A stretch of 64,000 nt of DNA from an uncultured Spirochaetota bacterium (GTDB lineage: Bacteria; Spirochaetota; Spirochaetia; SZUA-6; Fen-1364): NCBI GenBank assembly GCA_963734545.1, contig CAVTHO010000006.1, positions 352,001 to 416,000 on the forward strand. Direction: 5' to 3'. The translations under genes and the position numbers were made by a program. A model generated the notes under the pieces. It had not been told where the DNA came from, did no database searches, and saw only the letters and a list, made by a program, of their open reading frames with translations. Positions 1 through 64,000 of this stretch are shown here, piece after piece. Within the stretch, counting starts at the first letter, position 1; every line of letters starts with the position of its first letter.

Positions 1-7
1 CGATGAA

Positions 8-307
8 ATGCCCGGCGCGCGGTCTTTGGAGGATCTTCCCTCAAGCGCGTGCAGGATCGAGCTCTGGGTACATGAGCCGAGCAAGGTGCTCGCGCGGGCG
101 GTCCTGGACTCCGCACTCGTTGCGCCGGAGGGGGACGCCGCAGCCATCCACGTGGTGCAGGCGTTCGCCGCCTTCGACAACGCCATTCGAATCGAGTCGC
201 CGAGCTCAGTCCTGCAGATGAAGCAGGGATTGTGGAGTCGATTCCGCTCCCTGCCGAGGGGCATCATGGAAAGGTTGAGTCAGTGGACAGCTTCCTGGGG
301 AGCCTGA
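8..307 (+). CDS. Hypothetical protein, probably the 3' end of a gene starting before the window
   Basis: Open frame from the window edge to TGA at 305-307. No recognisable motif. Confidence 0.4.
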   Translation: MPGARSLEDLPSSACRIELWVHEPSKVLARAVLDSALVAPEGDAAAIHVVQAFAAFDNAIRIESPSSVLQMKQGLWSRFRSLPRGIMERLSQWTASWGA

Positions 308-420
308 GAGTTGAAAGTTGACCGGCCTACCCAACCGCTGTACCCTACATCGTGAGCTCCGGTCACCGGCGCTGTCTGGATCGTCACCCAAAAACCACCA
401 GGAATCGTGAGGCCTGAGGA

Positions 421-3373
421 ATGCCTCGAACGCGCGGCCCGGCCACAGCTGGCGTGTTCGTGGGGAGAGCGGCCGAGATAGGCTTTCTCCGCCGCACATG
501 GAAGCACACCGTTTCGGGAAACGGAGGAGTCGTTGCCGTCAGCGGTGAGCCTGGAATCGGCAAGACACGCCTTCTGGATTTCATGGCCGAAGCGCTCGGA
601 ACGAGACCGCTGGTCCTCAAGGGCGGCTACATGGACGAGAAGGAGGCTCCTCCGTTCCTCGGCTGGCAGGAAGTGGTGCGCTCCCTCCTCGCCGGCCTTT
701 CTCCCCGAAAGCTTCATGGACTCCTTGTTGACGATGCTGCCGCGATCCGCGAGCTGGTCGGGGGCTCGCTGAAGACCGCCGGGCGGCGGAGCAGTCCCAC
801 GCCGCCGAGCGCACCTACTCCACAATTCCGGCGCTACAGGGCGGTTGCTGATGTGCTCGCGCGCGCCTCTGTTCATCGGCCCGTGCTGCTCATCCTGGAC
901 GACCTTCAGTGGGCGGATGCGCCGTCGCTTGCGCTGCTCCGATTCCTCGCACGCGAGCTTCGGCAGTCGCGTATCCTTATCCTGACGGCCTACCGCGAGC
1001 GCGGGCTCGGGCAGGAGCATCCGCTTCGCCGTGCCCTCGGTGAGCTCGCCCGCTTGCCGTTCTGCCACCGCCTTGTCCTGGGGGGATTCTCGCCCGCGGA
1101 GGTGGGGAAGTACCTGCGCGCCGCCTCGGGCAGCGCGCCGTCAGCACGCATTGTAGCCGCGCTCATGAAAAAGACGGCGGGCAATCCATTCTTTGTTTCA
1201 GAGCTCGCGAGGATGCTCCGGGGGAAGCCGGCAGGAGACGCTGCCCTTCCCCTGCCGCCGAAAGCGCAGGACCTGATCAGGTTGTGGATTGACGGGCTGT
1301 CGCGGCGCGCCAGGCACACGCTTGTGGTGGCCGCAATCCTGGGCCAGGCGTTCGCCCTCGATTCCCTGCGGGCCTGCCTCGACGCAACTCAGAGACTCGT
1401 TGTCGCCGACCTCAGCGAGGCAGCGGCCATGGGGCTCCTGGTCGAAGAGCAGGGACACCGCAGGGGTTGGAGATTCGTGCACGACCTTGTGCGCGAGAAC
1501 CTGCTGTCCGGGTTGACCTCGTCTGAACGAGCGGAGCTCCATGCCCGAGCAGCGGACCGATTGCAGGCGTTCTACAAGGGCGGGGCGGCCGAGCATGCGC
1601 TGGAGCTCGCCGGTCATCTCCGACGCGCGGCGAGCATCAGGGGCGTGCACGAATACGTCCGTTACGTCCTGATTGCAGGAGAGAAAGCATTGACGCTGCG
1701 CGGGTACGAGTCCGCGGAAGAGATCTACGCCCGGGCACTTTCGACTCTTCCGGATTCGCGATCTGAAGAGGAAAGCGCGGAGCTTCTCTTCGGACTTGGC
1801 CGCGCCAGGGCCGCGCTGAACAAGCCGGAGGAAGCCATGGAGGCTCTGAGCGCGGCGTTCGAGCGGTTTGTAAACGCGGGCCGTGTCGAGCGGGCAATAG
1901 AGGCAGCGGAGCATCCCTTCCTGGTGTCATTTCGAAAACCCGGGGAAGCACTGTTGTGCCGCCGCGCACTCTCCCTGGCTCCTGCCGGATCGCTGAATGC
2001 CCGGCAAGCTCCAGGGCCAGCTCGGCCTCGCCCTCGCCCAGGAGGAGCGCAATTATCCGGAGGCGAGGATTGCCCAGGCGGCAGCGCTTCGGCTTGCCCG
2101 TCGTCATGCCGACAGGCTCCTGGAGATGCAGTCACTCCTGCTTGGCGCGTTCATAGACCGGGAGGAGTTTTTCCTTCCGCGCAGCCTCGCCCAGAGCGTA
2201 AAGGCTCTCTCACTCGCCGCCCGCGTGCCGGATCCCGTTCGAATCACGGTTGGCCACCACCTTGCGCAGGAAGCCCTGCTCGCCGCGGGGGAGTTTGAGG
2301 AGGGACGCCGCCATGCCGACCAATCCCTTCGCTCGGCGGAGACGGTCCGTGACCGCGTCTGGCTCGGGCTCGCCTATGACTCCTCCCAGCGCTACCAGGC
2401 GGCGCGAGGGAACGCAGAAGCTGCTCGCCGTCTGAGCGATCTGGGTCTGCAGCTCGAGCCGTCCAATCCATTTCACCTTGCGCTCCGGATACGCCTGGAG
2501 CTGGATTGGGGGACACCGGGCGCATGGGAAAGCCTTCTGCGCACATTCCTCGAAGGGCTGAAGCGAAAGACGACTGGGCTCCTCCGAAGCCAGCAGCTGC
2601 AGCTTGCCTCTCTTGCCGTGGTGCTCCCCCTGGTGTACGCGAGGTCCGGGGACGAAAGACTGCTGGACACGGCCGAGGCGGCGGCGCGGCAGGTACTCTC
2701 GTTCCCCCTCGCGACTCCCGAGTGGAGGCTGCGCGCCGTGAGCTGCGCCGGACTCGCGGCCGCGGCCCGGAAAGACGCGGCTTCCTCCGGTGAGTGGTAT
2801 CGGCGGCTGGCGGGCCTCACCTACCGCGAGTCAGCGCCGATCCTCGTCTTCTGCCGCGGCAGCCTGACCTTTCTCCAGTGGCAGCTAGGAACAATGGCGC
2901 GCGCCGCCGGCCTGCAGGACAAGGCTGTCCAGCACTTCCGGTCAGCGTTGACGGATGCACTCCGCGCGCCGCACGAGCCGGAAGCGGCGAGGGTCCGTCA
3001 CGACCTGGCGAGCATCCTCATCGAGATTGGGGGGGCAGGGGGCAGCGAGGAGGCTGCCGGGCTCCTGAAGGAATCGATCGAATCAGCCCGTCGCCTCGGC
3101 CTGGATCACCTCGGCGCCTCTTCAGCCGCGATGCTGGAGGCGACCGACCGAAGGTCCGGCGCGGTGGTGGCCCTGACGAAGCGGGAAACCGATGTGCTGC
3201 GTCTCGTTGCAAAAGGCCGGACCAACAAGGAAATCGCGGCGGAGCTTTTTATCGCCGAACGAACCGCGGGGAATCACGTCGGCAACATCTTGTTGAAGAT
3301 CGGGTGCGGAAACCGCGTGGAAGCCGCGGCGTACGCGCACCAGAATGGCCTGGTTCCGCGGGTCGGGAATTGA
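421..3373 (+). CDS. STAND-type AAA ATPase / TPR / LuxR-HTH transcriptional regulator (one frameshift near 1995)
   Basis: FVGR..E, Walker A GEPGIGKT, Walker B LLILDDLQWAD, GNPFF and FVHDLVRE in 421..2298. LuxR HTH LTKRETDVLRLVAKGRTNKEIAAELFIAERT at the end of 1997..3373. Confidence 0.9.
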
Positions 3374-3392
3374 GCGCACTCCTGGAGCGGCT

Positions 3393-4133
3393 TCAGCGCG
3401 GCTGCATGTGACCGCACGCCGGGCAGTCCGGGTCGCGCGGTATCTCCAGCTCTTCGAAGCTCATCTGAAGACCGTCGAACGCCAGGAGCGTCCCCTTGAG
3501 CAGCCTCCCGAGGCCGGCGAGCAGCTTGATTGCCTCGACGGCCTGGAGCAGGCCGATCACGCCCGGGGTCACGCCGATGACCGGCGTGATCCCGGAAGTC
3601 ACGCGTCCGCGATACAGGCACATCAGGCACGGTGTCACACCGGGCACGATCGTCATCACCTGGCCAAAGAAGCCGAGGGCCGCGCCGTGCACAATGGGCA
3701 CACCCAGGGCGATTGCCGCCCGGTTGACCGCATACCGGGTCGGAAGATTGTCCAGGGCATCGATGATTGCATCGCATCCCTTGATGAGCGCAGGCAGGCT
3801 TCCCTCATCCATTCGCACGAAATGAGGCTCGACCTTGACGTCCCTGTTCAGCTCCCCGATCCTCCGCGCCATTGCCTCGACCTTGGGGCTGCCGATGTCG
3901 CGATCGGAATACACGACCTGCCGGTTCAGGTTGCTGAGCTCGACCACTCCCTCATCGACGATGCGCAACCGCCCCACTCCTGCCGCTGCGAGATACACGG
4001 ACACGCTGCATCCCAGGCCGCCCGCGCCCGCGACGAGCACGGCGGCTCTCGCGAGCCTCTCCTGTTGCGGCTCCCCGAAGCCGTCCATGCGCAGTTGCCG
4101 CGCGTATCGTTCCTTCTCAGATTCGCTCAGCAT
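3393..4133 (-). CDS. moeB: MoeB/ThiF family sulfur-carrier adenylyltransferase
   Basis: ERYARQ, GAGGLG, VELSNLNRQ, DALDN, CxxC motifs (CLMC, CPAC). Start set at MLSESEKERY. Confidence 0.9.
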   Translation of the reverse strand: MLSESEKERYARQLRMDGFGEPQQERLARAAVLVAGAGGLGCSVSVYLAAAGVGRLRIVDEGVVELSNLNRQVVYSDRDIGSPKVEAMARRIGELNRDVKVEPHFVRMDEGSLPALIKGCDAIIDALDNLPTRYAVNRAAIALGVPIVHGAALGFFGQVMTIVPGVTPCLMCLYRGRVTSGITPVIGVTPGVIGLLQAVEAIKLLAGLGRLLKGTLLAFDGLQMSFEELEIPRDPDCPACGHMQPR

Positions 4134-4190
4134 GACGCACCATCCTCGCATCACTGGCGCGGCCCGCGCAAGGTCTGGTAGAATGGGACC

Positions 4191-4428
4191 ATGGCCGTCA
4201 GCAGCGTCGAGGTGCGTCTCTACGCTTCCCTCCGGAAGTGGCGTCCGAGCTCCCTCAGGTTCGTATGAGCTCGCTGGCAGCATGACCGTGAGTGACCTGG
4301 TGAGGCAGAACGGCATCCCGGAAAGCGAGATCGCGATCGTTTTCATCAACGGGAAACGCGGACAGCTTGCATCGACGCTCGCCACCGGGGACACGGTGAG
4401 CCTGTTCCCGCTCATCGGGGGCGGATAG
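4191..4428 (+). CDS. MoaD/ThiS family sulfur carrier (one frameshift near 4250)
   Basis: MAVSSVEVRLYASLRKW in one frame, then ..IVFINGK..LATGDTVSLFPLIGGG* with C-terminal GG in another. Divergent from moeB. Confidence 0.85.
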
Positions 4429-4432
4429 CGTC

Positions 4433-5557
4433 ATGAAACCGCCGTTCGACGCCGGGAAGCTCGACCGGCTTATGGAGGAAGCCGGCCTCTCCCTGGTGCT
4501 TGCGCATACCCGGCACAACGTGCGGTACCTGTCGGGCGGGTACTACTACCATTTCCACGCCAACTTCACGCGCATGGGAAGAAGCCAGTACCTCCCATTC
4601 GTCGGGATCCCGAGGGGACGGATACAGGAGGCGTTCTATGTGGCTCGGGATGAGGAGCGCGGCCAGCTCGAGACCGAATCTCCCTGGTTTCCCACGCGCA
4701 TCGAGGCGGTCAGAGGCACGGTGACCGCGGCCGAAGGCGCCGTAAAAGGCCTGCGGCAGCTCGGCCTGACCCTGGCCGGATCGGAGTGGAGACCCCGTTC
4801 CTTCCCGCGGACGCCTGGCTCGCCCTGCGCGCCGAGCTCCCTCGGGTGGAGCTCGTCGATGCCACTCCCCTCCTGAACGAGCTGCGGGCCGTGAAGAGCG
4901 AAGCGGAGCTCGAGACAATGAGAAAGGCGTATGCCGGCGTCGCCGAGTCGATACAGGCCGCCTTTCGGAGCAGCGGTCCGGGCGACACGACACGGAAGAT
5001 CGCGCAGCGCGTCGAGCGGGAGATCGCCTCGCGGGACCTCTCCTTCCTGTTCGCGTTCGTGTGCGCCGGCCCGAGCTTCCTGCGTGCCCCGTCATCTGCC
5101 ACGTGGGATTCCGGACAGATCCTGCACATCGACGCGGGCGGCTCGCTGCAGGACTATATCGGCGATATCTGCCGCATGGGCTGCGCCGGGAAACCCGCGC
5201 CGCTGGCGAACGAGCTGTACGAGGCATGCATCGCCGTGCAGAACGAATGTGCGCGGCATGATCCGGGCAGGGGTGCCCTGTCGGGACGTCCTGGCGGCCG
5301 GAGAGCGCGCGTCGCGCGCATACGGCTTCTCCCGGTATGCGCGATTCGTCGTGCATTCGATCGGCATGGTTTCCTATGAGCAGCCCGAGTTCACTCCCGA
5401 CAATCCGCGGCCGCTGGAAGAGGGCATGGTGCTGTCGGTCGAGACTGATTTCCTCCACCCCGAGGTCGGGCACGTGAAGATAGAGGATGCCGTCGTGGTC
5501 CACGAATCAGGCTGCGAAGGCCTCGGGGATATCGGCAGGGAGTGGCAGATTGTCTGA
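4433..5557 (+). CDS. M24 (Xaa-Pro peptidase/creatinase fold) hydrolase, two frameshifts
   Basis: Creatinase_N-like HNVRYLSG, LRAVKSEAE, metal ligands IDAG..YIGDICR, HSIG, SVET and KIED spread over three overlapping ORFs. Confidence 0.85.
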
Positions 5558-5624
5558 CTGGGCGCTGCCAGGCAACCCATAACTCCAACCAGGCCCCGAA
5601 AATAGCCGCTATTTCCTTTTTTTC

Positions 5625-5687
5625 TTGACAGCGCTCTTCTAGCGGCCATATAATGCCGTAATATTACCGATATATCGCAAATATATC
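5625..5687 (+). promoter_or_regulatory. Sigma70-type promoter and probable GntR operator(s)
   Basis: TTGACA 5625-5630, 18 nt, TATAAT 5649-5654. Downstream palindromes GTAATATTAC 5658-5667 and CGATATATCG 5668-5677, plus repeated ATATATC 5681-5687. Confidence 0.75.
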
Positions 5688-5713
5688 AGAGCGTATGGAG
5701 GGTTCGCCAGACG

Positions 5714-6403
5714 ATGAGTGAACAGGGCATTGCTCAGGTCGAGGCTCCAGCAAACAATAAAAAGAGCAGGATCTACGAGCTTTTGAAGGAGCGCATCGTC
5801 AAGAATGAGCTGAAGCCCCAGGAATACCTGAACGAGCAGGTTATCGCCAGGGATCTTGGCGTCAGCAAGACTCCGGTCAGGGAGGCGCTCCAGAAACTGG
5901 AGCATGAGCGGCTGGTCGTCATCATCCCGAACAAGGGGACATTCGTCGCCAACGTCAGCATCGACAGGATCCGCGAAGTCTTCGAGATCAGGGAGATCCT
6001 CGAATGCGCCGCTGCGCGACTGGCGGCAAAGCTCCCCGCGAGGGAGCAGTTCGTTTCGATCCTCGACAGCCACCCCTCGTTCACGATCAGTGACGGAGCA
6101 GAGCTGCGCGAGCAGTTCCTGTCCGGATACCAGATTCACACCCGCATCGTCGAGGCCGCGGAGAACAGTTACCTCACGGATTACTACGAGAACATCCTCG
6201 CGCACATCGTCCAGGTGCGCGTCTTTTTCATCCGCCGGTTTGGGATGAGGCGCCTGCATGAGACCGTCGAAGAGCACCGCGTGATACTCAAGGCGATCGT
6301 CGATGGTGACGCGGAGAAGGCGGAGACAGCGATGCGCGACCATCTCAAGCGGTCCCTGGTGAACATCAACCAGCTCATGCTGGGAAGCGGGGGAGAGATA
6401 TGA
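5714..6403 (+). CDS. GntR/FadR (FCD) family transcriptional regulator
   Basis: wHTH LGVSKTPVREAL and FCD-type EHRVILKAI..GD..AE.AMRDHL. GGAGG RBS upstream. Confidence 0.95.
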   Translation: MSEQGIAQVEAPANNKKSRIYELLKERIVKNELKPQEYLNEQVIARDLGVSKTPVREALQKLEHERLVVIIPNKGTFVANVSIDRIREVFEIREILECAAARLAAKLPAREQFVSILDSHPSFTISDGAELREQFLSGYQIHTRIVEAAENSYLTDYYENILAHIVQVRVFFIRRFGMRRLHETVEEHRVILKAIVDGDAEKAETAMRDHLKRSLVNINQLMLGSGGEI

Positions 6404-7071
6404 TCCACGTTCGCAGGGAGACGCGCCGGCCCGACGCCGCGATCATCGAGGCTTTCCGCGAGCTGGCTGTTGCGACCGTCTATGAGGCTTCCGGTCGGAA
6501 AGGCTACATCGGGAACGCGGTCAGGCCGATCGCACCGGGAACCCGTATCTGCGGCCCGGCCTACACGGTCCAGTGCGCGCCGGGGGACAACCTGATGCTG
6601 CACAAGGCCCTGCAGCGCGCCGCGCCGGGTGACGTCCTTGTCGCGGCCGCCGGCGGGGCGTACGAGTTCGGCTATTGGGGAGCCCTGATGGCGTCCGCGG
6701 CGGTCGCGCGGAAGCTCGGCGGCCTGGCCATCGACGCATGCGTGCGCGACTCGGCCGAGATCCGGGACATGGGCTTCCCCTTGTTCTGCCGGGGGTTCTG
6801 CATCCGCGGGACCACGAAGGCCGTCCTGGGACTGATCAACTACCCGCTGAACTTCAGCCAGGCCACGATCTTCCCGGGCGATCTCGTGCTCGGTGACGAT
6901 GACGGCATGGTGGTCGTGCGGCTGGATGACTGCAAGGAGGTGCTGGAGAGCTCCTTGAAGAGGGTCAGCGCCGAGGAATCGAAGGTGAAGCAGCTGAAGG
7001 CCGGCGTATCGAGCGTCGAGCTGAACAGCCTCGACAAGGTGTTCGAGTCTCTCGGGCTCGGCGAGGAGTAA
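6400..7071 (+). CDS. RraA family HMG/CHA aldolase (4-carboxy-4-hydroxy-2-oxoadipate aldolase-like)
   Basis: ATVYEA, GPAYTV, GDNLMLH, YWGALM, IDACVRD, PGDLVLGDDDG. ATGA overlap with gntR. Confidence 0.9.
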   Translation: MIHVRRETRRPDAAIIEAFRELAVATVYEASGRKGYIGNAVRPIAPGTRICGPAYTVQCAPGDNLMLHKALQRAAPGDVLVAAAGGAYEFGYWGALMASAAVARKLGGLAIDACVRDSAEIRDMGFPLFCRGFCIRGTTKAVLGLINYPLNFSQATIFPGDLVLGDDDGMVVVRLDDCKEVLESSLKRVSAEESKVKQLKAGVSSVELNSLDKVFESLGLGEE

Positions 7072-7078
7072 GAACCGC

Positions 7079-8126
7079 ATGAGGGTGAGCGAGAAAGCGC
7101 TCCTGGACTCCACGCAGGAGATACTCGTCCGGCTGGGCGAGGATCAGGCGAACGCAGTGCTCGCTGCCGCGGCCCTCGTCGGTGCCGATATGCGGGGCGT
7201 CACCACGCACGGCGTGAACCTGCTGCGCCTGGTGTCACAGCGGGTGGAGGCGGGCATGCTCGCTCTTCCCACGCGCATTGAAACGCTGAAGGAGGATGCC
7301 GCCACCGCGATCCTGGACGGGAACAATGGGCTCGGGCAGGTTGCGGCATGCCGGGGCATCGGCCCTGAGCGCGGCGAAGGCGAAGCAGGCCGGCCTGGGC
7401 ATGGTGGTGGTGCGCAACACCAACAACCTGGGAGCCCTCGGCTACTACACCGCGCAGGCCGCTTCCCGAGACGGGGTCGTCGCAATCCTCATGACAAACG
7501 GGAACCCCTCCGTGGCGCCCTTCGGCAGCGCGGATCCGTTTTTCGGGACCAACCCTGTGTCCATCGCCATTCCCTCGGCAGGAGGCCGCCCCCTCGTGCT
7601 GGACATGTCGTCGAGCGTCGTGGCCCGGGGAAAGATCCGCGTCGCCGCCACCAGCGGTGAGAACATTCCATTGGGGTGGGCCTGCGACGAGAACGGCGAG
7701 CCCACGACAGATCCGAAGCGCGCGCTGAAAGGCTCCCTGCTCCCACTCGGCGGACCCAAGGGCTCGGGTCTCGCCATGATGATCGACATCCTCTCCGGGG
7801 TGCTCTCCGGCTCTTCGTATGGCCGCGGGCTGAAGAGCTTCCATGAGCTGGACGGGCCGACCGGCGTGGGGACCTGCGTCATCGCCATCGATATCGGCCG
7901 GTTCGTGGATCCGGGCGTCTTTGCGGAGACGATCGGAGCATACGTGCAGGACATCAAGGGACTGAGAAGGCGGTCCGGAATCGAAGAGATCCTTGTGCCC
8001 GGCGAGGTGGAGAGCCTCAAGGAAGAGGAGAACCGGCGCCTGGGGATCGAAGTTCCCGAACCGGTCGCGAAGAGCATGAACGAAATCCTCGCGAAGCTCG
8101 GCGCACGAGCGAGGATCGGCTCATGA
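7079..8126 (+). CDS. Ldh_2 family (malate/sulfolactate/ureidoglycolate-type) 2-hydroxyacid oxidoreductase, one frameshift near 7355
   Basis: ADMRGVTTHG, DGNNGLGQV, FGTNP, LDMSSS, GGPKGSGL, PGE motifs. Confidence 0.9.
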
Positions 8127-9858
8127 ACACGGTCATCCGCGTGAACACGCGCAGCCGGCAAGGTCACTTCGCACCCCGTCACCGCCGAGGAGACGAGGTG
8201 GGGCGGAAGGTCCTTCATCGCGCACCTGCTCCTGCGCGAGGTGCCGCCGACCTGCGAGCCCACCGGCCGGCACAACAAGCTCATCGTGGCTTCAGGGCTG
8301 CTCGCGGACACCGGCGTTACAACCACCGGACAGCTTTCCATTGGAGGGAAGAGCCCGCTCACCGGCGGAGTAAAAGAGTGCAACACCGGCGGCGCCGCGG
8401 GAAAGCGGCTTGCCCGGCTGGGCATCCGCGCCGTGGTGATCGAGGATACCCCGGCGGCACCGGCCACGGACGTCGTGGTGATCAGCGCGCGCGGATCGCA
8501 CCTGGAGCCCTTCCCCGAGCTGAAGGGGAAGCTCGTCGACGAGACGGTGGCGGCGCTGCGCGCGAAGTACGGCCGGACCGTCGGCATCCTCTGTATCGGC
8601 CCTGCCGGTGAGCTGATGATGTACGGCGCAGGGATCGCCTCTCCCGACAGTGACAGCGTGCAGATCAGGTACGCCGGCCGCGGCGGCCTGGGCGCGTTGA
8701 TGGGATCCAAAGGGGTCAAGGCCATCGTCGTCGATGACACGGACTCCACCTATCGGGCGGAGCCGCACGATCCCGAGCTGCTCACGCGCACATCCAGGTG
8801 GATGAATGACGCGCTCAAGGCTGATCCGAAAACCGAGAACCGTCACCTCTACGGCACGGATGCGATCCTCGCCCTGGCAAACGCCTCTGGCCTGCTGCCG
8901 ACGAGGAACTTCTCCAGCGGGAGCTTCGAAAAGGCGGACGATATCGCGGGCGAGCGGCTTCGCGCGGAGATCCTGGCGCGCGGCGGGGAGGGCAGGGCAG
9001 GCACCTCGTGCGTGCCTGGCTGCGTGATCCAGTGCTGCAACGTCTTTCCCGACAAGAGCGGACGGAAGACCGTCGCATCCATCCAGTACGAGAATATCTC
9101 CCTGCTCGGCTCCAACTGCGGCATCGGGAGCCTCGACGACATCGCCGAGATGAACCATCTCTGCAACCAGGTCGGTGTGGACGCCATCGAGACGGGCGCG
9201 GCAATCGGCGTGGCCATGGAAGCGGGGATCCTCCCGTTCGGGGACGCCGAGGCGGCCAAGGACCTGATCCGCCAGATCGGCAGCGGCACGTATCTCGGCC
9301 GCATTCTCGGGCACGGCGCGCTGCTCGCCGGCCGCGTGCTCGGCGTGCGCCGGATTCCCGTGATCAAGGGACAGGCCATTCCCGGCTACGATCCGCGGGC
9401 GCTCAAGGGAAACGGCGTCACCTACGTCACCTCCCCCATGGGCGCCGACCACACGGCGGGCAACGCGTTCGAGACGCTGAAGACCCTGGACCCGCTGAAG
9501 CCGGCCGGGCAGGTGGCGGCCTCCCGGAGACTTCAGGTCCGGGCAGCCTTGCTGGACACGCCTCGGGCTCTGTCTTTTCGTGCGGCCGCCGTTCGTCAAG
9601 AAGCCCGAGATGTTCGCCAACCTGCTCAACGGCCGGTATGGCTGGGACATGACGGTGCACGACGTGCTCTCCCTCGCCCACGAGGTGATCATGACCGAGC
9701 GTGAGTTCAACCGGCGCGCGGGCGCATCCGAGGAGTTCCACCCGATGCCGGAGTTCATGCAGGACGAGCCGTTGCCGCCGAACGACGTCGTCTTCGATGT
9801 GCCCATGGCGGAGATGCAGGCCCTGTGGGAAGGATACGCGCCCACGGACGAGTTCTAG
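8123..9858 (+). CDS. Aldehyde:ferredoxin oxidoreductase (W/Mo-pterin AOR family), two frameshifts
   Basis: KSPLTGGVKE, IGPAGE, AGRGGLGALMGSKGVKAI, CxxGCxxxC, DAIETG, GYDPR, GADH, EREFNRRAG. Confidence 0.92.
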
Positions 9859-9876
9859 GAGCGCGAAGGAGAAGGC

Positions 9877-10630
9877 ATGGAGCTTGAGGGGAACGTGGCG
9901 ATCGTGACGGGCGCGGGCAACGGGATTGGAGAGGCAATCGCCCGGAAGCTGTTCGCCGAGGGCGCCCGGGTGGCGCTGTGGGACATGAACTTCGAATCAG
10001 TCCAGAAGCTGGCAGCGCTGCTGGATCCGAAGGGAGACAAGGCGGCAGCCTTCAAGGTGAACGTGACCGTGGAAGCGGAAGTTCAGACCGGCGTGCGGCG
10101 AGACGGTAGAGCGGTTCGGCCGCATCGACATCCTGGTCAACAACGCCGGCATCTCCCGGCACAAGCACCATCGAGGAGATGAGCGTCGAGCTTTTCGAGC
10201 AGCGTGATCGCGGTGAACCTGACCGGGCCCTTCATCTGCTGCAAGGCCGTGGCGCCCGTGATGAAGAAGCAGAAGGGCGGGAAGATCGTCAACATCGCGT
10301 CACTCGGCGAGGCAGGACCGGGCGGCCCGGGCGTGGGCGTGAACTATGCGGCCTCGAAGGCGGGGCTGATCGGCATGACAAAGTGCCTGGCGCGCGAAGC
10401 TGGGCCGGAGCAACATCTACGTGAACGCCATCTGCCCCGGCCCCATCCTCACCGAGCAGACGAAGCAGTATTCGAAGGAAGTGTTCGCGTCGTGGAACGC
10501 GGGACGCGCGGTGCCGAAGGACGGGCTGCCCGAGGACGTGGCGGACGCGGTGGTCTACCTTTCCTCGCGGAGGGCGGACTGGGTGACAGGGGTCAGCCTC
10601 GACGTGAACGGCGGCATCTACATCAACTAG
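9877..10630 (+). CDS. Short-chain dehydrogenase/reductase (several frameshifts)
   Basis: TGAGNGIG, DILVNNAG (shifted frame), YAASK, VNAICPG, LDVNGG. Confidence 0.88.
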
Positions 10631-10642
10631 GACGGAGGAGCC

Positions 10643-11010
10643 ATGGCGAAGGTGAAGGTGGTCGACATCAAGAACGTGACCGGGGAGCGGAAGGGCCCCC
10701 GCCGCGCACCTCCTGGATCCTGGTCTCGGAGAAGACGGTGGGGTCGAAGAACCTCGCCATGGGCGTGAACGAGACCGACCCGGGCAGCATGGTGCCGGAG
10801 CACAAGCACGACACCGAGGAGGAGGTGATGTTCTTCATCTCCGGCAAGGGGAAGTTCGTCACCGAGGACGAGGAGATCCCCCTCGGCCCGGGCATCTGCG
10901 TCTACAACCCTCCCGGGGGGAAGCACAAGATCGTGAACACCGGCACCGAGGTGCTGAAGTTCGTGTGGATCTACGCGCCGCAGCTGCCGTCGCACCGCGT
11001 GCAGCAGTGA
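10643..11010 (+). CDS. Monocupin domain protein (one frameshift near 10700)
   Basis: GGAGG RBS then MAKVKVVDIKNV. Cupin metal motif HxH..EE and PPGGKH. Confidence 0.85.
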
Positions 11011-11035
11011 CAGCGGGAAAAAGGAGAGTGAGGTC

Positions 11036-12001
11036 ATGAGCGAGTGGAAGTTCCCGCCGGGCGGCGGGCACATGGAGAAGCCTTCGAAGATCTACTACCA
11101 GACGATGACGAAGAAGGACGTCGAGGAGCGCCTGAAGGTGAACGACATTCTCCTCATCCCCTTCGCCTCCACCGAGAACCACGGCGACGCGCAGCCCTAC
11201 GGCGAGGACGGCTTCATCGTCACCCGGATGTGCGAGATGATCGCGCAGAAGACCGGCTGCACCGTGGCCGAGCCGCTCTGGTACGCATCGCACCCCTTCG
11301 CCCACCTCGGGCAGTCGGGCACCGTCCCCATCCCCGACGACCTGACCTCCGCGATAGTGCGCTCGATCGTCTCGGGCTACTGGAACGCGGGGTTCCGCAA
11401 GCAGATCCTGATGAGCAGCCACGGGCAGGAGTACATCATCCCATCCGCCATCCAGGAGTGGGCCAAGAAGTACCAGGTGCCCGCCGTGATCATCTTCCTG
11501 GACGTGATGAAGATCATGGGCGACGCGCTGAAGGACAAGGCGCACGGCGGCCCCTTCGAGACCCCCTTCCGCCACGGCGACGAGGCGGAGAACTCCATCT
11601 GCCTGGCGCTCTTCCCGGAGTTCATCCAGATGGAGAACTGCGTCGACACCAAGACATGGGGCTTCCTGCCCGAGGGCCACATCGACAAGGGCGGGGACAT
11701 CTACAACTACCCCATCCCCGGCCAGAGCCACGTCGGCGGCGGCGGTGTCGAGTTCGCCGTGTACCCGGAAGGCGTGCTGGGCAAGCCGTCGCTCGCCAAG
11801 GCCGAGAAGGCCTACGAGGCCATCGAGAACTACCTGAACTACGTGGTGAAGCTGCACAACGACATCCGGGCGAAGTTCCCTCCGGGGGTGCTTCCGGAGG
11901 CCAAGTACATGACCCAGAGGAGCGAGGAGGAGATCGATCTCCTGCTCAAGGGGCCGGACCGGGGAGGCAGGCACATCTACACGGTCGCCTGGCCGTCCTG
12001 A
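11036..12001 (+). CDS. iolN: Creatininase-fold hydrolase resembling 3-dehydro-scyllo-inosose hydrolase IolN
   Basis: STENHG, YGED, SSHGQE, HGDEAE motifs. The N-terminus WKFPPGGGHMEKPSKIYYQTM resembles the IolN subfamily (recalled, not searched). Confidence 0.75.
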   Translation: MSEWKFPPGGGHMEKPSKIYYQTMTKKDVEERLKVNDILLIPFASTENHGDAQPYGEDGFIVTRMCEMIAQKTGCTVAEPLWYASHPFAHLGQSGTVPIPDDLTSAIVRSIVSGYWNAGFRKQILMSSHGQEYIIPSAIQEWAKKYQVPAVIIFLDVMKIMGDALKDKAHGGPFETPFRHGDEAENSICLALFPEFIQMENCVDTKTWGFLPEGHIDKGGDIYNYPIPGQSHVGGGGVEFAVYPEGVLGKPSLAKAEKAYEAIENYLNYVVKLHNDIRAKFPPGVLPEAKYMTQRSEEEIDLLLKGPDRGGRHIYTVAWPS

Positions 12002-12123
12002 GCCGCGCCCGGGAGCCGGGAAGGAGGTGGCGAGGTGAAGAAAGTCTTTCCACGTGCCGGAGAGGCAGTTCTGATTATCGGCGCGTAGCGCCGAGCTCGA
12101 AGAGTTTCCGGAAGGAGAACGAA

Positions 12124-13152
12124 ATGAGAAAGATCCTGTTGTTCGTGCTCGTGGCTCTCATGGCGGCGCCCCTGGCAATGGCCCAGCAAAAGTGTACGAG
12201 CTCAAGCTGGCGCATGCCGACTCGACCGACATCAGCGTGTCGCGAAAACACGCCCAGGCGTTGCCTTCGCGGACCTCGTCAACACGAGGAGCGGCGGGAG
12301 AATCAGCGTCAAGGTGTACGGCGGCGGGGCCCTCGGCGCCGAACGCGAGTACGTCGAGTCCATCAAGGCCGGGCACGGTGGAAGCGGGAATCGCCTCGGG
12401 CGTCATTGCCAACTTCTTCCCCTCGGCGATGGTCACCGACATCCCGTTCCTGTTCCCCTCCGGCGAGATAGCCTGGAAGGTCCTGGACGGTCCCTTCGGA
12501 GACAGGCTGCGCGCCGCGTTCCTGAAGGAGACGGGGATGCGCTGCCTGACGTTCGCCGAGGTCGGGTTCCGCAACTTCACGAACAATGTCAGGCCCATCA
12601 GGACGCCCGCGGACATGAAGGGCCTGAAGATCCGGGTGCAGGAGACGCCCCTTTACATCACCTTGATCAAGGCCCTCGGGGCGAGCCCGACGCCCATCGC
12701 CTTCACCGAGCTGTACACCTCGCTGCAGACAAAGGTCGTGGACGGTGAAGAGAACCCGATCGCCGACGATCCTCATGTCGAAGTTCGCCGAGGTGCAGAA
12801 GTACTGCACCCTGGACGGCCACAACTACGGCGTGGACTACTTCGTGATCAACGAGAAGTTCTACCAGAGCCTCCCGCCGGATCTGCAGTACATCGTGCTC
12901 TCAAGCGCTCGGATCAGCGCTGCGGTGGGCCGCGGCGTCCAGCAGCTCGTGGCCGCGGAGGGAGTCCGGGCGCTCCAGGATGCGGGCATGGAAGTCTATG
13001 TACCAACCACGGCGGAGCTTGAGATGTTCAAGCAGGCCACCCAGCAGCCGGTCATCGATTGGCTGAAGACAAAGATCGACCCGAAGCTCATCGCGGAAAT
13101 GCTGCAGGTGGTCAAGGACACCGTTGCGCAGCAGAACAGGGACCTGAAGTAG
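12124..13152 (+). CDS. dctP: TRAP transporter substrate-binding protein DctP (several frameshifts)
   Basis: Signal peptide MRKILLFVLVALMAAPLAMA, GFRNFTN, DMKGLKIRV (carboxylate-binding Arg), ELYTSLQTKVVDGEENP. Confidence 0.9.
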
Positions 13153-13166
13153 AGAGGACAGAAAAT

Positions 13167-13194
13167 GGAAGCGGGACCGCAAGGTCCCGCTTCC
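13167..13194 (+). other. Perfect 12-bp stem-loop with GCAA tetraloop between dctP and dctQ
   Basis: GGAAGCGGGACC-GCAA-GGTCCCGCTTCC with no U-tract. Likely an mRNA stabiliser or partial terminator. Confidence 0.7.
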
Positions 13195-13216
13195 TCCTGA
13201 AGGGAGGAACGGCGGA

Positions 13217-13702
13217 ATGAAGCTCATCGACAGGATCATGCGCGGGATGGAGAATGTCATCATGTGGGCGGCGTACGTCCTGCTTGTCCTGATGGTGATC
13301 AACACGGCCGGCGGCGTGTTCTTCCGATACGTTCTTCACAACGCCATCCCGTGGACGGAAGAGCTGGGACGCTACATGATGATCTACGTCGGCTTCTTCG
13401 GCTGCATCCTGGCCATGGGTACAGACTCCCACGTGGGAGTCCAAATGTTCACCGCTCTGTTTCGCCCGGCAGTCAAGCGCGTCTTTCACATCATCGCCCG
13501 GCTCGTGGTGGCCGTCTTCCTCATCGTCATCCTCATGAAGTGCGGAGAGCAGCTGAGCGCGCTGCGAATCCAGAGGTCGAGCGCCATGGAGATTCCCATG
13601 GTTGTTCCTTATTTTGCCGTGACCTTCGGCATGGCCCTGATGCTCCTCGAGGACCTCGTGCACCTGCTGCGCCTCTTCATCAACAAGGAAGGAACACCAT
13701 GA
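13217..13702 (+). CDS. dctQ: TRAP small permease DctQ
   Basis: VFFRYV, PWTEELGRY, four TM segments. Confidence 0.93.
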   Translation: MKLIDRIMRGMENVIMWAAYVLLVLMVINTAGGVFFRYVLHNAIPWTEELGRYMMIYVGFFGCILAMGTDSHVGVQMFTALFRPAVKRVFHIIARLVVAVFLIVILMKCGEQLSALRIQRSSAMEIPMVVPYFAVTFGMALMLLEDLVHLLRLFINKEGTP

Positions 13703-14983
13703 CACTGTGGCTCGCGATTGGAGCGTTCGTCCTCTGCCTGCTCATCGGCGTGCCCATCGCCTACAGTCTGGGAACAGCGAGTGTCATCTACCTGGTGTTG
13801 AAGGGAGTATCACTCGGGCTGATTGCGCAGCGCCTGTTCACCGGCCTGGACAGCTTTGCCTTCATGGCCATTCCCTTCTTCATCCTGGCAGGAGAGCTGA
13901 TGAACAGCTCCGGCATCACCAAGCGACTGGTCAACTTCGCCTCGCTGTTCGTCGGCCGGCTGAAGGGCGGGCTCGGTCATGTGACCATCCTCACCTCGAT
14001 GCTCTTCGGCGGGGTCACCGGTTCGGCCATCGCGGATGCCTCCGCGGTCGGGGCAATGATGATCCCCGGCATGAAGCAGGAAGGCTTTGACGAGGATTTC
14101 TCCGCGGGCCTGGTGGCCTCGGCCTCGGTCATGGGCCCCATCATACCGCCGAGCATCCCCTTCGTGGTCTTCGCCCTGCTCAGCAGCACGTCGGTGGCAG
14201 CTCTTTTCCTTGGGGGCATCGTCCCGGGCGTCATGATCGCGCTCGGGCTCATGATCGTCACCTACTACATCTCCGGCAAAAGGAAGTACCCGCGCGCGAC
14301 CAAGTGGCCTACGCTCAAGCAGGCCGGCCGTGGCCATCCTGAACGGCATTGTGCCTCTCCTGATGCCGCTCATCATCCTCGGCGGCATCCTTGGCGGCAT
14401 CTTCACCGCGACCGAGGCGTCTGCAGTTGCCGTCGTCTACGCCATGGTGATCGGTTTCATCGTGTACAGGAACCTCGACATGAAGTCGTTCCTCGCTGCC
14501 CTCCTCACCACGGCAAAGACAACGGGCGTGGTCTTTCTGGTCATCGCCTGCTCGAACGTCTTCAACTGGATGCTGGTCGTGGAGCAGGCCCCGCAGGCCA
14601 TGGCGGCTTTCGTGGGGGGCATCATCCATAACAAGGCGCTCCTGCTCCTGGCCATCAATATCGTGCTGCTCATCGTCGGGACCTTCATGGAAGGCACCGC
14701 GGCAATGATCATCCTGGTCCCGATCCTCTTGAAGATCACCGCCGTCTACGGCATTCACCCCGTGTTCCTCGGCGTGGTCGTCGTGCTCAACCTCATGATC
14801 GGGCTGCTCACGCCGCCGGTGGGCTTGTGCCTCTACGTCGTCTGCGGCATGGCGAAGCTCTCCCTGGAGAGAGTGGTCAGGGCGGTCGTCCCGTTCCTGA
14901 TCGCGGAGATCATCGTCTTGTTTCTCATTACATACATAGAGCCGCTGTCCATGTTCCTGCCCAGGGCGTTCGGGTACTTGTAG
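13699..14983 (+). CDS. dctM: TRAP large permease DctM (one frameshift near 14325)
   Basis: AIPFFILAGELM, TGSAIAD, IIPPSIP, GIFTATEA, LLTPPVG. Confidence 0.93.
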
Positions 14984-15006
14984 CAGCGACCGGAAGGAGC
15001 ACCGCA

Positions 15007-16039
15007 GTGAAAGCGATTGTGAAATACGAGGACAAGCCCGGCGCCGTGAAGGTGATGGATCGCCCGAAGCCCCGCGTCGGGGCCCGTGATGTGCTCATTG
15101 CCATCAAGGCCACCGGGATCTGCTACACGGACATGTCCATCATCAAGGGCGAGTACAAGGGCCGCAAGCCGGTCCCCATCCCGGTGATCCTCGGACACGA
15201 GGGATCCGGGACCGTGGCGGAGACAGGCCGGGAGGTGAGCGGCTACCGGGCCGGCGAGAGAGTGGCCTTCGAGGCGCTGAACGGCTGCGGCCACTGCCTC
15301 AACTGCAGGAACGGCTTCAAGAACATGTGCACGGACTGGACGCATGTCGGCATCACCTGCGACGGAACTTTTGCCGAGTACCTCGCGCTCCCCGACGTCA
15401 TGGTGCACAAGCTGCCTGACAGCGTGTCCTTCGCGGATGCCGCGGTGCTCGAGCCCCTCAGCCTTGTCGTGCGCTCGCTGGAGCACGTTCAACCCGTCCC
15501 GGGGGAGACGGCGGTGGTCATCGGCCCCGGGTCGGTCGGGCTTCTCCACCTCCAGGCACTGAAGGCTTCAGGGGTGGACAAGGTCATCGTCATCGGGATC
15601 GAAAAGGACAGGCAGAGGTTCGAGATTGCCAGAGTCCCTCGGCGCGGACGTGGTCGTGTACAGCGACAAGGAGGATCCTGTGAAGGCGGTGATGGACGCG
15701 ACAGGCGGCCTGGGGGCTGACGTCGTGATCGAGACCGCGAACCACCCCGTGGTGTGGGATTACCTTCTCGACATCGTGGCAGCCCGTGGACGGATATCGA
15801 CCTTCGGCCTGTATCCCGAGGCGAAGATCAAGCCGCTTGCGCTGCTGCGCAAGGGCGCGACGATCTACGGGGATGTCGCGCTCCTGTCCAGGCACTTCGT
15901 GCGCGCCATCAAGTGGCTGGAGACGAAGAAGGTCTCCGGGGAGAAGCTCATCACGAAGCGCTTTGCATTGGACCAGATGGAGGAGGCGTTCAAGGTCTTC
16001 CGTGCCGGGGAGACGATCAAGGTCCTCTTCGAGTTGTAG
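15007..16039 (+). CDS. Zn-dependent MDR alcohol/polyol dehydrogenase (one frameshift near 15635)
   Basis: GICYTD, GHE, structural Zn CGHCLNC..C, EPL, GPGSVG. Confidence 0.9.
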
Positions 16040-16066
16040 GTCGGCTGCAAACCGCGCGGAGCAATA

Positions 16067-17440
16067 ATGAAGAAGATCAGGTCGATCAATCCCTTCTCCC
16101 GGGAAGTGAACGGCGAATTCGATTCACTGTCAGCGCCGCGGGCCGCGAGAGAGATCGAGGCGTCGCGGACGGCGTTCCGCGCCTGGCGGGCCCTGAGCGC
16201 GCGCGAGCGGGGGAAGTGCATAATCCGCCTGGGCGAGGTCCTGATGGCGGGACAGCGAGGCTACGCGGAAACGATCACCCGGGAGATGGGCAAGCCCATC
16301 AGGCAGTCGCTCCAGGAAATCGAGCGGTGCGCGAATATCGCGGCATATTTCGGGAAGAACGCCGAGGAGCTGACCCGGGACGAGACGGTGTCCACGGCTT
16401 TCAAGAAAAGCTACGTGTCCTTCGAGCCCCTGGGCGTGATACTTGCGATCATGCCCTGGAACTTCCCGGTGATACAGGCGCTCAGGTTTGCCATTCCCAC
16501 CATGACGGCGGGGAATGTCGTCGCGCTGAAACCCGCTTCGAATGTGCCCCTGTGTGGGATGGCCATCGAGGGCATGTTCGCCGAGGCCGGATTCCCGCGC
16601 GGCGCTTTCAAGACGCTTCTCATGGACTCCGCCACCGCGCTGGGCCTCATACGGGACGACCTGGTGGACGGCGTCTCGCTCACCGGAAGCATCAGCGCGG
16701 GCTCGGCAGTCGGCGCCGCGGCCGGGGCGGGCATCAAGACGGCGGTGCTGGAGCTGGGCGGATCCGATCCCTTCCTTGTCCTGGACGACGTCAATGTGGA
16801 CGCGGTCGCTTCCGCCGCCGTCCAGGCGCGGTTCGTCAACGCCGGCCAGAGCTGCGTTGCGGCCAAGCGTTTCATCGTCATGGAAAAGGTTGTCGGGGAG
16901 TTCTCCGAGCGCTTCGTCCACCACCTGCAGGCAATGAAGGTGGGCGATCCCATGGATGAGTCGACGGACATCGGGCCGCTCGCGAGGCCCGAATCACGCG
17001 AGGAGCTCGAACGCCAGGTCGAGGATGCGCGCGCAAAAGGGGGAACCGTGATACTCGGTCCCCTCCCGCCTGCCGGCAGGGCCTTCTTCCGTCCGGCCGT
17101 CATCCTGAACGCGACCCCGGACATGGCGGTTGCGCGCGAGGAGACATTCGGTCCCATTGCCCCGATTTTCGCCGTCAGGGACGAAGAGGAGATGGTCGCC
17201 ATGGCCAACTCGACCAAGTTCGGGCTGGGAGCCACGATCTGGAGCGGGGACATTGCCAGGGCCGAGCAGCTTGCCGCGAGAATCGACTCGGGATTCGTCG
17301 GCATCAATCAACCGGTGAAATCTGATCCCCGTCTGCCCTTCGGAGGCACAAAGAGCTCAGGTATCGGGCGGGAGCTCTCGCACTATGGGGTGAGGCAGTT
17401 CACAAACATAAAGACCGTCGTCGTCCAGAATCCGAGGTAG
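16067..17440 (+). CDS. NAD(P)-dependent aldehyde dehydrogenase (succinate-semialdehyde dehydrogenase-like)
   Basis: PWNFP, LTGS, LELGGSDP, AGQSC, EETFGP, PFGGTKSSG.GRE. Confidence 0.93.
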   Translation: MKKIRSINPFSREVNGEFDSLSAPRAAREIEASRTAFRAWRALSARERGKCIIRLGEVLMAGQRGYAETITREMGKPIRQSLQEIERCANIAAYFGKNAEELTRDETVSTAFKKSYVSFEPLGVILAIMPWNFPVIQALRFAIPTMTAGNVVALKPASNVPLCGMAIEGMFAEAGFPRGAFKTLLMDSATALGLIRDDLVDGVSLTGSISAGSAVGAAAGAGIKTAVLELGGSDPFLVLDDVNVDAVASAAVQARFVNAGQSCVAAKRFIVMEKVVGEFSERFVHHLQAMKVGDPMDESTDIGPLARPESREELERQVEDARAKGGTVILGPLPPAGRAFFRPAVILNATPDMAVAREETFGPIAPIFAVRDEEEMVAMANSTKFGLGATIWSGDIARAEQLAARIDSGFVGINQPVKSDPRLPFGGTKSSGIGRELSHYGVRQFTNIKTVVVQNPR

Positions 17441-17500
17441 GCCCCCCTACACCAACAGGCGGTTTCGTGCCATCCTGTGACCGCACAGAGAGGCAGAGGA

Positions 17501-17954
17501 GTGGCGAAGCACATCGCGGTCATTCACGGCCCGAACCTGAACATGCTGGGCAAACGCGAAGTCGGCATCTACGGCGGAAAGTCGATGGAGGACATCAACG
17601 CCGATGTCGCCGCGGAAGCCGGCAGGCTCGGCGTGACCGTGGAGTTCTATCAGAACAACGGCGAAGGTGAGCTGGTCAGCTTCATCCAGCAGTGCCGGGG
17701 CAGGGTCGAACGGGATCCTGTTGAACGCCGGCGCCTACACCCACTACTCGGTGGCCCTGCGGGACGCCATCTCCGCGGCGCAGGTCCCCACGGTGGAGGC
17801 GCACATCTCGAACATCTACAAGAGGGAGAAGTTCCGCCACACGTCGGTGATCGCGCCGGTGTGCATCGGTCAGATCTGCGGTTTCGGCCCGTACAGCTAC
17901 ATCCTGGGGCTTCGCGCGCTGATCGAGGACCGGCTCGACCCCTGGCTGGCGTGA
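17501..17954 (+). CDS. aroQ: Type II 3-dehydroquinate dehydratase, copy 1 (one frameshift near 17705)
   Basis: [37 protein letters not shown]. Confidence 0.92.
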
Positions 17955-17965
17955 GGAAGATACTA

Positions 17966-18411
17966 TTGAAGAAGAAGAGCTTCCTGGTCATATCGGGACC
18001 CAACCTGAACCTCCTGGGGACGCGCAAGACCTCGATCTACGGTGAGGGCTCGCTGGAGGACATCCACAAGGGCCTGAAGCTCGCGCGCCGAGGAGCTGAA
18101 CGTGCAGGTGGACTGCCGGCAGTTCAACAGCGAGGGGGCGATCATCGACTCCCTGCAGGAGGCGCCCGGGCATTTCGACGGGGTGATCATCAACGCCGGG
18201 GCCCTCGCGCACTACAGCTACGCGCTTGCGCAGCGCCATCGGGTCCACGCTCCTTCCGTGCGTGGAGGTGTTCATCTCCAACGTCCACGCGCGCGAGGAG
18301 TTCCGGCACACCTCCGTGATCGCGCCGGTCTGCGTGGGGGTCATCGGGGGATTCGGCAAGAAGAGCTACCTGCTGGCCCTGGAAGCATTGGCAAACCTGA
18401 GTGAAGCCTGA
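17966..18411 (+). CDS. aroQ: Type II 3-dehydroquinate dehydratase paralogue, copy 2, catalytic His replaced by Phe (two frameshifts)
   Basis: [44 protein letters not shown]. Confidence 0.85.
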
Positions 18412-18426
18412 GGTGAGGCAGCGGGC

Positions 18427-19258
18427 ATGAGCATACTGTGGGGCAAGCAGGTCTCGGAGCTGTCCGGCGCGGCACAGGCGCGCGCGCAGGGCTTCGATTT
18501 CGTGCAGCCGCTGGGAACCCTCGTGGCTGACATGAGCGACCAGGAGTTCCGCGCGGAGAAGGCCCGGATCGCTGACAGCGGCATCCCCCTTGCCGTCTTC
18601 GCAGTTCCTCTTCCTGCGGAGGTGCGTGTGACGGAGCGCGGCTTCAACCTGTATGCGTGGACCGAGCATCTGAAAAAGGCGGTGCCCCGGATGGCCGAGC
18701 TGGGCTGCAGGAAGCTGCTCTGGAGCAACGGCCGGGCACGAGTCCTCCCCGAGGAGGGCAATGTGGCCGGCCTGAAGGCAGCAGGTGGCCCAGTTCCTGT
18801 TCCTGCTCTGCGATGTGGCCGCGAACGCCGGGATCTCCGTTCTCGTCGAGCCGCTGGATCCGCGGCGCACGAACTTCCTGAACTCCATGAAGGAAATCGG
18901 CGAGTTCCTCCACCGGGTGGGAAAGGAGAACCTGGCGTCCATGATCAGCCTGAGGGAGCTGGATGCCATCGGCCTGCCGATCTCCCGGCTCGGCGAGTTC
19001 CGACACCTGATCCGGTACGTGCAGATGGAAAACCCCCTGTCTCGGGAGGGAGCCCGCGCCTGCCCGCGTCGGTCGGACGGCTTCGACTATCGTCCATTCC
19101 TGCGCGCGCTGCAGGATATCGGATACGGCGCCGAGATCGGGCTTCCTGTCGACGCGGATGCGGATACGCTCACGTACTGCCGGGAGCTGGCGGAACAGAC
19201 GTCAGCCGGGTTCCATCGCCGCGACGCCTCTCTTGAGCGTCCCCGCTCCCCCGTGTAG
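18427..19258 (+). CDS. Xylose isomerase-like TIM barrel (sugar isomerase/epimerase family), degenerate (one frameshift near 18783)
   Basis: GFDFV, VLVEPL..TNFLNS, DYRPFLRALQDIGY. Confidence 0.7.
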
Positions 19259-19267
19259 TATCCCCGA

Positions 19268-20561
19268 ATGGAAAATCCCCCCGCAGCACAGCGCGCTGAA
19301 CTTGCAGAGGGTGGGCGCCTCGTCACGCCTCTGGCAGCCAGACGCATCACCCGGGTCCTCTTTGCGGCTCAATGCCTGGCCTCGGCTGCTTTCATCGCCA
19401 CATCAACTGTATCCGCCATCGCGGGAATGGCGCTGAGCGGCCAGAGGAGCCTGGCAGGGGTGCCTGCCGCGGCGTCCACTCTTGCGGGATCGGGCGCTGC
19501 CTTCCTCTGGGGTCTGCTCATGGATCGAATGGGCAGGCGGCCGGCCCTTGCGCTGGGCCTGCTCTGCGGCGCAGTGGGATCTGCGGTGTGCATCTGGGGG
19601 ATCACGGCAGGCTCCTTCCTGGTACTTGTCGGCGGCATGATGCTCATAGGAGTGGCGAACGCGGCAGTCGCCTTGAGTCGATTCGTGGCAGCGGAAGTGA
19701 ACATGCCCGAGCGACGAGGCCGGGCCGTGTCCACCGTCGTGCTGGGTGGCACAGTGGGGGCCATCGGAGGTCCCCTTCTGGTGACGCCCGCTGGCCACAT
19801 CGCCATGCAGGCCGGCACAGGCGATCTTGCCGGCGCCTTCGGTGCCGCGGTGATTCTGCTCCTGGTGGCAGGCGCGGTGATAGCCGCGGCGCTCCGTCCC
19901 GAGCCGCTGACACTTGCAGCGGGCGGCGTGAAACAGGCGGGGGCGGCCGGCGAACGCGCCCAGTCCGTCCAGCGGCGCGCCATTTCCGAGATCTTCCGTC
20001 TTCCGGGTGCCGCCGCCGCCGTTGCCGCCATGGTGTTCAGCCAGGTGGTGATGGTGGGCCTCATGGTGATCACTTCCCTCTATATGAAGGACATGCACCA
20101 CGGCCTGGGGGACATCTCCGTCGTGTTCTCCGCGCACACCATCGGGATGTATGCATTCTCCCTGATCTCCGGGCAGGCTCATCGACCGGTGGGGCAGGCG
20201 CCAGGTGATTCTCCTGGGCGCCTCTATACTCCTGGTGGCGTGCCTCACCGCGCCCCTGACAGGAGATACGATTCCGCTTTCCATCTCCCTCCTCCTGCTT
20301 GGCCTGGGCTGGAACTTCTGCTTCGTGGGAGGATCCACTCTGCTCGCAGACCACTTGAGCCCGGCGGAGCGAGGGCGCACGCAAGGCTTCAACGATCTGC
20401 TGGTGGGGCTGGCGGCTGCCGTGGGCAGCCTGGGCAGCGGCCTCGTCTCGGCGAGATTCGGCTACGCCGGCGTCGGGCTGGCGGGAGCCGTGCTCGCGGT
20501 GGCGCCGTTCGTGTTTGTGGCGCGTTGGGTGAGGCAGGGGGCCCGGGGTTCGGCAGCGTGA
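19268..20561 (+). CDS. MFS transporter (one frameshift near 20175)
   Basis: LMDRMGRRP motif A, about 12 hydrophobic segments, GLGWNF, ERGRTQGFND. Confidence 0.9.
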
Positions 20562-20623
20562 CAGGGGCGGGGAGCCGCCCGTCCGCATTCGCCTCCCTCG
20601 CGGATCTCACCCATGTTTAGAGC

Positions 20624-22435
20624 TCACCGAACCGGGGATAGTGCAGCCTTGTCGGGGATGGCGCTGTTCTTGCGATTGAACTCCTCGATCTCGCGGCTCA
20701 AAGCGTTCACCATGTCCACGAGCGAGCGTGAGGATTCCGTAATAGTCTGAATCCGCTGCGCGTTGGTTTGCGTGAGCTCGTTGATGGACTCTATCGACCT
20801 GGAAACACCCGCTATGGACGAGCTCTGCTCGTTCATGGCCTGCGTGATGTGCTCCGCTCTTCCTTTGACAAGCTGTGCGCTTTCTTCCACCACCTGGTTG
20901 GCCTGCGCCTGATCCTGCGCGCGCGTGGAGAGCTCGGAGAACGCGGCGACGATGCCGCCAATGTCCTTGATAATGGCGTTGATGCGCGACACCGCCACCG
21001 CGGTGTTCTGCATTCCGCTGCCGATTTCCTTCTCGTTGCGCCGGATCAGGCCATTGATGTTCTTGATGCTCGCGGCCGTCGCGTCAGCCAGTTTTCCTAT
21101 CTCATCTGCAACAACGGCGAAGCTGCGCCCGTACTCTCCTGCCCGGGCCGCCTCGATGGTGGCGTTGAGCGCCAGCAAGTTGATGCGGTCGGAGATGTCA
21201 TTGATGATCTCGATGATGCCGGTGATCTCGGTGGAGCTTCCCTGGATGGTCTGCATGCTCTCGTTCATGATCTTGAGCGATTCCTCGCCCGACCTCGCGT
21301 TGACCGACACTTCGTTGATGACGTTCAAGGCGTGCGACACGGTGCGGGAGAGGGCGTCCGTTGACCCGGTGAGCCTGGTCATGGTCTGTGTCAGGTTCTC
21401 CACGCCCGAAAGCTGCTTTTCGGCACTCTCCTTCACGCTGAGCGCCGAATCGGAGGTTCCCGCGATGGAGGCGCTGATCTCCTCGGTCGCAGCCGCCTGT
21501 TCATGGGAATTGTCCGTGAACTCGGCGATGCTCCGGGAGAGAGACTGGGTGTTGCTCAGGAGGGTCTCCGCGCTCGATTTGAGCACGCCCCGGATGAAAA
21601 GGTTCTGGGTCAGGTTCTTCTCCGCCTCCCGTTGTGCGCGTTCATTCGCCCGCTCCGTGTTGCGCGCCAGGTCCAGGAAGCGCCGCAGGGATCCGCCCAT
21701 GGAGAACAGGATGAAAAGGGTGATCCCGATGGTGAATCGGGAATACTTGACGTCCGGCAAGATGTCAAAAACCACCCGGCTCCCGACGGAATGGGTACCG
21801 ACGATATCTACCGCGGCGCCGTAGATGGCCAGGAGCAGACCGATGAAGGAGGGCAGAAGATACCGCAGCCGGCGACCGCGAATCATGTCCACGAGGAAGC
21901 AGCAGACTGCGTACAGGATCAACAAACCCAGGAAAGCATCCCTTGCGTCATACACGGGTCCCTGCAGGCCCCGACCGTACTCGCCCGGCCTGGTCATCCA
22001 GTCCTCGCGATGGTTGGTCACGGAGATGTACAGGTCCGGCAACAGGAAGGCGACCAGGATGAACCCGACGGCCAGCACAAGACCGCCAAACATCACCACC
22101 CTGTTGGCCTTTTGCCAGCGAGGGCCGATGACGAGCAGGCTTCCCAGCATGTAGGGAATTGCGAAGAGAAAGATGGGCCCTGCCGCCTGCTCGAGGCGGT
22201 TGAACTGCATGGCCAGCATCGGGTTGCCAAGCAAGCCTCCGATCGGCAGGACCATCGATTCTCCGAAGACAAAAACGGCCCCCGCAAAGGCCAGAATCGA
22301 CATGGCCAGGTACAGACGATCCCGCACAGAGAGGTAGATGACGGAGAAAATGAACAGACCCATGAAAAGCAGGCCGAAGCAGATGAGCGGCGGCACAAGC
22401 TGGGAGAGACTCATGGTTTCCTGGAACTGCGGCAT
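20624..22435 (-). CDS. Methyl-accepting chemotaxis protein with multi-TM N-terminal sensor
   Basis: INLLALNATIEAARAGEYGRSFAVVADEIGKLA signalling hairpin and about 7 N-terminal TM helices. Confidence 0.93.
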   Translation of the reverse strand: MPQFQETMSLSQLVPPLICFGLLFMGLFIFSVIYLSVRDRLYLAMSILAFAGAVFVFGESMVLPIGGLLGNPMLAMQFNRLEQAAGPIFLFAIPYMLGSLLVIGPRWQKANRVVMFGGLVLAVGFILVAFLLPDLYISVTNHREDWMTRPGEYGRGLQGPVYDARDAFLGLLILYAVCCFLVDMIRGRRLRYLLPSFIGLLLAIYGAAVDIVGTHSVGSRVVFDILPDVKYSRFTIGITLFILFSMGGSLRRFLDLARNTERANERAQREAEKNLTQNLFIRGVLKSSAETLLSNTQSLSRSIAEFTDNSHEQAAATEEISASIAGTSDSALSVKESAEKQLSGVENLTQTMTRLTGSTDALSRTVSHALNVINEVSVNARSGEESLKIMNESMQTIQGSSTEITGIIEIINDISDRINLLALNATIEAARAGEYGRSFAVVADEIGKLADATAASIKNINGLIRRNEKEIGSGMQNTAVAVSRINAIIKDIGGIVAAFSELSTRAQDQAQANQVVEESAQLVKGRAEHITQAMNEQSSSIAGVSRSIESINELTQTNAQRIQTITESSRSLVDMVNALSREIEEFNRKNSAIPDKAALSPVR

Positions 22436-22602
22436 AGCTCATCAACCTCTTGTGTGTATTGCCGTATCTCTGGCCGACACCGGCATCTTCAGTATACCAC
22501 TCCGTGCCGGAAATGTTTGGTCGGAAATCCAGACGGTTGACTCGCCCAACAAGCAGCTCAGCAGGGCGGCGTGCCGCCGCCCTGCCGCCGCCCTGCCGCG
22601 TC

Positions 22603-23490
22603 TCAGTCCTTCAGCAGCCCCACTTCTTTCAGCGCGCGCCGCAGGGAATCCTCGAATGTCGGCACGGGGCCGAACAGCTCCGCCTGCACGGCGGTATCGG
22701 CGATGTAGGTGCCCTTCAGGAAGTACCTGAGCATCGCGCCGAAATCCCGCATCCGCGGATTGAAAAGCCCGATCACGCGGAGCATGCCGACCGGCATGGT
22801 CTGAACCTTGATCGGTCGGCCAAGGAGCCGGGCGCATTCTGCGGCAAGGTCGGCTGCTGAAACCGGCCTGTCCATGCCGAGATCGATGCGCCTGCCGAGG
22901 GCGCGGGGCTCGTCGACCGCCATGGCCAGGCACCGCGCCACGTCATCCGGATGAATCGACGTGGAACGCGTCGTGGGAGACCCCATCGCCTGCATGGTGC
23001 CTTTCTTCAGGTTTTTCGCCCACCACCAGGCGTTGAGGAACGCGCCCGGCCGCAACGACACGAACGGAACTCCGCTGGCCTCCAGGTAGTCTTCCGTCAG
23101 TTTCTTCTGCCAGAAGTGCGGTACGTCGCGGGCCAGCTCGCAGGTGAGGATGCTGGTCAGAACGAAACGTCCGAGCTTCGCGCGGCGCGCCGCGTCGATG
23201 AGGTTCCTGTTGCCAAGACCATCGACGCTCTCGAGAGTGTCGCCCGGCTTGCGCGCGCTGTAGCCTATTGCGGTCGTGACTAGGGATGCCGCACCGGCCA
23301 GCGCGCGGTCCAGGGACGGAGGGTCGAGCATGTTCCCTCGAACGATTTCCACTCCCGGGCCGGCCAGCGGACCGGGATCGGTACCGTCGCGGACAAGCGC
23401 CCGTACGGGCTTGCCGCGCGCAACAAGGGCGCGGACCACCCGCTGCCCGAGATAGCCTGTTGCCCCCACGACCAGTACCGGTGCATTCAT
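22603..23490 (-). CDS. NmrA-like/atypical SDR NAD(P)H-binding protein
   Basis: VLVVGATGYLG, NLIDAA, K..TEDYL, LRPGAF. Confidence 0.88.
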   Translation of the reverse strand: MNAPVLVVGATGYLGQRVVRALVARGKPVRALVRDGTDPGPLAGPGVEIVRGNMLDPPSLDRALAGAASLVTTAIGYSARKPGDTLESVDGLGNRNLIDAARRAKLGRFVLTSILTCELARDVPHFWQKKLTEDYLEASGVPFVSLRPGAFLNAWWWAKNLKKGTMQAMGSPTTRSTSIHPDDVARCLAMAVDEPRALGRRIDLGMDRPVSAADLAAECARLLGRPIKVQTMPVGMLRVIGLFNPRMRDFGAMLRYFLKGTYIADTAVQAELFGPVPTFEDSLRRALKEVGLLKD

Positions 23491-23561
23491 GAGCATAAGG
23501 TACTGAGGCGCTGTTCGGCGGGCCACCTGGCCGGATGGGGAGGGAGAGAGTGCAGGGCAGT

Positions 23562-24869
23562 CTACCGGGCCGGAAACTCCAGCCTGTGCGTGCGCTCTAT
23601 GGCCTCGCGCGCGTCGTCCGCAACCCGCGCCTGCTCCGCGTACTCCGGCCACCTCTTCACCGCGGCGCGAACCTCTTCCACGATGGATTCGGCGCGTCCC
23701 CGTTTCATGGAGGTGCTCTTTGCGCAGGCGCGAAAATCCTCCCGCGTGAATCCGTCCCGCTTGCCGTTCATGGTCATCTGGTGGGTTGCGGTCCAGTCTC
23801 CGGCAGGATTGAAGCTGTAGGTCACATCGAAGGCGGGCGCGAGAGACCATCGCCCATCCTTGTCCATGAGGAACGCGATGTTCTTGGCGTGATCGTCCTG
23901 GTTGCGTGCCACGATGTTGAATGCCATGCGGCGGAACTGCTCCTCCACCGTCTCCATGGACAGGTTCAACCGGCGGATGATGAGCAGCGCCTGCTCGTAC
24001 CCGTATGCGCCCGGCTGGTTGAAGTCGAAGTGGGCAAGGGCGCACAACGACTGCATGTGGATCTTCTCTCCACCCTTCCGCCTGTCAAACCGACGGCTCA
24101 TGAAATGACGCCGGCCGTTTTCTTCGAGCAGCCTGCAGTCGCTCATCTGCACGCCTGCTGTCTTTGCCATGAGAGAATAGGCGTACTCGATGGCGCCGTA
24201 GCCCTTTGGATCCTCGAGCTCCTTGTCCTTGTTTCCCGAGACGCCATCGAACTTCAACAGCCAGTATTCGAATCCCGCTCCGGCCGCAATCTGGCCTGAG
24301 CGGACTTCATCTGTATCAGGGTTCCAGGCGATGACTGCCTTGGCCCGCGCGCCGCCCGCAGAGGTGCCGACACGGAGAATGTCCTGGAGGGCCTTCTTTC
24401 TCCTGTCGCTGGAGAAAGCGCCTTTGATGTTCCCGCGTTGATTGAGCACCTCCGAAGCCAGCTCCACCAGCGCGTCAATCTGGATCATGCGGGCGCGCTG
24501 CGGTCTGGGGCCGGTTGCAGGCAGGTACTCCAGCGCACCCATGCCTCTCGTTCCGGTATAGCAGAGCCTTTCCACCGCGTTGAAACTCTCAGGCGTTCTC
24601 CCCTGCGTGGCAAGCCATGCGTTGATCAGCGCATCTCCAAACCTGTCGGGCAGCGAATCCGCCAGGAGGCCGGGCAGACCGTGAAAGGTCCGCTGCGGCA
24701 GGTCCGGAAAAACATGGACCCGGTCTGAGAGTGGAAGGGTGATGGGCGACACCTGGATTCCACTTCGCGCAAATGCAGGATCGTACTGGAAGGCTGCGAT
24801 CCTTGCATCGTCCTCCAATGAAACCGCCCCGATGGTTCGTCCCCAGAGCCTCACCTTCGCGAGGGTCAC
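23562..24869 (-). CDS. hipA: HipA family Ser/Thr kinase toxin
   Basis: Couple_hipA N-terminus (DSLPDRFG), SAGGARAK, WLLKFD, NQDDHAKN, LAPAFD. Confidence 0.95.
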   Translation of the reverse strand: MTLAKVRLWGRTIGAVSLEDDARIAAFQYDPAFARSGIQVSPITLPLSDRVHVFPDLPQRTFHGLPGLLADSLPDRFGDALINAWLATQGRTPESFNAVERLCYTGTRGMGALEYLPATGPRPQRARMIQIDALVELASEVLNQRGNIKGAFSSDRRKKALQDILRVGTSAGGARAKAVIAWNPDTDEVRSGQIAAGAGFEYWLLKFDGVSGNKDKELEDPKGYGAIEYAYSLMAKTAGVQMSDCRLLEENGRRHFMSRRFDRRKGGEKIHMQSLCALAHFDFNQPGAYGYEQALLIIRRLNLSMETVEEQFRRMAFNIVARNQDDHAKNIAFLMDKDGRWSLAPAFDVTYSFNPAGDWTATHQMTMNGKRDGFTREDFRACAKSTSMKRGRAESIVEEVRAAVKRWPEYAEQARVADDAREAIERTHRLEFPAR

Positions 24870-25294
24870 TGTTCGTCGCCCCCGTGCGCGTCACCCCCGT
24901 GCGCGTCAGCCCTGTCAGCGTCGGCCCCGTTGGCGTCAGCCCTGTCAGCATCGGCCCATTTCCACTTTTCAGGGGATGGATTGGCGATGCGGGGGGCCGA
25001 GGCGCGCTTGCGTGTTCGTCCTCTGAGCTTTAGCTGCGCCACCGGGCTTGGCAGCGGCTCCGGTATCAGCGCTTCGAACCTCTCCAGCAGATCGAGCACC
25101 CGGCACACGCGGATGAAACCCGAGAGTTGTGTGCCCACGCCACCGGATTCCAGCCTCTCAACCGTGCGCTTTGAGACACCGGCCTGCTCTGCCAGTTGGG
25201 CCTGAGTGAGATTCAGATCGAGACGGATCCTGGCCATTCGTGCTCCAAGCTCTCTCATGACTGCATTATCGGAAGCCAGCTTTGTTATTTTCAT
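24866..25294 (-). CDS. hipB: XRE-HTH antitoxin HipB
   Basis: LTQAQLAEQAGVSKRTVERLESG. GTGA overlap with the hipA start. Confidence 0.9.
   Translation of the reverse strand: MKITKLASDNAVMRELGARMARIRLDLNLTQAQLAEQAGVSKRTVERLESGGVGTQLSGFIRVCRVLDLLERFEALIPEPLPSPVAQLKLRGRTRKRASAPRIANPSPEKWKWADADRADANGADADRADAHGGDAHGGDEQ
24876..24957. repeat. Imperfect 15-bp tandem repeat (about 5.5 units) in the hipB 3' end
   Basis: tcgcccccgtgcgcg / tcacccccgtgcgcg / tcagccctgtcagcg / tcggccccgttggcg / tcagccctgtcagca / tcggccc. Confidence 0.9.
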
Positions 25295-25297
25295 AAT

Positions 25298-25353
25298 ACG
25301 TCAAATATGGCGAATTAAAATATAAATGTCAAGTTATTCGTCAAAAATGACGA
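25298..25353 (-). promoter_or_regulatory. hipBA promoter with two operator palindromes
   Basis: TCGTCA-N4-TGACGA 25338-25353 and degenerate ACGTCA-N4-TGGCGA 25298-25313. Minus-strand TTGACA 25332-25327, 17 nt, CATATT. Confidence 0.7.
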
Positions 25354-25445
25354 TTAATACTAAATAATAATTGCGGTTGGGAAGCGTCGCGAGGGGATTT
25401 GCGTCCGAGGGCGTCCGAAAAGCAAACGAGCTTCCGTCCGATTCA

Positions 25446-25474
25446 TTGACATATTTATGACCATCCAATATGCT
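25446..25474 (+). promoter_or_regulatory. Sigma70-type promoter of vapBC
   Basis: TTGACA 25446-25451, 17 nt, TATGCT 25469-25474, ATG 7 nt later. Confidence 0.75.
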
Positions 25475-25481
25475 TTTATGC

Positions 25482-25727
25482 ATGAGAACGACAATTGACA
25501 TCCAGGATGACTTACTGGTCGAGCTGAAACGGCTAGCAGCGGAAAGCAACCGAACTCTCAAGGATCTGGTGGAAGACGCCATCCGGGCCGCGCTCGCGCT
25601 GCGTCGATCGGAGGTGACCGGCGCAACACGCCAGGCTCTCATCACTTTCCGGGGAAAAGGCGTCCAGAGAGGAGTGAACCTGGACAGTACGAGCGAGCTT
25701 CTCGACCTCATGGAGGGCCGTGGATGA
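25482..25727 (+). CDS. vapB: VapB-type RHH antitoxin
   Basis: MRTTIDIQDDLL..LK..AA...TLKDLVEDAIR, GVNLDS tail. ATGA overlap with the PIN gene. Confidence 0.88.
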   Translation: MRTTIDIQDDLLVELKRLAAESNRTLKDLVEDAIRAALALRRSEVTGATRQALITFRGKGVQRGVNLDSTSELLDLMEGRG

Positions 25728-26155
25728 TTCTCTGCGACGTCAACGTTCTCATCTATGCCCATAGAGAAGAATGTGATCGACACGATGAGTACAAGGCGTG
25801 GATGGAAACGCTGATGCGGAGCGGGTCGGCATACGGCGTTTCGGATCTGGTGCTCAGCGGTTGTCTTCGTATCCTTACCCATCCACGCATTTTCGATCCG
25901 CCGAGCCCTGCGCGAACGGCCATGGCGTTCGTCCGCCAGCTTCGAGAGGACACGCACGCGGTGGTGATCTCCCCAGGACGCCGGCATTGGAGCATCTTCC
26001 AGGAGCTTTGCGAGACGTGCGATGCGCGGGGCAACCTTGTATCAGATGCATACCTCGCCGCGCTCGCCATTGAATCGGGAAGCGAATGGATCAGCACGGA
26101 CCGGGATTTTGCGCGCTTCCCCGGCCTTCGCTGGCATCATCCGCTGGAAAAGTGA
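25724..26155 (+). CDS. vapC: VapC PIN-domain ribonuclease toxin
   Basis: MILCDVNVLIYA, GNLVSDAYLAALAIE, STDRDFARFPGL. Confidence 0.93.
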   Translation: MILCDVNVLIYAHREECDRHDEYKAWMETLMRSGSAYGVSDLVLSGCLRILTHPRIFDPPSPARTAMAFVRQLREDTHAVVISPGRRHWSIFQELCETCDARGNLVSDAYLAALAIESGSEWISTDRDFARFPGLRWHHPLEK

Positions 26156-26179
26156 AAGAAACGTCCTCCGCGCCGCCGC

Positions 26180-26545
26180 TCACCCGTGAGTTTGCTCGAC
26201 GAACTGAACACTCATGCCGTCAGGGTCCCGGACGAAAAAAAACCGGATGCCCGGGTTGGGCTGGAATGGTCCGCTGTCAATCTGGATTCCCCTGGATCTG
26301 AAATCCTCGAGCGTGGCAGCCAGGTTGCTGACCAGGAATCCCAGCCCTACCGGTGCTCTCAGGTCAACAACGGGATTCTTGCTGTCGCAGATCAACTCTA
26401 CCAGCGTCTCTCCCTCGCCAAGAAAGGCAATCTTCAGACCGGGAGCATCCATCTGGCGCTTCAAGGGAAGCCCTGCAACCTCCTTGTAGAATTTCAGAGA
26501 TTTCTCGAAGTCTGAAACATTCAAAGTTGTCCAAAGGAATTTCAT
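26180..26545 (-). CDS. VOC/glyoxalase family protein
   Basis: TLNVSDFEKSLKFY, VELI, FFFVRDPDG. Confidence 0.9.
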   Translation of the reverse strand: MKFLWTTLNVSDFEKSLKFYKEVAGLPLKRQMDAPGLKIAFLGEGETLVELICDSKNPVVDLRAPVGLGFLVSNLAATLEDFRSRGIQIDSGPFQPNPGIRFFFVRDPDGMSVQFVEQTHG

Positions 26546-27100
26546 TGAGAGTGCCTCCCTGATTCAAGGCTTGTGTCAGCCGCTTTCCGGATAGCCTCGG
26601 CAATCTCACCGGGTTTTCTGACCATGCAATAGCGCCAAGTCCCGAACCGGCCGTCAGCGTTCACTGCCTTTACCCAGCGGTCTGCCGCCTGCGCCTTGAT
26701 GTCGGCAAGCTCGTCGAATCCTTTGGTCTCCAGTACCAGGTATCGGTCGGGCTCGCCGGCGAGCCTGATGATGAAGTCCGGGACATATTCGTGGGGCTGG
26801 CCATTAGCACAGGGACTTCCGGTTCTTCTCCCTTGCTGGAATCCGGCTTGATGGCTTCCACCAGGCGTTCGATCACCCAGCAGTAGTACGGCGAAAGGAA
26901 GATGTCCAGTACGTCCGCGGGTGGCGTGGCAATCACCTTCTCCTTGAGATATCGCTGCACGACCGCGGCCACCTGGGGGAAAAGCACATGGGCGGGAGGA
27001 TGCGGGCCGCCCTGCGCCAGGCAGTCACGGGTCAGGTCACGGGCAAGCTCGAAAGCAAGCTCCTGCTGACGTCGTCCCTGCCGGTAGGCGTTATGTTGCT
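26542..27100 (-). pseudogene. C-terminal remnant of a type III restriction endonuclease (Res subunit)
   Basis: ..AFELARDL..VLFPQV..VQRYL.., then in a second frame EYVPDFIIRL..LVLETKG..K..AA.RWVKAVNADGRFGTWRY. No helicase part and no start codon. Confidence 0.75.
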
Positions 27101-27127
27101 TCAGGATCTACGGAAACCCGATTCCTG

Positions 27128-27156
27128 TTGACAATTGGGTGACAAGGTGGTACCTT
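27128..27156 (+). promoter_or_regulatory. Sigma70-type promoter of the phd-PIN pair
   Basis: TTGACA 27128-27133, 17 nt, TGg-TACCTT ending 27156. GAGG RBS before ATG 27177. Confidence 0.65.
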
Positions 27157-27176
27157 CGTTCTTGAAGAGGTGACCC

Positions 27177-27464
27177 ATGAGGTTCATTACAGTGCGGGAT
27201 CTGCGCACGACTCCGGCGCAGGTGTGGAAACTGCTTCCCGAAGAACAGGAGATCGTCATTACTAACAATGGGAAGCCCATCGCCCTACTCACGCCACTGA
27301 CTGACGCTGATCTAGAGGACACGCTCGCATCCGTGCGACGAGCGCGCGCGATCAACGCGGTCAAGAAGATGCAAGCTGCTGCCGTAGCGGAAGGAATTTC
27401 TGGCATGACCATGGAGGACATTGATCAGGAGATCCAGGCCTATCGAAAAAACAGAAAGAAATGA
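27177..27464 (+). CDS. Phd/YefM family antitoxin
   Basis: MRFITVRDLR..IVITNNGKPIALL. Confidence 0.9.
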   Translation: MRFITVRDLRTTPAQVWKLLPEEQEIVITNNGKPIALLTPLTDADLEDTLASVRRARAINAVKKMQAAAVAEGISGMTMEDIDQEIQAYRKNRKK

Positions 27465-27859
27465 CAGTCGTACTGGATACAAATATGCTCGTCTCTGCCC
27501 TGATCAATCCCGCAGGAGTCCCGGCAACAATCCTAGGTCTGCTTCTGAACGGAAAGCTCACCGTACTCTACGACAACCGTATCCTGGAGGAATACAGGGA
27601 AGTGCTATCCAGGCAGAAGTTCCACTTCAAAAAGAACCTGATCCTTCAACTTCTTGACTACGTCAGGCACGAGGGCGAGTTTATTGCCGTCGAACCGCTG
27701 CGAGTCCCTTCTGTCAGAGAAGATGACAAGATGTTCTACGAAGTTGCAAAGAGCGGAAAGGCTCAATTCCTTGTCACCGGCAACAAGAAGCATTTTCCAA
27801 GTGAGGATATGGTGAGAACGCCCAAGGAGTTTGTTGACATGTATCTGTCCAGAGAGTAG
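27461..27859 (+). CDS. PIN family putative toxin
   Basis: VVLDTNMLVSAL, ILEEYREVL, DDKMFYEVA, LVTGNKKHFP. ATGA overlap with the antitoxin. Confidence 0.9.
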   Translation: MTVVLDTNMLVSALINPAGVPATILGLLLNGKLTVLYDNRILEEYREVLSRQKFHFKKNLILQLLDYVRHEGEFIAVEPLRVPSVREDDKMFYEVAKSGKAQFLVTGNKKHFPSEDMVRTPKEFVDMYLSRE

Positions 27860-27865
27860 TGCCAG

Positions 27866-28114
27866 GGTTTTCTCTCGGCTCATCACTTCTTCATATTCCT
27901 TTAGGATCCGGCTGCTATAGAGGAGAGTGATCCGACCGTTTATCAAGAGATTGACTATTTGAGCCGGCGTACCTTCGACATTTATCATCCCTGAAATGAG
28001 CACGTTGATCTTCTTCAAAGCGGTGGCTGCGCGCGCGCGTCTCACCGCCGCTGCCGTGTCTTCTATATCGGAGTCACTCAGCGGGGTAAGAAGGGCGATG
28101 GGCTTGCCATTGTT
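27866..28114 (-). pseudogene. Inverted, internally deleted paralogue of the phd-PIN pair (in-frame antitoxin-toxin chimera)
   Basis: NNGKPIALLTPLSDSDIEDTAAAVRRARAATALKK joined directly to NVLISGMINVEGTPAQIVNLLINGRITLLYSSRILKEYEEVMSREK. Confidence 0.85.
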
Positions 28115-28155
28115 GGGGCCGGAGCTATCCGATCTCCGGGATTGAAAGGGACCGG

Positions 28156-28245
28156 CGGATTCGCCCAGAGCGAATGGGGACGACCCTCACGTTTGAGGAC
28201 ACAGCCGTGATAGCGGAGGTGTCTCAGGAGAGTTGTCCTTTTCAC
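28156..28245 (-). pseudogene. hicA: Truncated HicA toxin (first about 30 codons)
   Basis: GTG overlapping the hicB stop reads MKRTTLLRHLRYHGCVLKREGRPHSLWANP, then similarity is lost. Confidence 0.7.
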
Positions 28246-28472
28246 GAGAGACTGACTACGTCCTGCAGCGCCTCAGCAGACAGACCGCGTTGAGCGTCCT
28301 CCCTCCTTTCCTTGAGGATGAATGCAATCGCGTCTGCGAGATTCTTTTTGCATTCGTCGACTGTCGCACCCTGACCGTTAGCCCCGGGGATCTCAGGACA
28401 ATAGCCGATGTACCACTTGCCATCACGTTCGATGATTGCCGTGAACTCGTTGTGGAGTGTGTGCTTCGACAT
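28242..28472 (-). CDS. hicB: HicB family antitoxin (short form)
   Basis: FTAIIERDGKWYIGYCPEIPGANGQGATVDECKKNLADAI. Confidence 0.9.
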   Translation of the reverse strand: MSKHTLHNEFTAIIERDGKWYIGYCPEIPGANGQGATVDECKKNLADAIAFILKERREDAQRGLSAEALQDVVSLS

Positions 28473-28525
28473 GTATCTATCGTACCGCGAGCGGGTTCTG
28501 CGGACAAGTTCCGAGTGCCGTTAAC

Positions 28526-29701
28526 TCATTCGCCTGACGCTCGGGCGGCAGGCGCAAAGCCGCGGTGGAGCATCATGAACGCGCTGGGCGCTGCCAGGGA
28601 AAAGGCCGCGACGATTGCGAACATCCCGCGGATGCCTACCGCATCCGCAAGGATCCCGCCGATCCACGGACCGGTGAACATCCCGACCGCGTAGACAGCC
28701 TGGTGAATGCCCATGGCCGTGCTGCGGTGCGCGGCGTCCACCCTCTGTATCGAGAGCCCGAGAAGGATCGGGAAGAACATGCCGTTTGCCAGGCCCATGA
28801 CAACGGTGGAAACGAAAAGAAGAGGGACCGAATGGCTGAGCGCGGCAAGTATCGCTCCCCCCGCAAAGGCGGCGAAGCTTCCATGCAGGAGCAGGCGCCT
28901 GCCTCCCCGATTGGCGATGAAAGTGGCGAAGAGGTTCGCCGCGGTGTTTGCGGCGATGTTGAGGCTCATGAGCAGGCTGGTGGCCACCGCGCTTGCCCCC
29001 ATCTGCCGGGCCAGCAGGGGCATGAAACCGAAGGTCACGGCCCAGACGCCGAACTGGCAGAGCGCGTTCGTGAAGGAGGGAACCAGGACGTCCCGCCTCC
29101 GAAAGATCGCGAGGACTGATCGCGCGCTGACCGTGCCGCGGTGCGCGGCGTCCCTCCGGGGGATCTTCACACAGGCGATGATGACAGTTGCGGCGAGCGA
29201 AAGACCCGCGGCCGCGAAGAAGGTGAGGCCGTGACCGCCCAGTGTCTGAAGGAAGCCCGTAATGCTGGTTCCGATCATCATGCCGAGAGAACCGGCAAAT
29301 GAGAGCAGGGAAGTGGCGAAGATCGTCTGCTCGGGCGGGAAGTAGCCGGCAAATACGACCATCATGGGCACCCACGCCGCGGCTGCCGCACCAGTAAGCG
29401 CACGGCCAAAAGCCAGCATGCCGATGGACTTCCCGAGCGCCATCACCAGGGCGCCGATTCCCGCCAGGAGAACGCCGCCAACTATGTACGGCTTGTTGCG
29501 GCCTGTTGCGTCCGCCACGACGCCCAGCGGGAGCCGAAGCGCAGCCATCCACAGGCCATACATCGAGAGCACGACTCCGACCGCCGTGAGGCTGGAGGTA
29601 CGCGCCGCGAGATACTCGGGCAGGCTCGGCACGTACGAGTAGAGGGCGACGAAGAACAGGACGGCTGCCCCGAAGAGGGCGGGGATGCGAGAGCGGCTCA
29701 C
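28526..29701 (-). CDS. MFS transporter
   Basis: GVVADATGRNK motif A, about 12 TM segments. Confidence 0.9.
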   Translation of the reverse strand: MSRSRIPALFGAAVLFFVALYSYVPSLPEYLAARTSSLTAVGVVLSMYGLWMAALRLPLGVVADATGRNKPYIVGGVLLAGIGALVMALGKSIGMLAFGRALTGAAAAAWVPMMVVFAGYFPPEQTIFATSLLSFAGSLGMMIGTSITGFLQTLGGHGLTFFAAAGLSLAATVIIACVKIPRRDAAHRGTVSARSVLAIFRRRDVLVPSFTNALCQFGVWAVTFGFMPLLARQMGASAVATSLLMSLNIAANTAANLFATFIANRGGRRLLLHGSFAAFAGGAILAALSHSVPLLFVSTVVMGLANGMFFPILLGLSIQRVDAAHRSTAMGIHQAVYAVGMFTGPWIGGILADAVGIRGMFAIVAAFSLAAPSAFMMLHRGFAPAARASGE

Positions 29702-30324
29702 AACGGCAGCGAGATATTGAACCGCACGGCGAGCATGCGGACGACAAATGTCGCGGCCACACCCAGGGGAATGGAGATCGCAGACGGCATTCCGAGCCAG
29801 CTGAAGAGCATGTACAGGGTGCAGCCGGCAAGACTGCAGGTGGCGTAGAGCTGGGACTTGCTGAAAACGGTCGGGATCTTGTTGCCCACGATGTCGCGGA
29901 TGACCCCGCCAAAACAGCCTGTGATGACTCCCATGAGGATCGCGATGAAATAGAGGTTCGGATATACCTGCAGCGAGTAGATTGATCCCAGAACGCTGAA
30001 AAGGCCGAGACCGAGCGCGTCGAAGATCGTGACGACAAGAACGAGCGTCTTGCTCTTGCGATCCCTGATCTGCCTCAGAATGGCCACGGATATGATTGAC
30101 AGGACGAGGATTGCGACGCCGTAAGGCCAGTTCTGAATCCAGAAAAGCGGATGGCGCTGCAGAAAGAGATCACGAACAGTTCCTCCGCCGAACGCGGTGA
30201 TCATGGCAAGAGAGTAGACGCCGACGACATCCATCTTCAGGCGCCGGGCCTCGAATATGCCTGTCAGGCTGAATGCCAGCACGCCGAGGACCTCGATCAG
30301 CTTGAGAAAAGTATCGTAGGTCAT
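29698..30324 (-). CDS. TRIC/UPF0126 membrane protein
   Basis: TAFGGGTVRD and TGCFGGVIRD repeats, DALGLG. Confidence 0.92.
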   Translation of the reverse strand: MTYDTFLKLIEVLGVLAFSLTGIFEARRLKMDVVGVYSLAMITAFGGGTVRDLFLQRHPLFWIQNWPYGVAILVLSIISVAILRQIRDRKSKTLVLVVTIFDALGLGLFSVLGSIYSLQVYPNLYFIAILMGVITGCFGGVIRDIVGNKIPTVFSKSQLYATCSLAGCTLYMLFSWLGMPSAISIPLGVAATFVVRMLAVRFNISLPL

Positions 30325-30327
30325 GAA

Positions 30328-33300
30328 TCAGCGGGCGCCCGCTGTGCCCCGCGCACGCCGTGCCTGGATGGCCGCGAAGATGGCCTCGCAGGTGGCAGGG
30401 GAGGGGAGAGGCACCTCGCCGCCCGGGGGACCAAAGGCGCTGACCGCATCGCGAATGGCTTCCCGGACCGAGATCGCGAGCATGAGGGGCGGCTCTCCTA
30501 CCGCCTTGCTGCCGTGAATCGTTCCTGCCTGCGCTGCCTCGGGCAAAAGGGTGACATGAAACTCCAGGGGCGCATCGCTGATGGCCGGGATCTGGTACGT
30601 GCTTGCGCTGTGCGTCTGCAGCCGGCCGTCCCTGTCCCAGAGCAGCTCCTCCCTGGTGAGCCAGCCCATGCCCTGCACGAAGCCGCCCTCGATCTGGCCC
30701 CGATCCACCCCGGGATTCAGCGAGTCTCCCACGTCGTGCACGATGTCCACCCGCAGCACCCGGTGCATGCCGGTGTAGCCGTCCACTTCCACCTCGCTCA
30801 CGGCCGCGCCGCATGCGAAATAATAGAAGGGACGCCCTTCCGACTTTTCCCAGTTCCAGCCGATGCCCGGAGTGGCGTAGAAGCCGGTCGAGGAAAGGCT
30901 GATCCGCTGGAGGTAGGCCTCCTGGCAGACGTCCACGAACGGAATGCGCGCCGGCGCGTTCGCGGCGCCGGCGGCCTGCCGCGCGAACCCGTCCGCAAAG
31001 GTCACCTCGGAAGCATTGACGGCCGCGCCGATCTTCTTCGACAGCAGGCCGGCCGCGACGGGCGCCAGCCGTTCGCGGAGCGTGACGCAGGCGTTCTTCA
31101 CCGCCCATCCGTTCATGTCAGCGCCGGATGAGGCAGCGGTTGCCGAGGTGTTGGGCACCTTGTCCGTGCTGGTCGGCATCATGCGCACGCTCTCTGCCCG
31201 CACTCCGAGCTCCCGGACAGCCACGCCGAGCACCTTGGTGTGCAGCCCCTGTCCCATCTCCGTGCCGCCGTGATTCACCTGCACGGAGCCGTCCCGGTAG
31301 ATCAGGACGAGCGCGCCGGCCTGGTTGAACGTTGCGAGCGTGAATGAAATGCCGAACTTCTCCGACGTCACGGCAAGACCGCGTTTTATCCCTGTGTGCC
31401 GCGCGTTCCAGGCGTCGATCTCGCGCCGGCGCGCCTCGAATCCCGCCTGTGCCTGGACCCGGCGCCACATGTCCGGGAGCCGGTTGTCGCCGATCTCCTG
31501 GCCGAAGTGCGTGGTGTTCGTCTCTCCGCTGCCGTGGTAGAGATTGCGGGCGCGCACCGCCTCGGGGGCAAGGCCGAGCCTGCGCGCCACCCGGTCCATG
31601 ATCTCCTCCATGACGAGCATTGCCTGCGGCCCGCCGAATCCGCGGAAGGCAGTGTGCGACGTGGTGTTCGTTTTCGCCACACGTCCGGTGAAATGGACGG
31701 CGGGGATGTAGTAGGCGTTGTCCAGGTGGAAGAGACCGCGGTCCAGGATGGGCTGCGAGAGATCGAGGGACCAGCCTCCGTCGGAGACCAGCTCCACGCG
31801 CGCGGCCAGGAGCCTGCCTTCTGCGTCGTAGCCCACCGCGAACTTCGAGTGGAACGGGTGGCGCTTGCCGGTGATCATCATGTCGAGGTCCCGGTCGAGC
31901 TGGATCCGGACCGGCTGGCGTGTCTTGTGAGCGGCAAGAGCCACGAGCGAGGCAAACGTGTTGCCCTGCACCTCCTTGCCGCCGAACGCTCCGCCCATGC
32001 GCGGGGACTGGACCACCACCTTGTTCCGCGGCAGGTCGAGCAGCTCCGCCACGATAATCTGAATCTCAGAGGGGTGCTGCGTGGAGGAGTTGATGAATAT
32101 AGTGCCGGACTCGCCCATCTCCGCCATGGCCGCGTGCGTCTCCAGGTAGAAATGCTCCTGGCTGCCGGAGAAGAACTCCCCTTCGAGCCGATGCGGAGAT
32201 TCGGCCAGGGCCTTGTCGCAGTCTCCCCGCTTCAATACATGGGGATCCGTGTGGTAGCTGTTCTGGGAGACCGCCTCCTTGATGCCGAGGATCGGGGGCA
32301 GCGGCTCGTAGTCCACTTCCACGAGCGCCGCTGCCGCGCGGCACTCCTTGACGGAATTGCCGACCACGAGCGCGATGAGCTGGCCGTGATACAGCACCTC
32401 CTGGGAGGCGAGGAGCGGCTCGTCGTGCCGCGCGGTGCCCACGTTGTTGTGCCCGGGGATGTCTTCAGCGAGCAGGACCGCGACGACACCGGGAGCGCCC
32501 CGCGCCTTGTCCGCGTCGCGCCGCGTGATGCGCGCCCGGGTCCGGGACGCGCAGACCGGCCAGGCTTCGAGCATGGGCCGGCGCTGGGACGTATCGTCCA
32601 CGTACAGGGCGCCGCCCGTCACGTGCCCCCGGGCGCTCTCGTGCGCGAGCGCGCGTGAAGCGTCCGTCACGGGAAACTTTTCCCCGAGCGCAAAGTCCAG
32701 CGCGCCGTCCTGTGCCGAGCTCTGCTCGCCGCTCACGAACTTTTCCCACAGGCTGACGATGAGCCCTTTCCGATACGCGGCGCTTCCCCGGGCGTCATCG
32801 ATGGGCTGAAACTCGGCCTGGAGCGCCTTGCTCACCGCCTCCCGCGCGTCCTCGAGGCGCCGGCCTTCCGCCGCGGCCTCTGCCCGGCGGGCACGGTGCG
32901 GCGTGAGCGCCACTCCGCCGTAGGCAATACGCGCCGCGCGCACTATGCCGCCTGCGTCCACGTCGGCCCTGAATGCGCCTGCCACGATGCTGATGTCCAG
33001 CTCGCGGCGCTTCGACACCTTGAGGAAGTCCACCTTCCGCGTGAGCCCCGAGGCAGGACCGGCGCGCGGAACCACGATTGCCAGGATTATTTCACCGGGC
33101 CGCAGCGCCGTCTTGCGATACCCCAGGAAGAAGTCCGCAAGGGGCAGCGTGCGCCGGGCCCTGGAGGTTCCGAGCACCAGCGTGGCATCCAGCGTGAGGA
33201 GCACCGGCGCGCTGTCTCCGATTGGAGATGCCGTGGCGATATTGCCGCCCATGGTCGCGCGATTGCGGATGCCGCGGGAGGCGAACACACGCAGCATCTT

Positions 33301-34176
33301 TGCCAGTGACGGGTATTCGGCCGCAACCGTCTCTTCCACCGCGGTGAGCGTGGCCGCGCTGCCGATGCGCCACGCGGAGTTGGTGCGCGTGATGCGCGTG
33401 AGCTCCGGCACGCCCTCGGTGGAGATGAGGAGCGGAAAGGAAGCGAGCTTTTTGTTGATGTCGACGCCGATCTCCGTGGCGCCTGCAACGAGACGCGCCT
33501 TCGGATGCTTTTCCAGCAGGGAGAAAAGCTCGGGCAGCGAGGTGGGGCGGAAGAACTGTTCCCCTTGCGCCGCATAGGAGAGCGCCCGCGCCGGCTCCAC
33601 CGGCGCGTCGAGCCGGCGTCTGAATGGATCCTCCACGCCGACGGAATTGTCCCTCTGCGCGAGCGCTCCCAGCGCGGCGTCCCGTATGGGCCGGTAGCCC
33701 GTGCAGCGGCAGAGGTTGCCGCTGAGCTGATCACTGAGCTGCCACGGGTCCCGACAGTCGTCCCGGTAGTATGCCTCGAACAGTGATACGACAAAGCCCG
33801 GCGTGCAGTACCCGCACTGGGAGCCGTACTGCTCCACCATGTGCGCCTGCACGGGGTGCAGCGTCTGCCCGGCAGCAAGACCTTCCACCGTCACGATCTC
33901 CCGGCCTGCGAACATGGGAAGCAGGGCGATGCAGCTGTTGAAGGCACGATAGGTCGGCGCGCCCGCGGCGTTCCGGTCCACGAGCGCCACGGTGCAGGCG
34001 CCGCAGTCCCCCTCCGCGCAGCCGCACTTGGTGCCGGTGTAGCCGTGTGTGCGCAGGTAGTCCAGCAGGGTGGTCGTCGGCGCCGCGTCCTGCACGAGAA
34101 CGGGCAGTCCGTTGATGATCATTGTGAAGCTGCCGGCGGCCGGGTGCGGTTTCACGTGAGGTTCCCTTTTCATCAT
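30328..34176 (-). CDS. xdhAB: Xanthine dehydrogenase, single-chain fusion of 2Fe-2S, FAD and molybdopterin domains
   Basis: GTKCGCAEGDCGAC, QCGYCTPG, NLCRCTGY, GGNIATASPIGD, HESARGHVTG, FGGKE, AFRGFG, AVGEPP in one 1282-aa frame. Confidence 0.95.
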   Translation of the reverse strand: MMKREPHVKPHPAAGSFTMIINGLPVLVQDAAPTTTLLDYLRTHGYTGTKCGCAEGDCGACTVALVDRNAAGAPTYRAFNSCIALLPMFAGREIVTVEGLAAGQTLHPVQAHMVEQYGSQCGYCTPGFVVSLFEAYYRDDCRDPWQLSDQLSGNLCRCTGYRPIRDAALGALAQRDNSVGVEDPFRRRLDAPVEPARALSYAAQGEQFFRPTSLPELFSLLEKHPKARLVAGATEIGVDINKKLASFPLLISTEGVPELTRITRTNSAWRIGSAATLTAVEETVAAEYPSLAKMLRVFASRGIRNRATMGGNIATASPIGDSAPVLLTLDATLVLGTSRARRTLPLADFFLGYRKTALRPGEIILAIVVPRAGPASGLTRKVDFLKVSKRRELDISIVAGAFRADVDAGGIVRAARIAYGGVALTPHRARRAEAAAEGRRLEDAREAVSKALQAEFQPIDDARGSAAYRKGLIVSLWEKFVSGEQSSAQDGALDFALGEKFPVTDASRALAHESARGHVTGGALYVDDTSQRRPMLEAWPVCASRTRARITRRDADKARGAPGVVAVLLAEDIPGHNNVGTARHDEPLLASQEVLYHGQLIALVVGNSVKECRAAAALVEVDYEPLPPILGIKEAVSQNSYHTDPHVLKRGDCDKALAESPHRLEGEFFSGSQEHFYLETHAAMAEMGESGTIFINSSTQHPSEIQIIVAELLDLPRNKVVVQSPRMGGAFGGKEVQGNTFASLVALAAHKTRQPVRIQLDRDLDMMITGKRHPFHSKFAVGYDAEGRLLAARVELVSDGGWSLDLSQPILDRGLFHLDNAYYIPAVHFTGRVAKTNTTSHTAFRGFGGPQAMLVMEEIMDRVARRLGLAPEAVRARNLYHGSGETNTTHFGQEIGDNRLPDMWRRVQAQAGFEARRREIDAWNARHTGIKRGLAVTSEKFGISFTLATFNQAGALVLIYRDGSVQVNHGGTEMGQGLHTKVLGVAVRELGVRAESVRMMPTSTDKVPNTSATAASSGADMNGWAVKNACVTLRERLAPVAAGLLSKKIGAAVNASEVTFADGFARQAAGAANAPARIPFVDVCQEAYLQRISLSSTGFYATPGIGWNWEKSEGRPFYYFACGAAVSEVEVDGYTGMHRVLRVDIVHDVGDSLNPGVDRGQIEGGFVQGMGWLTREELLWDRDGRLQTHSASTYQIPAISDAPLEFHVTLLPEAAQAGTIHGSKAVGEPPLMLAISVREAIRDAVSAFGPPGGEVPLPSPATCEAIFAAIQARRARGTAGAR

Positions 34177-34178
34177 CG

Positions 34179-34994
34179 TCAGAGCCGGAATATCTGGAGG
34201 AGTTTTTTCTCCGTCTCTCCTTCTATCGTGGCCTCCACCTCGACGTACTGCTCCAGGCCGGAGCCGTTGAGCTTCTCCTTGAGAAGCTCGTCGAGCTGGA
34301 AGACGCCTGCGGAATTATTCATTTCCACATTGATGTGGATGGGCTTCTCGTCTCCGCTCAGGATCTCGATCTTCTCGATCGAGGCCGCGGAGAGAGAATG
34401 TATGTTGACTGCCCCTGCCTCGAAGGGGATGCGCGATCTGCCCTTGGTCATGTCCAGGGCGTCCGCAACCCGCACGATTCCCGCCTCCACGGTCATGGGC
34501 CTTCCCTCGCTGCGGTGGGAGATGATGGCGTGCAGGGTCTCGGACCGGACGATCGTGCGCGGTCCGACCTCGTACAGGCCGTCGAGGAGCCGGTCAATGA
34601 TGGGCTGCGCCACGAAGAGGCTGTACAGCTCGTGATCCGCACGCTGGATGGACATGCCCAGGTCGTGCAGGAGCGAGCCCAGCACCACCACGACCTCGGC
34701 GTCGTCATTCGCCATGCTGTAGTCCTTCACGATGCTGGGCACGATGCCGCGCTCCATGAGCTGCCGGAGCATTTTCAGCGCGATGTTCGACACGATCTGG
34801 AAATGGATGGGACCGTGATCCGTCATTCCCAGCCGGGTCACCGCGTTGACGTTCATGGCGGTCCAGAGAGCATAGAGCTCTTCATCCGCGTTGACCCGCT
34901 CGATGACCTTCTGCAGTGTCGGATTGTGCCTGACGGGAAGGCGGATCTCGACGCGCTGCCCGGACTCCTGTGCGTCTCCGCTGTTCTGCTCCAT
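34179..34994 (-). CDS. HD-domain phosphohydrolase
   Basis: DHGPIH, LLHDLG, SH, VADALD. Confidence 0.85.
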   Translation of the reverse strand: MEQNSGDAQESGQRVEIRLPVRHNPTLQKVIERVNADEELYALWTAMNVNAVTRLGMTDHGPIHFQIVSNIALKMLRQLMERGIVPSIVKDYSMANDDAEVVVVLGSLLHDLGMSIQRADHELYSLFVAQPIIDRLLDGLYEVGPRTIVRSETLHAIISHRSEGRPMTVEAGIVRVADALDMTKGRSRIPFEAGAVNIHSLSAASIEKIEILSGDEKPIHINVEMNNSAGVFQLDELLKEKLNGSGLEQYVEVEATIEGETEKKLLQIFRL

Positions 34995-35045
34995 GTCCTC
35001 GAATGTATCCTTTCGGCCCGGCCTGGTACAGGGTGCCCGCGCCCG

Positions 35046-38000
35046 TTAATTGCCGAGCGCGGTCAGGCGCCGCTGGGCAAGCTCCCAGGTGCTGTTGGGC
35101 TCCCTGTTTCCGGGCTTCTCCACCTTCGCATATGCCTGCCGGGCCGACTGGATGAAGCCATACCCCTCGGCGATCCGGCCGAACACATACCAGTCCTCGT
35201 TTCTCGGCGTGGATTCCCCGCTCAGCTCCAGGCATTTCTGCATGAGCTTCCGCGCGTCCTCGTAGCGGCCGTTCTGCGCGTACAGCGTTGCCATTGTCTG
35301 GAGAATGGCCCGGTCCTGGGAGTTGGACATGGTGACGGCTCTTCGCGCGTATTCGAGGGCCTGATCGCTCAATGCGGGCTGGAAAAGGTCCAGCCAGGCA
35401 AGGCTGTTGTAGTCATAAGCGGAGAGACGGAGCCCGGGAGTCTGCAGCAGGCTCTGGATCTTTGCAGAATCACGTTTGGCGATGGAGAGGCTCAACAGCA
35501 TGCTCATGACGACGTCACGCTGGGCCGAGGCTTTGATCCGTTCGTTCAGGAGCATCTCCATGCGGTCCCAGTTGTGCGTCTTGTACAGGGCGTCGATGTA
35601 CACCGCGAAGTTCTCGTCCTTGCCGGGATCCAGCTCCACCAGCTCTCCGGCAGCGCTCAGCATGCCCGCCCAGTCCAGGGTGTTTCGCGAGCCCCCGATG
35701 ATCGCCGTCAGGAGATCGGTCCGGGCAGCTCCTTTCGTGGCGCTCACTCGTTTCCAGGCCGGCTCGATGTCCCCGTTCTGCCGGGCAAACATGGCAGAGA
35801 GAAAGTCCACCGCGGGCTGGATGTCGGCAGGACCGCGCGTCCCGGCGCCCGGCCAGAAATCCTTGAAGCCATCCAGGTCCTTGTCGTGCGCGTTCTCCAC
35901 GTCGGACCGTATCCAGTCCAGCCACGTTGCCGCGGATGCCCAGTCCTGCCGCGCACACAGGCCGCGAAGGGCAACCGGCACCGATGCCGGCACGCCGAAC
36001 AGGGCCGCTACCTTCAGTGCGCCGCCCTCCCTGACGATGAAGAAGGTATTGAGCGTCGCGTTCTGCGCAAGTGTGCTCCTCATCACCAGGTGGTACCCCG
36101 TGCTGTCCGTTCCCTTGATGTCGTACACGCAGTGGCTCAGGATGATGTCGATGAGGCTTTCCATGGTGGTGGCCTGGTTGCGGACCACATTTGCCAGGGA
36201 GGCCCATTCGGATTTCAGATTGAGACCCTGGCTCTTCTGCATGAGAATCTCATAGAGACCCGCAGTGAGCCCTGGTTTCAGCAGGGAGAAGTCCGCGCCG
36301 TCCGCGGCGACCAGGCCTCGATAGTAGAAGTTGGCGAGCGCCGTCGGATCTTTTGGCGCGCCGTTATCCAGCTCGAAGTGCCGTGTCGATGCCATGAGGT
36401 CGGCCTGATAGTCGAGGTTCACCGCGTTGGCGGATCCGCGCGCCGCCATCCGGTACAGCTCCGAGGATTCCGCGTATTTGCCGATGGTGGCAAGCAGCGC
36501 CGCCGCGCGCGCCAGGTAGTCCTGGCGCTTTTCCCGGGAGAGCTGCGGATTCATGGCCTTGACTCCGGCGCCGGTTCCTCCTGCCGCGCTGCGCGCGGCA
36601 AGCTGGTATGTTTCCCTGTCATCCGCATTCGCGAGACCGGCTGCCATGCTCTGCACATCGCTGAACCTGCCCAGGTACCAGAGATCGACCACGGGATTCA
36701 GGTCGAGATTGTGGTCCTTGAGAGAGTCCTTGACGAGGTCATATTGAGCAGCGGAAACCGCGAGGTCGGCCTTGTTTCCATAGCGTATTCCGTTCTTGTC
36801 GTATTCGAGAAGAATCGCGTAGTCGGCGCGGGCGTACCAGACGTCGGGCGCTAGCTCCAGCGATTTACGGTACGCGGCAAGGGCGGCCTCACGGTCATAC
36901 CCCAGCCCGAAGCGCTGGCCGATCCCGTCATGCTGCAGGGTCCAGGCAAGATTGGTCCAGGCTTCGCTGTCGGCGGGCGCGAGATCCACCGCGCGGCGCG
37001 CCGCGAAGGCGGCCTCGTCACCCAGCCCGGACTTCAGGAGCGCCCGGGAAAGCCTGATCTCGTGCATGGGCTTTGCCGGTTCCCGGGCTATCAGCTCGCG
37101 GAACTTCTTGAATGCGTTCAGATAATCGCCGGCCGCGTAGAGCTGCTCCGCCTCGTGGTCGAGGATGATCTTGACGGTGCCCAGCGCATCCCGATAGTCG
37201 ATGAGGGCTTTGCGCGTGGCGTCGAACTCCGAAGGGCCGAGGCGCGCCTTGGTGGTTTCGATGGTCATGCGCACGACGACCGTTCCATCCGGGAGCCTCT
37301 CGGCCCGGGATCGGTAGGAGACGGCGCCGAGGTCCTTCTGCACCGGGTCCGGCAGGCCGCGCGGGATGAATCCCGACGGGGGATGGATGCGGTTTTCCCA
37401 GTGCACGATGAACGTCATGTTCATCCGGTAATCCTGCCGGCGCGGCTGGGCCTTCTTGTCCAGGAGCACGTTGGGCAGCCAGCTGAACAGCTCATCGGTC
37501 TTGATCGCGACCTCGGCGTATTCGGCATAGGTCGCGCCGATGGGCGTGTCATTCACGCGAAGCGTCAGCGCGAACGGCGTATCCAGGTCGTGCGCGTCCG
37601 AGTATTCGAAGGATTCCAGCTTCTTCTGACCGTAGTAGCGCTCGGCATAGGATTCGAGGTCCTTCTTGATCTCTGCCGGGTCGCCAAAGGCGTGGGTGCT
37701 GCGTTGATAGAGATCCAGGCCGCCGCCGTACGTGGTCGTCTCCGTGACGCTGCAGTTGCCGCTATCTTGTAGAAAGTAGTCGTTGACCTGCGTCGTGTCC
37801 TGATATGCGGCAGGGTAGACCGGTGTCTTTATGAGGCCGGTGGCTTCCGGCCGGGCCGGCAGCGCCCAGCGTTCCTGGTCCCAGTAGGGCAGCCTTTCAT
37901 CCCTGCTGAAATCCGACGTGGGATCCAGCCAGAGCGGCTGCGGGCCGTCCACGTACACGATGGCATGATTGAAGATGTCCATGCCGGGCATGTCCGGGAG

Positions 38001-39101
38001 GATGTCCTCTTCCGAGTCGTTCCAGAGCAGGGCGATACTGGCCCTGTACCCGGCCTGGCGGAGAAAAGAGACGAGCAGGGTCGCCTTGTCCTTGCAGTCT
38101 CCATAGCCGCGATCCAGTATTTCCCGGGGCGTGTAGGGCACGATGGAATTCGAGCCCAGCTCGAGACCCACGTAGCGGACGCGCGTGTTGATCCAGCGCA
38201 TGAGCCCGATGGAGGTCTTCACCGGATTACCGGCAACGACCGCTTCTTTCGGGACATCCACTCTCTGCGCGCTGATTTTCTGGTCGACCAGCCGCGAGTA
38301 TCCGGCGGCAAGCGCGTTCCATGAAGGGGCAGTCGTGAAGCACACGTACGGCCCGGAGGGAACGTCCCGGGGGAACCACTTCTCGGTCTTGTCGGCCGGG
38401 AATTGCCGGGTACGCAGGTATTCCCACCGTGTGGTTCCCGCCGCAACGCTGATCTGGAAAGAGGGAACGTCCTGCCCCAGGCTTTTCATCTTCACCTTGA
38501 CGGAGCCGGGGGTCTCGATGACCAGCCGGTTGACGAGCGTCGGGATACTGGAATAGAAGTTCCAGCTCCGGATGAATCCGCCGCCCTCCAGTATCGGCCG
38601 TGAGATGTTCCGTACCTCTTCCTCGACGACGGAGCCGATGTGCACCTGGGGAAAGGGGGCCTCGAGGGTCTTTCTGTCGGAATAGATATTGTCGCTGTCT
38701 CCGGTGGATTTCCCTTCCGCCAGGGTTTTTGGATCCAGGTACCAATCCCTGCCGTCGGCGTTTATCACCCGCACACGGATGTCCGGCCTGTCCTGATGCC
38801 AGGGGCTCCAGGAAACCTGGACGCCCCCCCAGCCTTTCAGCCCGTCCTCGGTGAGGATCTGGTACACGAGCTGGGTGGTCTGCTCGAGGGTGCCGTTCTC
38901 CCTGAAGCGGAATCGCCCCTGCCTGTAGAGGATGACGACATCGTTTTCACCCGGGTAGCTGCTGTTCTTTGCGGCCGCAATGACTTCCGCCGCATTCACC
39001 TGGAACAATCCCTTGCTCCAGAGGGCGTCCGCCGGTTCCTGGGCGCCGAGGCAGACCGCGGCCAGAAAAAAGAGGCACGTGGCAATCGGGATTTTCACCA
39101 T
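35046..39101 (-). CDS. Secreted DUF3857 / transglutaminase-like / TPR protein
   Basis: Signal peptide MVKIPIATCLFFLAAVCLGA, GDCKDKA, FNHAI, WLDPT triad, C-terminal TPR-like helices. Confidence 0.85.
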   Translation of the reverse strand: MVKIPIATCLFFLAAVCLGAQEPADALWSKGLFQVNAAEVIAAAKNSSYPGENDVVILYRQGRFRFRENGTLEQTTQLVYQILTEDGLKGWGGVQVSWSPWHQDRPDIRVRVINADGRDWYLDPKTLAEGKSTGDSDNIYSDRKTLEAPFPQVHIGSVVEEEVRNISRPILEGGGFIRSWNFYSSIPTLVNRLVIETPGSVKVKMKSLGQDVPSFQISVAAGTTRWEYLRTRQFPADKTEKWFPRDVPSGPYVCFTTAPSWNALAAGYSRLVDQKISAQRVDVPKEAVVAGNPVKTSIGLMRWINTRVRYVGLELGSNSIVPYTPREILDRGYGDCKDKATLLVSFLRQAGYRASIALLWNDSEEDILPDMPGMDIFNHAIVYVDGPQPLWLDPTSDFSRDERLPYWDQERWALPARPEATGLIKTPVYPAAYQDTTQVNDYFLQDSGNCSVTETTTYGGGLDLYQRSTHAFGDPAEIKKDLESYAERYYGQKKLESFEYSDAHDLDTPFALTLRVNDTPIGATYAEYAEVAIKTDELFSWLPNVLLDKKAQPRRQDYRMNMTFIVHWENRIHPPSGFIPRGLPDPVQKDLGAVSYRSRAERLPDGTVVVRMTIETTKARLGPSEFDATRKALIDYRDALGTVKIILDHEAEQLYAAGDYLNAFKKFRELIAREPAKPMHEIRLSRALLKSGLGDEAAFAARRAVDLAPADSEAWTNLAWTLQHDGIGQRFGLGYDREAALAAYRKSLELAPDVWYARADYAILLEYDKNGIRYGNKADLAVSAAQYDLVKDSLKDHNLDLNPVVDLWYLGRFSDVQSMAAGLANADDRETYQLAARSAAGGTGAGVKAMNPQLSREKRQDYLARAAALLATIGKYAESSELYRMAARGSANAVNLDYQADLMASTRHFELDNGAPKDPTALANFYYRGLVAADGADFSLLKPGLTAGLYEILMQKSQGLNLKSEWASLANVVRNQATTMESLIDIILSHCVYDIKGTDSTGYHLVMRSTLAQNATLNTFFIVREGGALKVAALFGVPASVPVALRGLCARQDWASAATWLDWIRSDVENAHDKDLDGFKDFWPGAGTRGPADIQPAVDFLSAMFARQNGDIEPAWKRVSATKGAARTDLLTAIIGGSRNTLDWAGMLSAAGELVELDPGKDENFAVYIDALYKTHNWDRMEMLLNERIKASAQRDVVMSMLLSLSIAKRDSAKIQSLLQTPGLRLSAYDYNSLAWLDLFQPALSDQALEYARRAVTMSNSQDRAILQTMATLYAQNGRYEDARKLMQKCLELSGESTPRNEDWYVFGRIAEGYGFIQSARQAYAKVEKPGNREPNSTWELAQRRLTALGN

Positions 39102-39138
39102 GGATCCATTGTAGCACGGGGGCAAAATCGCGCAAATA

Positions 39139-40506
39139 TCAGCGGGATGAATCCGGCCGCAGAAATCTTCCCGACGGCTCCCCCACCACTGATCCGTCCC
39201 GGGCAACCGTGCGTCCGCGTACCAGCGTGCGCCGGACCGCCCCCTTCAGCGTGCGGCCGATATACGGGCTCAGGGCGTGCCGGTACAGGAGCTCGCTGTC
39301 CTGCAGAACGGACGCGCGTGACAGATCCACGAGCGCGAGGTCGGCGTCGGCGCCGACACGGATTCCGCCCTTGCCTGGCAGCCTGAACCGGTCCGCCACG
39401 TTCGAGGAGAGCAGCCCGGCGATCAGGGACGGAGGCAGGCCGAGTGTCAGCAGGACCCGGAGCGTCGTCTGGATCCCGCTGATCCCGCCCCAGGCTGCGA
39501 AAAAGTCCGGGGACGCGCCGCCGTTCGCGGTGGATTTGTTTTTCAGCTCCGGCGACGAGGGGGAATGATCCGAGCCGATCGTATCCACCCTGCCCGCGGC
39601 CACTTCGGCAAGGAGTTTTTCGCGCTCGTCGCTGCTGCGAAGCGGAGGAGAGCATTTCGCCGCCGCGCCCAGCCGCTCGACGTCTTCCTCTGACAGGAGC
39701 AGGTAGTGGGGGCAGGTCTCACAGGTCGCATCGCACTGTCCCGTGTCCGCGGCCTGCCTCACGAGCTCCACTCCGCGCGACGAGCTGGTGTGCACGACGT
39801 GCAGCGCGCACCCCGTCTCCTCCGCGAAGAGAAGGGCCCGGGATATGGCCTCGGCTTCAGCGATGACCGGTCGGGAGTCGAGATAGTCCCGCACGGACGT
39901 GCGGCCTTCCGACCGCGCGATCCCGGCGCGCGCGCGTGTCATTCCCTCGTTCTCCGCGTGCACCGCCACCGGCAGTCCCAGGCGCGCCGCGATCCGCATG
40001 CCCCGGTAAAGAGACTCGTCGTCACAGGCGCGGAAATCCTGGATGCCGCTGGAGGACATGAACGCCTTGAACCCGACCACACCGCACTCCGCCAGGGCTT
40101 CGAGCTGGTCGAGGTTGTCGGGGGTCAGCCCTCCCCACAGGGCAAAATCCGTTCGTGACGCGGCCCGGCAGGCGGCGAGCTTCAGCTCGAAGGAGGGAGC
40201 ATCGAGGGTGGGCGGCGAGGAGTTGAGCGGCATGTCGATGAAGCAGGTGCCGCCGCCTGCCGCGAGCGCCGCGGACCCTGTCGCGATGCCCTCCCAGTCC
40301 GTGCGGCCGGGCTCATTGAAATGGACATGGGCGTCGATCACGCCGGGGAAAGCGTGCAGACCGCGCGCGTCCATCGTCTCCTTCGCGCCTTCTGAGATCT
40401 CGGGGGCGAGGGCGGCGATTCTTCCCTCCCGTATGCCGATCCAGAGAGGAACCGGGCCCGAGGCGCCCACGACGAGCGCATCGCGGATCACGAGGTCGAG
40501 CGCCAC
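39139..40506 (-). CDS. allB: Allantoinase
   Basis: DAHVHFNEPGRTDWEG, DMPLNSSP, FKAF, VHAEN, ETCPHYL, SDHSP, WGGISG. Confidence 0.93.
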   Translation of the reverse strand: MALDLVIRDALVVGASGPVPLWIGIREGRIAALAPEISEGAKETMDARGLHAFPGVIDAHVHFNEPGRTDWEGIATGSAALAAGGGTCFIDMPLNSSPPTLDAPSFELKLAACRAASRTDFALWGGLTPDNLDQLEALAECGVVGFKAFMSSSGIQDFRACDDESLYRGMRIAARLGLPVAVHAENEGMTRARAGIARSEGRTSVRDYLDSRPVIAEAEAISRALLFAEETGCALHVVHTSSSRGVELVRQAADTGQCDATCETCPHYLLLSEEDVERLGAAAKCSPPLRSSDEREKLLAEVAAGRVDTIGSDHSPSSPELKNKSTANGGASPDFFAAWGGISGIQTTLRVLLTLGLPPSLIAGLLSSNVADRFRLPGKGGIRVGADADLALVDLSRASVLQDSELLYRHALSPYIGRTLKGAVRRTLVRGRTVARDGSVVGEPSGRFLRPDSSR

Positions 40507-40510
40507 TGCT

Positions 40511-40861
40511 TCAGCTTCCTCTATAGGTCGCGTACGACCAGGGAGAGACCAGCAGGGGGACGTGGTATTTCCCTCCCGGCTCGCTGACGATGAAGACAAC
40601 CGGCACGAGATCCAGGAACCTTCCCGCGTCAGGGTGACCGCGGCGCATGAAATAGGCCCCCACGTGGAACACGAGCTGGTAGGTCCCCGGGGACAGCGCG
40701 GGCCCTTCCAGCAGCGGGGCGTCCGTGCGTCCGTCCGCGTTCGCGACCAGCGTCTTGAGCAGGACCGCGGCCTCCGCGGTGACGCGCTCCAGGTCGATGC
40801 GCATGCCGGCCGCCGGTATGCCGCTCGCCGTGTCCAGGACATGCGTGCTGAGTCTGCCCAT
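40511..40861 (-). CDS. uraH: 5-hydroxyisourate hydrolase
   Basis: LSTHVLD, YHVPLL, C-terminal YRGS. Confidence 0.96.
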
Positions 40862-40864
40862 TGC

Positions 40865-41710
40865 TCACTCCCTTGCGACGGTCCCTTTGATGAGGCCATA
40901 AGGCTCGCTCGTGGCCGTGAAGATCTCGTTCTCGTTCGTCATCCCGAATGGCTGGAGGTTGACCAGGAGCCGATGCTGGTTGGGCATCGTGAAGCTGACG
41001 GAGCTTATCTCGGGAATACGCGCGAGCAGCGCTTCCCCCATTGCGTACAGGGTCTGCTGGACGCTCAGGCTGTCATGCGTGGCGAATGCCTCCAGGATCG
41101 TCTCTCGCGCCGTTTCGAAAACCGCGTTGAAGTCTGCCGGGCGCGCGCCATAGTCCCACGTGGCGTCGACGATGGTGGCGAAGATCCGGTCGGTGGTCTC
41201 CGGCAGCGTCGTGTACCTGTCCTTCAGGAACCCGGCGAATCGCGATCTCGTCGTCTTGATCACATCCAGTCCGGCAAGCCCGGCCCGGATGAGCGTGGCG
41301 CTTCCGCGCTTTCCGCGCACAAAGGCCGTGCGGACTGCGGATCCTTCTTTCTGGAACGCGTGCGCGTGCGGCGTGCCGTCCACCTCGATGCGCGACCACA
41401 GGGTCTGCTCCATGGAGATCTCGACCCAGTCCACGTGGCCGAAGCTTTCCAGGAAGTGGGACGCGAGGATCCGGCCGAACTCCTCCGCGGAATCGAAATC
41501 CGTGGCCTTTGCCAGCGCATACACCGTGTTCTTCATGGTGTCCGTCGGAATGCACGAAGAATTGTCGCCGTCGGTGTAAATTCGTTCGAAGGCGCCGCCC
41601 AGCGTGATCTGGACCGTGAGCTCGAAGAGGCTGTGCGTCTCCCCCTCGCGGACCACCTTGGTCAACCTCACCCTGCTCTTGCCGTAGCTGTTCTCCGTGA
41701 GCCGCGCCAC
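40865..41710 (-). CDS. pucL: Urate oxidase (uricase)
   Basis: YGKSRV, PTDTMKNT, KTTRS.F..F.KD.YTTL, SVQ, PN.H, PYG.I. Confidence 0.95.
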   Translation of the reverse strand: MARLTENSYGKSRVRLTKVVREGETHSLFELTVQITLGGAFERIYTDGDNSSCIPTDTMKNTVYALAKATDFDSAEEFGRILASHFLESFGHVDWVEISMEQTLWSRIEVDGTPHAHAFQKEGSAVRTAFVRGKRGSATLIRAGLAGLDVIKTTRSRFAGFLKDRYTTLPETTDRIFATIVDATWDYGARPADFNAVFETARETILEAFATHDSLSVQQTLYAMGEALLARIPEISSVSFTMPNQHRLLVNLQPFGMTNENEIFTATSEPYGLIKGTVARE

Positions 41711-41713
41711 CGC

Positions 41714-42235
41714 TCAGGTCTCCGCTACCGCATCCCGCAGCCGCAGCCGGGCAATCTTCCCGATCTCTGCAAGGGCCGTGGCGATTTCCTGCTCCCGCGT
41801 GTGAGCCAGGCGGGCGGGGAATGCCGCGAGGATCGCCTCTTTCCTGTTTTCCCGCGCGCAGATGACAAACGGCATTTCGAACTTCTCCCTGTACTCCCGG
41901 TTGTAGCGATCGAACAGATCGATGTCGATGTCGGAGAGGCTGCCCAGGCCGGCGGCTGCCTGCTCCGCTGCGGAATCCCGGGAGAGTTTTCCCTCCCGGG
42001 CCAGCCGGCCCACCAGGTCCGGGTGCGCGGAGATGAGCGCAAGCTGCTCCTCCCGTGTCGCCTTCCGCACGGTGGCCACAAGCTCCTCGTGGAGGGCCGC
42101 CAGCGTCGGAAAGGGCCGGCGCGGCCACGTCCGCGCGGCGATCCAGGGCGAGTGCTCGAACAGCGGCCCGCAGACAGCCACGAAACCGGCCTCGTCCCGG
42201 GCATTGAGGTCCGCCAGGGACGCTTTCACCTGCAT
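41714..42235 (-). CDS. uraD: OHCU decarboxylase
   Basis: FEHSPWIA, AHPDL, S..EQ..AGL, Y.EKF..PFVIC, EI.KIARLRL. Confidence 0.95.
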   Translation of the reverse strand: MQVKASLADLNARDEAGFVAVCGPLFEHSPWIAARTWPRRPFPTLAALHEELVATVRKATREEQLALISAHPDLVGRLAREGKLSRDSAAEQAAAGLGSLSDIDIDLFDRYNREYREKFEMPFVICARENRKEAILAAFPARLAHTREQEIATALAEIGKIARLRLRDAVAET

Positions 42236-43467
42236 ACCGCCTCCGCGACGATGCGCGCCGCGCACGCAATGTCGTCGATCCGGCTGAACTCGCCCGGGTT
42301 ATGGCTTATGCCGCCGCGGCTGGCCACGAAGAGCATGGCGGCAGGGAGCAGGGGAGCCAGTATCGCGGTATCGTGAAGGGCGCCGCTCGCTGTTTCCGGC
42401 AGCTCCAGCTCGAGACGCCAGGCAGCCTCCTGCAGGCGCTCGCACACTCCGGGGTCGAGCGGGACAGCCGGCAGGTCTTCCGTGCACGAGAGCTCGAGCG
42501 TGAGCCCCCGTGAGCGCGCGATTTCCTGCACGAGCTTCCGCACCTGCAGGTCGCCGTGTGCCAGTCCCTCGTTCGATCTTGCGCGAAAGTCGATGGTGAA
42601 GGCGACCCGGCCGGGGATCACGTTCACCGCGTTGGGCTGCACGTCCAGCCGGCCCACGGTGACAACCGTGTGCCCTTCGGTCTTGTCCTGGGCCCGGCCC
42701 AGGCCTTCCAGGGCAGTCACCACTTGCGCGGCCCCTGCCAGCGCGTCACGCCTGTCCACCATGGCGGTGGCACCCGCGTGATTCGCCTCCCCGGTGAGCG
42801 CGCACGAGTACTGGCGGCGCCCGGCGATGGCCGTCACCACTGCCACCGGTATTCCGGCGTTCCAGAGCGCGGGCCCCTGCTCCACGTGAGTCTCGATCAG
42901 CCCGTGGTAGGCAGCCGGATCGAGACGCTCCGCGTCCAGCCTCTTCGGGTCCACGCCGTGCGCCGCGCCTGCCGTGAGGTAGTCCCTGCCCTCGCGGTTG
43001 CGAAGCGTGCGGAGCTGATCGGCATTGGTCAGGCCGGCCCACGCGCGGCTGCCCAGCATGCCGAGATCGAACGTGGTCCCTTCTTCCTCTGCAAAAACGA
43101 TCAGCTCCATCGGCGCGTCCGGCGCGGCGCGGAGGATCTCCAGCGCCACCACCACTCCCGTCACTCCGTCGAACCTGCCGCCGGTGGGCACCGAGTCCAC
43201 GTGAGACCCGCACAGCCATGCCTTCTCCTGCCATCCGAGCCCCGCGGGCCGCGCATGCAGGTTGCCTGCCGCGTCGATGCGCACGACGCATCCGGCTTTC
43301 TGCGCTTCCTCCGCGACGTAGTCCCGGGCCCGGCGCCACGAGGGCGAGAATGTCGGACGGCTGAAACCGACCTGCGGGTCTGCCTCGGAGAATGCGGCGA
43401 TCTGCTCGATGTCCCGGGCCAGCCGATGGCCCGCCACCTGGATGCCGCTCACCCGGGAGGGCTTCAC
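42226..43467 (-). CDS. Allantoate amidohydrolase-like M20 Zn hydrolase
   Basis: GSHVDSV, DGVTG, EEEG, HVEQGP, NHAG, NVIPG, SGALHD, GISH. Purine cluster context. Confidence 0.88.
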   Translation of the reverse strand: MKPSRVSGIQVAGHRLARDIEQIAAFSEADPQVGFSRPTFSPSWRRARDYVAEEAQKAGCVVRIDAAGNLHARPAGLGWQEKAWLCGSHVDSVPTGGRFDGVTGVVVALEILRAAPDAPMELIVFAEEEGTTFDLGMLGSRAWAGLTNADQLRTLRNREGRDYLTAGAAHGVDPKRLDAERLDPAAYHGLIETHVEQGPALWNAGIPVAVVTAIAGRRQYSCALTGEANHAGATAMVDRRDALAGAAQVVTALEGLGRAQDKTEGHTVVTVGRLDVQPNAVNVIPGRVAFTIDFRARSNEGLAHGDLQVRKLVQEIARSRGLTLELSCTEDLPAVPLDPGVCERLQEAAWRLELELPETASGALHDTAILAPLLPAAMLFVASRGGISHNPGEFSRIDDIACAARIVAEAVCR

Positions 43468-44454
43468 TTTCCGAAATCCTTCCGCCACGCCGCCCCTGTC
43501 TTTTCGAACGCGCTCTCGGCGGCCGTGCGCCGCAGCCGGTGAAGCTGGGGGGTGCCCAGCTCCCACTCCTGCATCCAGTCGCGCGCAAAGGCCCCCTGCT
43601 CCGTTTCCTTGAAAATCTGGCGGACAGCATCCTCATTGATCACGCGCGGCCCGCGCGTGCGCACGGCGAACTCGCAGGTACGGCTGCAGCGGGTAGTGAG
43701 GTAGTTCTCGACTCCGTTTTCGTCCATCACGTCCAGCACGCTTCTGATGGAGCGCACTGCTTTTGCATATGCAAAGCTCGGCGGATAGCCGTTGTCCACC
43801 ATCACCTGGAAGCAGAGCCGCATGAGCTGGATTGCCCCGCCGTAGAGGATCTGCTCCTCGAAGTTGTCCCCCTCTGTTTCGTGCTGGAAGGAAAGCTCCA
43901 CCACGCCTGCCCTCGTGGAGCCCACTGCCTTGGCAATGGCAAGAGCGATCTCTCTGGCGCTGCCCGGTGGCGTCGTGCTCGACGCTCACGCAGCCGTAGA
44001 CCCCTTCCCCCTTCTTGTACTTTTCCCGCACGAGCGCGCCGGGGGCATTGGGGACGAACAACACCGTGTTGACGGTCTCCGGCGGACGGATGGCGCCGTA
44101 GAGCACGTTGAAGCCGTGACAGAAGCAGAGCGTCTGGCCCGGCCGCAGGTGCGGGGCGATCTCTTTCCTGTAGACGGACGGCTGCGCGGGATCGGCCAGC
44201 TCGATCAGGAGAATGTCCCCTTTTTTTGTCGCCTCCGAGACGCTCATCACGGGAAACCCGTCCGCCTGCGCCTGGCCGCGGGAAGGACTCTCCTCCGCCG
44301 GCCGGGACCCGACGATCACGGTGCAGCCGCTGTCCCGGGCGTTCGCGGCCTGCGCTTTGCCCTGGATGCCGTACCCGATGACGGCGATTGTCCGGCCCTT
44401 GAGAATCGACATGTCCACGTCGGCATCGCGGTAGATCTTCTCGGTGTTTTCCAT
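43464..44454 (-). CDS. Ketol-acid reductoisomerase (IlvC)-like NAD(P) oxidoreductase with altered active site (one frameshift near 43965)
   Basis: IAVIGYGIQG.AQA.N.RDSG, HGFN, G.TRAGV, ETEGDNFEEQ. The canonical AYFECLHE reads AYAKAVRS. Confidence 0.85.
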
Positions 44455-44463
44455 TCGTTTACC

Positions 44464-45218
44464 TCACAGGGCGATCTCTCGATTGACGTTCTTATAATAG
44501 ATGTATCTGGACGCGAACAGGGCCCGTGGCATAGTAGCTCTGCGGACAGAAGGGGCCCATCCAGATGAAGTCGGTGGCTTCGACCTCCATCCAGGTGTCA
44601 TCGAGGAAGTACGTGCCTTTGCCTTGCAGCACGTACAACCCGTGCTCCATGACGTGCGTCTCCGTGATTGGCAGGCTGTGTCCCACGTCGAATGTGAAGA
44701 TATTCATGGCCATGTCGAATGCGTTGTCATCCGGGATAAGTACCTGCAGGAGCGCGCCTGGGTCTTCGTAGTACACCTGGCCTTTGGCATTCTTCTCGTT
44801 TCCCACCACCGCGGAGAACATGGGGAACGCCCGTTGCCGGCTCGTAACGCTTGCGCAGCATCAGCAGAGAAGTCTGCGCGCTGGCAGCGGCGCTGAAACT
44901 TTTGTCCGGTGGAATGAGCGCGTAGCCGCCGCTCACCAGGGCATGGCTCTTCCCGTCGATGGTGAGGCCCAGGGCACCGGAGAGCACGTAAATGAAGAAC
45001 TCGATCTGTCCGTCCGCAGGATGCGCTCCGGCCTGGCCAGGCGCCAGGTCCAGCAGGTATTCCGCGAACCCCGCCCCCAGCGCCGGCCCGGCGAGCACGC
45101 GTACCTGCGCCTGCGGCCACTCGGGCAGCCGCGAGTAGGGGATCCCCTCGAGGGGAAGAAGGGCATAGCGGGGTTTCACGCGCGTCCGGCTGTGCAGGAG
45201 CTGACTCTGAGTTCTCAT
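44464..45218 (-). CDS. allE: (S)-ureidoglycine aminohydrolase, bicupin (two frameshifts)
   Basis: FDMAMNIF, ETHVMEHG, FIWMGPFCPQ, terminal YIYYKNVNR. Confidence 0.9.
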
Positions 45219-45311
45219 CGAGGACGAATATACTCATGGCAGAGTCGAATCGGGCAAGCGAACGATGGATGTTCGGCGGGGGCGGTCTACCGCGCGCGAG
45301 TCGAGCCGGCG

Positions 45312-46474
45312 CTACCGCGCTGAAATGTAGCTTATCGGAGCCCGCTCGATCTTCTCCACCGGCAGCACGTCCACCAGCTCGTACTTCCGCGTGCCCAGTC
45401 CCAGCTTCTCCCCGTACTCCACCACCAGGTAGGGGTCCTTGTAGGGGCCGTGCAGCCAGCGGAACGGGTGCCCCTCGCGCGTGTGGACTTCCATCGAGGT
45501 GGGGATGTTCTCCTCGATCAGGCGCAGTTCGCCGATTGCGTCCAGCACGGCCTGCTCCACGGCAACGATATCGTCCGAGCCGAAGATTCCCGCGTCCGGC
45601 AGGATGGGCATGCTGGTGAACCCGAAGCAGTCGCAGACCGGCGTCATCTGGTTGGCAAGGATGATGTGCACGGCCTTGCCCGGCGCAAAGGTGCCCAGAG
45701 AGAGGCTCGTGCTGATTGCCAGGCCTCCTGGAAGGCATGGAAGTTCACCTTGTCGATCTTCAGGCTGCCGGGGGGCGCCACTTTCAGGCAGCGCCCGCAC
45801 TGGTTGCACTCCTCGGGGTGCAGGTGAAGCTCCCGGGGGTTGTCCTTGTCCTCCACGAGCGCCGCGTGCGGACAGGAGGCGAGGACGCTTTTTCTGGCGG
45901 CCTCGTCGGGGCACTTGTCGGCGAACCAGTAGCGATCGAACTGCATTGCGTCGTGCATGGCGCTGCGCGTAGGACCGGCCATGCAGCCCAGGGCCAGGTT
46001 CTTGAACACCCCGCCGTAGCCGCAGCTCGGATGCCCCTTTGCATGCGCCAGGTTGACCAGGAATGTTGCGTCCTGGATCAGTCCGGCGACCTGCCACTTC
46101 TTGATGTTCTTGAAGGGGCGCTCATGCTCGTAGAAATACTTGTCATCCGGCCCGGCCGCGGCGTACACGGGGCAGCCCAGGGTCTCAGATGAGTAGCCGC
46201 GCTCCTCGGCGCCCTTGGCGTCCCAGGTCACATCGGCGATGTACGGCCGGCCGCCGCCGTCCTTGATGGCCTGCACGACCTTGCGCACGAAGACCGGGTG
46301 CACGGTCGAATAGCCGATCTTGTTTCCCGTGTGCATCTTGATCACCACAGTCTCGTCCTTGACGCGCTCGCGCAGCTTGAGGCGCTCGAGGATCAGATCG
46401 AGCTTGGCCGGCAGGGTTTCCCTGGCCTCGAGCCGGGCCTGACGGGGGGAGCCGAAATACACGGTGCTGGACAT
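45312..46474 (-). CDS. DUF362 domain 4Fe-4S protein (one frameshift near 45722)
   Basis: IKMHTG, HAKGH, GGVFKNLALGC, CNQCGRC, PVCDC, S.D.VA.E.A. Confidence 0.85.
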
Positions 46475-46574
46475 TTGCAGACCTCCCATTGGCATAGGGC
46501 AGTAGCTTATCATAGATGCGTTCTCGTGATAATGGGCGAATTCTGGTCGCCCAAACATCTTTGCGAGTTGTTTT

Positions 46575-46637
46575 ATAACGTTATTTTCTAATAATCTATT
46601 CTAACATGTGGACAAATCAAGATAACGCGTATATAAT
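46575..46637 (+). promoter_or_regulatory. Sigma70 promoter with LacI-like operators
   Basis: TGGACA 46609-46614, 17 nt, TATAAT 46632-46637. Palindrome ATAACGTTAT 46575-46584 and related ATAACGCGTAT in the spacer. Confidence 0.7.
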
Positions 46638-46669
46638 TCAAGGCCGATTGATAGGAAGGGAGTAGGCAC

Positions 46670-47713
46670 ATGATTGCAATTGCAGTTATTGCGCCCGGAC
46701 ACGTCGAACCGGTCGATATCCCGAAACCCAAGCCTGCGCCGTACGAAGCTTTGATAAAAAACAAGGCAGCCTACATCTGCAACGCCACCGACAGGAAGCT
46801 CGTGGCTGGTCATTTTCCCGGCATCGGAATCGAGAAGTATCCCCTCCTGCTCGGTCATGAGAGCGTCGGCGTCGTGGAAGAGGTGGGCTCCCGGGTGAAG
46901 AGCTTCAAGCCCGGTGACCGGGTGATCGGAGGGCTTCTCCTTTCGCCGACCAGCCCGCGCTTTTCTTCCGGCTGGGGCGGGAATTGCGAGTACGTGATTG
47001 CCACGGATCACGCGGCCATGCTCGCCGACGGCGTGGCGGACAAGGCGCACGGCTGGGACGAAATCTTCCAGATCATGAAAAAGCTTCCCGATGACATCCC
47101 GCTGGAGGCAGCCGCGCTCCTGTGCACGTGGCGCGAGGTGTACGCGGGCTTCAGCGACTTCCAGTTGAAGAAGGGCGACGACATACTCATTTTCGGCGCC
47201 GGGCCGGTCGGGCTCAGCTTCTGCCGCATGGCGAAGCTCCTCGGCCTGGGATGGGTCGGAGTGGTGGACCCCCTTCCCCAGAAGCGGGATCGGGCAAAGG
47301 CAATCGGGGCGGATGAGACATTCGCTCCTGATTCGGCCGAGCTGGCGGACCTGACCCGTCGCCGGGGCGCTCCGCTGGACGCGGTCATCGACGCGGTGGG
47401 AAGCGAACGCATCATCAACGCCGGCCTGCCGCTCATCAGGATGGCCGGCTCGCTGTGCGTGTACGGGGTGGTGGGGAGCGCGCAGATCACCGTTGCCAAG
47501 GACACGGGGCCCTACAACTTCAACCTGTTCATGCACCAGTGGCCGACACGGCCGGCGGAGGCGGCGGCACAGGAGCCGCTGATCGAGTGGATCAGGGCGG
47601 GCAAGCTCTCCCACAAGGATTTCCTGACAGCGGAGTACCCGGTGCGGGAGGCTGCGAAGGCCCTGCATGCAACCGAAGAGCCGGACGCGATCAAGACCCT
47701 GCTTCGTTTCTGA
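46670..47713 (+). CDS. MDR family dehydrogenase lacking the structural-Zn lobe
   Basis: ICNATD, LGHE, GAGPVG, DAVG. No four-Cys cluster. Confidence 0.88.
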   Translation: MIAIAVIAPGHVEPVDIPKPKPAPYEALIKNKAAYICNATDRKLVAGHFPGIGIEKYPLLLGHESVGVVEEVGSRVKSFKPGDRVIGGLLLSPTSPRFSSGWGGNCEYVIATDHAAMLADGVADKAHGWDEIFQIMKKLPDDIPLEAAALLCTWREVYAGFSDFQLKKGDDILIFGAGPVGLSFCRMAKLLGLGWVGVVDPLPQKRDRAKAIGADETFAPDSAELADLTRRRGAPLDAVIDAVGSERIINAGLPLIRMAGSLCVYGVVGSAQITVAKDTGPYNFNLFMHQWPTRPAEAAAQEPLIEWIRAGKLSHKDFLTAEYPVREAAKALHATEEPDAIKTLLRF

Positions 47714-47727
47714 GGAGCCGTAGTGAC

Positions 47728-49252
47728 ATGAACCGCTACATACTCGCGCACGATCTGGGGACATCGGGGAACAAGGCGACCCTTTTCACGACCGAGGGGA
47801 AGCTGGTGGGAAGCGTCACTGTTCCGTATGACACGCACTACTTCAACACCAACTGGGCCGAGCAGGAGCCCGAGGATTGGTGGAAAGCCGTGTGCTCCTC
47901 CACGCAATCCCTCGTGCGGGACGTGGATGCGCGCGAGATCGCCGTCATTGCATTCAGCGGCCAGATGATGGGCTGCCTCTGCGTGGACAGGGACGGACGG
48001 GCCCTGCGGCCCGCCATCCTGTACAGCGACCAGCGCGCGGTGAAGGAATGCGATTCGATCCTCCGGCAGATCGACGCACAAGAGTTCTACAAGACGACCG
48101 GCCATCGCGCCAGCGCCTCCTACTCGGTGGAGAAGCTCATGTGGGTGAAGGACCACGAGCCGCAGGTATATGCAAAGACATTCAAGATGCTCCACGCCAA
48201 GGACTACCTGAACTTCCGCCTCACCGGGGTCATGGCCACGGAGTATTCCGACGCGTCAGGCACGAACGTGCTCGACCTGAACAGCCTGCGCTGGTCGGAA
48301 AAAATCGTGCGCATCACCGGCATCGACGGCGAGAAGCTGCCCCCGCTCAAGGCATCCACCGACGTGGTCGGCACGCTCACGTCGGCCGCCGCCAGGGCGC
48401 TGGGGCTGCCCGCCGGAATTCCCGTGGTCGCCGGAGGAGGGGACGGGGTCTGCGCGGGGGTGGGCGTCGGATCGGTGAAACCGGGGATCACGTACAACTA
48501 CCTGGGTTCCTCATCGTGGATCGCGACCACGACAAAACAGCCGATTTACGACGAGCAAGATGCGCACCTTTGTCTGGGCGCATGCCGTTCCGGGGTACGT
48601 GCATCCCTGCGGCACCATGCAGACGGCGGGGGGCGCGTACGCGTGGCTGAAGAACGAGATCTGCACGATGGAAAAGGCAGCCGCGTCGGAGAGCGGCGGA
48701 AATCCCTACGAGCTCATCAACAGGGAGATAGAGAAATCTCCACCAGGAGCCAACGGCATCATTTTCCTTCCGTACCTGCTGGGGGAGCGCACGCCGCGAT
48801 GGAATCCGGATGCCAAGGGCGCCCTGATGGGCCTCACCCTGGAACATACGCGGGCGGACGTCCTGCGGGCCGTCATGGAAGGCGTGACGGTGAACCTGAG
48901 CATCATCCTGGACATTTTCCGGGAACAGATCCCCATCAGAGAGATCACCGTGATCGGCGGCGGAGCCAAGGGTGACGTGTGGCGAAGGATCATGGCGGAT
49001 GTCTACCAGGCGGATATCCTGCGGCCCAACTACCTCGAGGAAGCCACCTCCATGGGCGCCGCGATCATCGGCGGTGTCGGATGCGGGGTTTTCAAGGACT
49101 TCGACGTGGCAGACAGATTCATCACGATCACCGACCGGACGCGCCCGGACGCCGGCCTGCAGTCCGTCTACCAGGCAACAAAAGACCTGCTGAATGACAG
49201 CTACGATGCACTCGCCCCCCTCTTTCCGAGATACGGGAAGAGGACACGATAA
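47728..49252 (+). CDS. FGGY carbohydrate kinase, xylulokinase-like (one frameshift near 48558)
   Basis: HDLGTSGNK, SGQM, D.RA, SDASGT, GGGDG, PYLLGERTP, IGGGAK. Confidence 0.92.
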
Positions 49253-49269
49253 GCGCAAGGGAGATCTCC

Positions 49270-50256
49270 ATGCAGCAGCCCAGGCTCTTCGCAACGCTTC
49301 CCGACTACGTGAGCACGCCTGACGGCATGGCGATCGATCGGGAGGGCAATCTCATCCTTGCCTGCCCGAACTACGCGGACCCTTCGATGCCCGGGTGCAT
49401 CCTGAAAATCGACCCCCAGAAAAAGATCCGGAAATGGGTCGATGTTCCCGTGTCGGAGGAAACCGGACATGCGTTCCCCATGGGGATCGCATTCGGGCCT
49501 GACGGAGACCTGTATATATGCGACAACCAGGGCTGGTCAGGGGCTCCCGAGCTCGTCTTCAAGGGCCGCATACTCCGGCTGCGCATCAGGGACGACCGGG
49601 TCGTCAAGACCACGGTGGTTGCCAGCGGCATGGAGCATCCCAATGGGATGCGCATCAACAGGGACCACGTGTATGTCACGCACAGCATGCTCTCCCGGGT
49701 CAAGGACCCTTCCGGGCTCCTGGTGAGCTGCGTGTATCGATTCGGGCTGGATGAGGAAAACATCAGGATCACCAACACGCGGGAGGACGAGTCGATCCTC
49801 GCCACGTTCCTGACGCACAACAAGGACATCCAGTACGGCATGGACGGCATTGAGTTCGACAAGGCCGGCAATCTCTACGTGGGAAACTTCGGGGACGGGG
49901 CGGTCTACAAGGTCACGTTCAGGAACGATGGATGCGTCAAGGAAAGCAGGGTCTGGGCCCAGGATCAGACGCAGCTCAAGTCCACGGACGGCATGATCAT
50001 CGACTCAGAGGGGAACATATTCATCGCCGATTTCTGCGCAAACGCGGTGGCAAAGGTTGCGCCCGACGGAAAGGTGACCCGCATCGCCCAGAGCCCTGAC
50101 ACGGACGGCCTGCACGGGGAGCTGGACCAGCCCGGAGAGCCGATCATCTGGAGAGGCAAGCTGATCCTCACCTGCTTCGACCTGGTGACAGGGCCGCAGC
50201 AGGTGAACACGAAGCACGAGATGCCGGCCACACTGTCGGAGCTGGATCCCTGGTAA
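49270..50256 (+). CDS. SMP-30/gluconolactonase-like beta-propeller
   Basis: PDGMAID.EGNL, HPNG, DGIEFDKAGNLYV repeats. Confidence 0.8.
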   Translation: MQQPRLFATLPDYVSTPDGMAIDREGNLILACPNYADPSMPGCILKIDPQKKIRKWVDVPVSEETGHAFPMGIAFGPDGDLYICDNQGWSGAPELVFKGRILRLRIRDDRVVKTTVVASGMEHPNGMRINRDHVYVTHSMLSRVKDPSGLLVSCVYRFGLDEENIRITNTREDESILATFLTHNKDIQYGMDGIEFDKAGNLYVGNFGDGAVYKVTFRNDGCVKESRVWAQDQTQLKSTDGMIIDSEGNIFIADFCANAVAKVAPDGKVTRIAQSPDTDGLHGELDQPGEPIIWRGKLILTCFDLVTGPQQVNTKHEMPATLSELDPW

Positions 50257-50423
50257 CCCGGCAACGCGGCGCCAGCATGCGTCATTTGAAGGATACCTGG
50301 CAGCCGGTATAGCGTTTGTTCCATTCTTATTAATGGTTGGAACACTTTGTCGTTAATATGGACGTGAAATGGTCCACGTGGCGAGCGCGCGCGGCGTGAA
50401 ATACGACCCGGCCCTCGCCTTCC

Positions 50424-51509
50424 CTACTTGCCGCCAGGCTTTTCCACGATCGTGGCGGCCCACAGGACCGATCCGACCGCTTCCTTTGCGTTCAGCGTTT
50501 TCGGATAGTTGATGTAATCCGCGTAGCTGCGCTGGACGCCCAGGCCGTCGCATGCGTCGTGAATGTCGACCAGGCCGTCCTTTGCCAGCGCGGCTTTTGT
50601 GCGAATCCCCTCGTATCCCTTCTTCACCACCGGTCCGTACTGTTCCGCGCCCGCGCATCCCAGCTCGATTGCGCGCTGAATCGCGTAGACGAACATGGCG
50701 CTGCCGGACGTGTCGTGCCAGTTGTCCGGCCTGTCTCCCTTGTCCACGACCTGGTACCAGAGACCTGTTTCAAGGTCCTGCACGCGCGCCAGTCCCTCCA
50801 CGAGGTCACGCAGGATTGTGCGCACCTTCTCCCTTCCCGCGTGCCCGGCCGGGAGAAGGGACAGGGTTTCCGCGAGTATCAGGGCATACCAGCCCAGTCC
50901 CTCTGACCACACCTCGGGTGAAAGTCCGGTCTTCCTGTCCGCCCACGCGGCATGCCTGGCCTCGTCCCAGCCGTGGAGGAACAATCCCGTCTTTCCCTTC
51001 CGGCAGTGAGTGTCCAGCGAGGTGATCTGCCGGACCGCCTCGTCGAAGCAATAGGCGGCGTCACCGACCGCGGCGCCGTAGCGCGTGAGGAACATCTGCC
51101 CCATGAAGACGCCGTCGATCCACATCTCGTGGGGGAGGTCGCGCGCATGCCAGAATCCGCCGTCGGAATTGCGCGGGTAGTCGTCGAAGCGCTCGCGGAT
51201 CTTTCGCGCCGCGCGCAGATACCGGGCGTCCCCCGTCTTCTGGTACAGCGCGACGATGATCGTGCCGCTCATCATGTCGTCGAGGCTTTCCCCCGTGAAA
51301 GCGGGAATGCTCCCGTCCACGGCCACCTGCCCGTCCACGTACTTCCTGATGTAGGCGAGGTACCGGGGGTCGCCGGTACATGCGTGCAGCTTCTCGAAAC
51401 CGGCCAGGACATACCCATGGACGTAGCACCACCTCTTGTAGGGAATTGTCCAGGGGTCGGGATACCGCGTGAGGATCGTGTCCGCCAGGGCAATGGAAAT
51501 GGGCTTCAT
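50424..51509 (-). CDS. GH105/GH88 unsaturated glycuronyl hydrolase
   Basis: W.Y..G, LDD, GGFWH, MWIDGVFM, HGWD, WSEGLGW, TSGSAM. Confidence 0.9.
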   Translation of the reverse strand: MKPISIALADTILTRYPDPWTIPYKRWCYVHGYVLAGFEKLHACTGDPRYLAYIRKYVDGQVAVDGSIPAFTGESLDDMMSGTIIVALYQKTGDARYLRAARKIRERFDDYPRNSDGGFWHARDLPHEMWIDGVFMGQMFLTRYGAAVGDAAYCFDEAVRQITSLDTHCRKGKTGLFLHGWDEARHAAWADRKTGLSPEVWSEGLGWYALILAETLSLLPAGHAGREKVRTILRDLVEGLARVQDLETGLWYQVVDKGDRPDNWHDTSGSAMFVYAIQRAIELGCAGAEQYGPVVKKGYEGIRTKAALAKDGLVDIHDACDGLGVQRSYADYINYPKTLNAKEAVGSVLWAATIVEKPGGK

Positions 51510-54500
51510 GATCTCCCCTCGCGGGCGGAGGCGAGCAGGAGCTTGAGCCGGTTGAGCTGATTCACCTCGCTCGCACCCGGGTCGTAGTCGATCGCCGCGA
51601 TGGTGGCTTCCGGGTGGCGCTTGCGCAGCTCCCGGATCATGCCTTTGCCCGTCACGTGGTTGGGGAGGCAGGCGAATGGCTGGATGCAGGCGATTGCGGT
51701 CACCCCTTCTTCCATCAGCTCCACCATCTCCGCGGTAAGAAACCAGCCCTCCCCGGTGACGTTACCCAGCTGCACGATGCCGTCCACCCCGCGCGCGAGC
51801 TTGTAGATCGAGTGCGGCGGATTGAAGCGCCGGGACCGGGCCAGCGCGCGCTTCTGCGGCACGCGGAGGAGCTCCAGCCCGGCGATGGCTGCCCGTGACA
51901 GAAGCGCGCCGCCCAGGCTTCCGGCCAGCTTTCGGTGCCGGAACTGGCCGCCATGCGAAGCGTAGAGAAGAAAATCCGCGAGGTCGGGCACGACGGCTTC
52001 CGCTGCCTTCGGACTCGATCATCTCCACTATCCCGTTGTTTGCCGTGGGATGGAATTTCACCAGGATCTCACCGACCACTCCGACCCGAGGTTTTCGCTC
52101 GCCGCTCAGGGGGAGCGCATCGAAATCCCGGACCATGTCCCGTATCGTGCGGCCGTAGCGTCGGAATCCGGGACGCGCAAGGGCCTCCCGACACCGCGCG
52201 GTCCACTCATGGCACAGCTTCCGGGCAGCGCCCGGCGTGGTCTCGTACGGCCGCACCCTGTAGAGCATCCTCATCAGGAGATCGCCGTAGATCACGGCCA
52301 TGAGCCCTCGGCAAAGAAGTCCCCAGGACAATCGGAAGCCGGGATTGCGCTCCAGGCCCATGGCGTTCATGGAGATCACCGGCACATGCCCCATGCCGGC
52401 ATCGGCCAGCGCCTTGCGTATGAAGGCGATGTAATTGGTGGCACGGCATCCCCCGCCTGTCTGCGACATGAGCAGCGCCGTGCGCGACAGGTCGTAGCGG
52501 CCCGAGCGGAGCGCGGCCATCATCTGTCCGACCACGAGAATCGAGGGGAAGCACGCGTCATTGTTGACGGACGTGAGGCCCTCGTTGATCGCGTCCCGAT
52601 CCACGTCCGGCAGGATTTCCAGTCGATAGCCCGACAGCCGAAAGGCCTCTTCCAGGATCCGGAAGTGTATCGGGGACATCTGGGGGGCGAGGATCGTGTA
52701 GCTCTTCCGCATTTCCCTGGTGAACACGGGCCGCGGCTTCGGCGCGGGGCTTTCCCGGGGGAACGCGCGGCTGCTTTTCCGCGCATCCAGCGCGGCCCTG
52801 AGCGAGCGCAGGCGTATGCGCACGGCGCCCAGGTTGGACTGCTCGTCCACCTTGATGACCGTGTGGATCTTCCCGCGCCTCTCGAGGATCTCCTGGACCT
52901 GGTCCGCGGTGACCGCGTCCAGCCCGCAGCCGAAGGAGTTGATCTGCACCAGGGCAAGGTCGTCCCGCTCCGCCGCGAGGCTGGCCGCGGCGTACAGCCG
53001 CGTGTGGTAGACCCACTGGTCCACGACGCGAAGCGGCCTCTCGATCCTGCCCAGGTGCGCAACGGAGTCCTCTGTCAGCACCGCCATGCCCAGGGAAACG
53101 GCAAGCTCCGCGATTCCGTGATTGATCTCAGGGTCAAGGTGGTAGGGCCGGCCCGCCAGGATGACGCCCCGGAGGCCGCGGCGGCGGATCTCGCGCAGCG
53201 TCTCCTCTCCCTTTGCGCGCACCTCCGCCTTGAACCGCGCCTGTTCGGCCCGGCCCTTGTCCACCGCAGACCCGATCTCCGCCTTCGTCACGCCGGCCCA
53301 GGCAAGCTCTTCCACGAGCCGCTTCTTCAGCCGCCCGGGGTCCTGGAGCGGGAGAAAGGGATTGGCATAACGGACCGTCCCGTGCCTGACGCCGTCGATG
53401 TTGTTGAGCACCACCTCGGGGTAGGAGGCCACGATCGGGCAGTTGAAATGATTGCGCGCCCCGGGGTCTTCCTTGGTGCCGTGCGGCACGCAGGGATAGA
53501 ACAGGAACGGAACGCCCTCCTTCAACAAGCGCATGACGTGGCCGTGCACGAGCTTCCCCGGGTAGCACACCGATTCGGAGGGTATGGTCTCGATGCCCGC
53601 CTCATAGACGGACTTGCTGGACCGGGGGGAGAGCTTCACCGAGAACCCCAGCGACGTGAAAACGGTGAACCAGAACGGGTAGTCCTCGTAGAGGTTGAGC
53701 ACCCGGGGAATTCCGACTATGCCGCGGGGCGCTTTTCCGGGGTCCAGGGAGGAATAGCGGAACACGCGGTCGTACTTCCATGCGAACAGGTTGGGCAGCG
53801 GAAGCGGCGCGGCGGCCTGGGACGGGGCCGTGCCGCGGGGTACAGACGCCGCGCCGCGCTCGCACCGGTTGCCGGACGCGTAGGCGCGCGTGTCTGAAAA
53901 GCGCGTGATCGTGACGAGGCAGTTGTTCGCGCATCTGCCGCAGCGCTCCAGGAGCGTGGCGGTCCGCAGCCCTTCCAGCTCATTCAGCTCGAGCAGCGTG
54001 CTGCATGCGCCGTGCGCGCCCCGGGCCGCCCTGTCCCGGGCAATCAGCGCGGCGCCGAACGCGCCCATGAGACCGGCGATGTCCGGGCGGACCGCCTCGC
54101 GTCCTGAAACCAGCTCGAAGGCGCGCAGCACCGCGTCGTTCGCGAACGTGCCCCCCTGGACGATCACGCGCTCTCCGAGCTGCCCGGGATCATGCAGACG
54201 AATCACCTTCTGCAGGGCGTTCCTGATCACCGAGTAGGAGAGCCCCGCGGAGATGTCCCCGATCGATGCGCCCTCCTTCTGGGCCTGCTTCACGCGAGAG
54301 TTCATGAACACCGTGCAGCGCGATCCAAGGTCCACGGGCGCCTTTGCGCCGAGCGCCTCCCGGGAGAACTCCTCGATCGTCAGCCCGAGGGAGCGGGCAA
54401 AGGTCTCCAGGAAGGAGCCGCAGCCGGAGGAGCAGGCCTCGTTGAGGAGCACGGAGGAGATTGCCCCGTCGCGCAGGCGGAGGAATTTCATGTCCTGTCC

Positions 54501-55788
54501 GCCGATGTCGAGGATGGCATCCACTCCGGGCAGAAACTGTGAAGCCGCGGTGTAATGGGCGATGGTCTCCACCTCTCCCTCGTCCAGGGCCAGGGCCTCC
54601 TTGACCAGCGCTTCTCCATAGCCGGTGGAGCAGGAGCGCGCGATCCACGCGCCTGCCGGCAGGGCGCGGCGCAGCTCCGTCACCATCCGGACCGCCACGG
54701 AGAGAGGGCTGCCGCCATTTCCCTCGTACGCGGACCACGCGATTGCGCCCGCGGAGTCCACGAGCACGGCCTTTGTCGTGGTGGACCCCGCGTCGATGCC
54801 GAGAAAGCAGGGCCCCCGCGCGCGGGAAAGCTCGATCCTGCGGGCGCGCGCCCGGCCGTGTCTTTCCCGGAAGTCGGCAATCTCCGCGCTGCCGAGGAAG
54901 AGGGCGCGCAGCCGGCCGACGTCACGCGTCTCCGCGCGGCACAGGCTCTGCGCCCTGTCCCGCAGTTCCCGCAGGGACAGGGCCGCGTGACCGTGCGAGG
55001 CGATGGCCGCTCCCATTGCGACGAAGAGCTGCGCCTGCTCAGGCACGCGCACCTCGCTCGGCTTCAGGCCGAGGGTGGCCATGAACAGCCTCCGCGTTTC
55101 CGGCAGGAAGTGAAGCGGGCCGCCGAGGAAGGCAACCGTGCCCCGGATGGGCTTGCCGCAGGCCAGGCCGGAAATGGTCTGGTTGACGACCGCCTGCAGG
55201 ATGCTTGCCGCGATATCCTCCCGCCGCGCCCCCTCGTTGATGAGAGGCTGCACGTCGGTCTTTGCGAACACTCCGCAGCGCGCCGCGATCGGGTAGATCG
55301 TTTCGTGGCCGCGCGCGAGCTCGTTCAGGCCTGCCGCGTCGGTGGAAAGGAGGGTCGCCATCTGGTCGATGAAGGCTCCCGTGCCTCCCGCGCAGGTCCC
55401 GTTCATGCGCTGCTCCAGGCCGCCGGCAAAATACGTGATCTTTGCGTCCTCCCCGCCGAGCTCTATGGCAACATCCGTGTCGGGGAGAAACCGGCGCACG
55501 GCCCGGGAGCCCGCGATGACCTCCTGAACGAACGGCAGCTCCAGCCACTGCGAAACGGAAAGCCCGCCTGAGCCTGTTACCGCCACTCTCACGTCGAGGT
55601 CCTGGCCGGGGGCGGCAAGAGCATCATGCGCCGCCTCGATCACCGCAAAGAGCGTGCCCCGGATATCGGCCTTGTGGCGCTCGTAGCTGCCATAGAGGAG
55701 CCGGTCGATCCGCGTCCAGGATCGCGAGCTTCACGGTGGTCGAGCCGACATCGATGCCGGCGCGCAGCGCCCCGGCGGAGCGTGTCAC
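51506..55788 (-). CDS. Double ASKHA-ATPase (BadF/BcrA) plus DUF2229 CoA-substrate activase / 2-hydroxyacyl-CoA dehydratase-like fusion (two frameshifts)
   Basis: GIDVGSTT, ELGGEDAK, CAGGTG, GIDAGSTT, DIGGQD, CSSGCG, SFGCG, QPFACLPNH. Confidence 0.9.
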
Positions 55789-56393
55789 GATTCGACAGCC
55801 TCCCGACGCCAGTAATCCCTGCCCCCGCCTTCCCGGTTCATGAGCCGGAGCTCCACGAGGCAGCGGCGCAGCGTGGCAGTGTCGTCGCTGTAGCGCGAAA
55901 GTATCTCATTCACTTTTTTCTCGCTGTAACGGATACCGGGTTTGAAGTCCCGCAGCACGTGCCGCAGGAGCACGAGGAGTTTCTTCTCCTGCGAGGGAAA
56001 CGCGGTAAACCTGCCGTCAGGCCCGGTAAAAGCGGCCAGGACCTTCCTGTCGAAGGTGCTCCGGTCGATGCCCTCCGCGAGCTCAGGCAGCCGCTCCGTC
56101 TTCAGCAGACGGCGGGCCATGTCGGAAAGCGCGTCCGGCTTCAGCGAATACACGCTGTAGTGACCTTCTGCCCGGGCGCTGACCAGGCCCGCGTCGGCGA
56201 GCCGGGACAGGTGGTGGGAGACCGTGGACTCCCCGAGACTGAGGAGCGCGGAAAGCTGTTCCACCGGGTAGGCCTGCTGGGCAAGAAGGCCGACGATCTT
56301 CAGCCTGCTCGGATCGGCGAGCGCGCGGAAGAAGCCGAGAAGCTCCCCGGCGCTTCCTTCCTGCGCAAGCAGGGGAGATGATTCTATGTGCAT
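55785..56393 (-). CDS. ArsR/SmtB HTH plus DUF2087 regulator
   Basis: FRALADPSRLKI, STVSHHL..L, FP...KK, YSEKKVN, D.ATLRR.LV. Confidence 0.9.
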   Translation of the reverse strand: MHIESSPLLAQEGSAGELLGFFRALADPSRLKIVGLLAQQAYPVEQLSALLSLGESTVSHHLSRLADAGLVSARAEGHYSVYSLKPDALSDMARRLLKTERLPELAEGIDRSTFDRKVLAAFTGPDGRFTAFPSQEKKLLVLLRHVLRDFKPGIRYSEKKVNEILSRYSDDTATLRRCLVELRLMNREGGGRDYWRREAVES

Positions 56394-56428
56394 AGAATTG
56401 ATTCTACATGCATCGAAATGGTTGTCAA
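56381..56428 (-). promoter_or_regulatory. ArsR promoter and autoregulatory operator
   Basis: Minus-strand TTGACA 56428-56423, 16 nt, TAGAAT 56406-56401. Perfect ATTCTATG-N2-CATAGAAT 56381-56398 over the start codon, with a degenerate copy from 56401. Confidence 0.75.
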
Positions 56429-56457
56429 GCACGCTCAATCAGGCTAATGTGCCTTCC

Positions 56458-57456
56458 GTGAATTGCCTCGTCATGGGCGGAGCCGGCATGCTGGGCTACG
56501 AGATCGTGCGCCAGCTCTGCGCCGCGGGCAGGCACGTGCGCGTCCTGGACCTGGCGCCAATCCCCGAGCCTCGCTGCGAGGGCTTCCTGGAGACGCGCAT
56601 CGGGGACATCCGCAGCCTCCGCGACGTCGAGGAAGCATGCGCCGGGATGGATGTCGTGTTCCAGACTGCTGCCGCGGTCTGGGACGTGCGGACACCGCCG
56701 CGTTTGTACGAGGAGGTCAATGTCGGGGGCAATCGCCTGGTCATCGAGACCTGCCGGCGGCTGGGCGTGCCCCGGCTCATCTACACGAGCTCGATGGACG
56801 TCGTGGTCGACGGGAGGAAACCGATCGTCGATGGGGACGAGTCACTGCCGTACCCCGCGCGCATGCCACGTGACCCCTACAGCCGGACCAAGATTCTTGC
56901 TGAGCGGATGGTGCTCGAGGCGAACAGCCCGGGCCTTGCCACGTGCGCCCTGCGACCCGTGGGCATGTACGGCCCCCGGGACAAGTACCACCTGGGCAAC
57001 ATCATCGGCATGGCGAGGAAGGGAGTCTCGCTCAGGCTCGGCGATGGATCGGCGCGGTTCAGCCACGCATACTCGGAAAACGTGGCGCACGCGCACCTGC
57101 TTGCCGCGGCGAGCCTGCGACCGGGGTCGGTATCGGCGGGGCAGAGCTACTTCATCTGCGACCATTTTCCCGCGGACAACCTCTTCGATTTCATGGAGCC
57201 CTTCCTGCGCGAGCTGGGCCTGCCGGTACCCCGGCGCGCCATCCCGTATCGGCTGGCATATGCGCTTGCCGCGGTGGCCGAGATCGTGGCGCCGCGCTCC
57301 CGCTTCAACAGGTTTGCCGTGATCCAGACCTGCATCGACCACACGTTCGTGCACGCAAAAGCAGAGCGGGACCTGGGCTATCGGCCCATCGTGTCCCGCG
57401 AGGAGGCTTTCAGGCGCAGCCTTGCGTGGCTGAGGGACGGGGGAAGCGCGCCGTAG
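56458..57456 (+). CDS. 3-beta-HSD-like NAD-dependent epimerase/dehydratase
   Basis: GGAGMLG, YTSSMDVV, YSRTK, LRP..MYGP.D, ENVAHAH. Confidence 0.88.
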   Translation: MNCLVMGGAGMLGYEIVRQLCAAGRHVRVLDLAPIPEPRCEGFLETRIGDIRSLRDVEEACAGMDVVFQTAAAVWDVRTPPRLYEEVNVGGNRLVIETCRRLGVPRLIYTSSMDVVVDGRKPIVDGDESLPYPARMPRDPYSRTKILAERMVLEANSPGLATCALRPVGMYGPRDKYHLGNIIGMARKGVSLRLGDGSARFSHAYSENVAHAHLLAAASLRPGSVSAGQSYFICDHFPADNLFDFMEPFLRELGLPVPRRAIPYRLAYALAAVAEIVAPRSRFNRFAVIQTCIDHTFVHAKAERDLGYRPIVSREEAFRRSLAWLRDGGSAP

Positions 57457-58303
57457 CCCTCCGCAGAAGATAAACCTTGTCGATTTCCGGCAGCACGCAT
57501 TTCACGTCCAAACCGGCGATTCTTCGAACGGCATCTTCGCGGTCAACCGTGTTGAAGGCGAACATTCCGAAGTGATGGCACATGAGGAGCGGTATCCCCG
57601 CGCCCCGGCAAAGCCCCGCTGCTTCCTCCAGCGTGAAATTGCCGGCAATACCGCGCTCGCTCAAGAACGCGCTGCGCCCGTTGATCGGCAGAAGGGCCAG
57701 GTCGATGGCGCGCTTTCGAAGCGCCTCCTCCAGCCCGTCGTAGGGAATGCAGTCTCCCGAGTGATACAGGCGCACTCCGCCCAGGGTCAGGATGTAGCCG
57801 AGGTGAAGATGGTCTCCGCTCTCATTCACTGCCAGCGTTTCATGCGCGGAGGCAAGCGCTTCCACTTCAGCGCCGCCGGGAAGAGGCAGCGATTGCCCCG
57901 CGGCGAGTCCCTCCAGCCTCTCCTTCCGGATGCCCAGGCTCATCGCGTGCTTCAGCTCGGCACGCGGCACTATCATGCGGCAGTCCGGGCAGGCGGCCGC
58001 AATCGGGGGAAGCGTACCCGGGTCCATGTGATCTCCGTGCCGGTGGGTACAGAAAACCGCGTCAACGCCTCGAAGCTCTTCCGGCAGGATCGGCGGGGAC
58101 ATCATGCGCGTATGCGGAAACTCTTTTCCCTCGTACTTTTTTGCCAGCGAGTCGGAGAGGTAGGGATCGATGATGAAGAGCCGTTGGTTCCACCTCAGGG
58201 CGAACCCTGCCTGGCCCAGCCAGTGCAGCGCCACGGTCGAAGGCTCAGCCAGCGGACGCGCCAGCGCCTGCGCCAGCGGCTCTCCGAGCGGGAGGACTTC
58301 CAC
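57410..58303 (-). CDS. MBL-fold metallo-hydrolase (UlaG-like)
   Basis: WLGQAGF, IDPYLS, THRHGDHMD, YHSGD, LPING, HFGMF. Confidence 0.88.
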   Translation of the reverse strand: MEVLPLGEPLAQALARPLAEPSTVALHWLGQAGFALRWNQRLFIIDPYLSDSLAKKYEGKEFPHTRMMSPPILPEELRGVDAVFCTHRHGDHMDPGTLPPIAAACPDCRMIVPRAELKHAMSLGIRKERLEGLAAGQSLPLPGGAEVEALASAHETLAVNESGDHLHLGYILTLGGVRLYHSGDCIPYDGLEEALRKRAIDLALLPINGRSAFLSERGIAGNFTLEEAAGLCRGAGIPLLMCHHFGMFAFNTVDREDAVRRIAGLDVKCVLPEIDKVYLLRRATARFPRPSATQGCA

Positions 58304-58368
58304 GAATCCGCCGGGTACGGGAATACCCGTTCGGGGAATACCCCGTACGTCGGCGCCCACGCCCCGTC

Positions 58369-58779
58369 TCACTCTCCCCGCCAGCGTCCGCGAAGGAGGA
58401 CAGGGCTCATGTCGAGATCGTTGACAACGTACCACGTGCGGCCCAGCGTGACCTCGGGATGGATCTCGTCGTGCTCGGGGGCGATAAAGACGTCGTCGTA
58501 CCGGGGAGGACGCTTCAACGTCAGCACGTGATGGTAGGTCTTTCCGTCCTTTCTGAACCACTCCTCCCAGATCAGCTCCTCCAGCAGGGACTTTCTCGGC
58601 ACCGCATGGACAATGCGGCCGAGCGGGGGGGCATCGCGCACGATCCACTCATGGTGATCATACACGCGGGCATTGCCGCGCGTGAAACGCTTCTCGAACA
58701 GCTCGGAGAAATCGAGCTGCAGGAGAGGGAAGGCCTGCGCCACTCCCCGCGCCTTCAGCGTGTCGATGAGATTCGCCAT
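58369..58779 (-). CDS. Hypothetical protein
   Basis: Protein-like composition. TATACT 6 nt upstream of the ATG. Confidence 0.6.
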   Translation of the reverse strand: MANLIDTLKARGVAQAFPLLQLDFSELFEKRFTRGNARVYDHHEWIVRDAPPLGRIVHAVPRKSLLEELIWEEWFRKDGKTYHHVLTLKRPPRYDDVFIAPEHDEIHPEVTLGRTWYVVNDLDMSPVLLRGRWRGE

Positions 58780-58877
58780 GAGGCCAGTATAGCGCGGCCG
58801 TCTCGGCGACGTAAGCCGCCGCACAAGCGCCGCCGCGGACTACCGCGGCGCAGACTCGTCCTGTATACTGGACGCCT

Positions 58878-60083
58878 ATGACGCACACCAGCGAGAAGGT
58901 CCTCGATTCCGCCCGGAAGCTCCGCGACCACGCAGCGGAAACCCTTTCCACCATCGTCAGGATTCCCTCTTTCAGCGGGAAGGAGGAATCCGTGTGCCGG
59001 AAGATCGCCGCCCTGTGCACCGAGGCGGGCTTCGACGAGGTGAAATTCGACGGCCTGGGGAGCGTGATTGCGCGCGTGGGCCGGGGCCCCCGCAAGCTGG
59101 CCATCGACGCGCACGTGGACACGGTAGGAGTGGGGGACCCGGCGGGCTGGGAGACCGACCCGTTCTCCGGCCTGATCGGGGACGGCCTGGTGCGGGGCCG
59201 GGGAACCGCCGACCAGAAGGGCGGCGCCGCCGCCATGATAACGGCCGGCGCGATACTGAAGCAGCTGCACTACGACGGCGAGTTCAGCGTGTACTTCACC
59301 TTCACCGTGCTGGAGGAGGACTGCGACGGTCTCTGCTGGATGTACCTTATCGAGAAAGAGGGCCTGGTTCCCGAGTTCGCGGTGTCCACCGAGCCCACGA
59401 GCTGCCGGCTGTATCGAGGCCACAGGGGCAGAATGGAGATCGAAGCCACCGTGCGCGGCGTCTCGGCGCACGGCAGCGCCCCCGAGCGCGGGGTGAGCGC
59501 GGCGTACAAGGCGGCCCGCGCGGCGCTGGCCGTGGAGAAAATGAACACCCGGCTTGCCAGCGATGATTTCCTCGGCAAGGGCACGGTCGTCGTGTCGAGA
59601 ATCACCGTGCAGGGCCCCAGCCAATGCGCCGTCCCCGACCAGGGCTCACTCTATCTGGACCGACGGCTGACGTGGGGCGAGACTGCGGAAAGCGCGCTCG
59701 AACAGGTACGCCAGGCCATGGGAAAAGACGCGGAGAAGGTGACAATGCCGCAGTATGAGGGCAAGGGGTGGAATGGAGCCCGGTACACGCAGGACCTGTA
59801 CTTTCCCACATGGAAGATTCCGGAGGACCACCCCCTCTTCAAAGGCGGCAAGGAGGCCTGCCAGGCGCTTTTCGGCCGGCTTCCCGAAACCGGGAAATGG
59901 ACATTCAGCACGAACTGCGTGGCCATCTGCGGCGCGCATGGCATCCCGTGCATCGGCTTCGGTCCCGGCGACGAGGACAAGGCGCACGCGCCCAATGAGC
60001 ACACGAGGATCGAGGACCTCGTGACCTGCAGTGCTTTTTACGCGATGCTTCCTCTGGCGCTGGAGAAAAAAGAGAAGGCCTGA
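58878..60083 (+). CDS. ygeY: YgeY family M20 hydrolase
   Basis: DAHVDTV, GRGTADQKGG, EEDCDG, GHRGR, W.FSTN, GFGPG, AH.PNE. Confidence 0.85.
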   Translation: MTHTSEKVLDSARKLRDHAAETLSTIVRIPSFSGKEESVCRKIAALCTEAGFDEVKFDGLGSVIARVGRGPRKLAIDAHVDTVGVGDPAGWETDPFSGLIGDGLVRGRGTADQKGGAAAMITAGAILKQLHYDGEFSVYFTFTVLEEDCDGLCWMYLIEKEGLVPEFAVSTEPTSCRLYRGHRGRMEIEATVRGVSAHGSAPERGVSAAYKAARAALAVEKMNTRLASDDFLGKGTVVVSRITVQGPSQCAVPDQGSLYLDRRLTWGETAESALEQVRQAMGKDAEKVTMPQYEGKGWNGARYTQDLYFPTWKIPEDHPLFKGGKEACQALFGRLPETGKWTFSTNCVAICGAHGIPCIGFGPGDEDKAHAPNEHTRIEDLVTCSAFYAMLPLALEKKEKA

Positions 60084-60113
60084 AAGCTCTGCGCCTGCGC
60101 GCCCCGGGACCGT

Positions 60114-61235
60114 CTATCGGGCGGCCTGGCGCGCCACGTCCTCCCAGACTGCCCGGGGAAGCGGGTGCAGCCCGGGCTTCTGCGCGCGCGCCTCATCCGA
60201 GAACACATACCGCAGACCTGCCAGCATGGCCGCCATGGTGATGTCGAACGAGTTCAATGTGTCACCCTGCCCGGCCGTGAGGTTGGCCATGGAGCCGCCG
60301 GCGAAAAGGTACACGGTCTTCCCTCCCCGCTGCGCTTCCTCCACAAAGGGAATCACTTCCCGCAGGCTGCCCAGGGCAGCCGTCTCGATCTCATCCGCCG
60401 TATGCCCCACGTTCATGAGAATGCAGCCGTCCGCGAGCCGTTCGAAATGCCGCGCGTTCAGCACGTGACGGGCGCCCGTGGCGGTGACGATCACGTCCGC
60501 TCCCGGCACCAGCTCCTCCAGCGGCCCGGTGGGAAAACCGTCATAGCGCGCGCTCAGGGCCCGGGCAGGATCCCTTTCCGTGACCCTCACCGTGCCGCCC
60601 AACCCGCGTGCGGTGAGCGCCACTCCCTGGCCGACCGGCCCGTACCCGACGACGAGGACGTTTTTCCTGTGCAGGCTGAGCTGGGTGCACTGGGTGAATG
60701 CCTGCCAGGCGCTTTGACCCACGAGGTACCTGTTGTGGAGCCCTTCCTTGATGGGCACATCGTCGCAGTTGAAGATCGGATAGCGCGGCACCTGCCCGGC
60801 CGCGGCCAGCCCGGCCAGCCGGGAAATCCCCGAGCCGGTGGATTCCATCCCCGCAGCTACCTGGACGTCGGCCCTGCCGGTCATCGCGGCCGCGGACAGG
60901 CTCGCGCCCATCTCGAACAGGTGGGTCGGCGCCCAGGCCAGGGCTCTCCGCTCTGCCTCTGCCATGTCCGTCCCGGACATGCCCCTCCACGCGGGGCACA
61001 CGGCGCCCCTGGCGCCGAGCCATTCGACCACCTCGTCCCGGACCGTGGAGGGATTGCAGGTGGTGAGGAAGACGGCCGCGCCGTGCTGGAGAATGGCCTC
61101 CAGCGCGGAGACCACTTTCGGCTCCAGGTGGATGGAGCAGGCCAGCCGCACGCCGTCCAGCCGGGGCAGAGCGTCGCACTGCGCGCGGGTGAGGGGCATG
61201 TGCCGGCGGATCCAGGAAAGATTCTGATCGGTCAT
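60114..61235 (-). CDS. Divergent adenosylhomocysteinase-like protein
   Basis: SIHLEPK, NP.TV.D, K...NRY, GYGPVG.G, TATG, NVGH. Confidence 0.8.
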   Translation of the reverse strand: MTDQNLSWIRRHMPLTRAQCDALPRLDGVRLACSIHLEPKVVSALEAILQHGAAVFLTTCNPSTVRDEVVEWLGARGAVCPAWRGMSGTDMAEAERRALAWAPTHLFEMGASLSAAAMTGRADVQVAAGMESTGSGISRLAGLAAAGQVPRYPIFNCDDVPIKEGLHNRYLVGQSAWQAFTQCTQLSLHRKNVLVVGYGPVGQGVALTARGLGGTVRVTERDPARALSARYDGFPTGPLEELVPGADVIVTATGARHVLNARHFERLADGCILMNVGHTADEIETAALGSLREVIPFVEEAQRGGKTVYLFAGGSMANLTAGQGDTLNSFDITMAAMLAGLRYVFSDEARAQKPGLHPLPRAVWEDVARQAAR

Positions 61236-61341
61236 GGTGCCGGGGATTCCGCGCCGACGTACCCGGCGGATTTTGTATCGATCATATGTAAGTCTTGTGA
61301 TAGTACTTTGATTTCAGGACGTCAATGAGGAGGAAAAGCGC

Positions 61342-62157
61342 ATGGAAGGCAGGAATGAGTTCCTTCGAAAGTACGGCCCCTGGGCCCTGGTGGCAGGCGG
61401 CTCCGAGGGTCTGGGAGCGGCTTTTTCGGAGGAGCTTGCCGGACGGGGCCTGAACCTCTTCATCCTGTCGCGGCGGCCCGGACCGTTGGAGGAAACCGCG
61501 GCCCGGCTGCGCGCGGCGCACGGCGTGCAGGTCCGCACGCTGAGTCTCGACATGGCGGATCCGGGGACGCTCGCCGCCGTGGAACGGGAAACGGCCGGGT
61601 ACGAGATCGGCCTTCTTGTCTGCAATGCGGCCATCGCCTACACGGGCCCGTTCCTCCGGCCGGAGTTCGACGAGTACCAGCGCATCCTGGACGTCAATTG
61701 CCGGTGCACCCTCGGGCTGATCCACGCGCAGGGAAGGATCATGGCGGCGCGCCACAGGGGCGGGATCGTCGTGATGTCCAGCCTGGCCGCGTTCCAGGGC
61801 TCGCCCATGGTGGCAGTCTACGGCGCGACAAAAGCATTCCTGGTCACATTGGCCGAAGCTCTTTCCGATGAGCTCAAGCCCGACGGCGTGGACGTGTGCG
61901 CGTGCTGTCCGGCGGTCGTGCTCACCCCCAATTTCCTTACCGACGGCCATGCGGCGGACGGACCCACGCCCCTGTCCCTCGAACCGGCGTACGTGGCCCG
62001 GGCAACGATCAGGGAGCTGGGCAGGAAGACCATCGTCATACCCAGCGCCATCAGCAAGCTGGCGCATTTCATGATGGGAAGACTCATGCCCCGCCGGACA
62101 ACCGTGCGGTTGCTGGGGCGCAGCACACGGGCCATGTATCGGGAGAAGGCAAAATGA
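61342..62157 (+). CDS. Short-chain dehydrogenase/reductase
   Basis: YGPWALVAGGSEGLG, CNAA, SS, YGATK. Confidence 0.92.
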   Translation: MEGRNEFLRKYGPWALVAGGSEGLGAAFSEELAGRGLNLFILSRRPGPLEETAARLRAAHGVQVRTLSLDMADPGTLAAVERETAGYEIGLLVCNAAIAYTGPFLRPEFDEYQRILDVNCRCTLGLIHAQGRIMAARHRGGIVVMSSLAAFQGSPMVAVYGATKAFLVTLAEALSDELKPDGVDVCACCPAVVLTPNFLTDGHAADGPTPLSLEPAYVARATIRELGRKTIVIPSAISKLAHFMMGRLMPRRTTVRLLGRSTRAMYREKAK

Positions 62158-63512
62158 GCAGTCTCCTTTTGAAGAATTGCTTCCACATCCAGCCGTCCGC
62201 CGCGGAGGAGGGCGTGAGCGGCGCGGATATCCTCATCGAGGGGGAAACGATCAGCAGGATCGGCCGCGGCCTCACCGCGCCCGGCGGGCCCCGCGTGATC
62301 GACTGCTCCCATCACGTCGTGGTCCCGGGCTTCGTGAACACTCATCATCACTTCTTCCAGACACTCACGCGCAACCTCCCGGGCGCCCAGAACGCGAAGC
62401 TCTTCGACTGGCTGGTCTACCTCTACGAGATCTGGAAGAACATCGACGAGGAGGCGATATACTATTCATCCCTCCTGGCCATGGGAGAGCTCCTGAAGAC
62501 CGGCTGCACCTGCTCGACGGACCACCTGTACCTCTATCCGCGGGGTGTCGGCGGCAGCTTCATGGCGCGGCAGTTCGAGGCCGCGGATACGCTGGGCATG
62601 CGCTTCTCGCCGTCCCGGGGCTCGATGTCGCTCAGCAGGAAGGACGGCGGACTGCCGCCGGACACCGTCGTGCAGGACGAGGACGAGATACTCGCCGACA
62701 GCGAACGCGTGATCGGCAGGTTCCACGACCCGGCTCCCCGCGCAATGCGGAAAGTGGTCCTCGCTCCCTGCAGCCCGTTCTCGGTGAGCGAGAGCCTGAT
62801 GCGGGAGACCGCCCGGCTTGCCCGCAGGCACGGGGTGAGGCTGCACACGCACCTCGCCGAGACGGCCGACGAGGACGCGTACTGCCTGGCCACCTACGGG
62901 GTCAGGCCTGTCGAGCTGATGGAGCGGTGCGAGTTCATCGGCCCGGACGTTTTCTACGCGCACGGCATCTTCTTCAATGATAGAGAGCTGGAAAGCCTGC
63001 GCGCGCGCGGCGCCCAGGTGGCCCACTGCCCCTCCTCCAACATGCGGCTCGGATCCGGCATCTGCCGGGTGCGCGACATGCTGGACGCCGGCATCCCGGT
63101 GTCCCTTGCCGTGGACGGCTCGGCGTCCAACGATTCCTCGGACTTCCTCGGCGAGATGCGTCACGCCCTACTTCTCCAGCGCGTGTCCCGGGGAAGCGGC
63201 GCCCTGCACGCGCGGGAGGTCCTGCAGATGGCCACGGAGACCGGCGCCGCTGTTCTCGGATTCGAGGGCATCGGCAGGATCCAGGAGGGATACGCGGCCG
63301 ACATCGCCCTGTTCAACGTGGACAGGCTGGAGTACTGCGGGAGCCTCTCAGACCCGTTTGCCGCGCTCATCTTCGCCGGCTTCGACCACGGCACCGAGTA
63401 CACGATCTGCAACGGCAGGGTCGTGGTGGACAAGGGAAGGCTCACCGGTATCCAGGAAGAGACATTGATCAGGGAGGCCAATCGGATCGCCGCGCGTCTG
63501 GCTCGCGCCTGA
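62154..63512 (+). CDS. 8-oxoguanine deaminase-like amidohydrolase (SsnA/AtzA family)
   Basis: PGFVNTHHHFFQ, DHLY, PCSPFS, HTHLAE, AHG, HCPSSN, VDGSASND. Confidence 0.9.
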   Translation: MSSLLLKNCFHIQPSAAEEGVSGADILIEGETISRIGRGLTAPGGPRVIDCSHHVVVPGFVNTHHHFFQTLTRNLPGAQNAKLFDWLVYLYEIWKNIDEEAIYYSSLLAMGELLKTGCTCSTDHLYLYPRGVGGSFMARQFEAADTLGMRFSPSRGSMSLSRKDGGLPPDTVVQDEDEILADSERVIGRFHDPAPRAMRKVVLAPCSPFSVSESLMRETARLARRHGVRLHTHLAETADEDAYCLATYGVRPVELMERCEFIGPDVFYAHGIFFNDRELESLRARGAQVAHCPSSNMRLGSGICRVRDMLDAGIPVSLAVDGSASNDSSDFLGEMRHALLLQRVSRGSGALHAREVLQMATETGAAVLGFEGIGRIQEGYAADIALFNVDRLEYCGSLSDPFAALIFAGFDHGTEYTICNGRVVVDKGRLTGIQEETLIREANRIAARLARA

Positions 63513-63539
63513 TGCGCGGGTTGTGCTACAATCGAGAGC

Positions 63540-64000
63540 ATGAAAAAGCGAATCATTCCTGTTGTCCTCGCGTGCCTTCTCTGTTCCGTGCCTCTCTTTG
63601 CTGAAGCGAAGCTCGGCTCCGTGAAGTCCTTTTCCGGCGATGTCACGATCGACGCGTTCGGCAAGGGCACGTTCATCAGGGTCATCGTGGGCGATGCGCT
63701 CTACGCATCCACCGTGCTCAAGTCAGGGCCCGATGGACGTGCCACCCTCGAGGTGCAGGGCACGAGGAAAGAGATCCCGCCGGGCGCCCGGGTGCGAATC
63801 TCGGACCTCCTCTCAGCGAGCGCGAAGAAGGGCGGGCTGGCGTGGTTCGCCGCTGTCGGAAAGCTGATCAAGTCCTTCTCCGAAGCATCGCAGGCAAAGG
63901 AAGAGGACCTTGTCATGGGCAGCAGGGCCGCGGAGGCAGCCCCCAAAGACAGAGAGACAGGCATGGAATGGGAGGGAGACACCGATGCGTCGTCGATCCT
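63540..64000 (+). CDS. Secreted FecR-like domain protein, runs off the window
   Basis: Signal peptide MKKRIIPVVLACLLCSVPLFA, FecR-like GDV..GD.L....VLKSG.DGRATL. Frame open to the window end. Confidence 0.7.
   Translation, partial: MKKRIIPVVLACLLCSVPLFAEAKLGSVKSFSGDVTIDAFGKGTFIRVIVGDALYASTVLKSGPDGRATLEVQGTRKEIPPGARVRISDLLSASAKKGGLAWFAAVGKLIKSFSEASQAKEEDLVMGSRAAEAAPKDRETGMEWEGDTDASSI

Follow-up and report, generated by a model that had tools for sequence, protein, structure and literature searches.

An IolN-type hydrolase cluster in a Spirochaetota genome: a candidate operon for quinate and shikimate catabolism

In Thermotoga, inositol, a neutral cyclitol, is converted to 5-keto-L-gluconate by IolM-like dehydrogenases and the hydrolase IolN, and a lower branch comprised of IolO, UxaB, UxaA, KdgK and KdgA follows. 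Among natural cyclitols that carry a carboxyl group, quinate and shikimate are much the most common. A literature search found no published description of a route in which their ring is opened by hydrolysis of this kind. A gene run containing an IolN-type hydrolase occupies positions 5625-19258 of a 64,000-nt stretch (the window) of the genome of an uncultured Spirochaetota bacterium. Judged from sequence, there is about an even chance that this run forms a single catabolic operon under GntR control whose substrate is a carboxylated cyclitol, most probably quinate, and which shikimate would enter via a dehydroquinase.

The hydrolase gene (11036-12001, + strand) encodes an IolN-type, creatininase-fold protein, a predicted cyclic 1,3-diketone hydrolase, which scores 491 bits against the model NF041098 (cut-off 245) and keeps the residues that align with the metal ligands of creatininase. 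The model does not split the two clades of the family (491 bits for the window protein, 521 for the type-B protein of locus L019 and 538 for that of Pseudothermotoga), and the specificity of IolN therefore rests on genomic context and a few clade-specific residues. Residues K18, Q93, S127, F154 and D156 differ between the clades. The window protein belongs to the type-A set, which forms one side of a branch with an SH-like support of 100. The sister clade, type B, includes Thermotoga and Pseudothermotoga (Thermotogota), and 48 of its loci were used as the control set. RraA, TRAP and AroQ/AroD/AroE genes are each found in 0 of these 48 loci, and an IolM-like MDR is present in 34. The type-B clade has the sugar-type ABC binding protein Peripla_BP_4, whereas type-A loci have TRAP or TTT transporters.

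All the genes named in the first-pass annotation were found by translation and by Pfam and NCBIfam searches, and its description of the run as co-oriented and packed is accurate: every gene lies on the + strand and the intergenic gaps are 0-100 nt. The run begins with a GntR/FCD regulator (5714-6403; PF00392 and PF07729), followed by a RraA-family class II aldolase (6400-7071; PF03737), an Ldh2-family 2-hydroxyacid dehydrogenase (7079-8126; PF02615), a tungsten-type aldehyde:ferredoxin oxidoreductase, AOR (8123-9858; PF02730 and PF01314), an SDR dehydrogenase (9877-10630; tblastn to the SDR of the related genome G007) and a small metal-binding cupin of the Cupin_2 type (about 10660-11010; PF07883). 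IolN is followed by the TRAP solute-binding protein DctP (12124-13152; tblastn to the DctP of L097), a 12-bp GC-rich hairpin between dctP and dctQ (13167-13194) and, both located by tblastn, the small and large TRAP membrane subunits DctQ (13217-13702) and DctM (13699-14983). The remaining genes encode a Zn-dependent MDR dehydrogenase (about 15007-16039; PF08240), an NAD(P)-dependent ALDH (16067-17440; PF00171), two AroQ-type proteins, aroQa (about 17501-17954) and aroQb (about 17966-18411; both PF01220), and TIM2, a xylose-isomerase-like TIM barrel and putative epimerase/isomerase or dehydratase (18427-19258; PF01261). An MFS transporter gene 3' of the run (19268-20620, + strand; PF07690) was found in 0 of 80 cluster loci and is not a conserved member.

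A sigma-70-like promoter, TTGACA-18 nt-TATAAT, is predicted at 5625-5654 (+ strand) solely from its consensus match (12 of 12 positions); promoter-like sites number 2 in 16.7 kb, with 1.8 expected. Next to it, at 5658-5689 (+ strand), lies a candidate GntR operator consisting of the palindromes GTAATATTAC and CGATATATCG and a degenerate repeat 11 bp beyond. GTAATATTAC occurs as a single copy in the window, 0.04 being expected, and CGATATATCG or TGATATATCA is also present 5' of gntR in loci L054, L055, L068, L074, L087, L094, L095 and L097. Upstream of the promoter is an accessory neighbour, an M24 creatinase/prolidase-like gene (4433-5557, + strand; PF00557), 47% identical to the M24 of G007 by tblastn. 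The first-pass annotation had considered a separate transcription start for aroQ in the 60-nt gap before aroQa (17441-17500). Promoter-like and terminator-like sites were sought in this gap and none were found, in keeping with linkage of aroQ to the run.

The core of the run, consisting of RraA, Ldh2, the cupin, IolN, two dehydrogenases, TRAP and usually AOR, was found in 80 loci of other genomes, which carry seven phylum labels and include those of the isolates Thermovorax subterraneus and Fervidicola ferrireducens. The arrangement is thus well beyond chance, and the recurrence of IolN with RraA, Ldh2, AOR and, in part, aroQ, for which the first-pass annotation had proposed a survey, is observed. 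Genes were counted by tblastn (E<=1e-10), and 40 of the 80 loci have full 10-kb flanks. In these 40, RraA is present in 40, Ldh2 in 39, an MDR of some kind in 39, the cupin in 38, TRAP DctM in 37, AOR in 34 (absent from 6), SDR in 32, GntR in 29 and M24 in 10, every one of the latter Spirochaetota-type. The counts over all 80 loci are 65 for RraA, 65 for Ldh2, 73 for the cupin, 63 for AOR and 60 for TRAP. Accessory genes vary from locus to locus (Gfo/Idh/MocA in 18, Asp/Glu racemase in 10, VOC in 9 and M24 in 15-18 of 80). The ALDH, 73% identical to the G007 copy, occurs in just 4 of 80 loci, all of the window's genus, and so stands outside the conserved route, contrary to its earlier placement there; it is possibly a genus-specific addition that provides a tungsten-independent back-up for AOR.

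The linkage of the cluster to dehydroquinate and dehydroshikimate is conserved and arose by way of three gene families. The type II dehydroquinase AroQ is present in 23 of 80 loci, the non-homologous type I enzyme AroD in 3 (L034, L062 and L083) and an AroE/YdiB-family dehydrogenase in 9; any of the three is found in 28 of 80 loci and in 20 of the 40 with full flanks. In L034, the type I dehydroquinase gene is directly 3' of IolN (PF01487, E 4e-47), and the gene order in L025 is IolN-MDR-aroQ-AroE-like-AOR. In the other 20 full-flank loci, neither a dehydroquinase nor an AroE-type gene lies within 10 kb, which fits the use of quinate only but also that of another substrate. In the window genome, a 10-contig assembly that is 89% complete, the two aroQ genes of the run are the only type II dehydroquinases detected by a PF01220 search, and an AroD-AroE fusion is encoded away from the cluster, on contig C9. 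AroQa has all the catalytic residues in the a-type alignment. In AroQb, Asp88 is replaced by Ser and His101 by Phe, so that a second dehydratase or hydratase, as assumed earlier, is unlikely. TIM2 always follows aroQb, forming an aroQa-aroQb-TIM module.

The best reading of the cluster, put forward with about as much doubt as confidence, is that quinate, together with shikimate via AroQ, would be converted to 3,5-didehydroquinate, hydrolysed and processed to 4-carboxy-4-hydroxy-2-oxoadipate (CHA), the precursor of pyruvate and oxaloacetate. Quinate imported by DctPQM would be oxidised at the C3-OH and C5-OH by the SDR and the Zn-MDR to 3,5-didehydroquinate, the sole 1,3-diketone obtainable from quinate. 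Type-A IolN would then hydrolyse the C3-C4 bond to yield HOOC-CH2-C(OH)(COOH)-CH2-CO-CH2OH, and the cupin would isomerise the ketol end from CO-CH2OH to CHOH-CHO. The aldehyde would be oxidised to the carboxylate by AOR with reduction of ferredoxin (in the window's genus ALDH may also act), the resulting 2-hydroxy acid would be oxidised to CHA by Ldh2, and the RraA-type aldolase would cleave CHA to pyruvate and oxaloacetate. Shikimate could enter by way of AroQa, which would interconvert 3-dehydroshikimate and 3-dehydroquinate. The sum, C7H12O6 + 2 H2O -> pyruvate + oxaloacetate + 8 [H], comprises four oxidations and no dehydratase and so matches what the conserved core encodes. In composition, 3,5-didehydroquinate equals gallate plus H2O and, by chemical reasoning and from gallate biosynthesis, it would be expected to lose water readily and become aromatic; rapid hydrolysis would therefore be needed, which counts against the route.

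The individual proteins agree with these assignments to varying degrees. The aldolase is closest in sequence to CHA aldolase: it passes NF006731, 'CHA aldolase/OAA decarboxylase' (200.7 bits, cut-off 179), and fails the stricter LigK model TIGR02798 (186 bits, cut-off 304.5). In the PDB it matches 3NOJ best (E 2e-48), and the alignment preserves the Arg-Asp pair. It has Ala in place of Asp102 of 3NOJ, presumably a residue with a role in that aldolase, which weighs against the CHA aldolase reading. The nearest structures are the sulfolactate and malate dehydrogenases 2X06 and 1V9N for the G007 orthologue of Ldh2, and 9MQX and 1AOR for AOR. The G007 orthologue of the MDR scores 204 bits against the IolM model (cut-off 450) and similarly against Tdh; neither MDR nor SDR matched quinate dehydrogenase models. 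The cupin translation contains HxH...E and PxGxxH, which we take to be the cupin motifs. The DctP orthologue passes TIGR00787, and the nearest solved TRAP binding proteins are 4P9K/4PAK and 4NQ8, presumably binders of small hydroxy acids; we know of no quinate-binding TRAP protein. TctA (TTT) occurs in 7 of 80 loci, and G007 has a Liv-type ABC system; together with TRAP, these transporter types point to a carboxylate substrate. A search of the window genome (89% complete) detected no LigB-type dioxygenase, which extends to the genome the earlier remark that the window has no dioxygenase supplying CHA. The conserved core, the aroQ linkage and the lack of LigB in the route proposed by the first-pass annotation are supported, and the roles given to ALDH, the second aroQ and the TIM barrel are unsupported or need revision; the substrate is what we infer. 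The isomerase had been sought in the cupin or the TIM barrel, of which the cupin is the better candidate, being present in 38 of 40 loci; the TIM protein is a member of the aroQ module and the core does without it.

The same enzyme logic might apply to another carboxylated cyclitol or hydroaromatic acid, or with another step order or regiochemistry, the aldolase substrate not being CHA; dehydroquinase and AroE genes would then be a side entry only. The transporters, which indicate just a carboxylate, the half of the full-flank loci devoid of these genes, the varied accessory genes and the aldolase score under the LigK cut-off all agree with this. It is rather unlikely, however, given the natural abundance of quinate and shikimate, the recruitment of three dehydroquinate/shikimate-specific gene families and a carbon and redox balance from quinate to CHA that requires precisely the conserved set of enzymes and does without a dehydratase. 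A variant of inositol catabolism, with the cupin, AOR, Ldh2 and RraA aldolase standing in for the Thermotoga lower branch, is suggested by the IolN equivalog score, by the resemblance of the MDR to IolM as much as to Tdh, by TIM barrels weakly similar to IolO and IolI and by the IolG-family (Gfo/Idh/MocA) genes. It is nevertheless improbable: the sugar ABC system belongs to the type-B clade, RraA is absent from the control loci of that clade, a dehydratase for the 3-deoxy position needed by an RraA-type pyruvate aldolase is lacking, and the enrichment in dehydroquinase and AroE would be left unexplained.

The run could also consist of two independent adjoining modules. In that case aroQa-aroQb-TIM would form protocatechuate from quinate or shikimate, TIM being a 3-dehydroshikimate dehydratase like AsbF/QuiC, and an unrelated IolN/RraA module would act on something else. 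The TIM2 profile does match AsbF (3DX5, E 8e-5), but in the same weak range as ketose 3-epimerases, IolI and IolO; the aroQ-aroQ-TIM triad is upstream or on the opposite strand in some loci, and G024 retains an aroQb-TIM2 remnant with no IolN cluster nearby. Against this, the dehydroquinase genes of L025 and L034 are embedded among core genes with no TIM2, the gap before aroQa bears no promoter or terminator signal, and, among 41 related genomes, the three with type-A IolN (G000, G007 and G022) are all among the only four with AroQ (the fourth being G024). Such independence therefore has a low probability, and the repeated co-location would imply a shared substrate even for two modules. That the operon is decaying into true pseudogenes, its function lost, is very improbable. 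Over the 13.6 kb, tblastn with intact orthologues placed about 14 frame changes, frameshifts having already been remarked on in the first-pass annotation: in Ldh2 (near 7320-7360), AOR (two, near 8125-8155 and 9560), SDR (several, at least two), the cupin N-terminus, DctP (two, near 12374 and 12762), DctM (near 14322), MDR (near 15600), aroQa (at 17708), aroQb (two, near 18070-18100 and 18224) and TIM (near 18770); GntR, RraA, IolN, DctQ and ALDH are unbroken. However, independent short-read contigs of four runs are exactly one base shorter at 11 sites (10166, 10203, 10305, 10308 and 10326 in SDR, and 10691, 10696, 12374, 12762, 17708 and 18224), three of which are frame junctions mapped independently by tblastn. 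Most frameshifts are therefore probably assembly errors, and the pattern in this 10-contig genome is that of long-read indel errors; only some of the frame changes are among the indel places listed (12 of 37). Other window genes, LuxR (421-3373) and MFS, are frameshifted as well.

If the quinate and shikimate route is true, the ring would be opened by water, with no O2-dependent step, by a cluster common to many oxygen-avoiding bacteria.

All the genes listed by the first-pass annotation are present in the window on the + strand, as judged from six-frame translation and from Pfam and NCBIfam searches. The run begins with the gene of a GntR/FCD regulator (5714-6403), followed by the genes of an RraA-like aldolase (6400-7071; PF03737, NF006731), Ldh2 (7079-8126) and an aldehyde:ferredoxin oxidoreductase, AOR (8123-9858; PF02730, AFOR_N, E 5e-48; PF01314, AFOR_C, E 1e-50). 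The middle of the run encodes an SDR (9877-10630), a small cupin (~10660-11010) with the metal-binding HxH...E and PxGxxH motifs in its translation, IolN (11036-12001; NF041098; PF02633, E 7e-40) and the TRAP transporter proteins DctP, DctQ and DctM (12124-14983, located by tblastn). A Zn-dependent dehydrogenase, MDR (~15007-16039), and an ALDH (16067-17440) precede the type II dehydroquinase gene aroQa (~17501-17954) and a second gene of the same family, aroQb (~17966-18411), both recognized as PF01220 pieces. The last gene encodes a TIM barrel, TIM2 (18427-19258; PF01261). The upstream flank is comprised of a large LuxR-type regulator gene (AAA_16 and GerE; 421-3373) split by frameshifts, a ThiF gene on the - strand and an M24 creatinase/prolidase-like gene. 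Downstream are an MFS gene (19268-20620), also split by frameshifts, an MCP gene on the - strand, an NmrA-like gene and a HipA-like toxin-antitoxin kinase gene (23562-24869, - strand). A linked chemoreceptor was considered and dropped, because the MCP genes that neighbour the cluster in the window and in genome G007 of the same genus are not orthologous, being 32% identical over the signalling domain only. No second such cluster was found in the window's genome. The dctP-dctQ spacer carries a 12-bp GC-rich hairpin (13167-13194), which may stabilise the transcript of the binding protein.

About 14 frame changes within 13.6 kb were mapped by tblastn with intact orthologues. The region 5600-19300 was compared with contigs from four wetland-metagenome runs (X1-X4), which belong to related organisms, 92-99+% alike and not necessarily of the same strain. 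Among the 12 indel places listed of 37, the short-read contigs have exactly one base fewer at 10166, 10203, 10305, 10308, 10326, 10691, 10696, 12374, 12762, 17708 and 18224 and one base more at 17496; the frame junctions in Ldh2, AOR, DctM, MDR and TIM lie outside this listed part. Positions 12762, 17708 and 18224 are frame junctions that tblastn had mapped independently. The assembly consists of 10 contigs and is 89% complete. The window's frame breaks are probably assembly indel errors rather than gene decay, and the splitting of the LuxR-type and MFS genes fits such errors across the window.

A perfect TTGACA-18-TATAAT is found at 5625-5654; it is a consensus match rather than a mapped start, and is one of 2 promoter-like sites in 16.7 kb, where 1.8 are expected. 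The palindromes GTAATATTAC and CGATATATCG are situated just 3' of the -10 box (5658-5689), with a degenerate copy 11 bp further on. GTAATATTAC is unique within the window. In other genomes, CGATATATCG or TGATATATCA is again found upstream of gntR (loci L054, L055, L068, L074, L087, L094, L095 and L097), often twice with the copies 11 bp apart. The CGATATATCG/TGATATATCA palindrome is a plausible candidate for the operator of the cluster's GntR/FCD regulator.

The cluster is intact and syntenic in G007, in the order M24-GntR-RraA-Ldh2-AOR-SDR-cupin-IolN-[Liv-type ABC transporter]-MDR-ALDH; an MCP gene follows the run, and the aroQ pair is found ~2 kb further on. When one genome per species was scanned with an IolN alignment, 252 relatives were found, of which the best 80 loci were used, 40 of them with full 10-kb flanks; a gene was called present at tblastn E<=1e-10. 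The records are labelled Spirochaetota (33), Thermodesulfobacteriota (14), Bacillota (12), Atribacterota (7), Methylomirabilota (5), Myxococcota (3), Chloroflexota (1) and unclassified (5). The first-pass annotation had proposed looking for recurrence of RraA, Ldh2, AOR and aroQ around IolN. The first three do recur (65/80, 65/80 and 63/80 loci; 40, 39 and 34 of the 40 with full flanks), and type II dehydroquinase genes, mostly as the conserved tandem pair, accompany IolN in 23/80 loci and 16/40 with full flanks. The remaining counts, for all loci and for those with full flanks, are 73/80 and 38/40 for the cupin, 66/80 and 39/40 for any MDR, 60/80 and 37/40 for TRAP DctM, 58/80 and 32/40 for the SDR (>=45% identity), 46/80 and 29/40 for GntR, 27/80 and 18/40 for TIM, 15/80 and 10/40 for M24, and 4/80 and 3/40 for ALDH. 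The MFS gene is found in 0/80 loci.

Two dehydrogenases are always encoded near IolN, either SDR and MDR, two MDRs, or Gfo/Idh/MocA proteins (the latter in 18 loci), and the transporter is nearly always of a carboxylate type, TRAP or, in 7 loci, TctA. The variants of the cluster thus share the same enzyme logic. Two cultured isolates, Thermovorax subterraneus DSM 21563 and Fervidicola ferrireducens Y170, carry the cluster in the order RraA-Ldh2-AOR-cupin-DctQMP-MDR-IolN-MDR-TIM. In F. ferrireducens (L075, 13325-16906), genes of a Na+-translocating decarboxylase (Carboxyl_trans, OAD_gamma, OAD_beta) lie directly 3' of the cluster, and a link to the oxaloacetate that the proposed route would produce is possible. 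Loci of the Spirochaetota type (L031, L036, L047, L054, L068, L093, L095, L097 and L100) have additional conserved neighbours, namely a protein resembling VOC/glyoxalase (9 loci), a member of the Asp/Glu racemase family (10) and an unannotated 224-aa protein (12). In the same loci a second TIM barrel, TIM1, adjoins a second-type MDR.

The operon is a mosaic. The window's IolN has 91-97% protein identity to copies in loci labelled NC10, Syntrophales and some Spirochaetota, with 84-91% DNA identity over the IolN-containing stretch, whereas RraA, Ldh2 and AOR of these loci are just 43-67% identical to those of the window. In the loci with the closest RraA, Ldh2 and AOR (64-81%), IolN is at 63-68%. 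This mismatch suggests that the window's iolN was replaced singly, by recombination or transfer.

The window's IolN scores 491.1 bits with NF041098 (cut-off 245) over model positions 1-307. Residues E47, H49, D58, H129, H180 and E185, invariant in the IolN alignment, align with the metal ligands and the catalytic histidine of creatininase, from which we take their presumed roles; Q131 is found at the position of creatininase Glu122. Two other genomes of the genus encode an IolN paralogue that is 50% identical. In a FastTree phylogeny of 122 IolN sequences, the 78 rows of the window's clade (type A) are separated from all the others by a branch whose SH-like support is 100, type A and the sister clade (type B) having been defined by the query that found them and not by context. 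The clades are separated by K18 in type A versus G in type B and, in the same order, by Q93/M, D101/E, S127/N, F154/N, D156/N and M161/I; S127 is two residues N-terminal to the conserved His129. A scan with a type-B query gave 48 loci, Thermotoga and Pseudothermotoga records among them. RraA and TRAP DctM were found in 0/48 of these loci, and AroQ, AroD and AroE each in 0/48, while an IolM-like MDR was found in 34/48, including 17/17 with full flanks. At the type-B locus L019 (G006:C1), the neighbours are a sugar-type ABC binding protein (Peripla_BP_4), a 434-aa MDR, DUF6282, a 202-aa cupin and GntR; such partners, with a sugar-type ABC transporter, mark the type-B clade (L019-L021 and L104-L151). 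NF041098 scores both clades alike (491-546 bits) in spite of these different contexts, and the name 'IolN equivalog' therefore probably over-annotates one of the two. Public names of type-A proteins are limited to 'creatinine amidohydrolase', 'creatininase family protein' and '3-dehydro-scyllo-inosose hydrolase'. A third context is seen in Anaerolineae records (L129-L133 and L149), where an IolN 58-65% identical to that of the window is accompanied by AOR (47-50%), cupin (42-44%) and sometimes Ldh2 (32-34%); these loci have no RraA, TRAP or dehydroquinase gene.

The aldolase scores 200.7 with NF006731 ('CHA aldolase/oxaloacetate decarboxylase'; cut-off 179) and 186 with TIGR02798 (LigK), below the cut-off of 304.5, and its G007 counterpart likewise passes the former cut-off and falls below the latter. 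Its best PDB match is 3NOJ (E 2e-48), and R116-D117 align with R123-D124 of that structure, which we take to be the catalytic arginine and a metal ligand. The position of 3NOJ Asp102 is occupied by Ala. This and the score below the LigK cut-off count against the route proposed below, in which the aldolase would split 4-carboxy-4-hydroxy-2-oxoadipate (CHA). The first-pass annotation had seen no protocatechuate/gallate dioxygenase in the window; this agrees with a search in which LigB (PF02900) matched nothing in the window or in the genome at its 89% completeness. The closest solved structures to AOR are 9MQX and 1AOR, and Ldh2 is closest in the PDB to sulfolactate and malate dehydrogenases. 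The DctP orthologue of L097 scores 222 with TIGR00787 (cut-off 175). In the PDB search, the closest solved relatives of the TRAP DctP orthologue and of the Liv-type binding protein of G007 did not indicate the ligand.

The following route is proposed. Oxidations of the SDR and MDR type would take quinate to 3,5-didehydroquinate (C3, C5), the only 1,3-diketone that quinate can form. Type-A IolN would then hydrolyse the bond between a carbonyl carbon and C4 to give HOOC-CH2-C(OH)(COOH)-CH2-CO-CH2OH. At the other end of this acid, ketol isomerisation by the cupin, aldehyde oxidation by AOR and 2-hydroxyacid oxidation by Ldh2 would yield exactly CHA, which the RraA-type aldolase would split into pyruvate and oxaloacetate. 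The aldolase most resembles 3NOJ, an enzyme whose substrate is CHA. Shikimate would enter through 3-dehydroshikimate by the action of AroQa. To satisfy the balance, C7H12O6 + 2 H2O = pyruvate + oxaloacetate + 8 [H], oxidation would have to occur four times and hydrolysis, isomerisation and aldol cleavage once each, without any dehydratase; this corresponds to the conserved core with nothing left over. The composition of 3,5-didehydroquinate equals gallate plus H2O, and it should tend to dehydrate and aromatise, so that its hydrolysis would have to be quick.

The connection to quinate and shikimate is made by three gene families. Besides the type II dehydroquinases, the non-homologous type I enzyme is encoded at L034, L062 and L083, and at L034 its gene is placed directly between IolN and DctP (PF01487, E 4e-47). 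Dehydrogenase genes of the AroE/YdiB family are found in 9/80 loci, for instance at L025 in the order IolN-MDR-aroQ-AroE-like-AOR; the window's cluster has no gene with a Shikimate_dh_N domain. Counting the loci with at least one of the three families gives 28/80, and 20/40 among those with full flanks. The window's genome encodes a type II dehydroquinase only inside the window, and its only Shikimate_dh_N copy belongs to an AroD-AroE fusion on contig 9, which is likely a biosynthetic enzyme. AroQ matches were found in 4/41 related genomes (G000, G007, G022 and G024), and the three of the 41 with a type-A IolN (G000, G007 and G022) are all among them; these counts are descriptive because the genomes are kin and several are incomplete. 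The fourth, G024, has no type-A IolN by a search with the window's protein. It carries a truncated aroQb (L152, G024:C65 12641-13753; residues 47-133 only) followed by an intact TIM2, with no other cluster gene within 12.6 kb upstream or within ~0.9 kb downstream, where the contig ends.

The two members of the tandem differ in their active sites. With TIGR01088 (cut-off 169.85), the intact orthologues reach 204 (L097a) and 175.7 (L097b). In aroQa, Arg19, Tyr24, Asp88' and His101 are present in the window copy and in 18/19 a-type sequences, the 18 being those that span these columns. In aroQb, represented by the window copy (17966-18411) and by L036, L037, L040-L042, L048, L054-L056, L064, L069, L074, L093 and L097, Asp88 is replaced by Ser (14/14) and His101 by Phe (13/14) or Thr (1/14), the window copy being alike; Glu20 is replaced by Lys, and Arg19, Tyr24, His81, Arg108 and Arg112 are kept. 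According to a QM/MM study (PMC6011038), Asp88' deprotonates Tyr24, and His101 is the proton donor for the loss of the C1-hydroxyl. Since both residues are replaced, AroQb is probably not a dehydratase; it would be either a pseudo-dehydroquinase or an enzyme of new function. The aroQb gene is always followed by TIM2, which, as a single sequence or as a profile, has weak and similar PDB matches to ketose 3-epimerases, IolI, IolO and AsbF and only generic names in the ESM Atlas. The composition of 3,5-didehydroquinate also raises the possibility, at low probability, that the altered AroQb, together with TIM2, might link this route with gallate or 3,5-didehydroshikimate.

The synteny, the control clade and the recruitment of the three dehydroquinate/shikimate gene families strengthen the quinate reading. 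Anaerobic ring hydrolysis of quinate is the best available interpretation of these sequence comparisons, and we give it about an even chance of being correct. Against the route, besides the aldolase features and the expected aromatisation of 3,5-didehydroquinate, the SDR and MDR match no quinate dehydrogenase model, the closest solved TRAP binding proteins do not point to a ligand, and AOR is absent from 6/40 full-flank loci. A different carboxylated cyclitol might be the substrate, or the steps might follow a different order; this is unlikely, and the recruited gene families speak for quinate. Half of the full-flank loci (20/40) have no dehydroquinase or AroE gene nearby, which counts against quinate. 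That the run consists of two independent neighbouring modules is improbable. The first-pass annotation had held that independent transcription of aroQ from the gap at 17441-17500 would speak against the pathway, and the scan of 16.7 kb found no promoter-like or terminator-like site in these 60 nt.

A variant inositol route would agree with the IolN model that both clades pass, but it is disfavoured by the type of transporter, by the missing dehydratase and by the control clade, and we consider it as improbable as separate modules. Decay of the operon in the window's genome would account for the broken frames, but with assembly errors as their probable cause it is very improbable. The broader claim, that the quinate reading represents a widespread O2-independent and non-aromatising route for quinate and shikimate, proceeding via type-A IolN and CHA in fermenting and syntrophic bacteria of anoxic wetlands, sediments and the hot subsurface, is tentative, and we rate it at somewhat less than an even chance.

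The closest known system is the inositol pathway of Thermotoga maritima, reportedly described by Rodionova et al. in 2013 as consisting of IolG, IolM, IolN and IolO (enzyme names as in NCBIfam NF041097, NF041098 and NF041099). In both, a cyclitol would be oxidised twice to a cyclic 1,3-diketone and opened without O2 by a creatininase-fold IolN that passes the same HMM, leaving a product with an acid group at one terminus and CO-CH2OH at the opposite one. Unlike the Thermotoga pathway, the proposed route employs a separate IolN clade and TRAP/TTT carboxylate transporters instead of a sugar ABC system. The window has no inositol-type context: TRAP, RraA, Ldh2 and AOR are present and IolG is not. 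MDR is below the IolM cut-off of 450 (204 for the G007 orthologue, 140.8 for the window's partial MDR), and the TIM barrel scores far less than the 300 set as cut-off for IolO (21.7 in the window, 35.6-36.8 in orthologues). The lower branch would use cupin, AOR, Ldh2 and RraA aldolase in place of IolO, UxaB, UxaA, KdgK and KdgA, and dehydroquinase and AroE genes are recruited as they never are in the type-B loci.

The protocatechuate 4,5-cleavage and gallate pathways (LigK/GalC/PcmE) likewise end with an RraA-fold class II aldolase, with pyruvate and oxaloacetate as the products proposed here. In contrast to them, the precursor of CHA would be non-aromatic, and hydrolysis and dehydrogenation steps would lead from it to CHA. 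A LigAB or GalA dioxygenase was not found, and the cluster has no LigI/LigJ-type (or GalB) genes. Classical quinate/shikimate catabolism (qui/qsu) proceeds by quinate dehydrogenase, dehydroquinase and 3-dehydroshikimate dehydratase to protocatechuate, which is then cleaved by a dioxygenase. It shares with the proposed route the presumed substrates, the use of a dehydroquinase in catabolism and, at some loci, a dehydrogenase of the AroE/YdiB type. Unlike qui/qsu, the proposed route involves no aromatisation and no O2-dependent cleavage, the ring being opened hydrolytically at the 3,5-diketone stage, and its hosts, which have a tungsten-type AOR, bear the labels of anaerobic lineages. The anaerobic phloroglucinol pathway, with phloroglucinol reductase and dihydrophloroglucinol cyclohydrolase, also opens a six-membered ring without O2 by hydrolytic C-C cleavage of a cyclic 1,3-dicarbonyl, but, as described in PMC10470551, acts on a different substrate, reached by reduction of an aromatic ring, and uses other downstream enzymes; that paper makes no mention of IolN, creatininase, inositol or quinate.

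Nothing was found in the literature that links quinate or shikimate with IolN, creatininase-fold hydrolases or the gene set, in a search that left most subscription journals outside and is not proof of absence. What appears to be new is the joining of IolN-type ring hydrolysis to a CHA-aldolase end, both parts being of known kinds. Few plant acids are as abundant as quinate and shikimate, which occur free or as chlorogenic acids. The bacterial routes known to us aromatise them to protocatechuate and then require O2 for ring opening, and we know of no established route for their mineralisation by strict anaerobes. Fermenters were reportedly found by Brune and Schink in 1992 to use hydroaromatic acids without aromatic intermediates, and the proposed route, if true, would explain such reports. 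CHA would then be an intermediate shared with aerobes, which reach it by dioxygenases, and the cluster would represent a complete oxygen-free route, for whose testing a few enzymes would suffice. Many proteins named 3-dehydro-scyllo-inosose hydrolase may act on a different substrate. Relatives abound in metagenomes from peat, wetlands and sediments, with 1053 protein clusters at E<=1e-50, and type-A IolN, RraA aldolase and Ldh2 would together serve as a marker set for carbon flow in these environments.

What the first reader, a model, noticed from the sequence alone, without database searches (positions are those of the whole stretch)
43464..44454. IlvC/KARI paralogue with rewired active site inside the urate-allantoin operon: candidate new ureidoglycolate or glyoxylate oxidoreductase
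Seen: the gene lies between allE and the allantoate amidohydrolase, overlapping the latter (GTGA), with no other ilv genes nearby. Relative to canonical class I KARI, APKGPG reads VPNAPG, DLFGEQ reads DNFEEQ, AYFECLHE reads AYAKAVRS (two metal-site Glu lost, Lys/Arg gained) and SISNTAEYG reads RCSRTCEFA. The cluster covers xanthine through to ureidoglycolate but has no AllA lyase, AllD dehydrogenase or PucG transaminase. Inference: this protein performs the missing step, such as NAD(P)-dependent ureidoglycolate to oxalurate oxidation or glyoxylate reduction, as a non-homologous replacement.
Basis: partly seen in the sequence, partly recalled or inferred. Interest (0 to 1): 0.78.

Follow-up and report, generated by a model that had tools for sequence, protein, structure and literature searches.

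The report
Rewired IlvC paralogue in purine-breakdown operon
A gene that databases label as the branched-chain amino-acid enzyme ketol-acid reductoisomerase is really a remodelled copy that travels with the uric-acid/allantoin breakdown genes in three bacterial phyla, and it probably carries out the otherwise missing last redox step of that pathway.

Summary
Window 44454..43464 (minus strand) encodes a class I KARI homologue between allE and an M20 amidohydrolase. It sits in a tight operon: allE, KARI-like, M20, OHCU decarboxylase, uricase, HIU hydrolase, allantoinase, then XDH.

It is most likely an assembly error. Every related short-read contig lacks that base, and allE, DUF362 and the genome's canonical ilvC are also split.

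Intact homologues are 326-329 aa. They keep the order AllE-KARI-M20 in 24 Spirochaetota-, 49 Planctomycetota- and 6 Verrucomicrobiota-labelled loci. The gene co-occurs with allE in 12/12 AllE-positive genomes of the window's order and in 42/43 of one planctomycete family. It was in 0/80 and 0/98 AllE-negative genomes. All 24 genomes tested also carry a separate canonical ilvC. None has AllD over cut-off or a convincing AllA.

Across 118 members the catalytic Lys is Asn (117 of 118), and the two Mg(II)-site Glu are Lys and Ser (all 118).

Best reading: a neofunctionalised KARI that consumes (S)-ureidoglycolate, most likely oxidising it to oxalurate. Glyoxylate reduction, or a reductive route to glycine, remain open. 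No enzyme assay exists.

The parts
43464..44454 (-). KARI-like (IlvC paralogue) gene. N half is 44454-43960 and C half is 43958-43464. Intact homologues are 326-329 aa.
   Evidence: KARI_N 3.3e-49 and KARI_C 3.1e-29. Closest intact homologue in the protein search: P0001 (329 aa), 95% identical to the C half. AF2 model of P0001: pLDDT 95.6. Best folds are class I KARIs at TM 0.75-0.80.
43959..43965 (-). Single-base frameshift (one extra base in or next to a GGG run) that splits the KARI-like gene in this assembly.
   Evidence: Three-frame translation. Related contigs from four runs all lack one base at 43963-43969 (table 4).
44464..45218 (-). allE, (S)-ureidoglycine aminohydrolase (bicupin), with two frameshifts in this assembly.
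   Evidence: TIGR03214 at 140.7 + 95.8 bits on the two pieces. Relatives lack one base at 44515 and at 44821/44826.
42226..43467 (-). M20 hydantoinase/carbamoylase-type amidohydrolase, the presumed allantoate amidohydrolase. Its start overlaps the KARI-like stop (GTGA).
   Evidence: NF006771 at 350 bits (cut-off 399) and TIGR01879 at 320 bits (over its 204 cut-off). Best PDB matches: L-carbamoylase 3n5f at 226 bits, AAH 1z2l at 199, UAH 4pxe at 176.
41714..42265 (-). OHCU decarboxylase.
   Evidence: PF09349 3.8e-47; TIGR03164 184 bits.
40865..41710 (-). Factor-independent urate oxidase.
   Evidence: TIGR03383 351 bits.
40511..40861 (-). 5-hydroxyisourate hydrolase.
   Evidence: TIGR02962 124 bits.
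39139..40509 (-). Allantoinase (AllB type).
   Evidence: TIGR03178 at 518 bits, over the 358 cut-off.
30328..34314 (-). Single-polypeptide xanthine dehydrogenase (2Fe-2S, FAD and Mo-cofactor domains).
   Evidence: Pfam Fer2, Fer2_2, FAD_binding_5, CO_deh_flav_C, Ald_Xan_dh_C, MoCoBD_1 and MoCoBD_2. An XDH lies in 41 of 80 related loci.

Best explanation
This is a neofunctionalised class I ketol-acid reductoisomerase paralogue. It is no longer an acetolactate reductoisomerase. It is a dedicated NAD(P)-dependent oxidoreductase of the ureide (urate to allantoin to allantoate) pathway.

It acts after AllE, on (S)-ureidoglycolate. It takes the place that AllA, AllD or ureidoglycolate amidohydrolase holds in other bacteria. 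The reaction I think most likely is hydride abstraction from C2 of (S)-ureidoglycolate to give oxalurate (N-carbamoyl-oxamate). That is the reverse of the KARI reductase half-reaction. It would use the retained Asp/Glu metal site and the retained Ser and His. The second metal site, needed only for alkyl migration, is replaced by Lys231, Arg234 and Ser235.

Shown: family, fold, residue changes, operon membership, co-distribution with allE, presence of a separate ilvC, and absence of AllA/AllD.

Inferred: the substrate, the direction of the reaction, and the fate of the product. The product is possibly hydrolysed by the co-translated M20 enzyme.

My odds: about 0.85 that it is a ureide-pathway enzyme and not a BCAA KARI; about 0.4 for the oxalurate-forming reaction specifically.
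For: Synteny. tblastn of the window's proteins against 80 related loci gave these hit counts:
- KARI-like 80/80
- AllE 77
- M20 75
- OHCU decarboxylase 66
- HIUase 62
- allantoinase 62
- uricase 57
- XDH 41

The order AllE-KARI-M20-OHCU-uricase-HIUase-allantoinase(-XDH) is the commonest pattern. Of the 3 loci without AllE, 2 are cut by a contig end. Of the 5 without M20, 4 are cut.

Taxa. By record title: 24 Spirochaetota, 49 Planctomycetota, 6 Verrucomicrobiota and 1 unlabelled.

Co-distribution.
- Window's order: 12/12 AllE-positive and 0/80 AllE-negative genomes carry it.
- Family of G015: 38 direct hits, plus 4 recovered as frameshifted or contig-cut copies, gives 42/43 AllE-positive and 0/98 AllE-negative.
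- The one exception (G448) has M20-AllE-M20. That is a second M20 where the KARI-like gene would be. One of its M20s passes the AAH equivalog at 494 against a cut-off of 479.

Alternatives absent.
- AllD TIGR03175: 0/24 over cut-off, and 12/24 have no Ldh_2 match at all.
- PF04115 (AllA family): weak hits of 27-43 bits in 5/24, all in genomes whose locus records are labelled as spirochaetes, none near the operon.
- A second hydantoinase/carbamoylase-type M20 is missing in 12/24.
- In five genomes: urease 0/5, glyoxylate carboligase 0/5 over cut-off, malate synthase 1/5.

Separate ilvC. Present in the window's genome and in 24/24 others. Identity between the two paralogues within one genome is 35-41%.

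Active site, 118 KARI-like against 25 canonical sequences.
- Changed: Lys of PKxPG to Asn (117/118); Glu226 to Lys (118/118); His229 to Arg (118/118); Glu230 to Ser (118/118). Also gained: Asn197, Glu199, Arg258, Arg265, Arg267.
- Kept: Asp196 and Glu200 (equivalent to SaKARI Asp190 and Glu194), His113, Ser257.
- In SaKARI, Asp190 and Glu194 coordinate the two Mg ions and Glu230 is a Mg(II) ligand (PMC13753588, passages read).

Chemistry, my own inference. By CIP analysis, (S)-ureidoglycolate has the same spatial arrangement at C2 as the KARI product (2R)-2,3-dihydroxyisovalerate. Oxalurate is an N-substituted oxamate, the same skeleton as KARI's hydroxyoxamate/IpOHA inhibitors (PDB title of 6bul; IpOHA passage).
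Against: - No assay exists.
- The fate of oxalurate is not accounted for. The OXTCase subunit AllG (PF06545) is present in only 2 of 5 genomes and is absent from the window's genome, which is 89% complete.
- No oxamate- or oxalate-handling gene recurs beside the operon.
- The 2'-phosphate loop residues Arg51, Ser56, Ser58 and Arg59 are kept (118, 114, 115 and 95 of 118). That points to NADP(H), which is more usual for a reductase than for a catabolic dehydrogenase.
- All characterised KARIs work reductively (recalled).
- Two of four nitrogens would stay locked in oxalurate unless the M20 or an unknown enzyme hydrolyses it.
- Two loci break the pattern. L049 has no AllE hit in 605 nt upstream. 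L078 has no M20 hit in 2.3 kb downstream.
- Related genomes are not independent samples.
Confidence: 0.4

Rival explanations
1. Reductive route to glycine. The enzyme uses NADPH to reduce the N-acylimine formed by loss of water from ureidoglycolate (or of ammonia from ureidoglycine), giving N-carbamoylglycine. The neighbouring M20 carbamoylase then hydrolyses this to glycine, CO2 and NH3. A close variant is reduction of 2-iminoacetate to glycine. All four nitrogens and the C2 unit would be recovered with operon genes alone, and no glyoxylate, urea or oxalate would be made.
For: - NADP(H)-type loop residues are conserved.
- The M20's best solved relative is an N-carbamoyl-L-amino-acid hydrolase (3n5f, 226 bits), ahead of AAH (199) and UAH (176).
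- The M20 is translationally coupled to the KARI-like gene.
- No downstream genes for oxalurate or glyoxylate recur.
- Allantoate is itself an N-carbamoyl compound, so one M20 could plausibly act twice (inference).
- KARI scaffolds show substrate promiscuity that links them to proline biosynthesis (abstract of PMC4353338). That this reflects reduction of the imine P5C is my reading, not the abstract's words.
- KARI performs a hydride-driven dehydroxylation of IpOHA (passage in PMC13753588).
Against: - I know of no precedent for enzymatic reduction of ureidoglycolate or its imine in purine catabolism.
- The differences in M20 score between carbamoylase and AAH are small.
- AllE would be partly redundant if the imine came from ureidoglycine.
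Confidence: 0.2
2. Glyoxylate (or hydroxypyruvate/tartronate semialdehyde) reductase. Ureidoglycolate is cleaved by a bifunctional M20 or spontaneously, and the KARI-like enzyme detoxifies the glyoxylate to glycolate with NADPH.
For: - NADP(H)-type loop.
- KARIs reduce small 2-oxo acids promiscuously (abstract of PMC4353338; hydroxypyruvate activity is recalled).
- 4 of 5 genomes lack malate synthase and 5 of 5 lack glyoxylate carboligase, so glyoxylate has no standard sink.
Against: - No ureidoglycolate-cleaving enzyme is found. AllA is absent or doubtful in 24/24, and a second M20 is absent in 12/24.
- The one operon with a putative UAH (G448) carries no reductase in the stretch examined, so a reductase is not an obligatory companion of glyoxylate release there (n=1).
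- 75-84% identity across phyla, and invariant placement between AllE and M20, are unusual for a detoxifying side enzyme.
- The many new Arg/Lys residues suggest a larger, oxygen-rich ligand than glyoxylate (inference).
Confidence: 0.15
3. Ordinary second KARI isozyme for branched-chain amino-acid or pantothenate synthesis that happens to sit in this operon.
For: Intact members pass the TIGR00465 equivalog cut-off (288-297 bits against 226). They sit at the NF004017 cut-off (331-338 here, 311-341 in genomes, against 336). NCBI and JGI label them ketol-acid reductoisomerase.
Against: - The Lys of PKxPG and two Mg(II)-site Glu residues are replaced in essentially all 118 members.
- Every genome tested has another ilvC.
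- The gene is present only where allE is present.
Confidence: 0.03
4. In this particular genome the gene is a pseudogene, because the frameshift is real.
For: The window sequence as given has the extra base.
Against: Frameshifts also split the canonical ilvC, allE (twice), DUF362, the FGGY kinase, the Ldh_2 gene and carbamate kinase in the same assembly. All related contigs lack the base. The contigs laid were 88-99% alike, so they are relatives and not this strain's own reads.
Confidence: 0.07

Closest known systems
Class I ketol-acid reductoisomerase (IlvC, EC 1.1.1.86)
   Same: - Same two Pfam domains.
- Same fold (TM 0.75-0.80 to 4tsk, 7q03, 8ep7 and others).
- 35-44% identity in the Foldseek alignments.
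- Retained: GxGxxG, Arg/Ser phosphate loop, His of HGF, Asp/Glu of D-x-F-x-E-Q, Ser of S-x-T.

   Different: - The Lys of PKxPG is Asn.
- The Glu226/Glu230 equivalents are Lys/Ser, and His229 is Arg.
- Extra Glu199, Arg258, Arg265 and Arg267.
- A 2-residue insert in the cofactor loop.
- Always in a purine-catabolic operon beside a separate ilvC.
- Between phyla it is more conserved (median 76%) than the same genomes' ilvC (median 56%).

AllD, (S)-ureidoglycolate dehydrogenase (Ldh_2 family)
   Same: The proposed reaction (ureidoglycolate to oxalurate) and the pathway position after AllE. AllD is an alternative to AllA in E. coli (abstract starts in the listings).
   Different: No sequence or fold relationship. 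The KARI-like protein has no Ldh_2 domain. The cofactor loop suggests NADP rather than NAD (AllD's use of NAD is recalled). The activity is untested.
Ureidoglycolate amidohydrolase (UAH, an M20 paralogue of AAH)
   Same: Occupies the equivalent operon slot in the one related genome that lacks the KARI-like gene (G448: M20-AllE-M20).
   Different: UAH is a hydrolase that releases glyoxylate and ammonia. The KARI-like protein is a nicotinamide-dependent oxidoreductase.
BurG (cyclopropanol synthase) and ApnO (D-apionate oxidoisomerase)
   Same: Precedents for KARI-fold enzymes recruited to other pathways. ApnO is catabolic and runs oxidatively (passages in PMC13753588). BurG structures are recovered at 168-169 bits by sequence and at E about 3e-30 by fold.
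   Different: BurG keeps most KARI active-site residues, and ApnO shares only the four active-site residues around metal site I. The present family is much closer to canonical KARI in sequence, but it has lost the Mg(II) ligands and the Lys.

Membership tests
Ketol-acid reductoisomerase (IlvC, TIGR00465 / NF004017) | KARI_N plus KARI_C domain architecture and class I fold | tested here: met
   Pfam 3.3e-49 and 3.1e-29. AF2 pLDDT 95.6. Foldseek probability 1.00 and TM 0.75-0.80 to class I KARIs.
Ketol-acid reductoisomerase (IlvC, TIGR00465 / NF004017) | Score over the curated equivalog cut-off | tested here: inconclusive
   TIGR00465: 288-297 bits against 226, so it passes. NF004017: 331-338 in the protein scan and 311-341 in genomes, against 336, so it straddles. 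Canonical copies in the same genomes score 389-558.
Ketol-acid reductoisomerase (IlvC, TIGR00465 / NF004017) | Conserved Lys of the PKxPG motif. Its catalytic role (E. coli K155) is recalled. | tested here: not met
   Asn in 117/118 and Ser in 1/118. Lys in 25/25 canonical sequences of the comparison set, which was itself selected for having PKxPG.
Ketol-acid reductoisomerase (IlvC, TIGR00465 / NF004017) | Second-metal-site glutamates (SaKARI Glu226 and Glu230; Glu230 is a Mg(II) ligand per PMC13753588) | tested here: not met
   Lys 118/118 and Ser 118/118. Canonical set: Glu 20/25 and 22/25 (passage).
Ketol-acid reductoisomerase (IlvC, TIGR00465 / NF004017) | Bridging Asp190/Glu194, plus the His and Ser of the substrate site | tested here: met
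   Asp196, Glu200, His113 and Ser257 are each 118/118.
Ketol-acid reductoisomerase (IlvC, TIGR00465 / NF004017) | Is the genome's BCAA-pathway copy | tested here: not met
   A separate canonical ilvC exists in the window's genome and in 24/24 others. Presence follows allE, not genome content in general.
Ketol-acid reductoisomerase (IlvC, TIGR00465 / NF004017) | Acetolactate reductoisomerase activity | not testable with these tools
   Needs an enzyme assay or an ilvC complementation.
Ureide-pathway operon gene (functional module with AAH and UGlyAH) | Conserved adjacency to allE and the M20 amidohydrolase across lineages | tested here: met
   77/80 and 75/80 loci. Median gaps between the tblastn hits are 77 and 33 nt. 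Three phyla.
Ureide-pathway operon gene (functional module with AAH and UGlyAH) | Phyletic co-distribution with allE | tested here: met
   12/12 against 0/80. 42/43 against 0/98.
AllD ureidoglycolate dehydrogenase (TIGR03175, Ldh_2) | Ldh_2 fold/domain | tested here: not met
   No Ldh_2 match on either half. It could only be a non-homologous analogue.
AllD ureidoglycolate dehydrogenase (TIGR03175, Ldh_2) | NAD(P)+-dependent oxidation of (S)-ureidoglycolate to oxalurate | not testable with these tools
   Needs a coupled assay with in situ ureidoglycolate.

The most novel reading that the evidence does not exclude
The KARI-like enzyme and its co-translated M20 partner form a previously unknown reductive end of the ureide pathway. 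NADPH reduces the ureidoglycolate-derived N-acylimine to N-carbamoylglycine, and the M20, which also serves as allantoate amidohydrolase, releases glycine. Purine C4-C5-N7 would thus return to glycine with no glyoxylate, urea or oxalate. The module has spread laterally among Spirochaetota, Planctomycetota and Verrucomicrobiota.
Probability: 0.2. Interest if true: 0.85.

Novelty: new variant of a known kind. Interest (0 to 1): 0.68.

Why it matters
Bacterial purine catabolism is considered well mapped. Even so, these wetland and soil lineages lack every known way of disposing of ureidoglycolate (AllA, AllD, and UAH in half of them).

A remodelled copy of a central biosynthetic enzyme filling that gap would add a new enzyme, and possibly a new reaction, to the ureide pathway. 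It would also show how loss of one metal site converts a reductoisomerase into a plain oxidoreductase.

There is a practical point too. The family passes NCBI's ilvC equivalog threshold and is named ketol-acid reductoisomerase in public records, so metabolic reconstructions of these organisms count a BCAA enzyme that is probably not one.

The between-phylum identity (median 76%, against 56% for ilvC) points to lateral spread of the operon.

Tried and rejected
No earlier notes were used.
- The first all-against-all BLAST of locus ORFs timed out. I redid it on GC3-filtered ORFs.
- A search for the more distant non-canonical relative P0122 in genome contigs found nothing usable. The single hit was 27% identical over 78 residues.
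- A single-sequence search with the M20 found only 4 close relatives, all on contigs that also carry KARI-like loci or in evident operon relatives. It could not show whether this M20 subfamily exists outside KARI-type operons.
- A 301-genome sample of G015's phylum held the gene only in G015 itself. The gene is therefore rare at phylum scale, and I moved to family and order samples.
- The carbamate kinase neighbourhoods gave no oxalurate-related lead.
  - G000: AI-2E transporter, CBS, aminotransferase, TruD.
  - G015: XdhD-like molybdoenzyme and an M20.
- The allantoicase search (PF03561) found nothing in 5 genomes. Its control rang nowhere, so it proves nothing.
- Picking the longest ORF gave wrong frames in GC-rich loci. 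I replaced it with picking the ORF by alignment score, and only one search is used.
- Minor recurrent neighbours point to no downstream step. They are GGDEF, Amidohydro_3, ABC transporter parts, CN_hydrolase, PreA, dihydropyrimidinase, a class III aminotransferase, sensor kinases, DUF1501 and SSF.
- I did not run complex prediction, because I make no binding claim.
- PucG was not searched genome-wide.
- Literature searches found no paper that ties a KARI homologue to ureidoglycolate or purine catabolism.
  - Four papers hold both terms, but I saw only their listing.
  - A 2026 review of urate catabolic enzymes has 0 occurrences of reductoisomerase, IlvC, oxalurate or ureidoglycolate dehydrogenase.
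  - Supplements were not consulted.
- The read-laying runs hold at most 39% of the sampled words and are relatives. I draw no habitat claim from them.


Full report
WHAT IS IN THE WINDOW

On the minus strand, 44454..43464 encodes a ketol-acid reductoisomerase (KARI, IlvC) homologue. The gene is split in this assembly.
- The N-terminal 165 codons (44454-43960) are in one frame and match Pfam KARI_N at 3.3e-49.
- The C-terminal 164 codons (43958-43464) are in another frame and match KARI_C at 3.1e-29.
- The break lies at a GGG run (43963-43965).

I laid contigs of four wetland metagenome runs (relatives, 88-99% alike) on the region. Every contig that covers the site lacks one base there: X1 1/1, X2 1/1, X3 2/2, X4 1/1. 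The two shifts in allE are likewise absent from relatives. In the same assembly DUF362, the FGGY kinase, the Ldh_2 gene, carbamate kinase and the canonical ilvC are also in pieces. I read the shift as an indel error of the assembly or a strain-private change, not as biology. Intact homologues are 326-329 aa.

The motifs FVPNAPG, GDNFEEQ, AYAKAVRS and RCSRTCEFA are present. In a HMMER alignment of the intact homologue P0001 to solved KARIs they face PKSPG, TDLFGEQ, AYFETCHE and VSNTAEYG.

The neighbours on the same strand, from 5' to 3', are:
- allE (TIGR03214, 141 + 96 bits on two pieces);
- the KARI-like gene, 9 nt after the allE stop;
- an M20 hydantoinase/carbamoylase-type amidohydrolase whose GTG overlaps the KARI stop (GTGA);
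- OHCU decarboxylase;
- urate oxidase;
- HIU hydrolase;
- allantoinase (TIGR03178, 518 bits).

After an inserted DUF3857/transglutaminase/TPR gene and an HD-domain gene comes a single-chain xanthine dehydrogenase. No ilv genes are nearby.

IT IS NOT THE GENOME'S ilvC

A canonical copy lies on another contig at G000:C3:56945-57882 (207 + 182 + 23 bits on TIGR00465, itself frameshifted).

In 24 other genomes that carry the operon, 24 of 24 hold a second KARI gene elsewhere.
- 19 score 389-558 bits on NF004017 (cut-off 336).
- 3 are in frameshifted pieces.
- 2 give only a weak match (142-145 bits) in an open frame of about 520 aa, which I take for a long (class II) form.

The operon copy scores 311-341, which straddles the cut-off. 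Intact members pass the TIGR00465 equivalog cut-off (288-297 against 226). NCBI and JGI name them ketol-acid reductoisomerase.

CONSERVED CONTEXT

A pattern search with the C-terminal half found 199 relatives among GTDB species genomes, and the best 80 were kept. By record title these are 24 Spirochaetota, 49 Planctomycetota, 6 Verrucomicrobiota and 1 unlabelled.

tblastn of the window's proteins against the 80 loci gave these hit counts:
- KARI-like 80
- AllE 77
- M20 75
- OHCU decarboxylase 66
- HIU hydrolase 62
- allantoinase 62
- uricase 57
- XDH 41

Not shared: DUF362, HD, Gly_transporter, Zn-ADH and FGGY were each in 1-2 loci, and DUF3857 and SGL in none.

The order AllE-KARI-M20-OHCU-uricase-HIUase-allantoinase(-XDH) dominates, with 26 + 16 loci showing it in full.

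Of the 3 loci without an AllE hit, 2 are cut at the contig end. Of the 5 without an M20 hit, 4 are cut. L049 (605 nt upstream) and L078 (2.3 kb downstream) are true exceptions.

Unbiased clustering of the other ORFs found only purine-salvage and catabolic neighbours:
- guanine-deaminase-like, 29 loci
- adenine deaminase, 21
- XDH small subunit, 20
- XdhC, 20
- pyrimidine-catabolic genes, 5-7

No AllA, AllD, carbamoyltransferase, glyoxylate or oxalate genes turned up.

PHYLETIC PATTERN

In the window's own order (92 genomes), identities to P0001 are bimodal, at 81% or above versus 42% or below. The high class is in 12 genomes, all of one genus. AllE is in exactly the same 12. That gives 12/12 against 0/80.

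In the family of G015 (141 genomes), 38 have the gene at E <= 1e-120 and 43 have AllE. The five apparent AllE-only genomes break down as follows.
- Two have frameshifted copies already known from L020 and L021.
- G445 has a frameshifted copy.
- G369 has a copy cut by the contig end.
- G448 truly lacks it and has M20-AllE-M20 instead. One of its M20s passes the allantoate amidohydrolase equivalog (494 against 479). The other scores 390 against 399.

That gives 42/43 against 0/98. A 301-genome sample of the phylum held it only in G015, so the gene is rare and patchy. Related genomes are not independent, so these are descriptions and not statistics.

KNOWN UREIDOGLYCOLATE ENZYMES ARE MISSING

In the 24 genomes:
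- AllD (TIGR03175) is over cut-off in 0, and 12 have no Ldh_2 match at all;
- the AllA family (PF04115) gives only 27-43-bit matches in 5 genomes, all with spirochaete-labelled locus records, and none near the operon;
- 12 have no second hydantoinase/carbamoylase-type M20.

The window's genome has three 29-33-bit PF04115 matches on other contigs. It also has one Ldh_2 gene, at window 7088-8126, in a GntR/RraA/AFOR/SDR-cupin/creatininase/TRAP cluster. That gene scores 184 bits on AllD (cut-off 496) and 210 on L-sulfolactate dehydrogenase.

Five genomes were checked further (G000, two complete Alkalispirochaeta-labelled chromosomes, G015 and G013).
- Urease alpha: 0/5.
- Glyoxylate carboligase over cut-off: 0/5.
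- Malate synthase: 1/5.
- OXTCase subunit AllG: 2/5.
- Carbamate kinase: 4/5, counting two near-cut-off cases.

So neither a urea route nor a standard glyoxylate sink is general, and the E. coli-type oxalurate route is not general either.

ACTIVE SITE

I compared 118 full-length members with 25 canonical sequences from the representative search. The 25 were selected because they carry PKxPG.

Kept in all 118:
- GxGxxG;
- His113 (HGF);
- Glu192;
- Asp196 and Glu200, the equivalents of SaKARI Asp190 and Glu194, which coordinate the two Mg ions according to passages of PMC13753588;
- Ser257 and Thr259.

Changed and fixed:
- Lys of PKxPG to Asn136 (117/118);
- Leu to Asn197;
- Gly to Glu199;
- Glu226 to Lys231;
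- His229 to Arg234;
- Glu230 to Ser235 (Glu230 is a Mg(II) ligand, same source);
- Lys to Arg237;
- new Arg258, Arg265 and Arg267.

The cofactor loop keeps Arg51, Ser56, Ser58 and Arg59 (118, 114, 115 and 95 of 118) around a 2-residue insert. By the recalled rules for KARI cofactor loops that suggests NADP(H).

The AF2 model of P0001 is confident (pLDDT 95.6, pTM 0.90). Its best structural matches are class I KARIs, ahead of BurG.

The closest outside relative is P0122 at 50% identity. It is also non-canonical, with VPEAPG and AYLKVVNG.

EVOLUTION

In nine genomes the operon copy and the canonical ilvC are 35-41% identical. Across 23 between-phylum pairs ilvC is 47-60% identical (median 56), while the KARI-like protein is 75-84% (median 76). 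The Verrucomicrobiota-labelled copy is closer to Pirellulales copies (82-84%) than those are to Tepidisphaerales copies (72-80%). Together with confinement to one genus of the spirochaete order, this indicates lateral spread of the operon, probably combined with strong constraint. It is the most conserved protein of the operon. Median tblastn identities are 75-80% for KARI-like, against 44-67% for the others.

HOW IT MOST LIKELY WORKS

Every step from xanthine to (S)-ureidoglycolate has a gene in the operon. The KARI-like gene is the only one without a role. The only related operon that lacks it has a second M20, a putative ureidoglycolate amidohydrolase, in its place. I therefore place it at the ureidoglycolate step.

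Loss of the Mg(II) ligands and of the Lys argues against alkyl migration. Retention of the site-I carboxylates, His, Ser and the nicotinamide site argues for a plain 2-hydroxy/2-oxo-acid redox reaction.

My preferred reaction is oxidation of (S)-ureidoglycolate to oxalurate.
- By CIP analysis (my inference), (S)-ureidoglycolate has the same spatial arrangement at C2 as (2R)-2,3-dihydroxyisovalerate.
- Oxalurate is an N-substituted oxamate, like the KARI inhibitors IpOHA and the hydroxyoxamates (title of 6bul).
- AllD is the known non-homologous enzyme for this reaction.

Weak points are the unassigned fate of oxalurate and the NADP-type loop.

Two reductive rivals remain.
- Reduction of the ureidoglycolate-derived N-acylimine to N-carbamoylglycine, followed by M20 hydrolysis to glycine. 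This is attractive because the operon would then be self-sufficient, and because the M20's best solved relative is an L-carbamoylase.
- Glyoxylate reduction after cleavage by a bifunctional M20.

My odds:
- ureide-pathway enzyme rather than BCAA KARI, about 0.85;
- oxalurate-forming dehydrogenase, 0.4;
- reductive route to glycine, 0.2;
- glyoxylate-type reductase, 0.15;
- ordinary KARI, 0.03.

COMPARISON WITH WHAT IS KNOWN

By fold and ancestry it is a KARI. It fails three defining features that were tested: the Lys, the Mg(II) glutamates, and being the BCAA copy. It should therefore not be filed as EC 1.1.1.86.

It would work like AllD but is unrelated to it.

Repurposed KARI-fold enzymes are known: BurG and ApnO (passages). 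Promiscuity of the KARI scaffold is also documented (abstract of PMC4353338).

Four full-text searches found no paper connecting a KARI homologue with ureidoglycolate or purine catabolism. A 2026 review of urate-catabolic enzymes does not mention one. Supplements were not seen.

VERDICT

The finding is a tightly conserved, systematically mislabelled KARI subfamily that is very probably the missing terminal oxidoreductase of a laterally spreading purine-catabolic operon. It is a new variant of a known kind. Interest 0.68.

Noticed in passing
window 44464-45218, 45312-46558, 47455-49252, 7088-8126; G000:C3:56945-57882; G000:C4:539492-540422: The assembly carries frequent single-base frameshifts. 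Split genes: allE (twice), DUF362, FGGY kinase, Ldh_2, canonical ilvC (three pieces) and carbamate kinase. Gene calls on this genome will be fragmented.
   Followed up: partly
L093 (G448:C466:1-8000): One Tepidisphaeraceae-family genome has the alternative operon M20-AllE-M20 next to uricase and XDH, with no KARI-like gene. One M20 passes the allantoate amidohydrolase equivalog and the other does not.
   Followed up: partly
window 30328-34314: Xanthine dehydrogenase as one 1328-aa polypeptide (2Fe-2S, FAD, Mo-cofactor), the domain order usual in eukaryotes. In many related loci the small subunit is a separate ORF.
   Followed up: no
window 35046-39206: A 1386-aa DUF3857/transglutaminase-core/TPR protein is inserted between allantoinase and XDH. 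It was found in 0 of 80 related loci.
   Followed up: no
window 45312-46558: A DUF362 protein with a 4Fe-4S dicluster segment lies directly upstream of allE. It is shared with only 1 of 80 loci, so it is probably not part of the conserved module.
   Followed up: partly
window 5654-13702: A separate catabolic cluster: GntR regulator, RraA-like aldolase, Ldh_2 dehydrogenase (best match L-sulfolactate dehydrogenase, below cut-off), aldehyde:ferredoxin oxidoreductase, SDR/cupin pieces, creatininase-family amidohydrolase and a TRAP transporter.
   Followed up: no
window 29698-30327: A Gly_transporter-family (PF03458) membrane protein ends the operon here and in 2 of 80 loci. It is curious in view of the glycine-forming rival, but too rare to weigh.
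   Followed up: no
proteins P0122, P0129, P0152, P0157 and others: Many of the nearest 50%-cluster representatives of KARI lack the PKxPG lysine, with E, N, H, S, T and other residues in its place. P0122 (50% identical) also has Lys at the Glu226 position. Other non-canonical KARI subfamilies of unknown role seem to exist.
   Followed up: partly
L096 (G015:C1:2696000-2714000): In one planctomycete genome, carbamate kinase sits between an XdhD-like molybdoenzyme and another M20 peptidase. This resembles the E. coli ygeW-yqeA region (recalled).
   Followed up: no
window 51762-55643: A 1293-aa BcrAD_BadFG/DUF2229 protein (a CoA-enzyme activase type) lies beside a GH88 glycosyl hydrolase.
   Followed up: no
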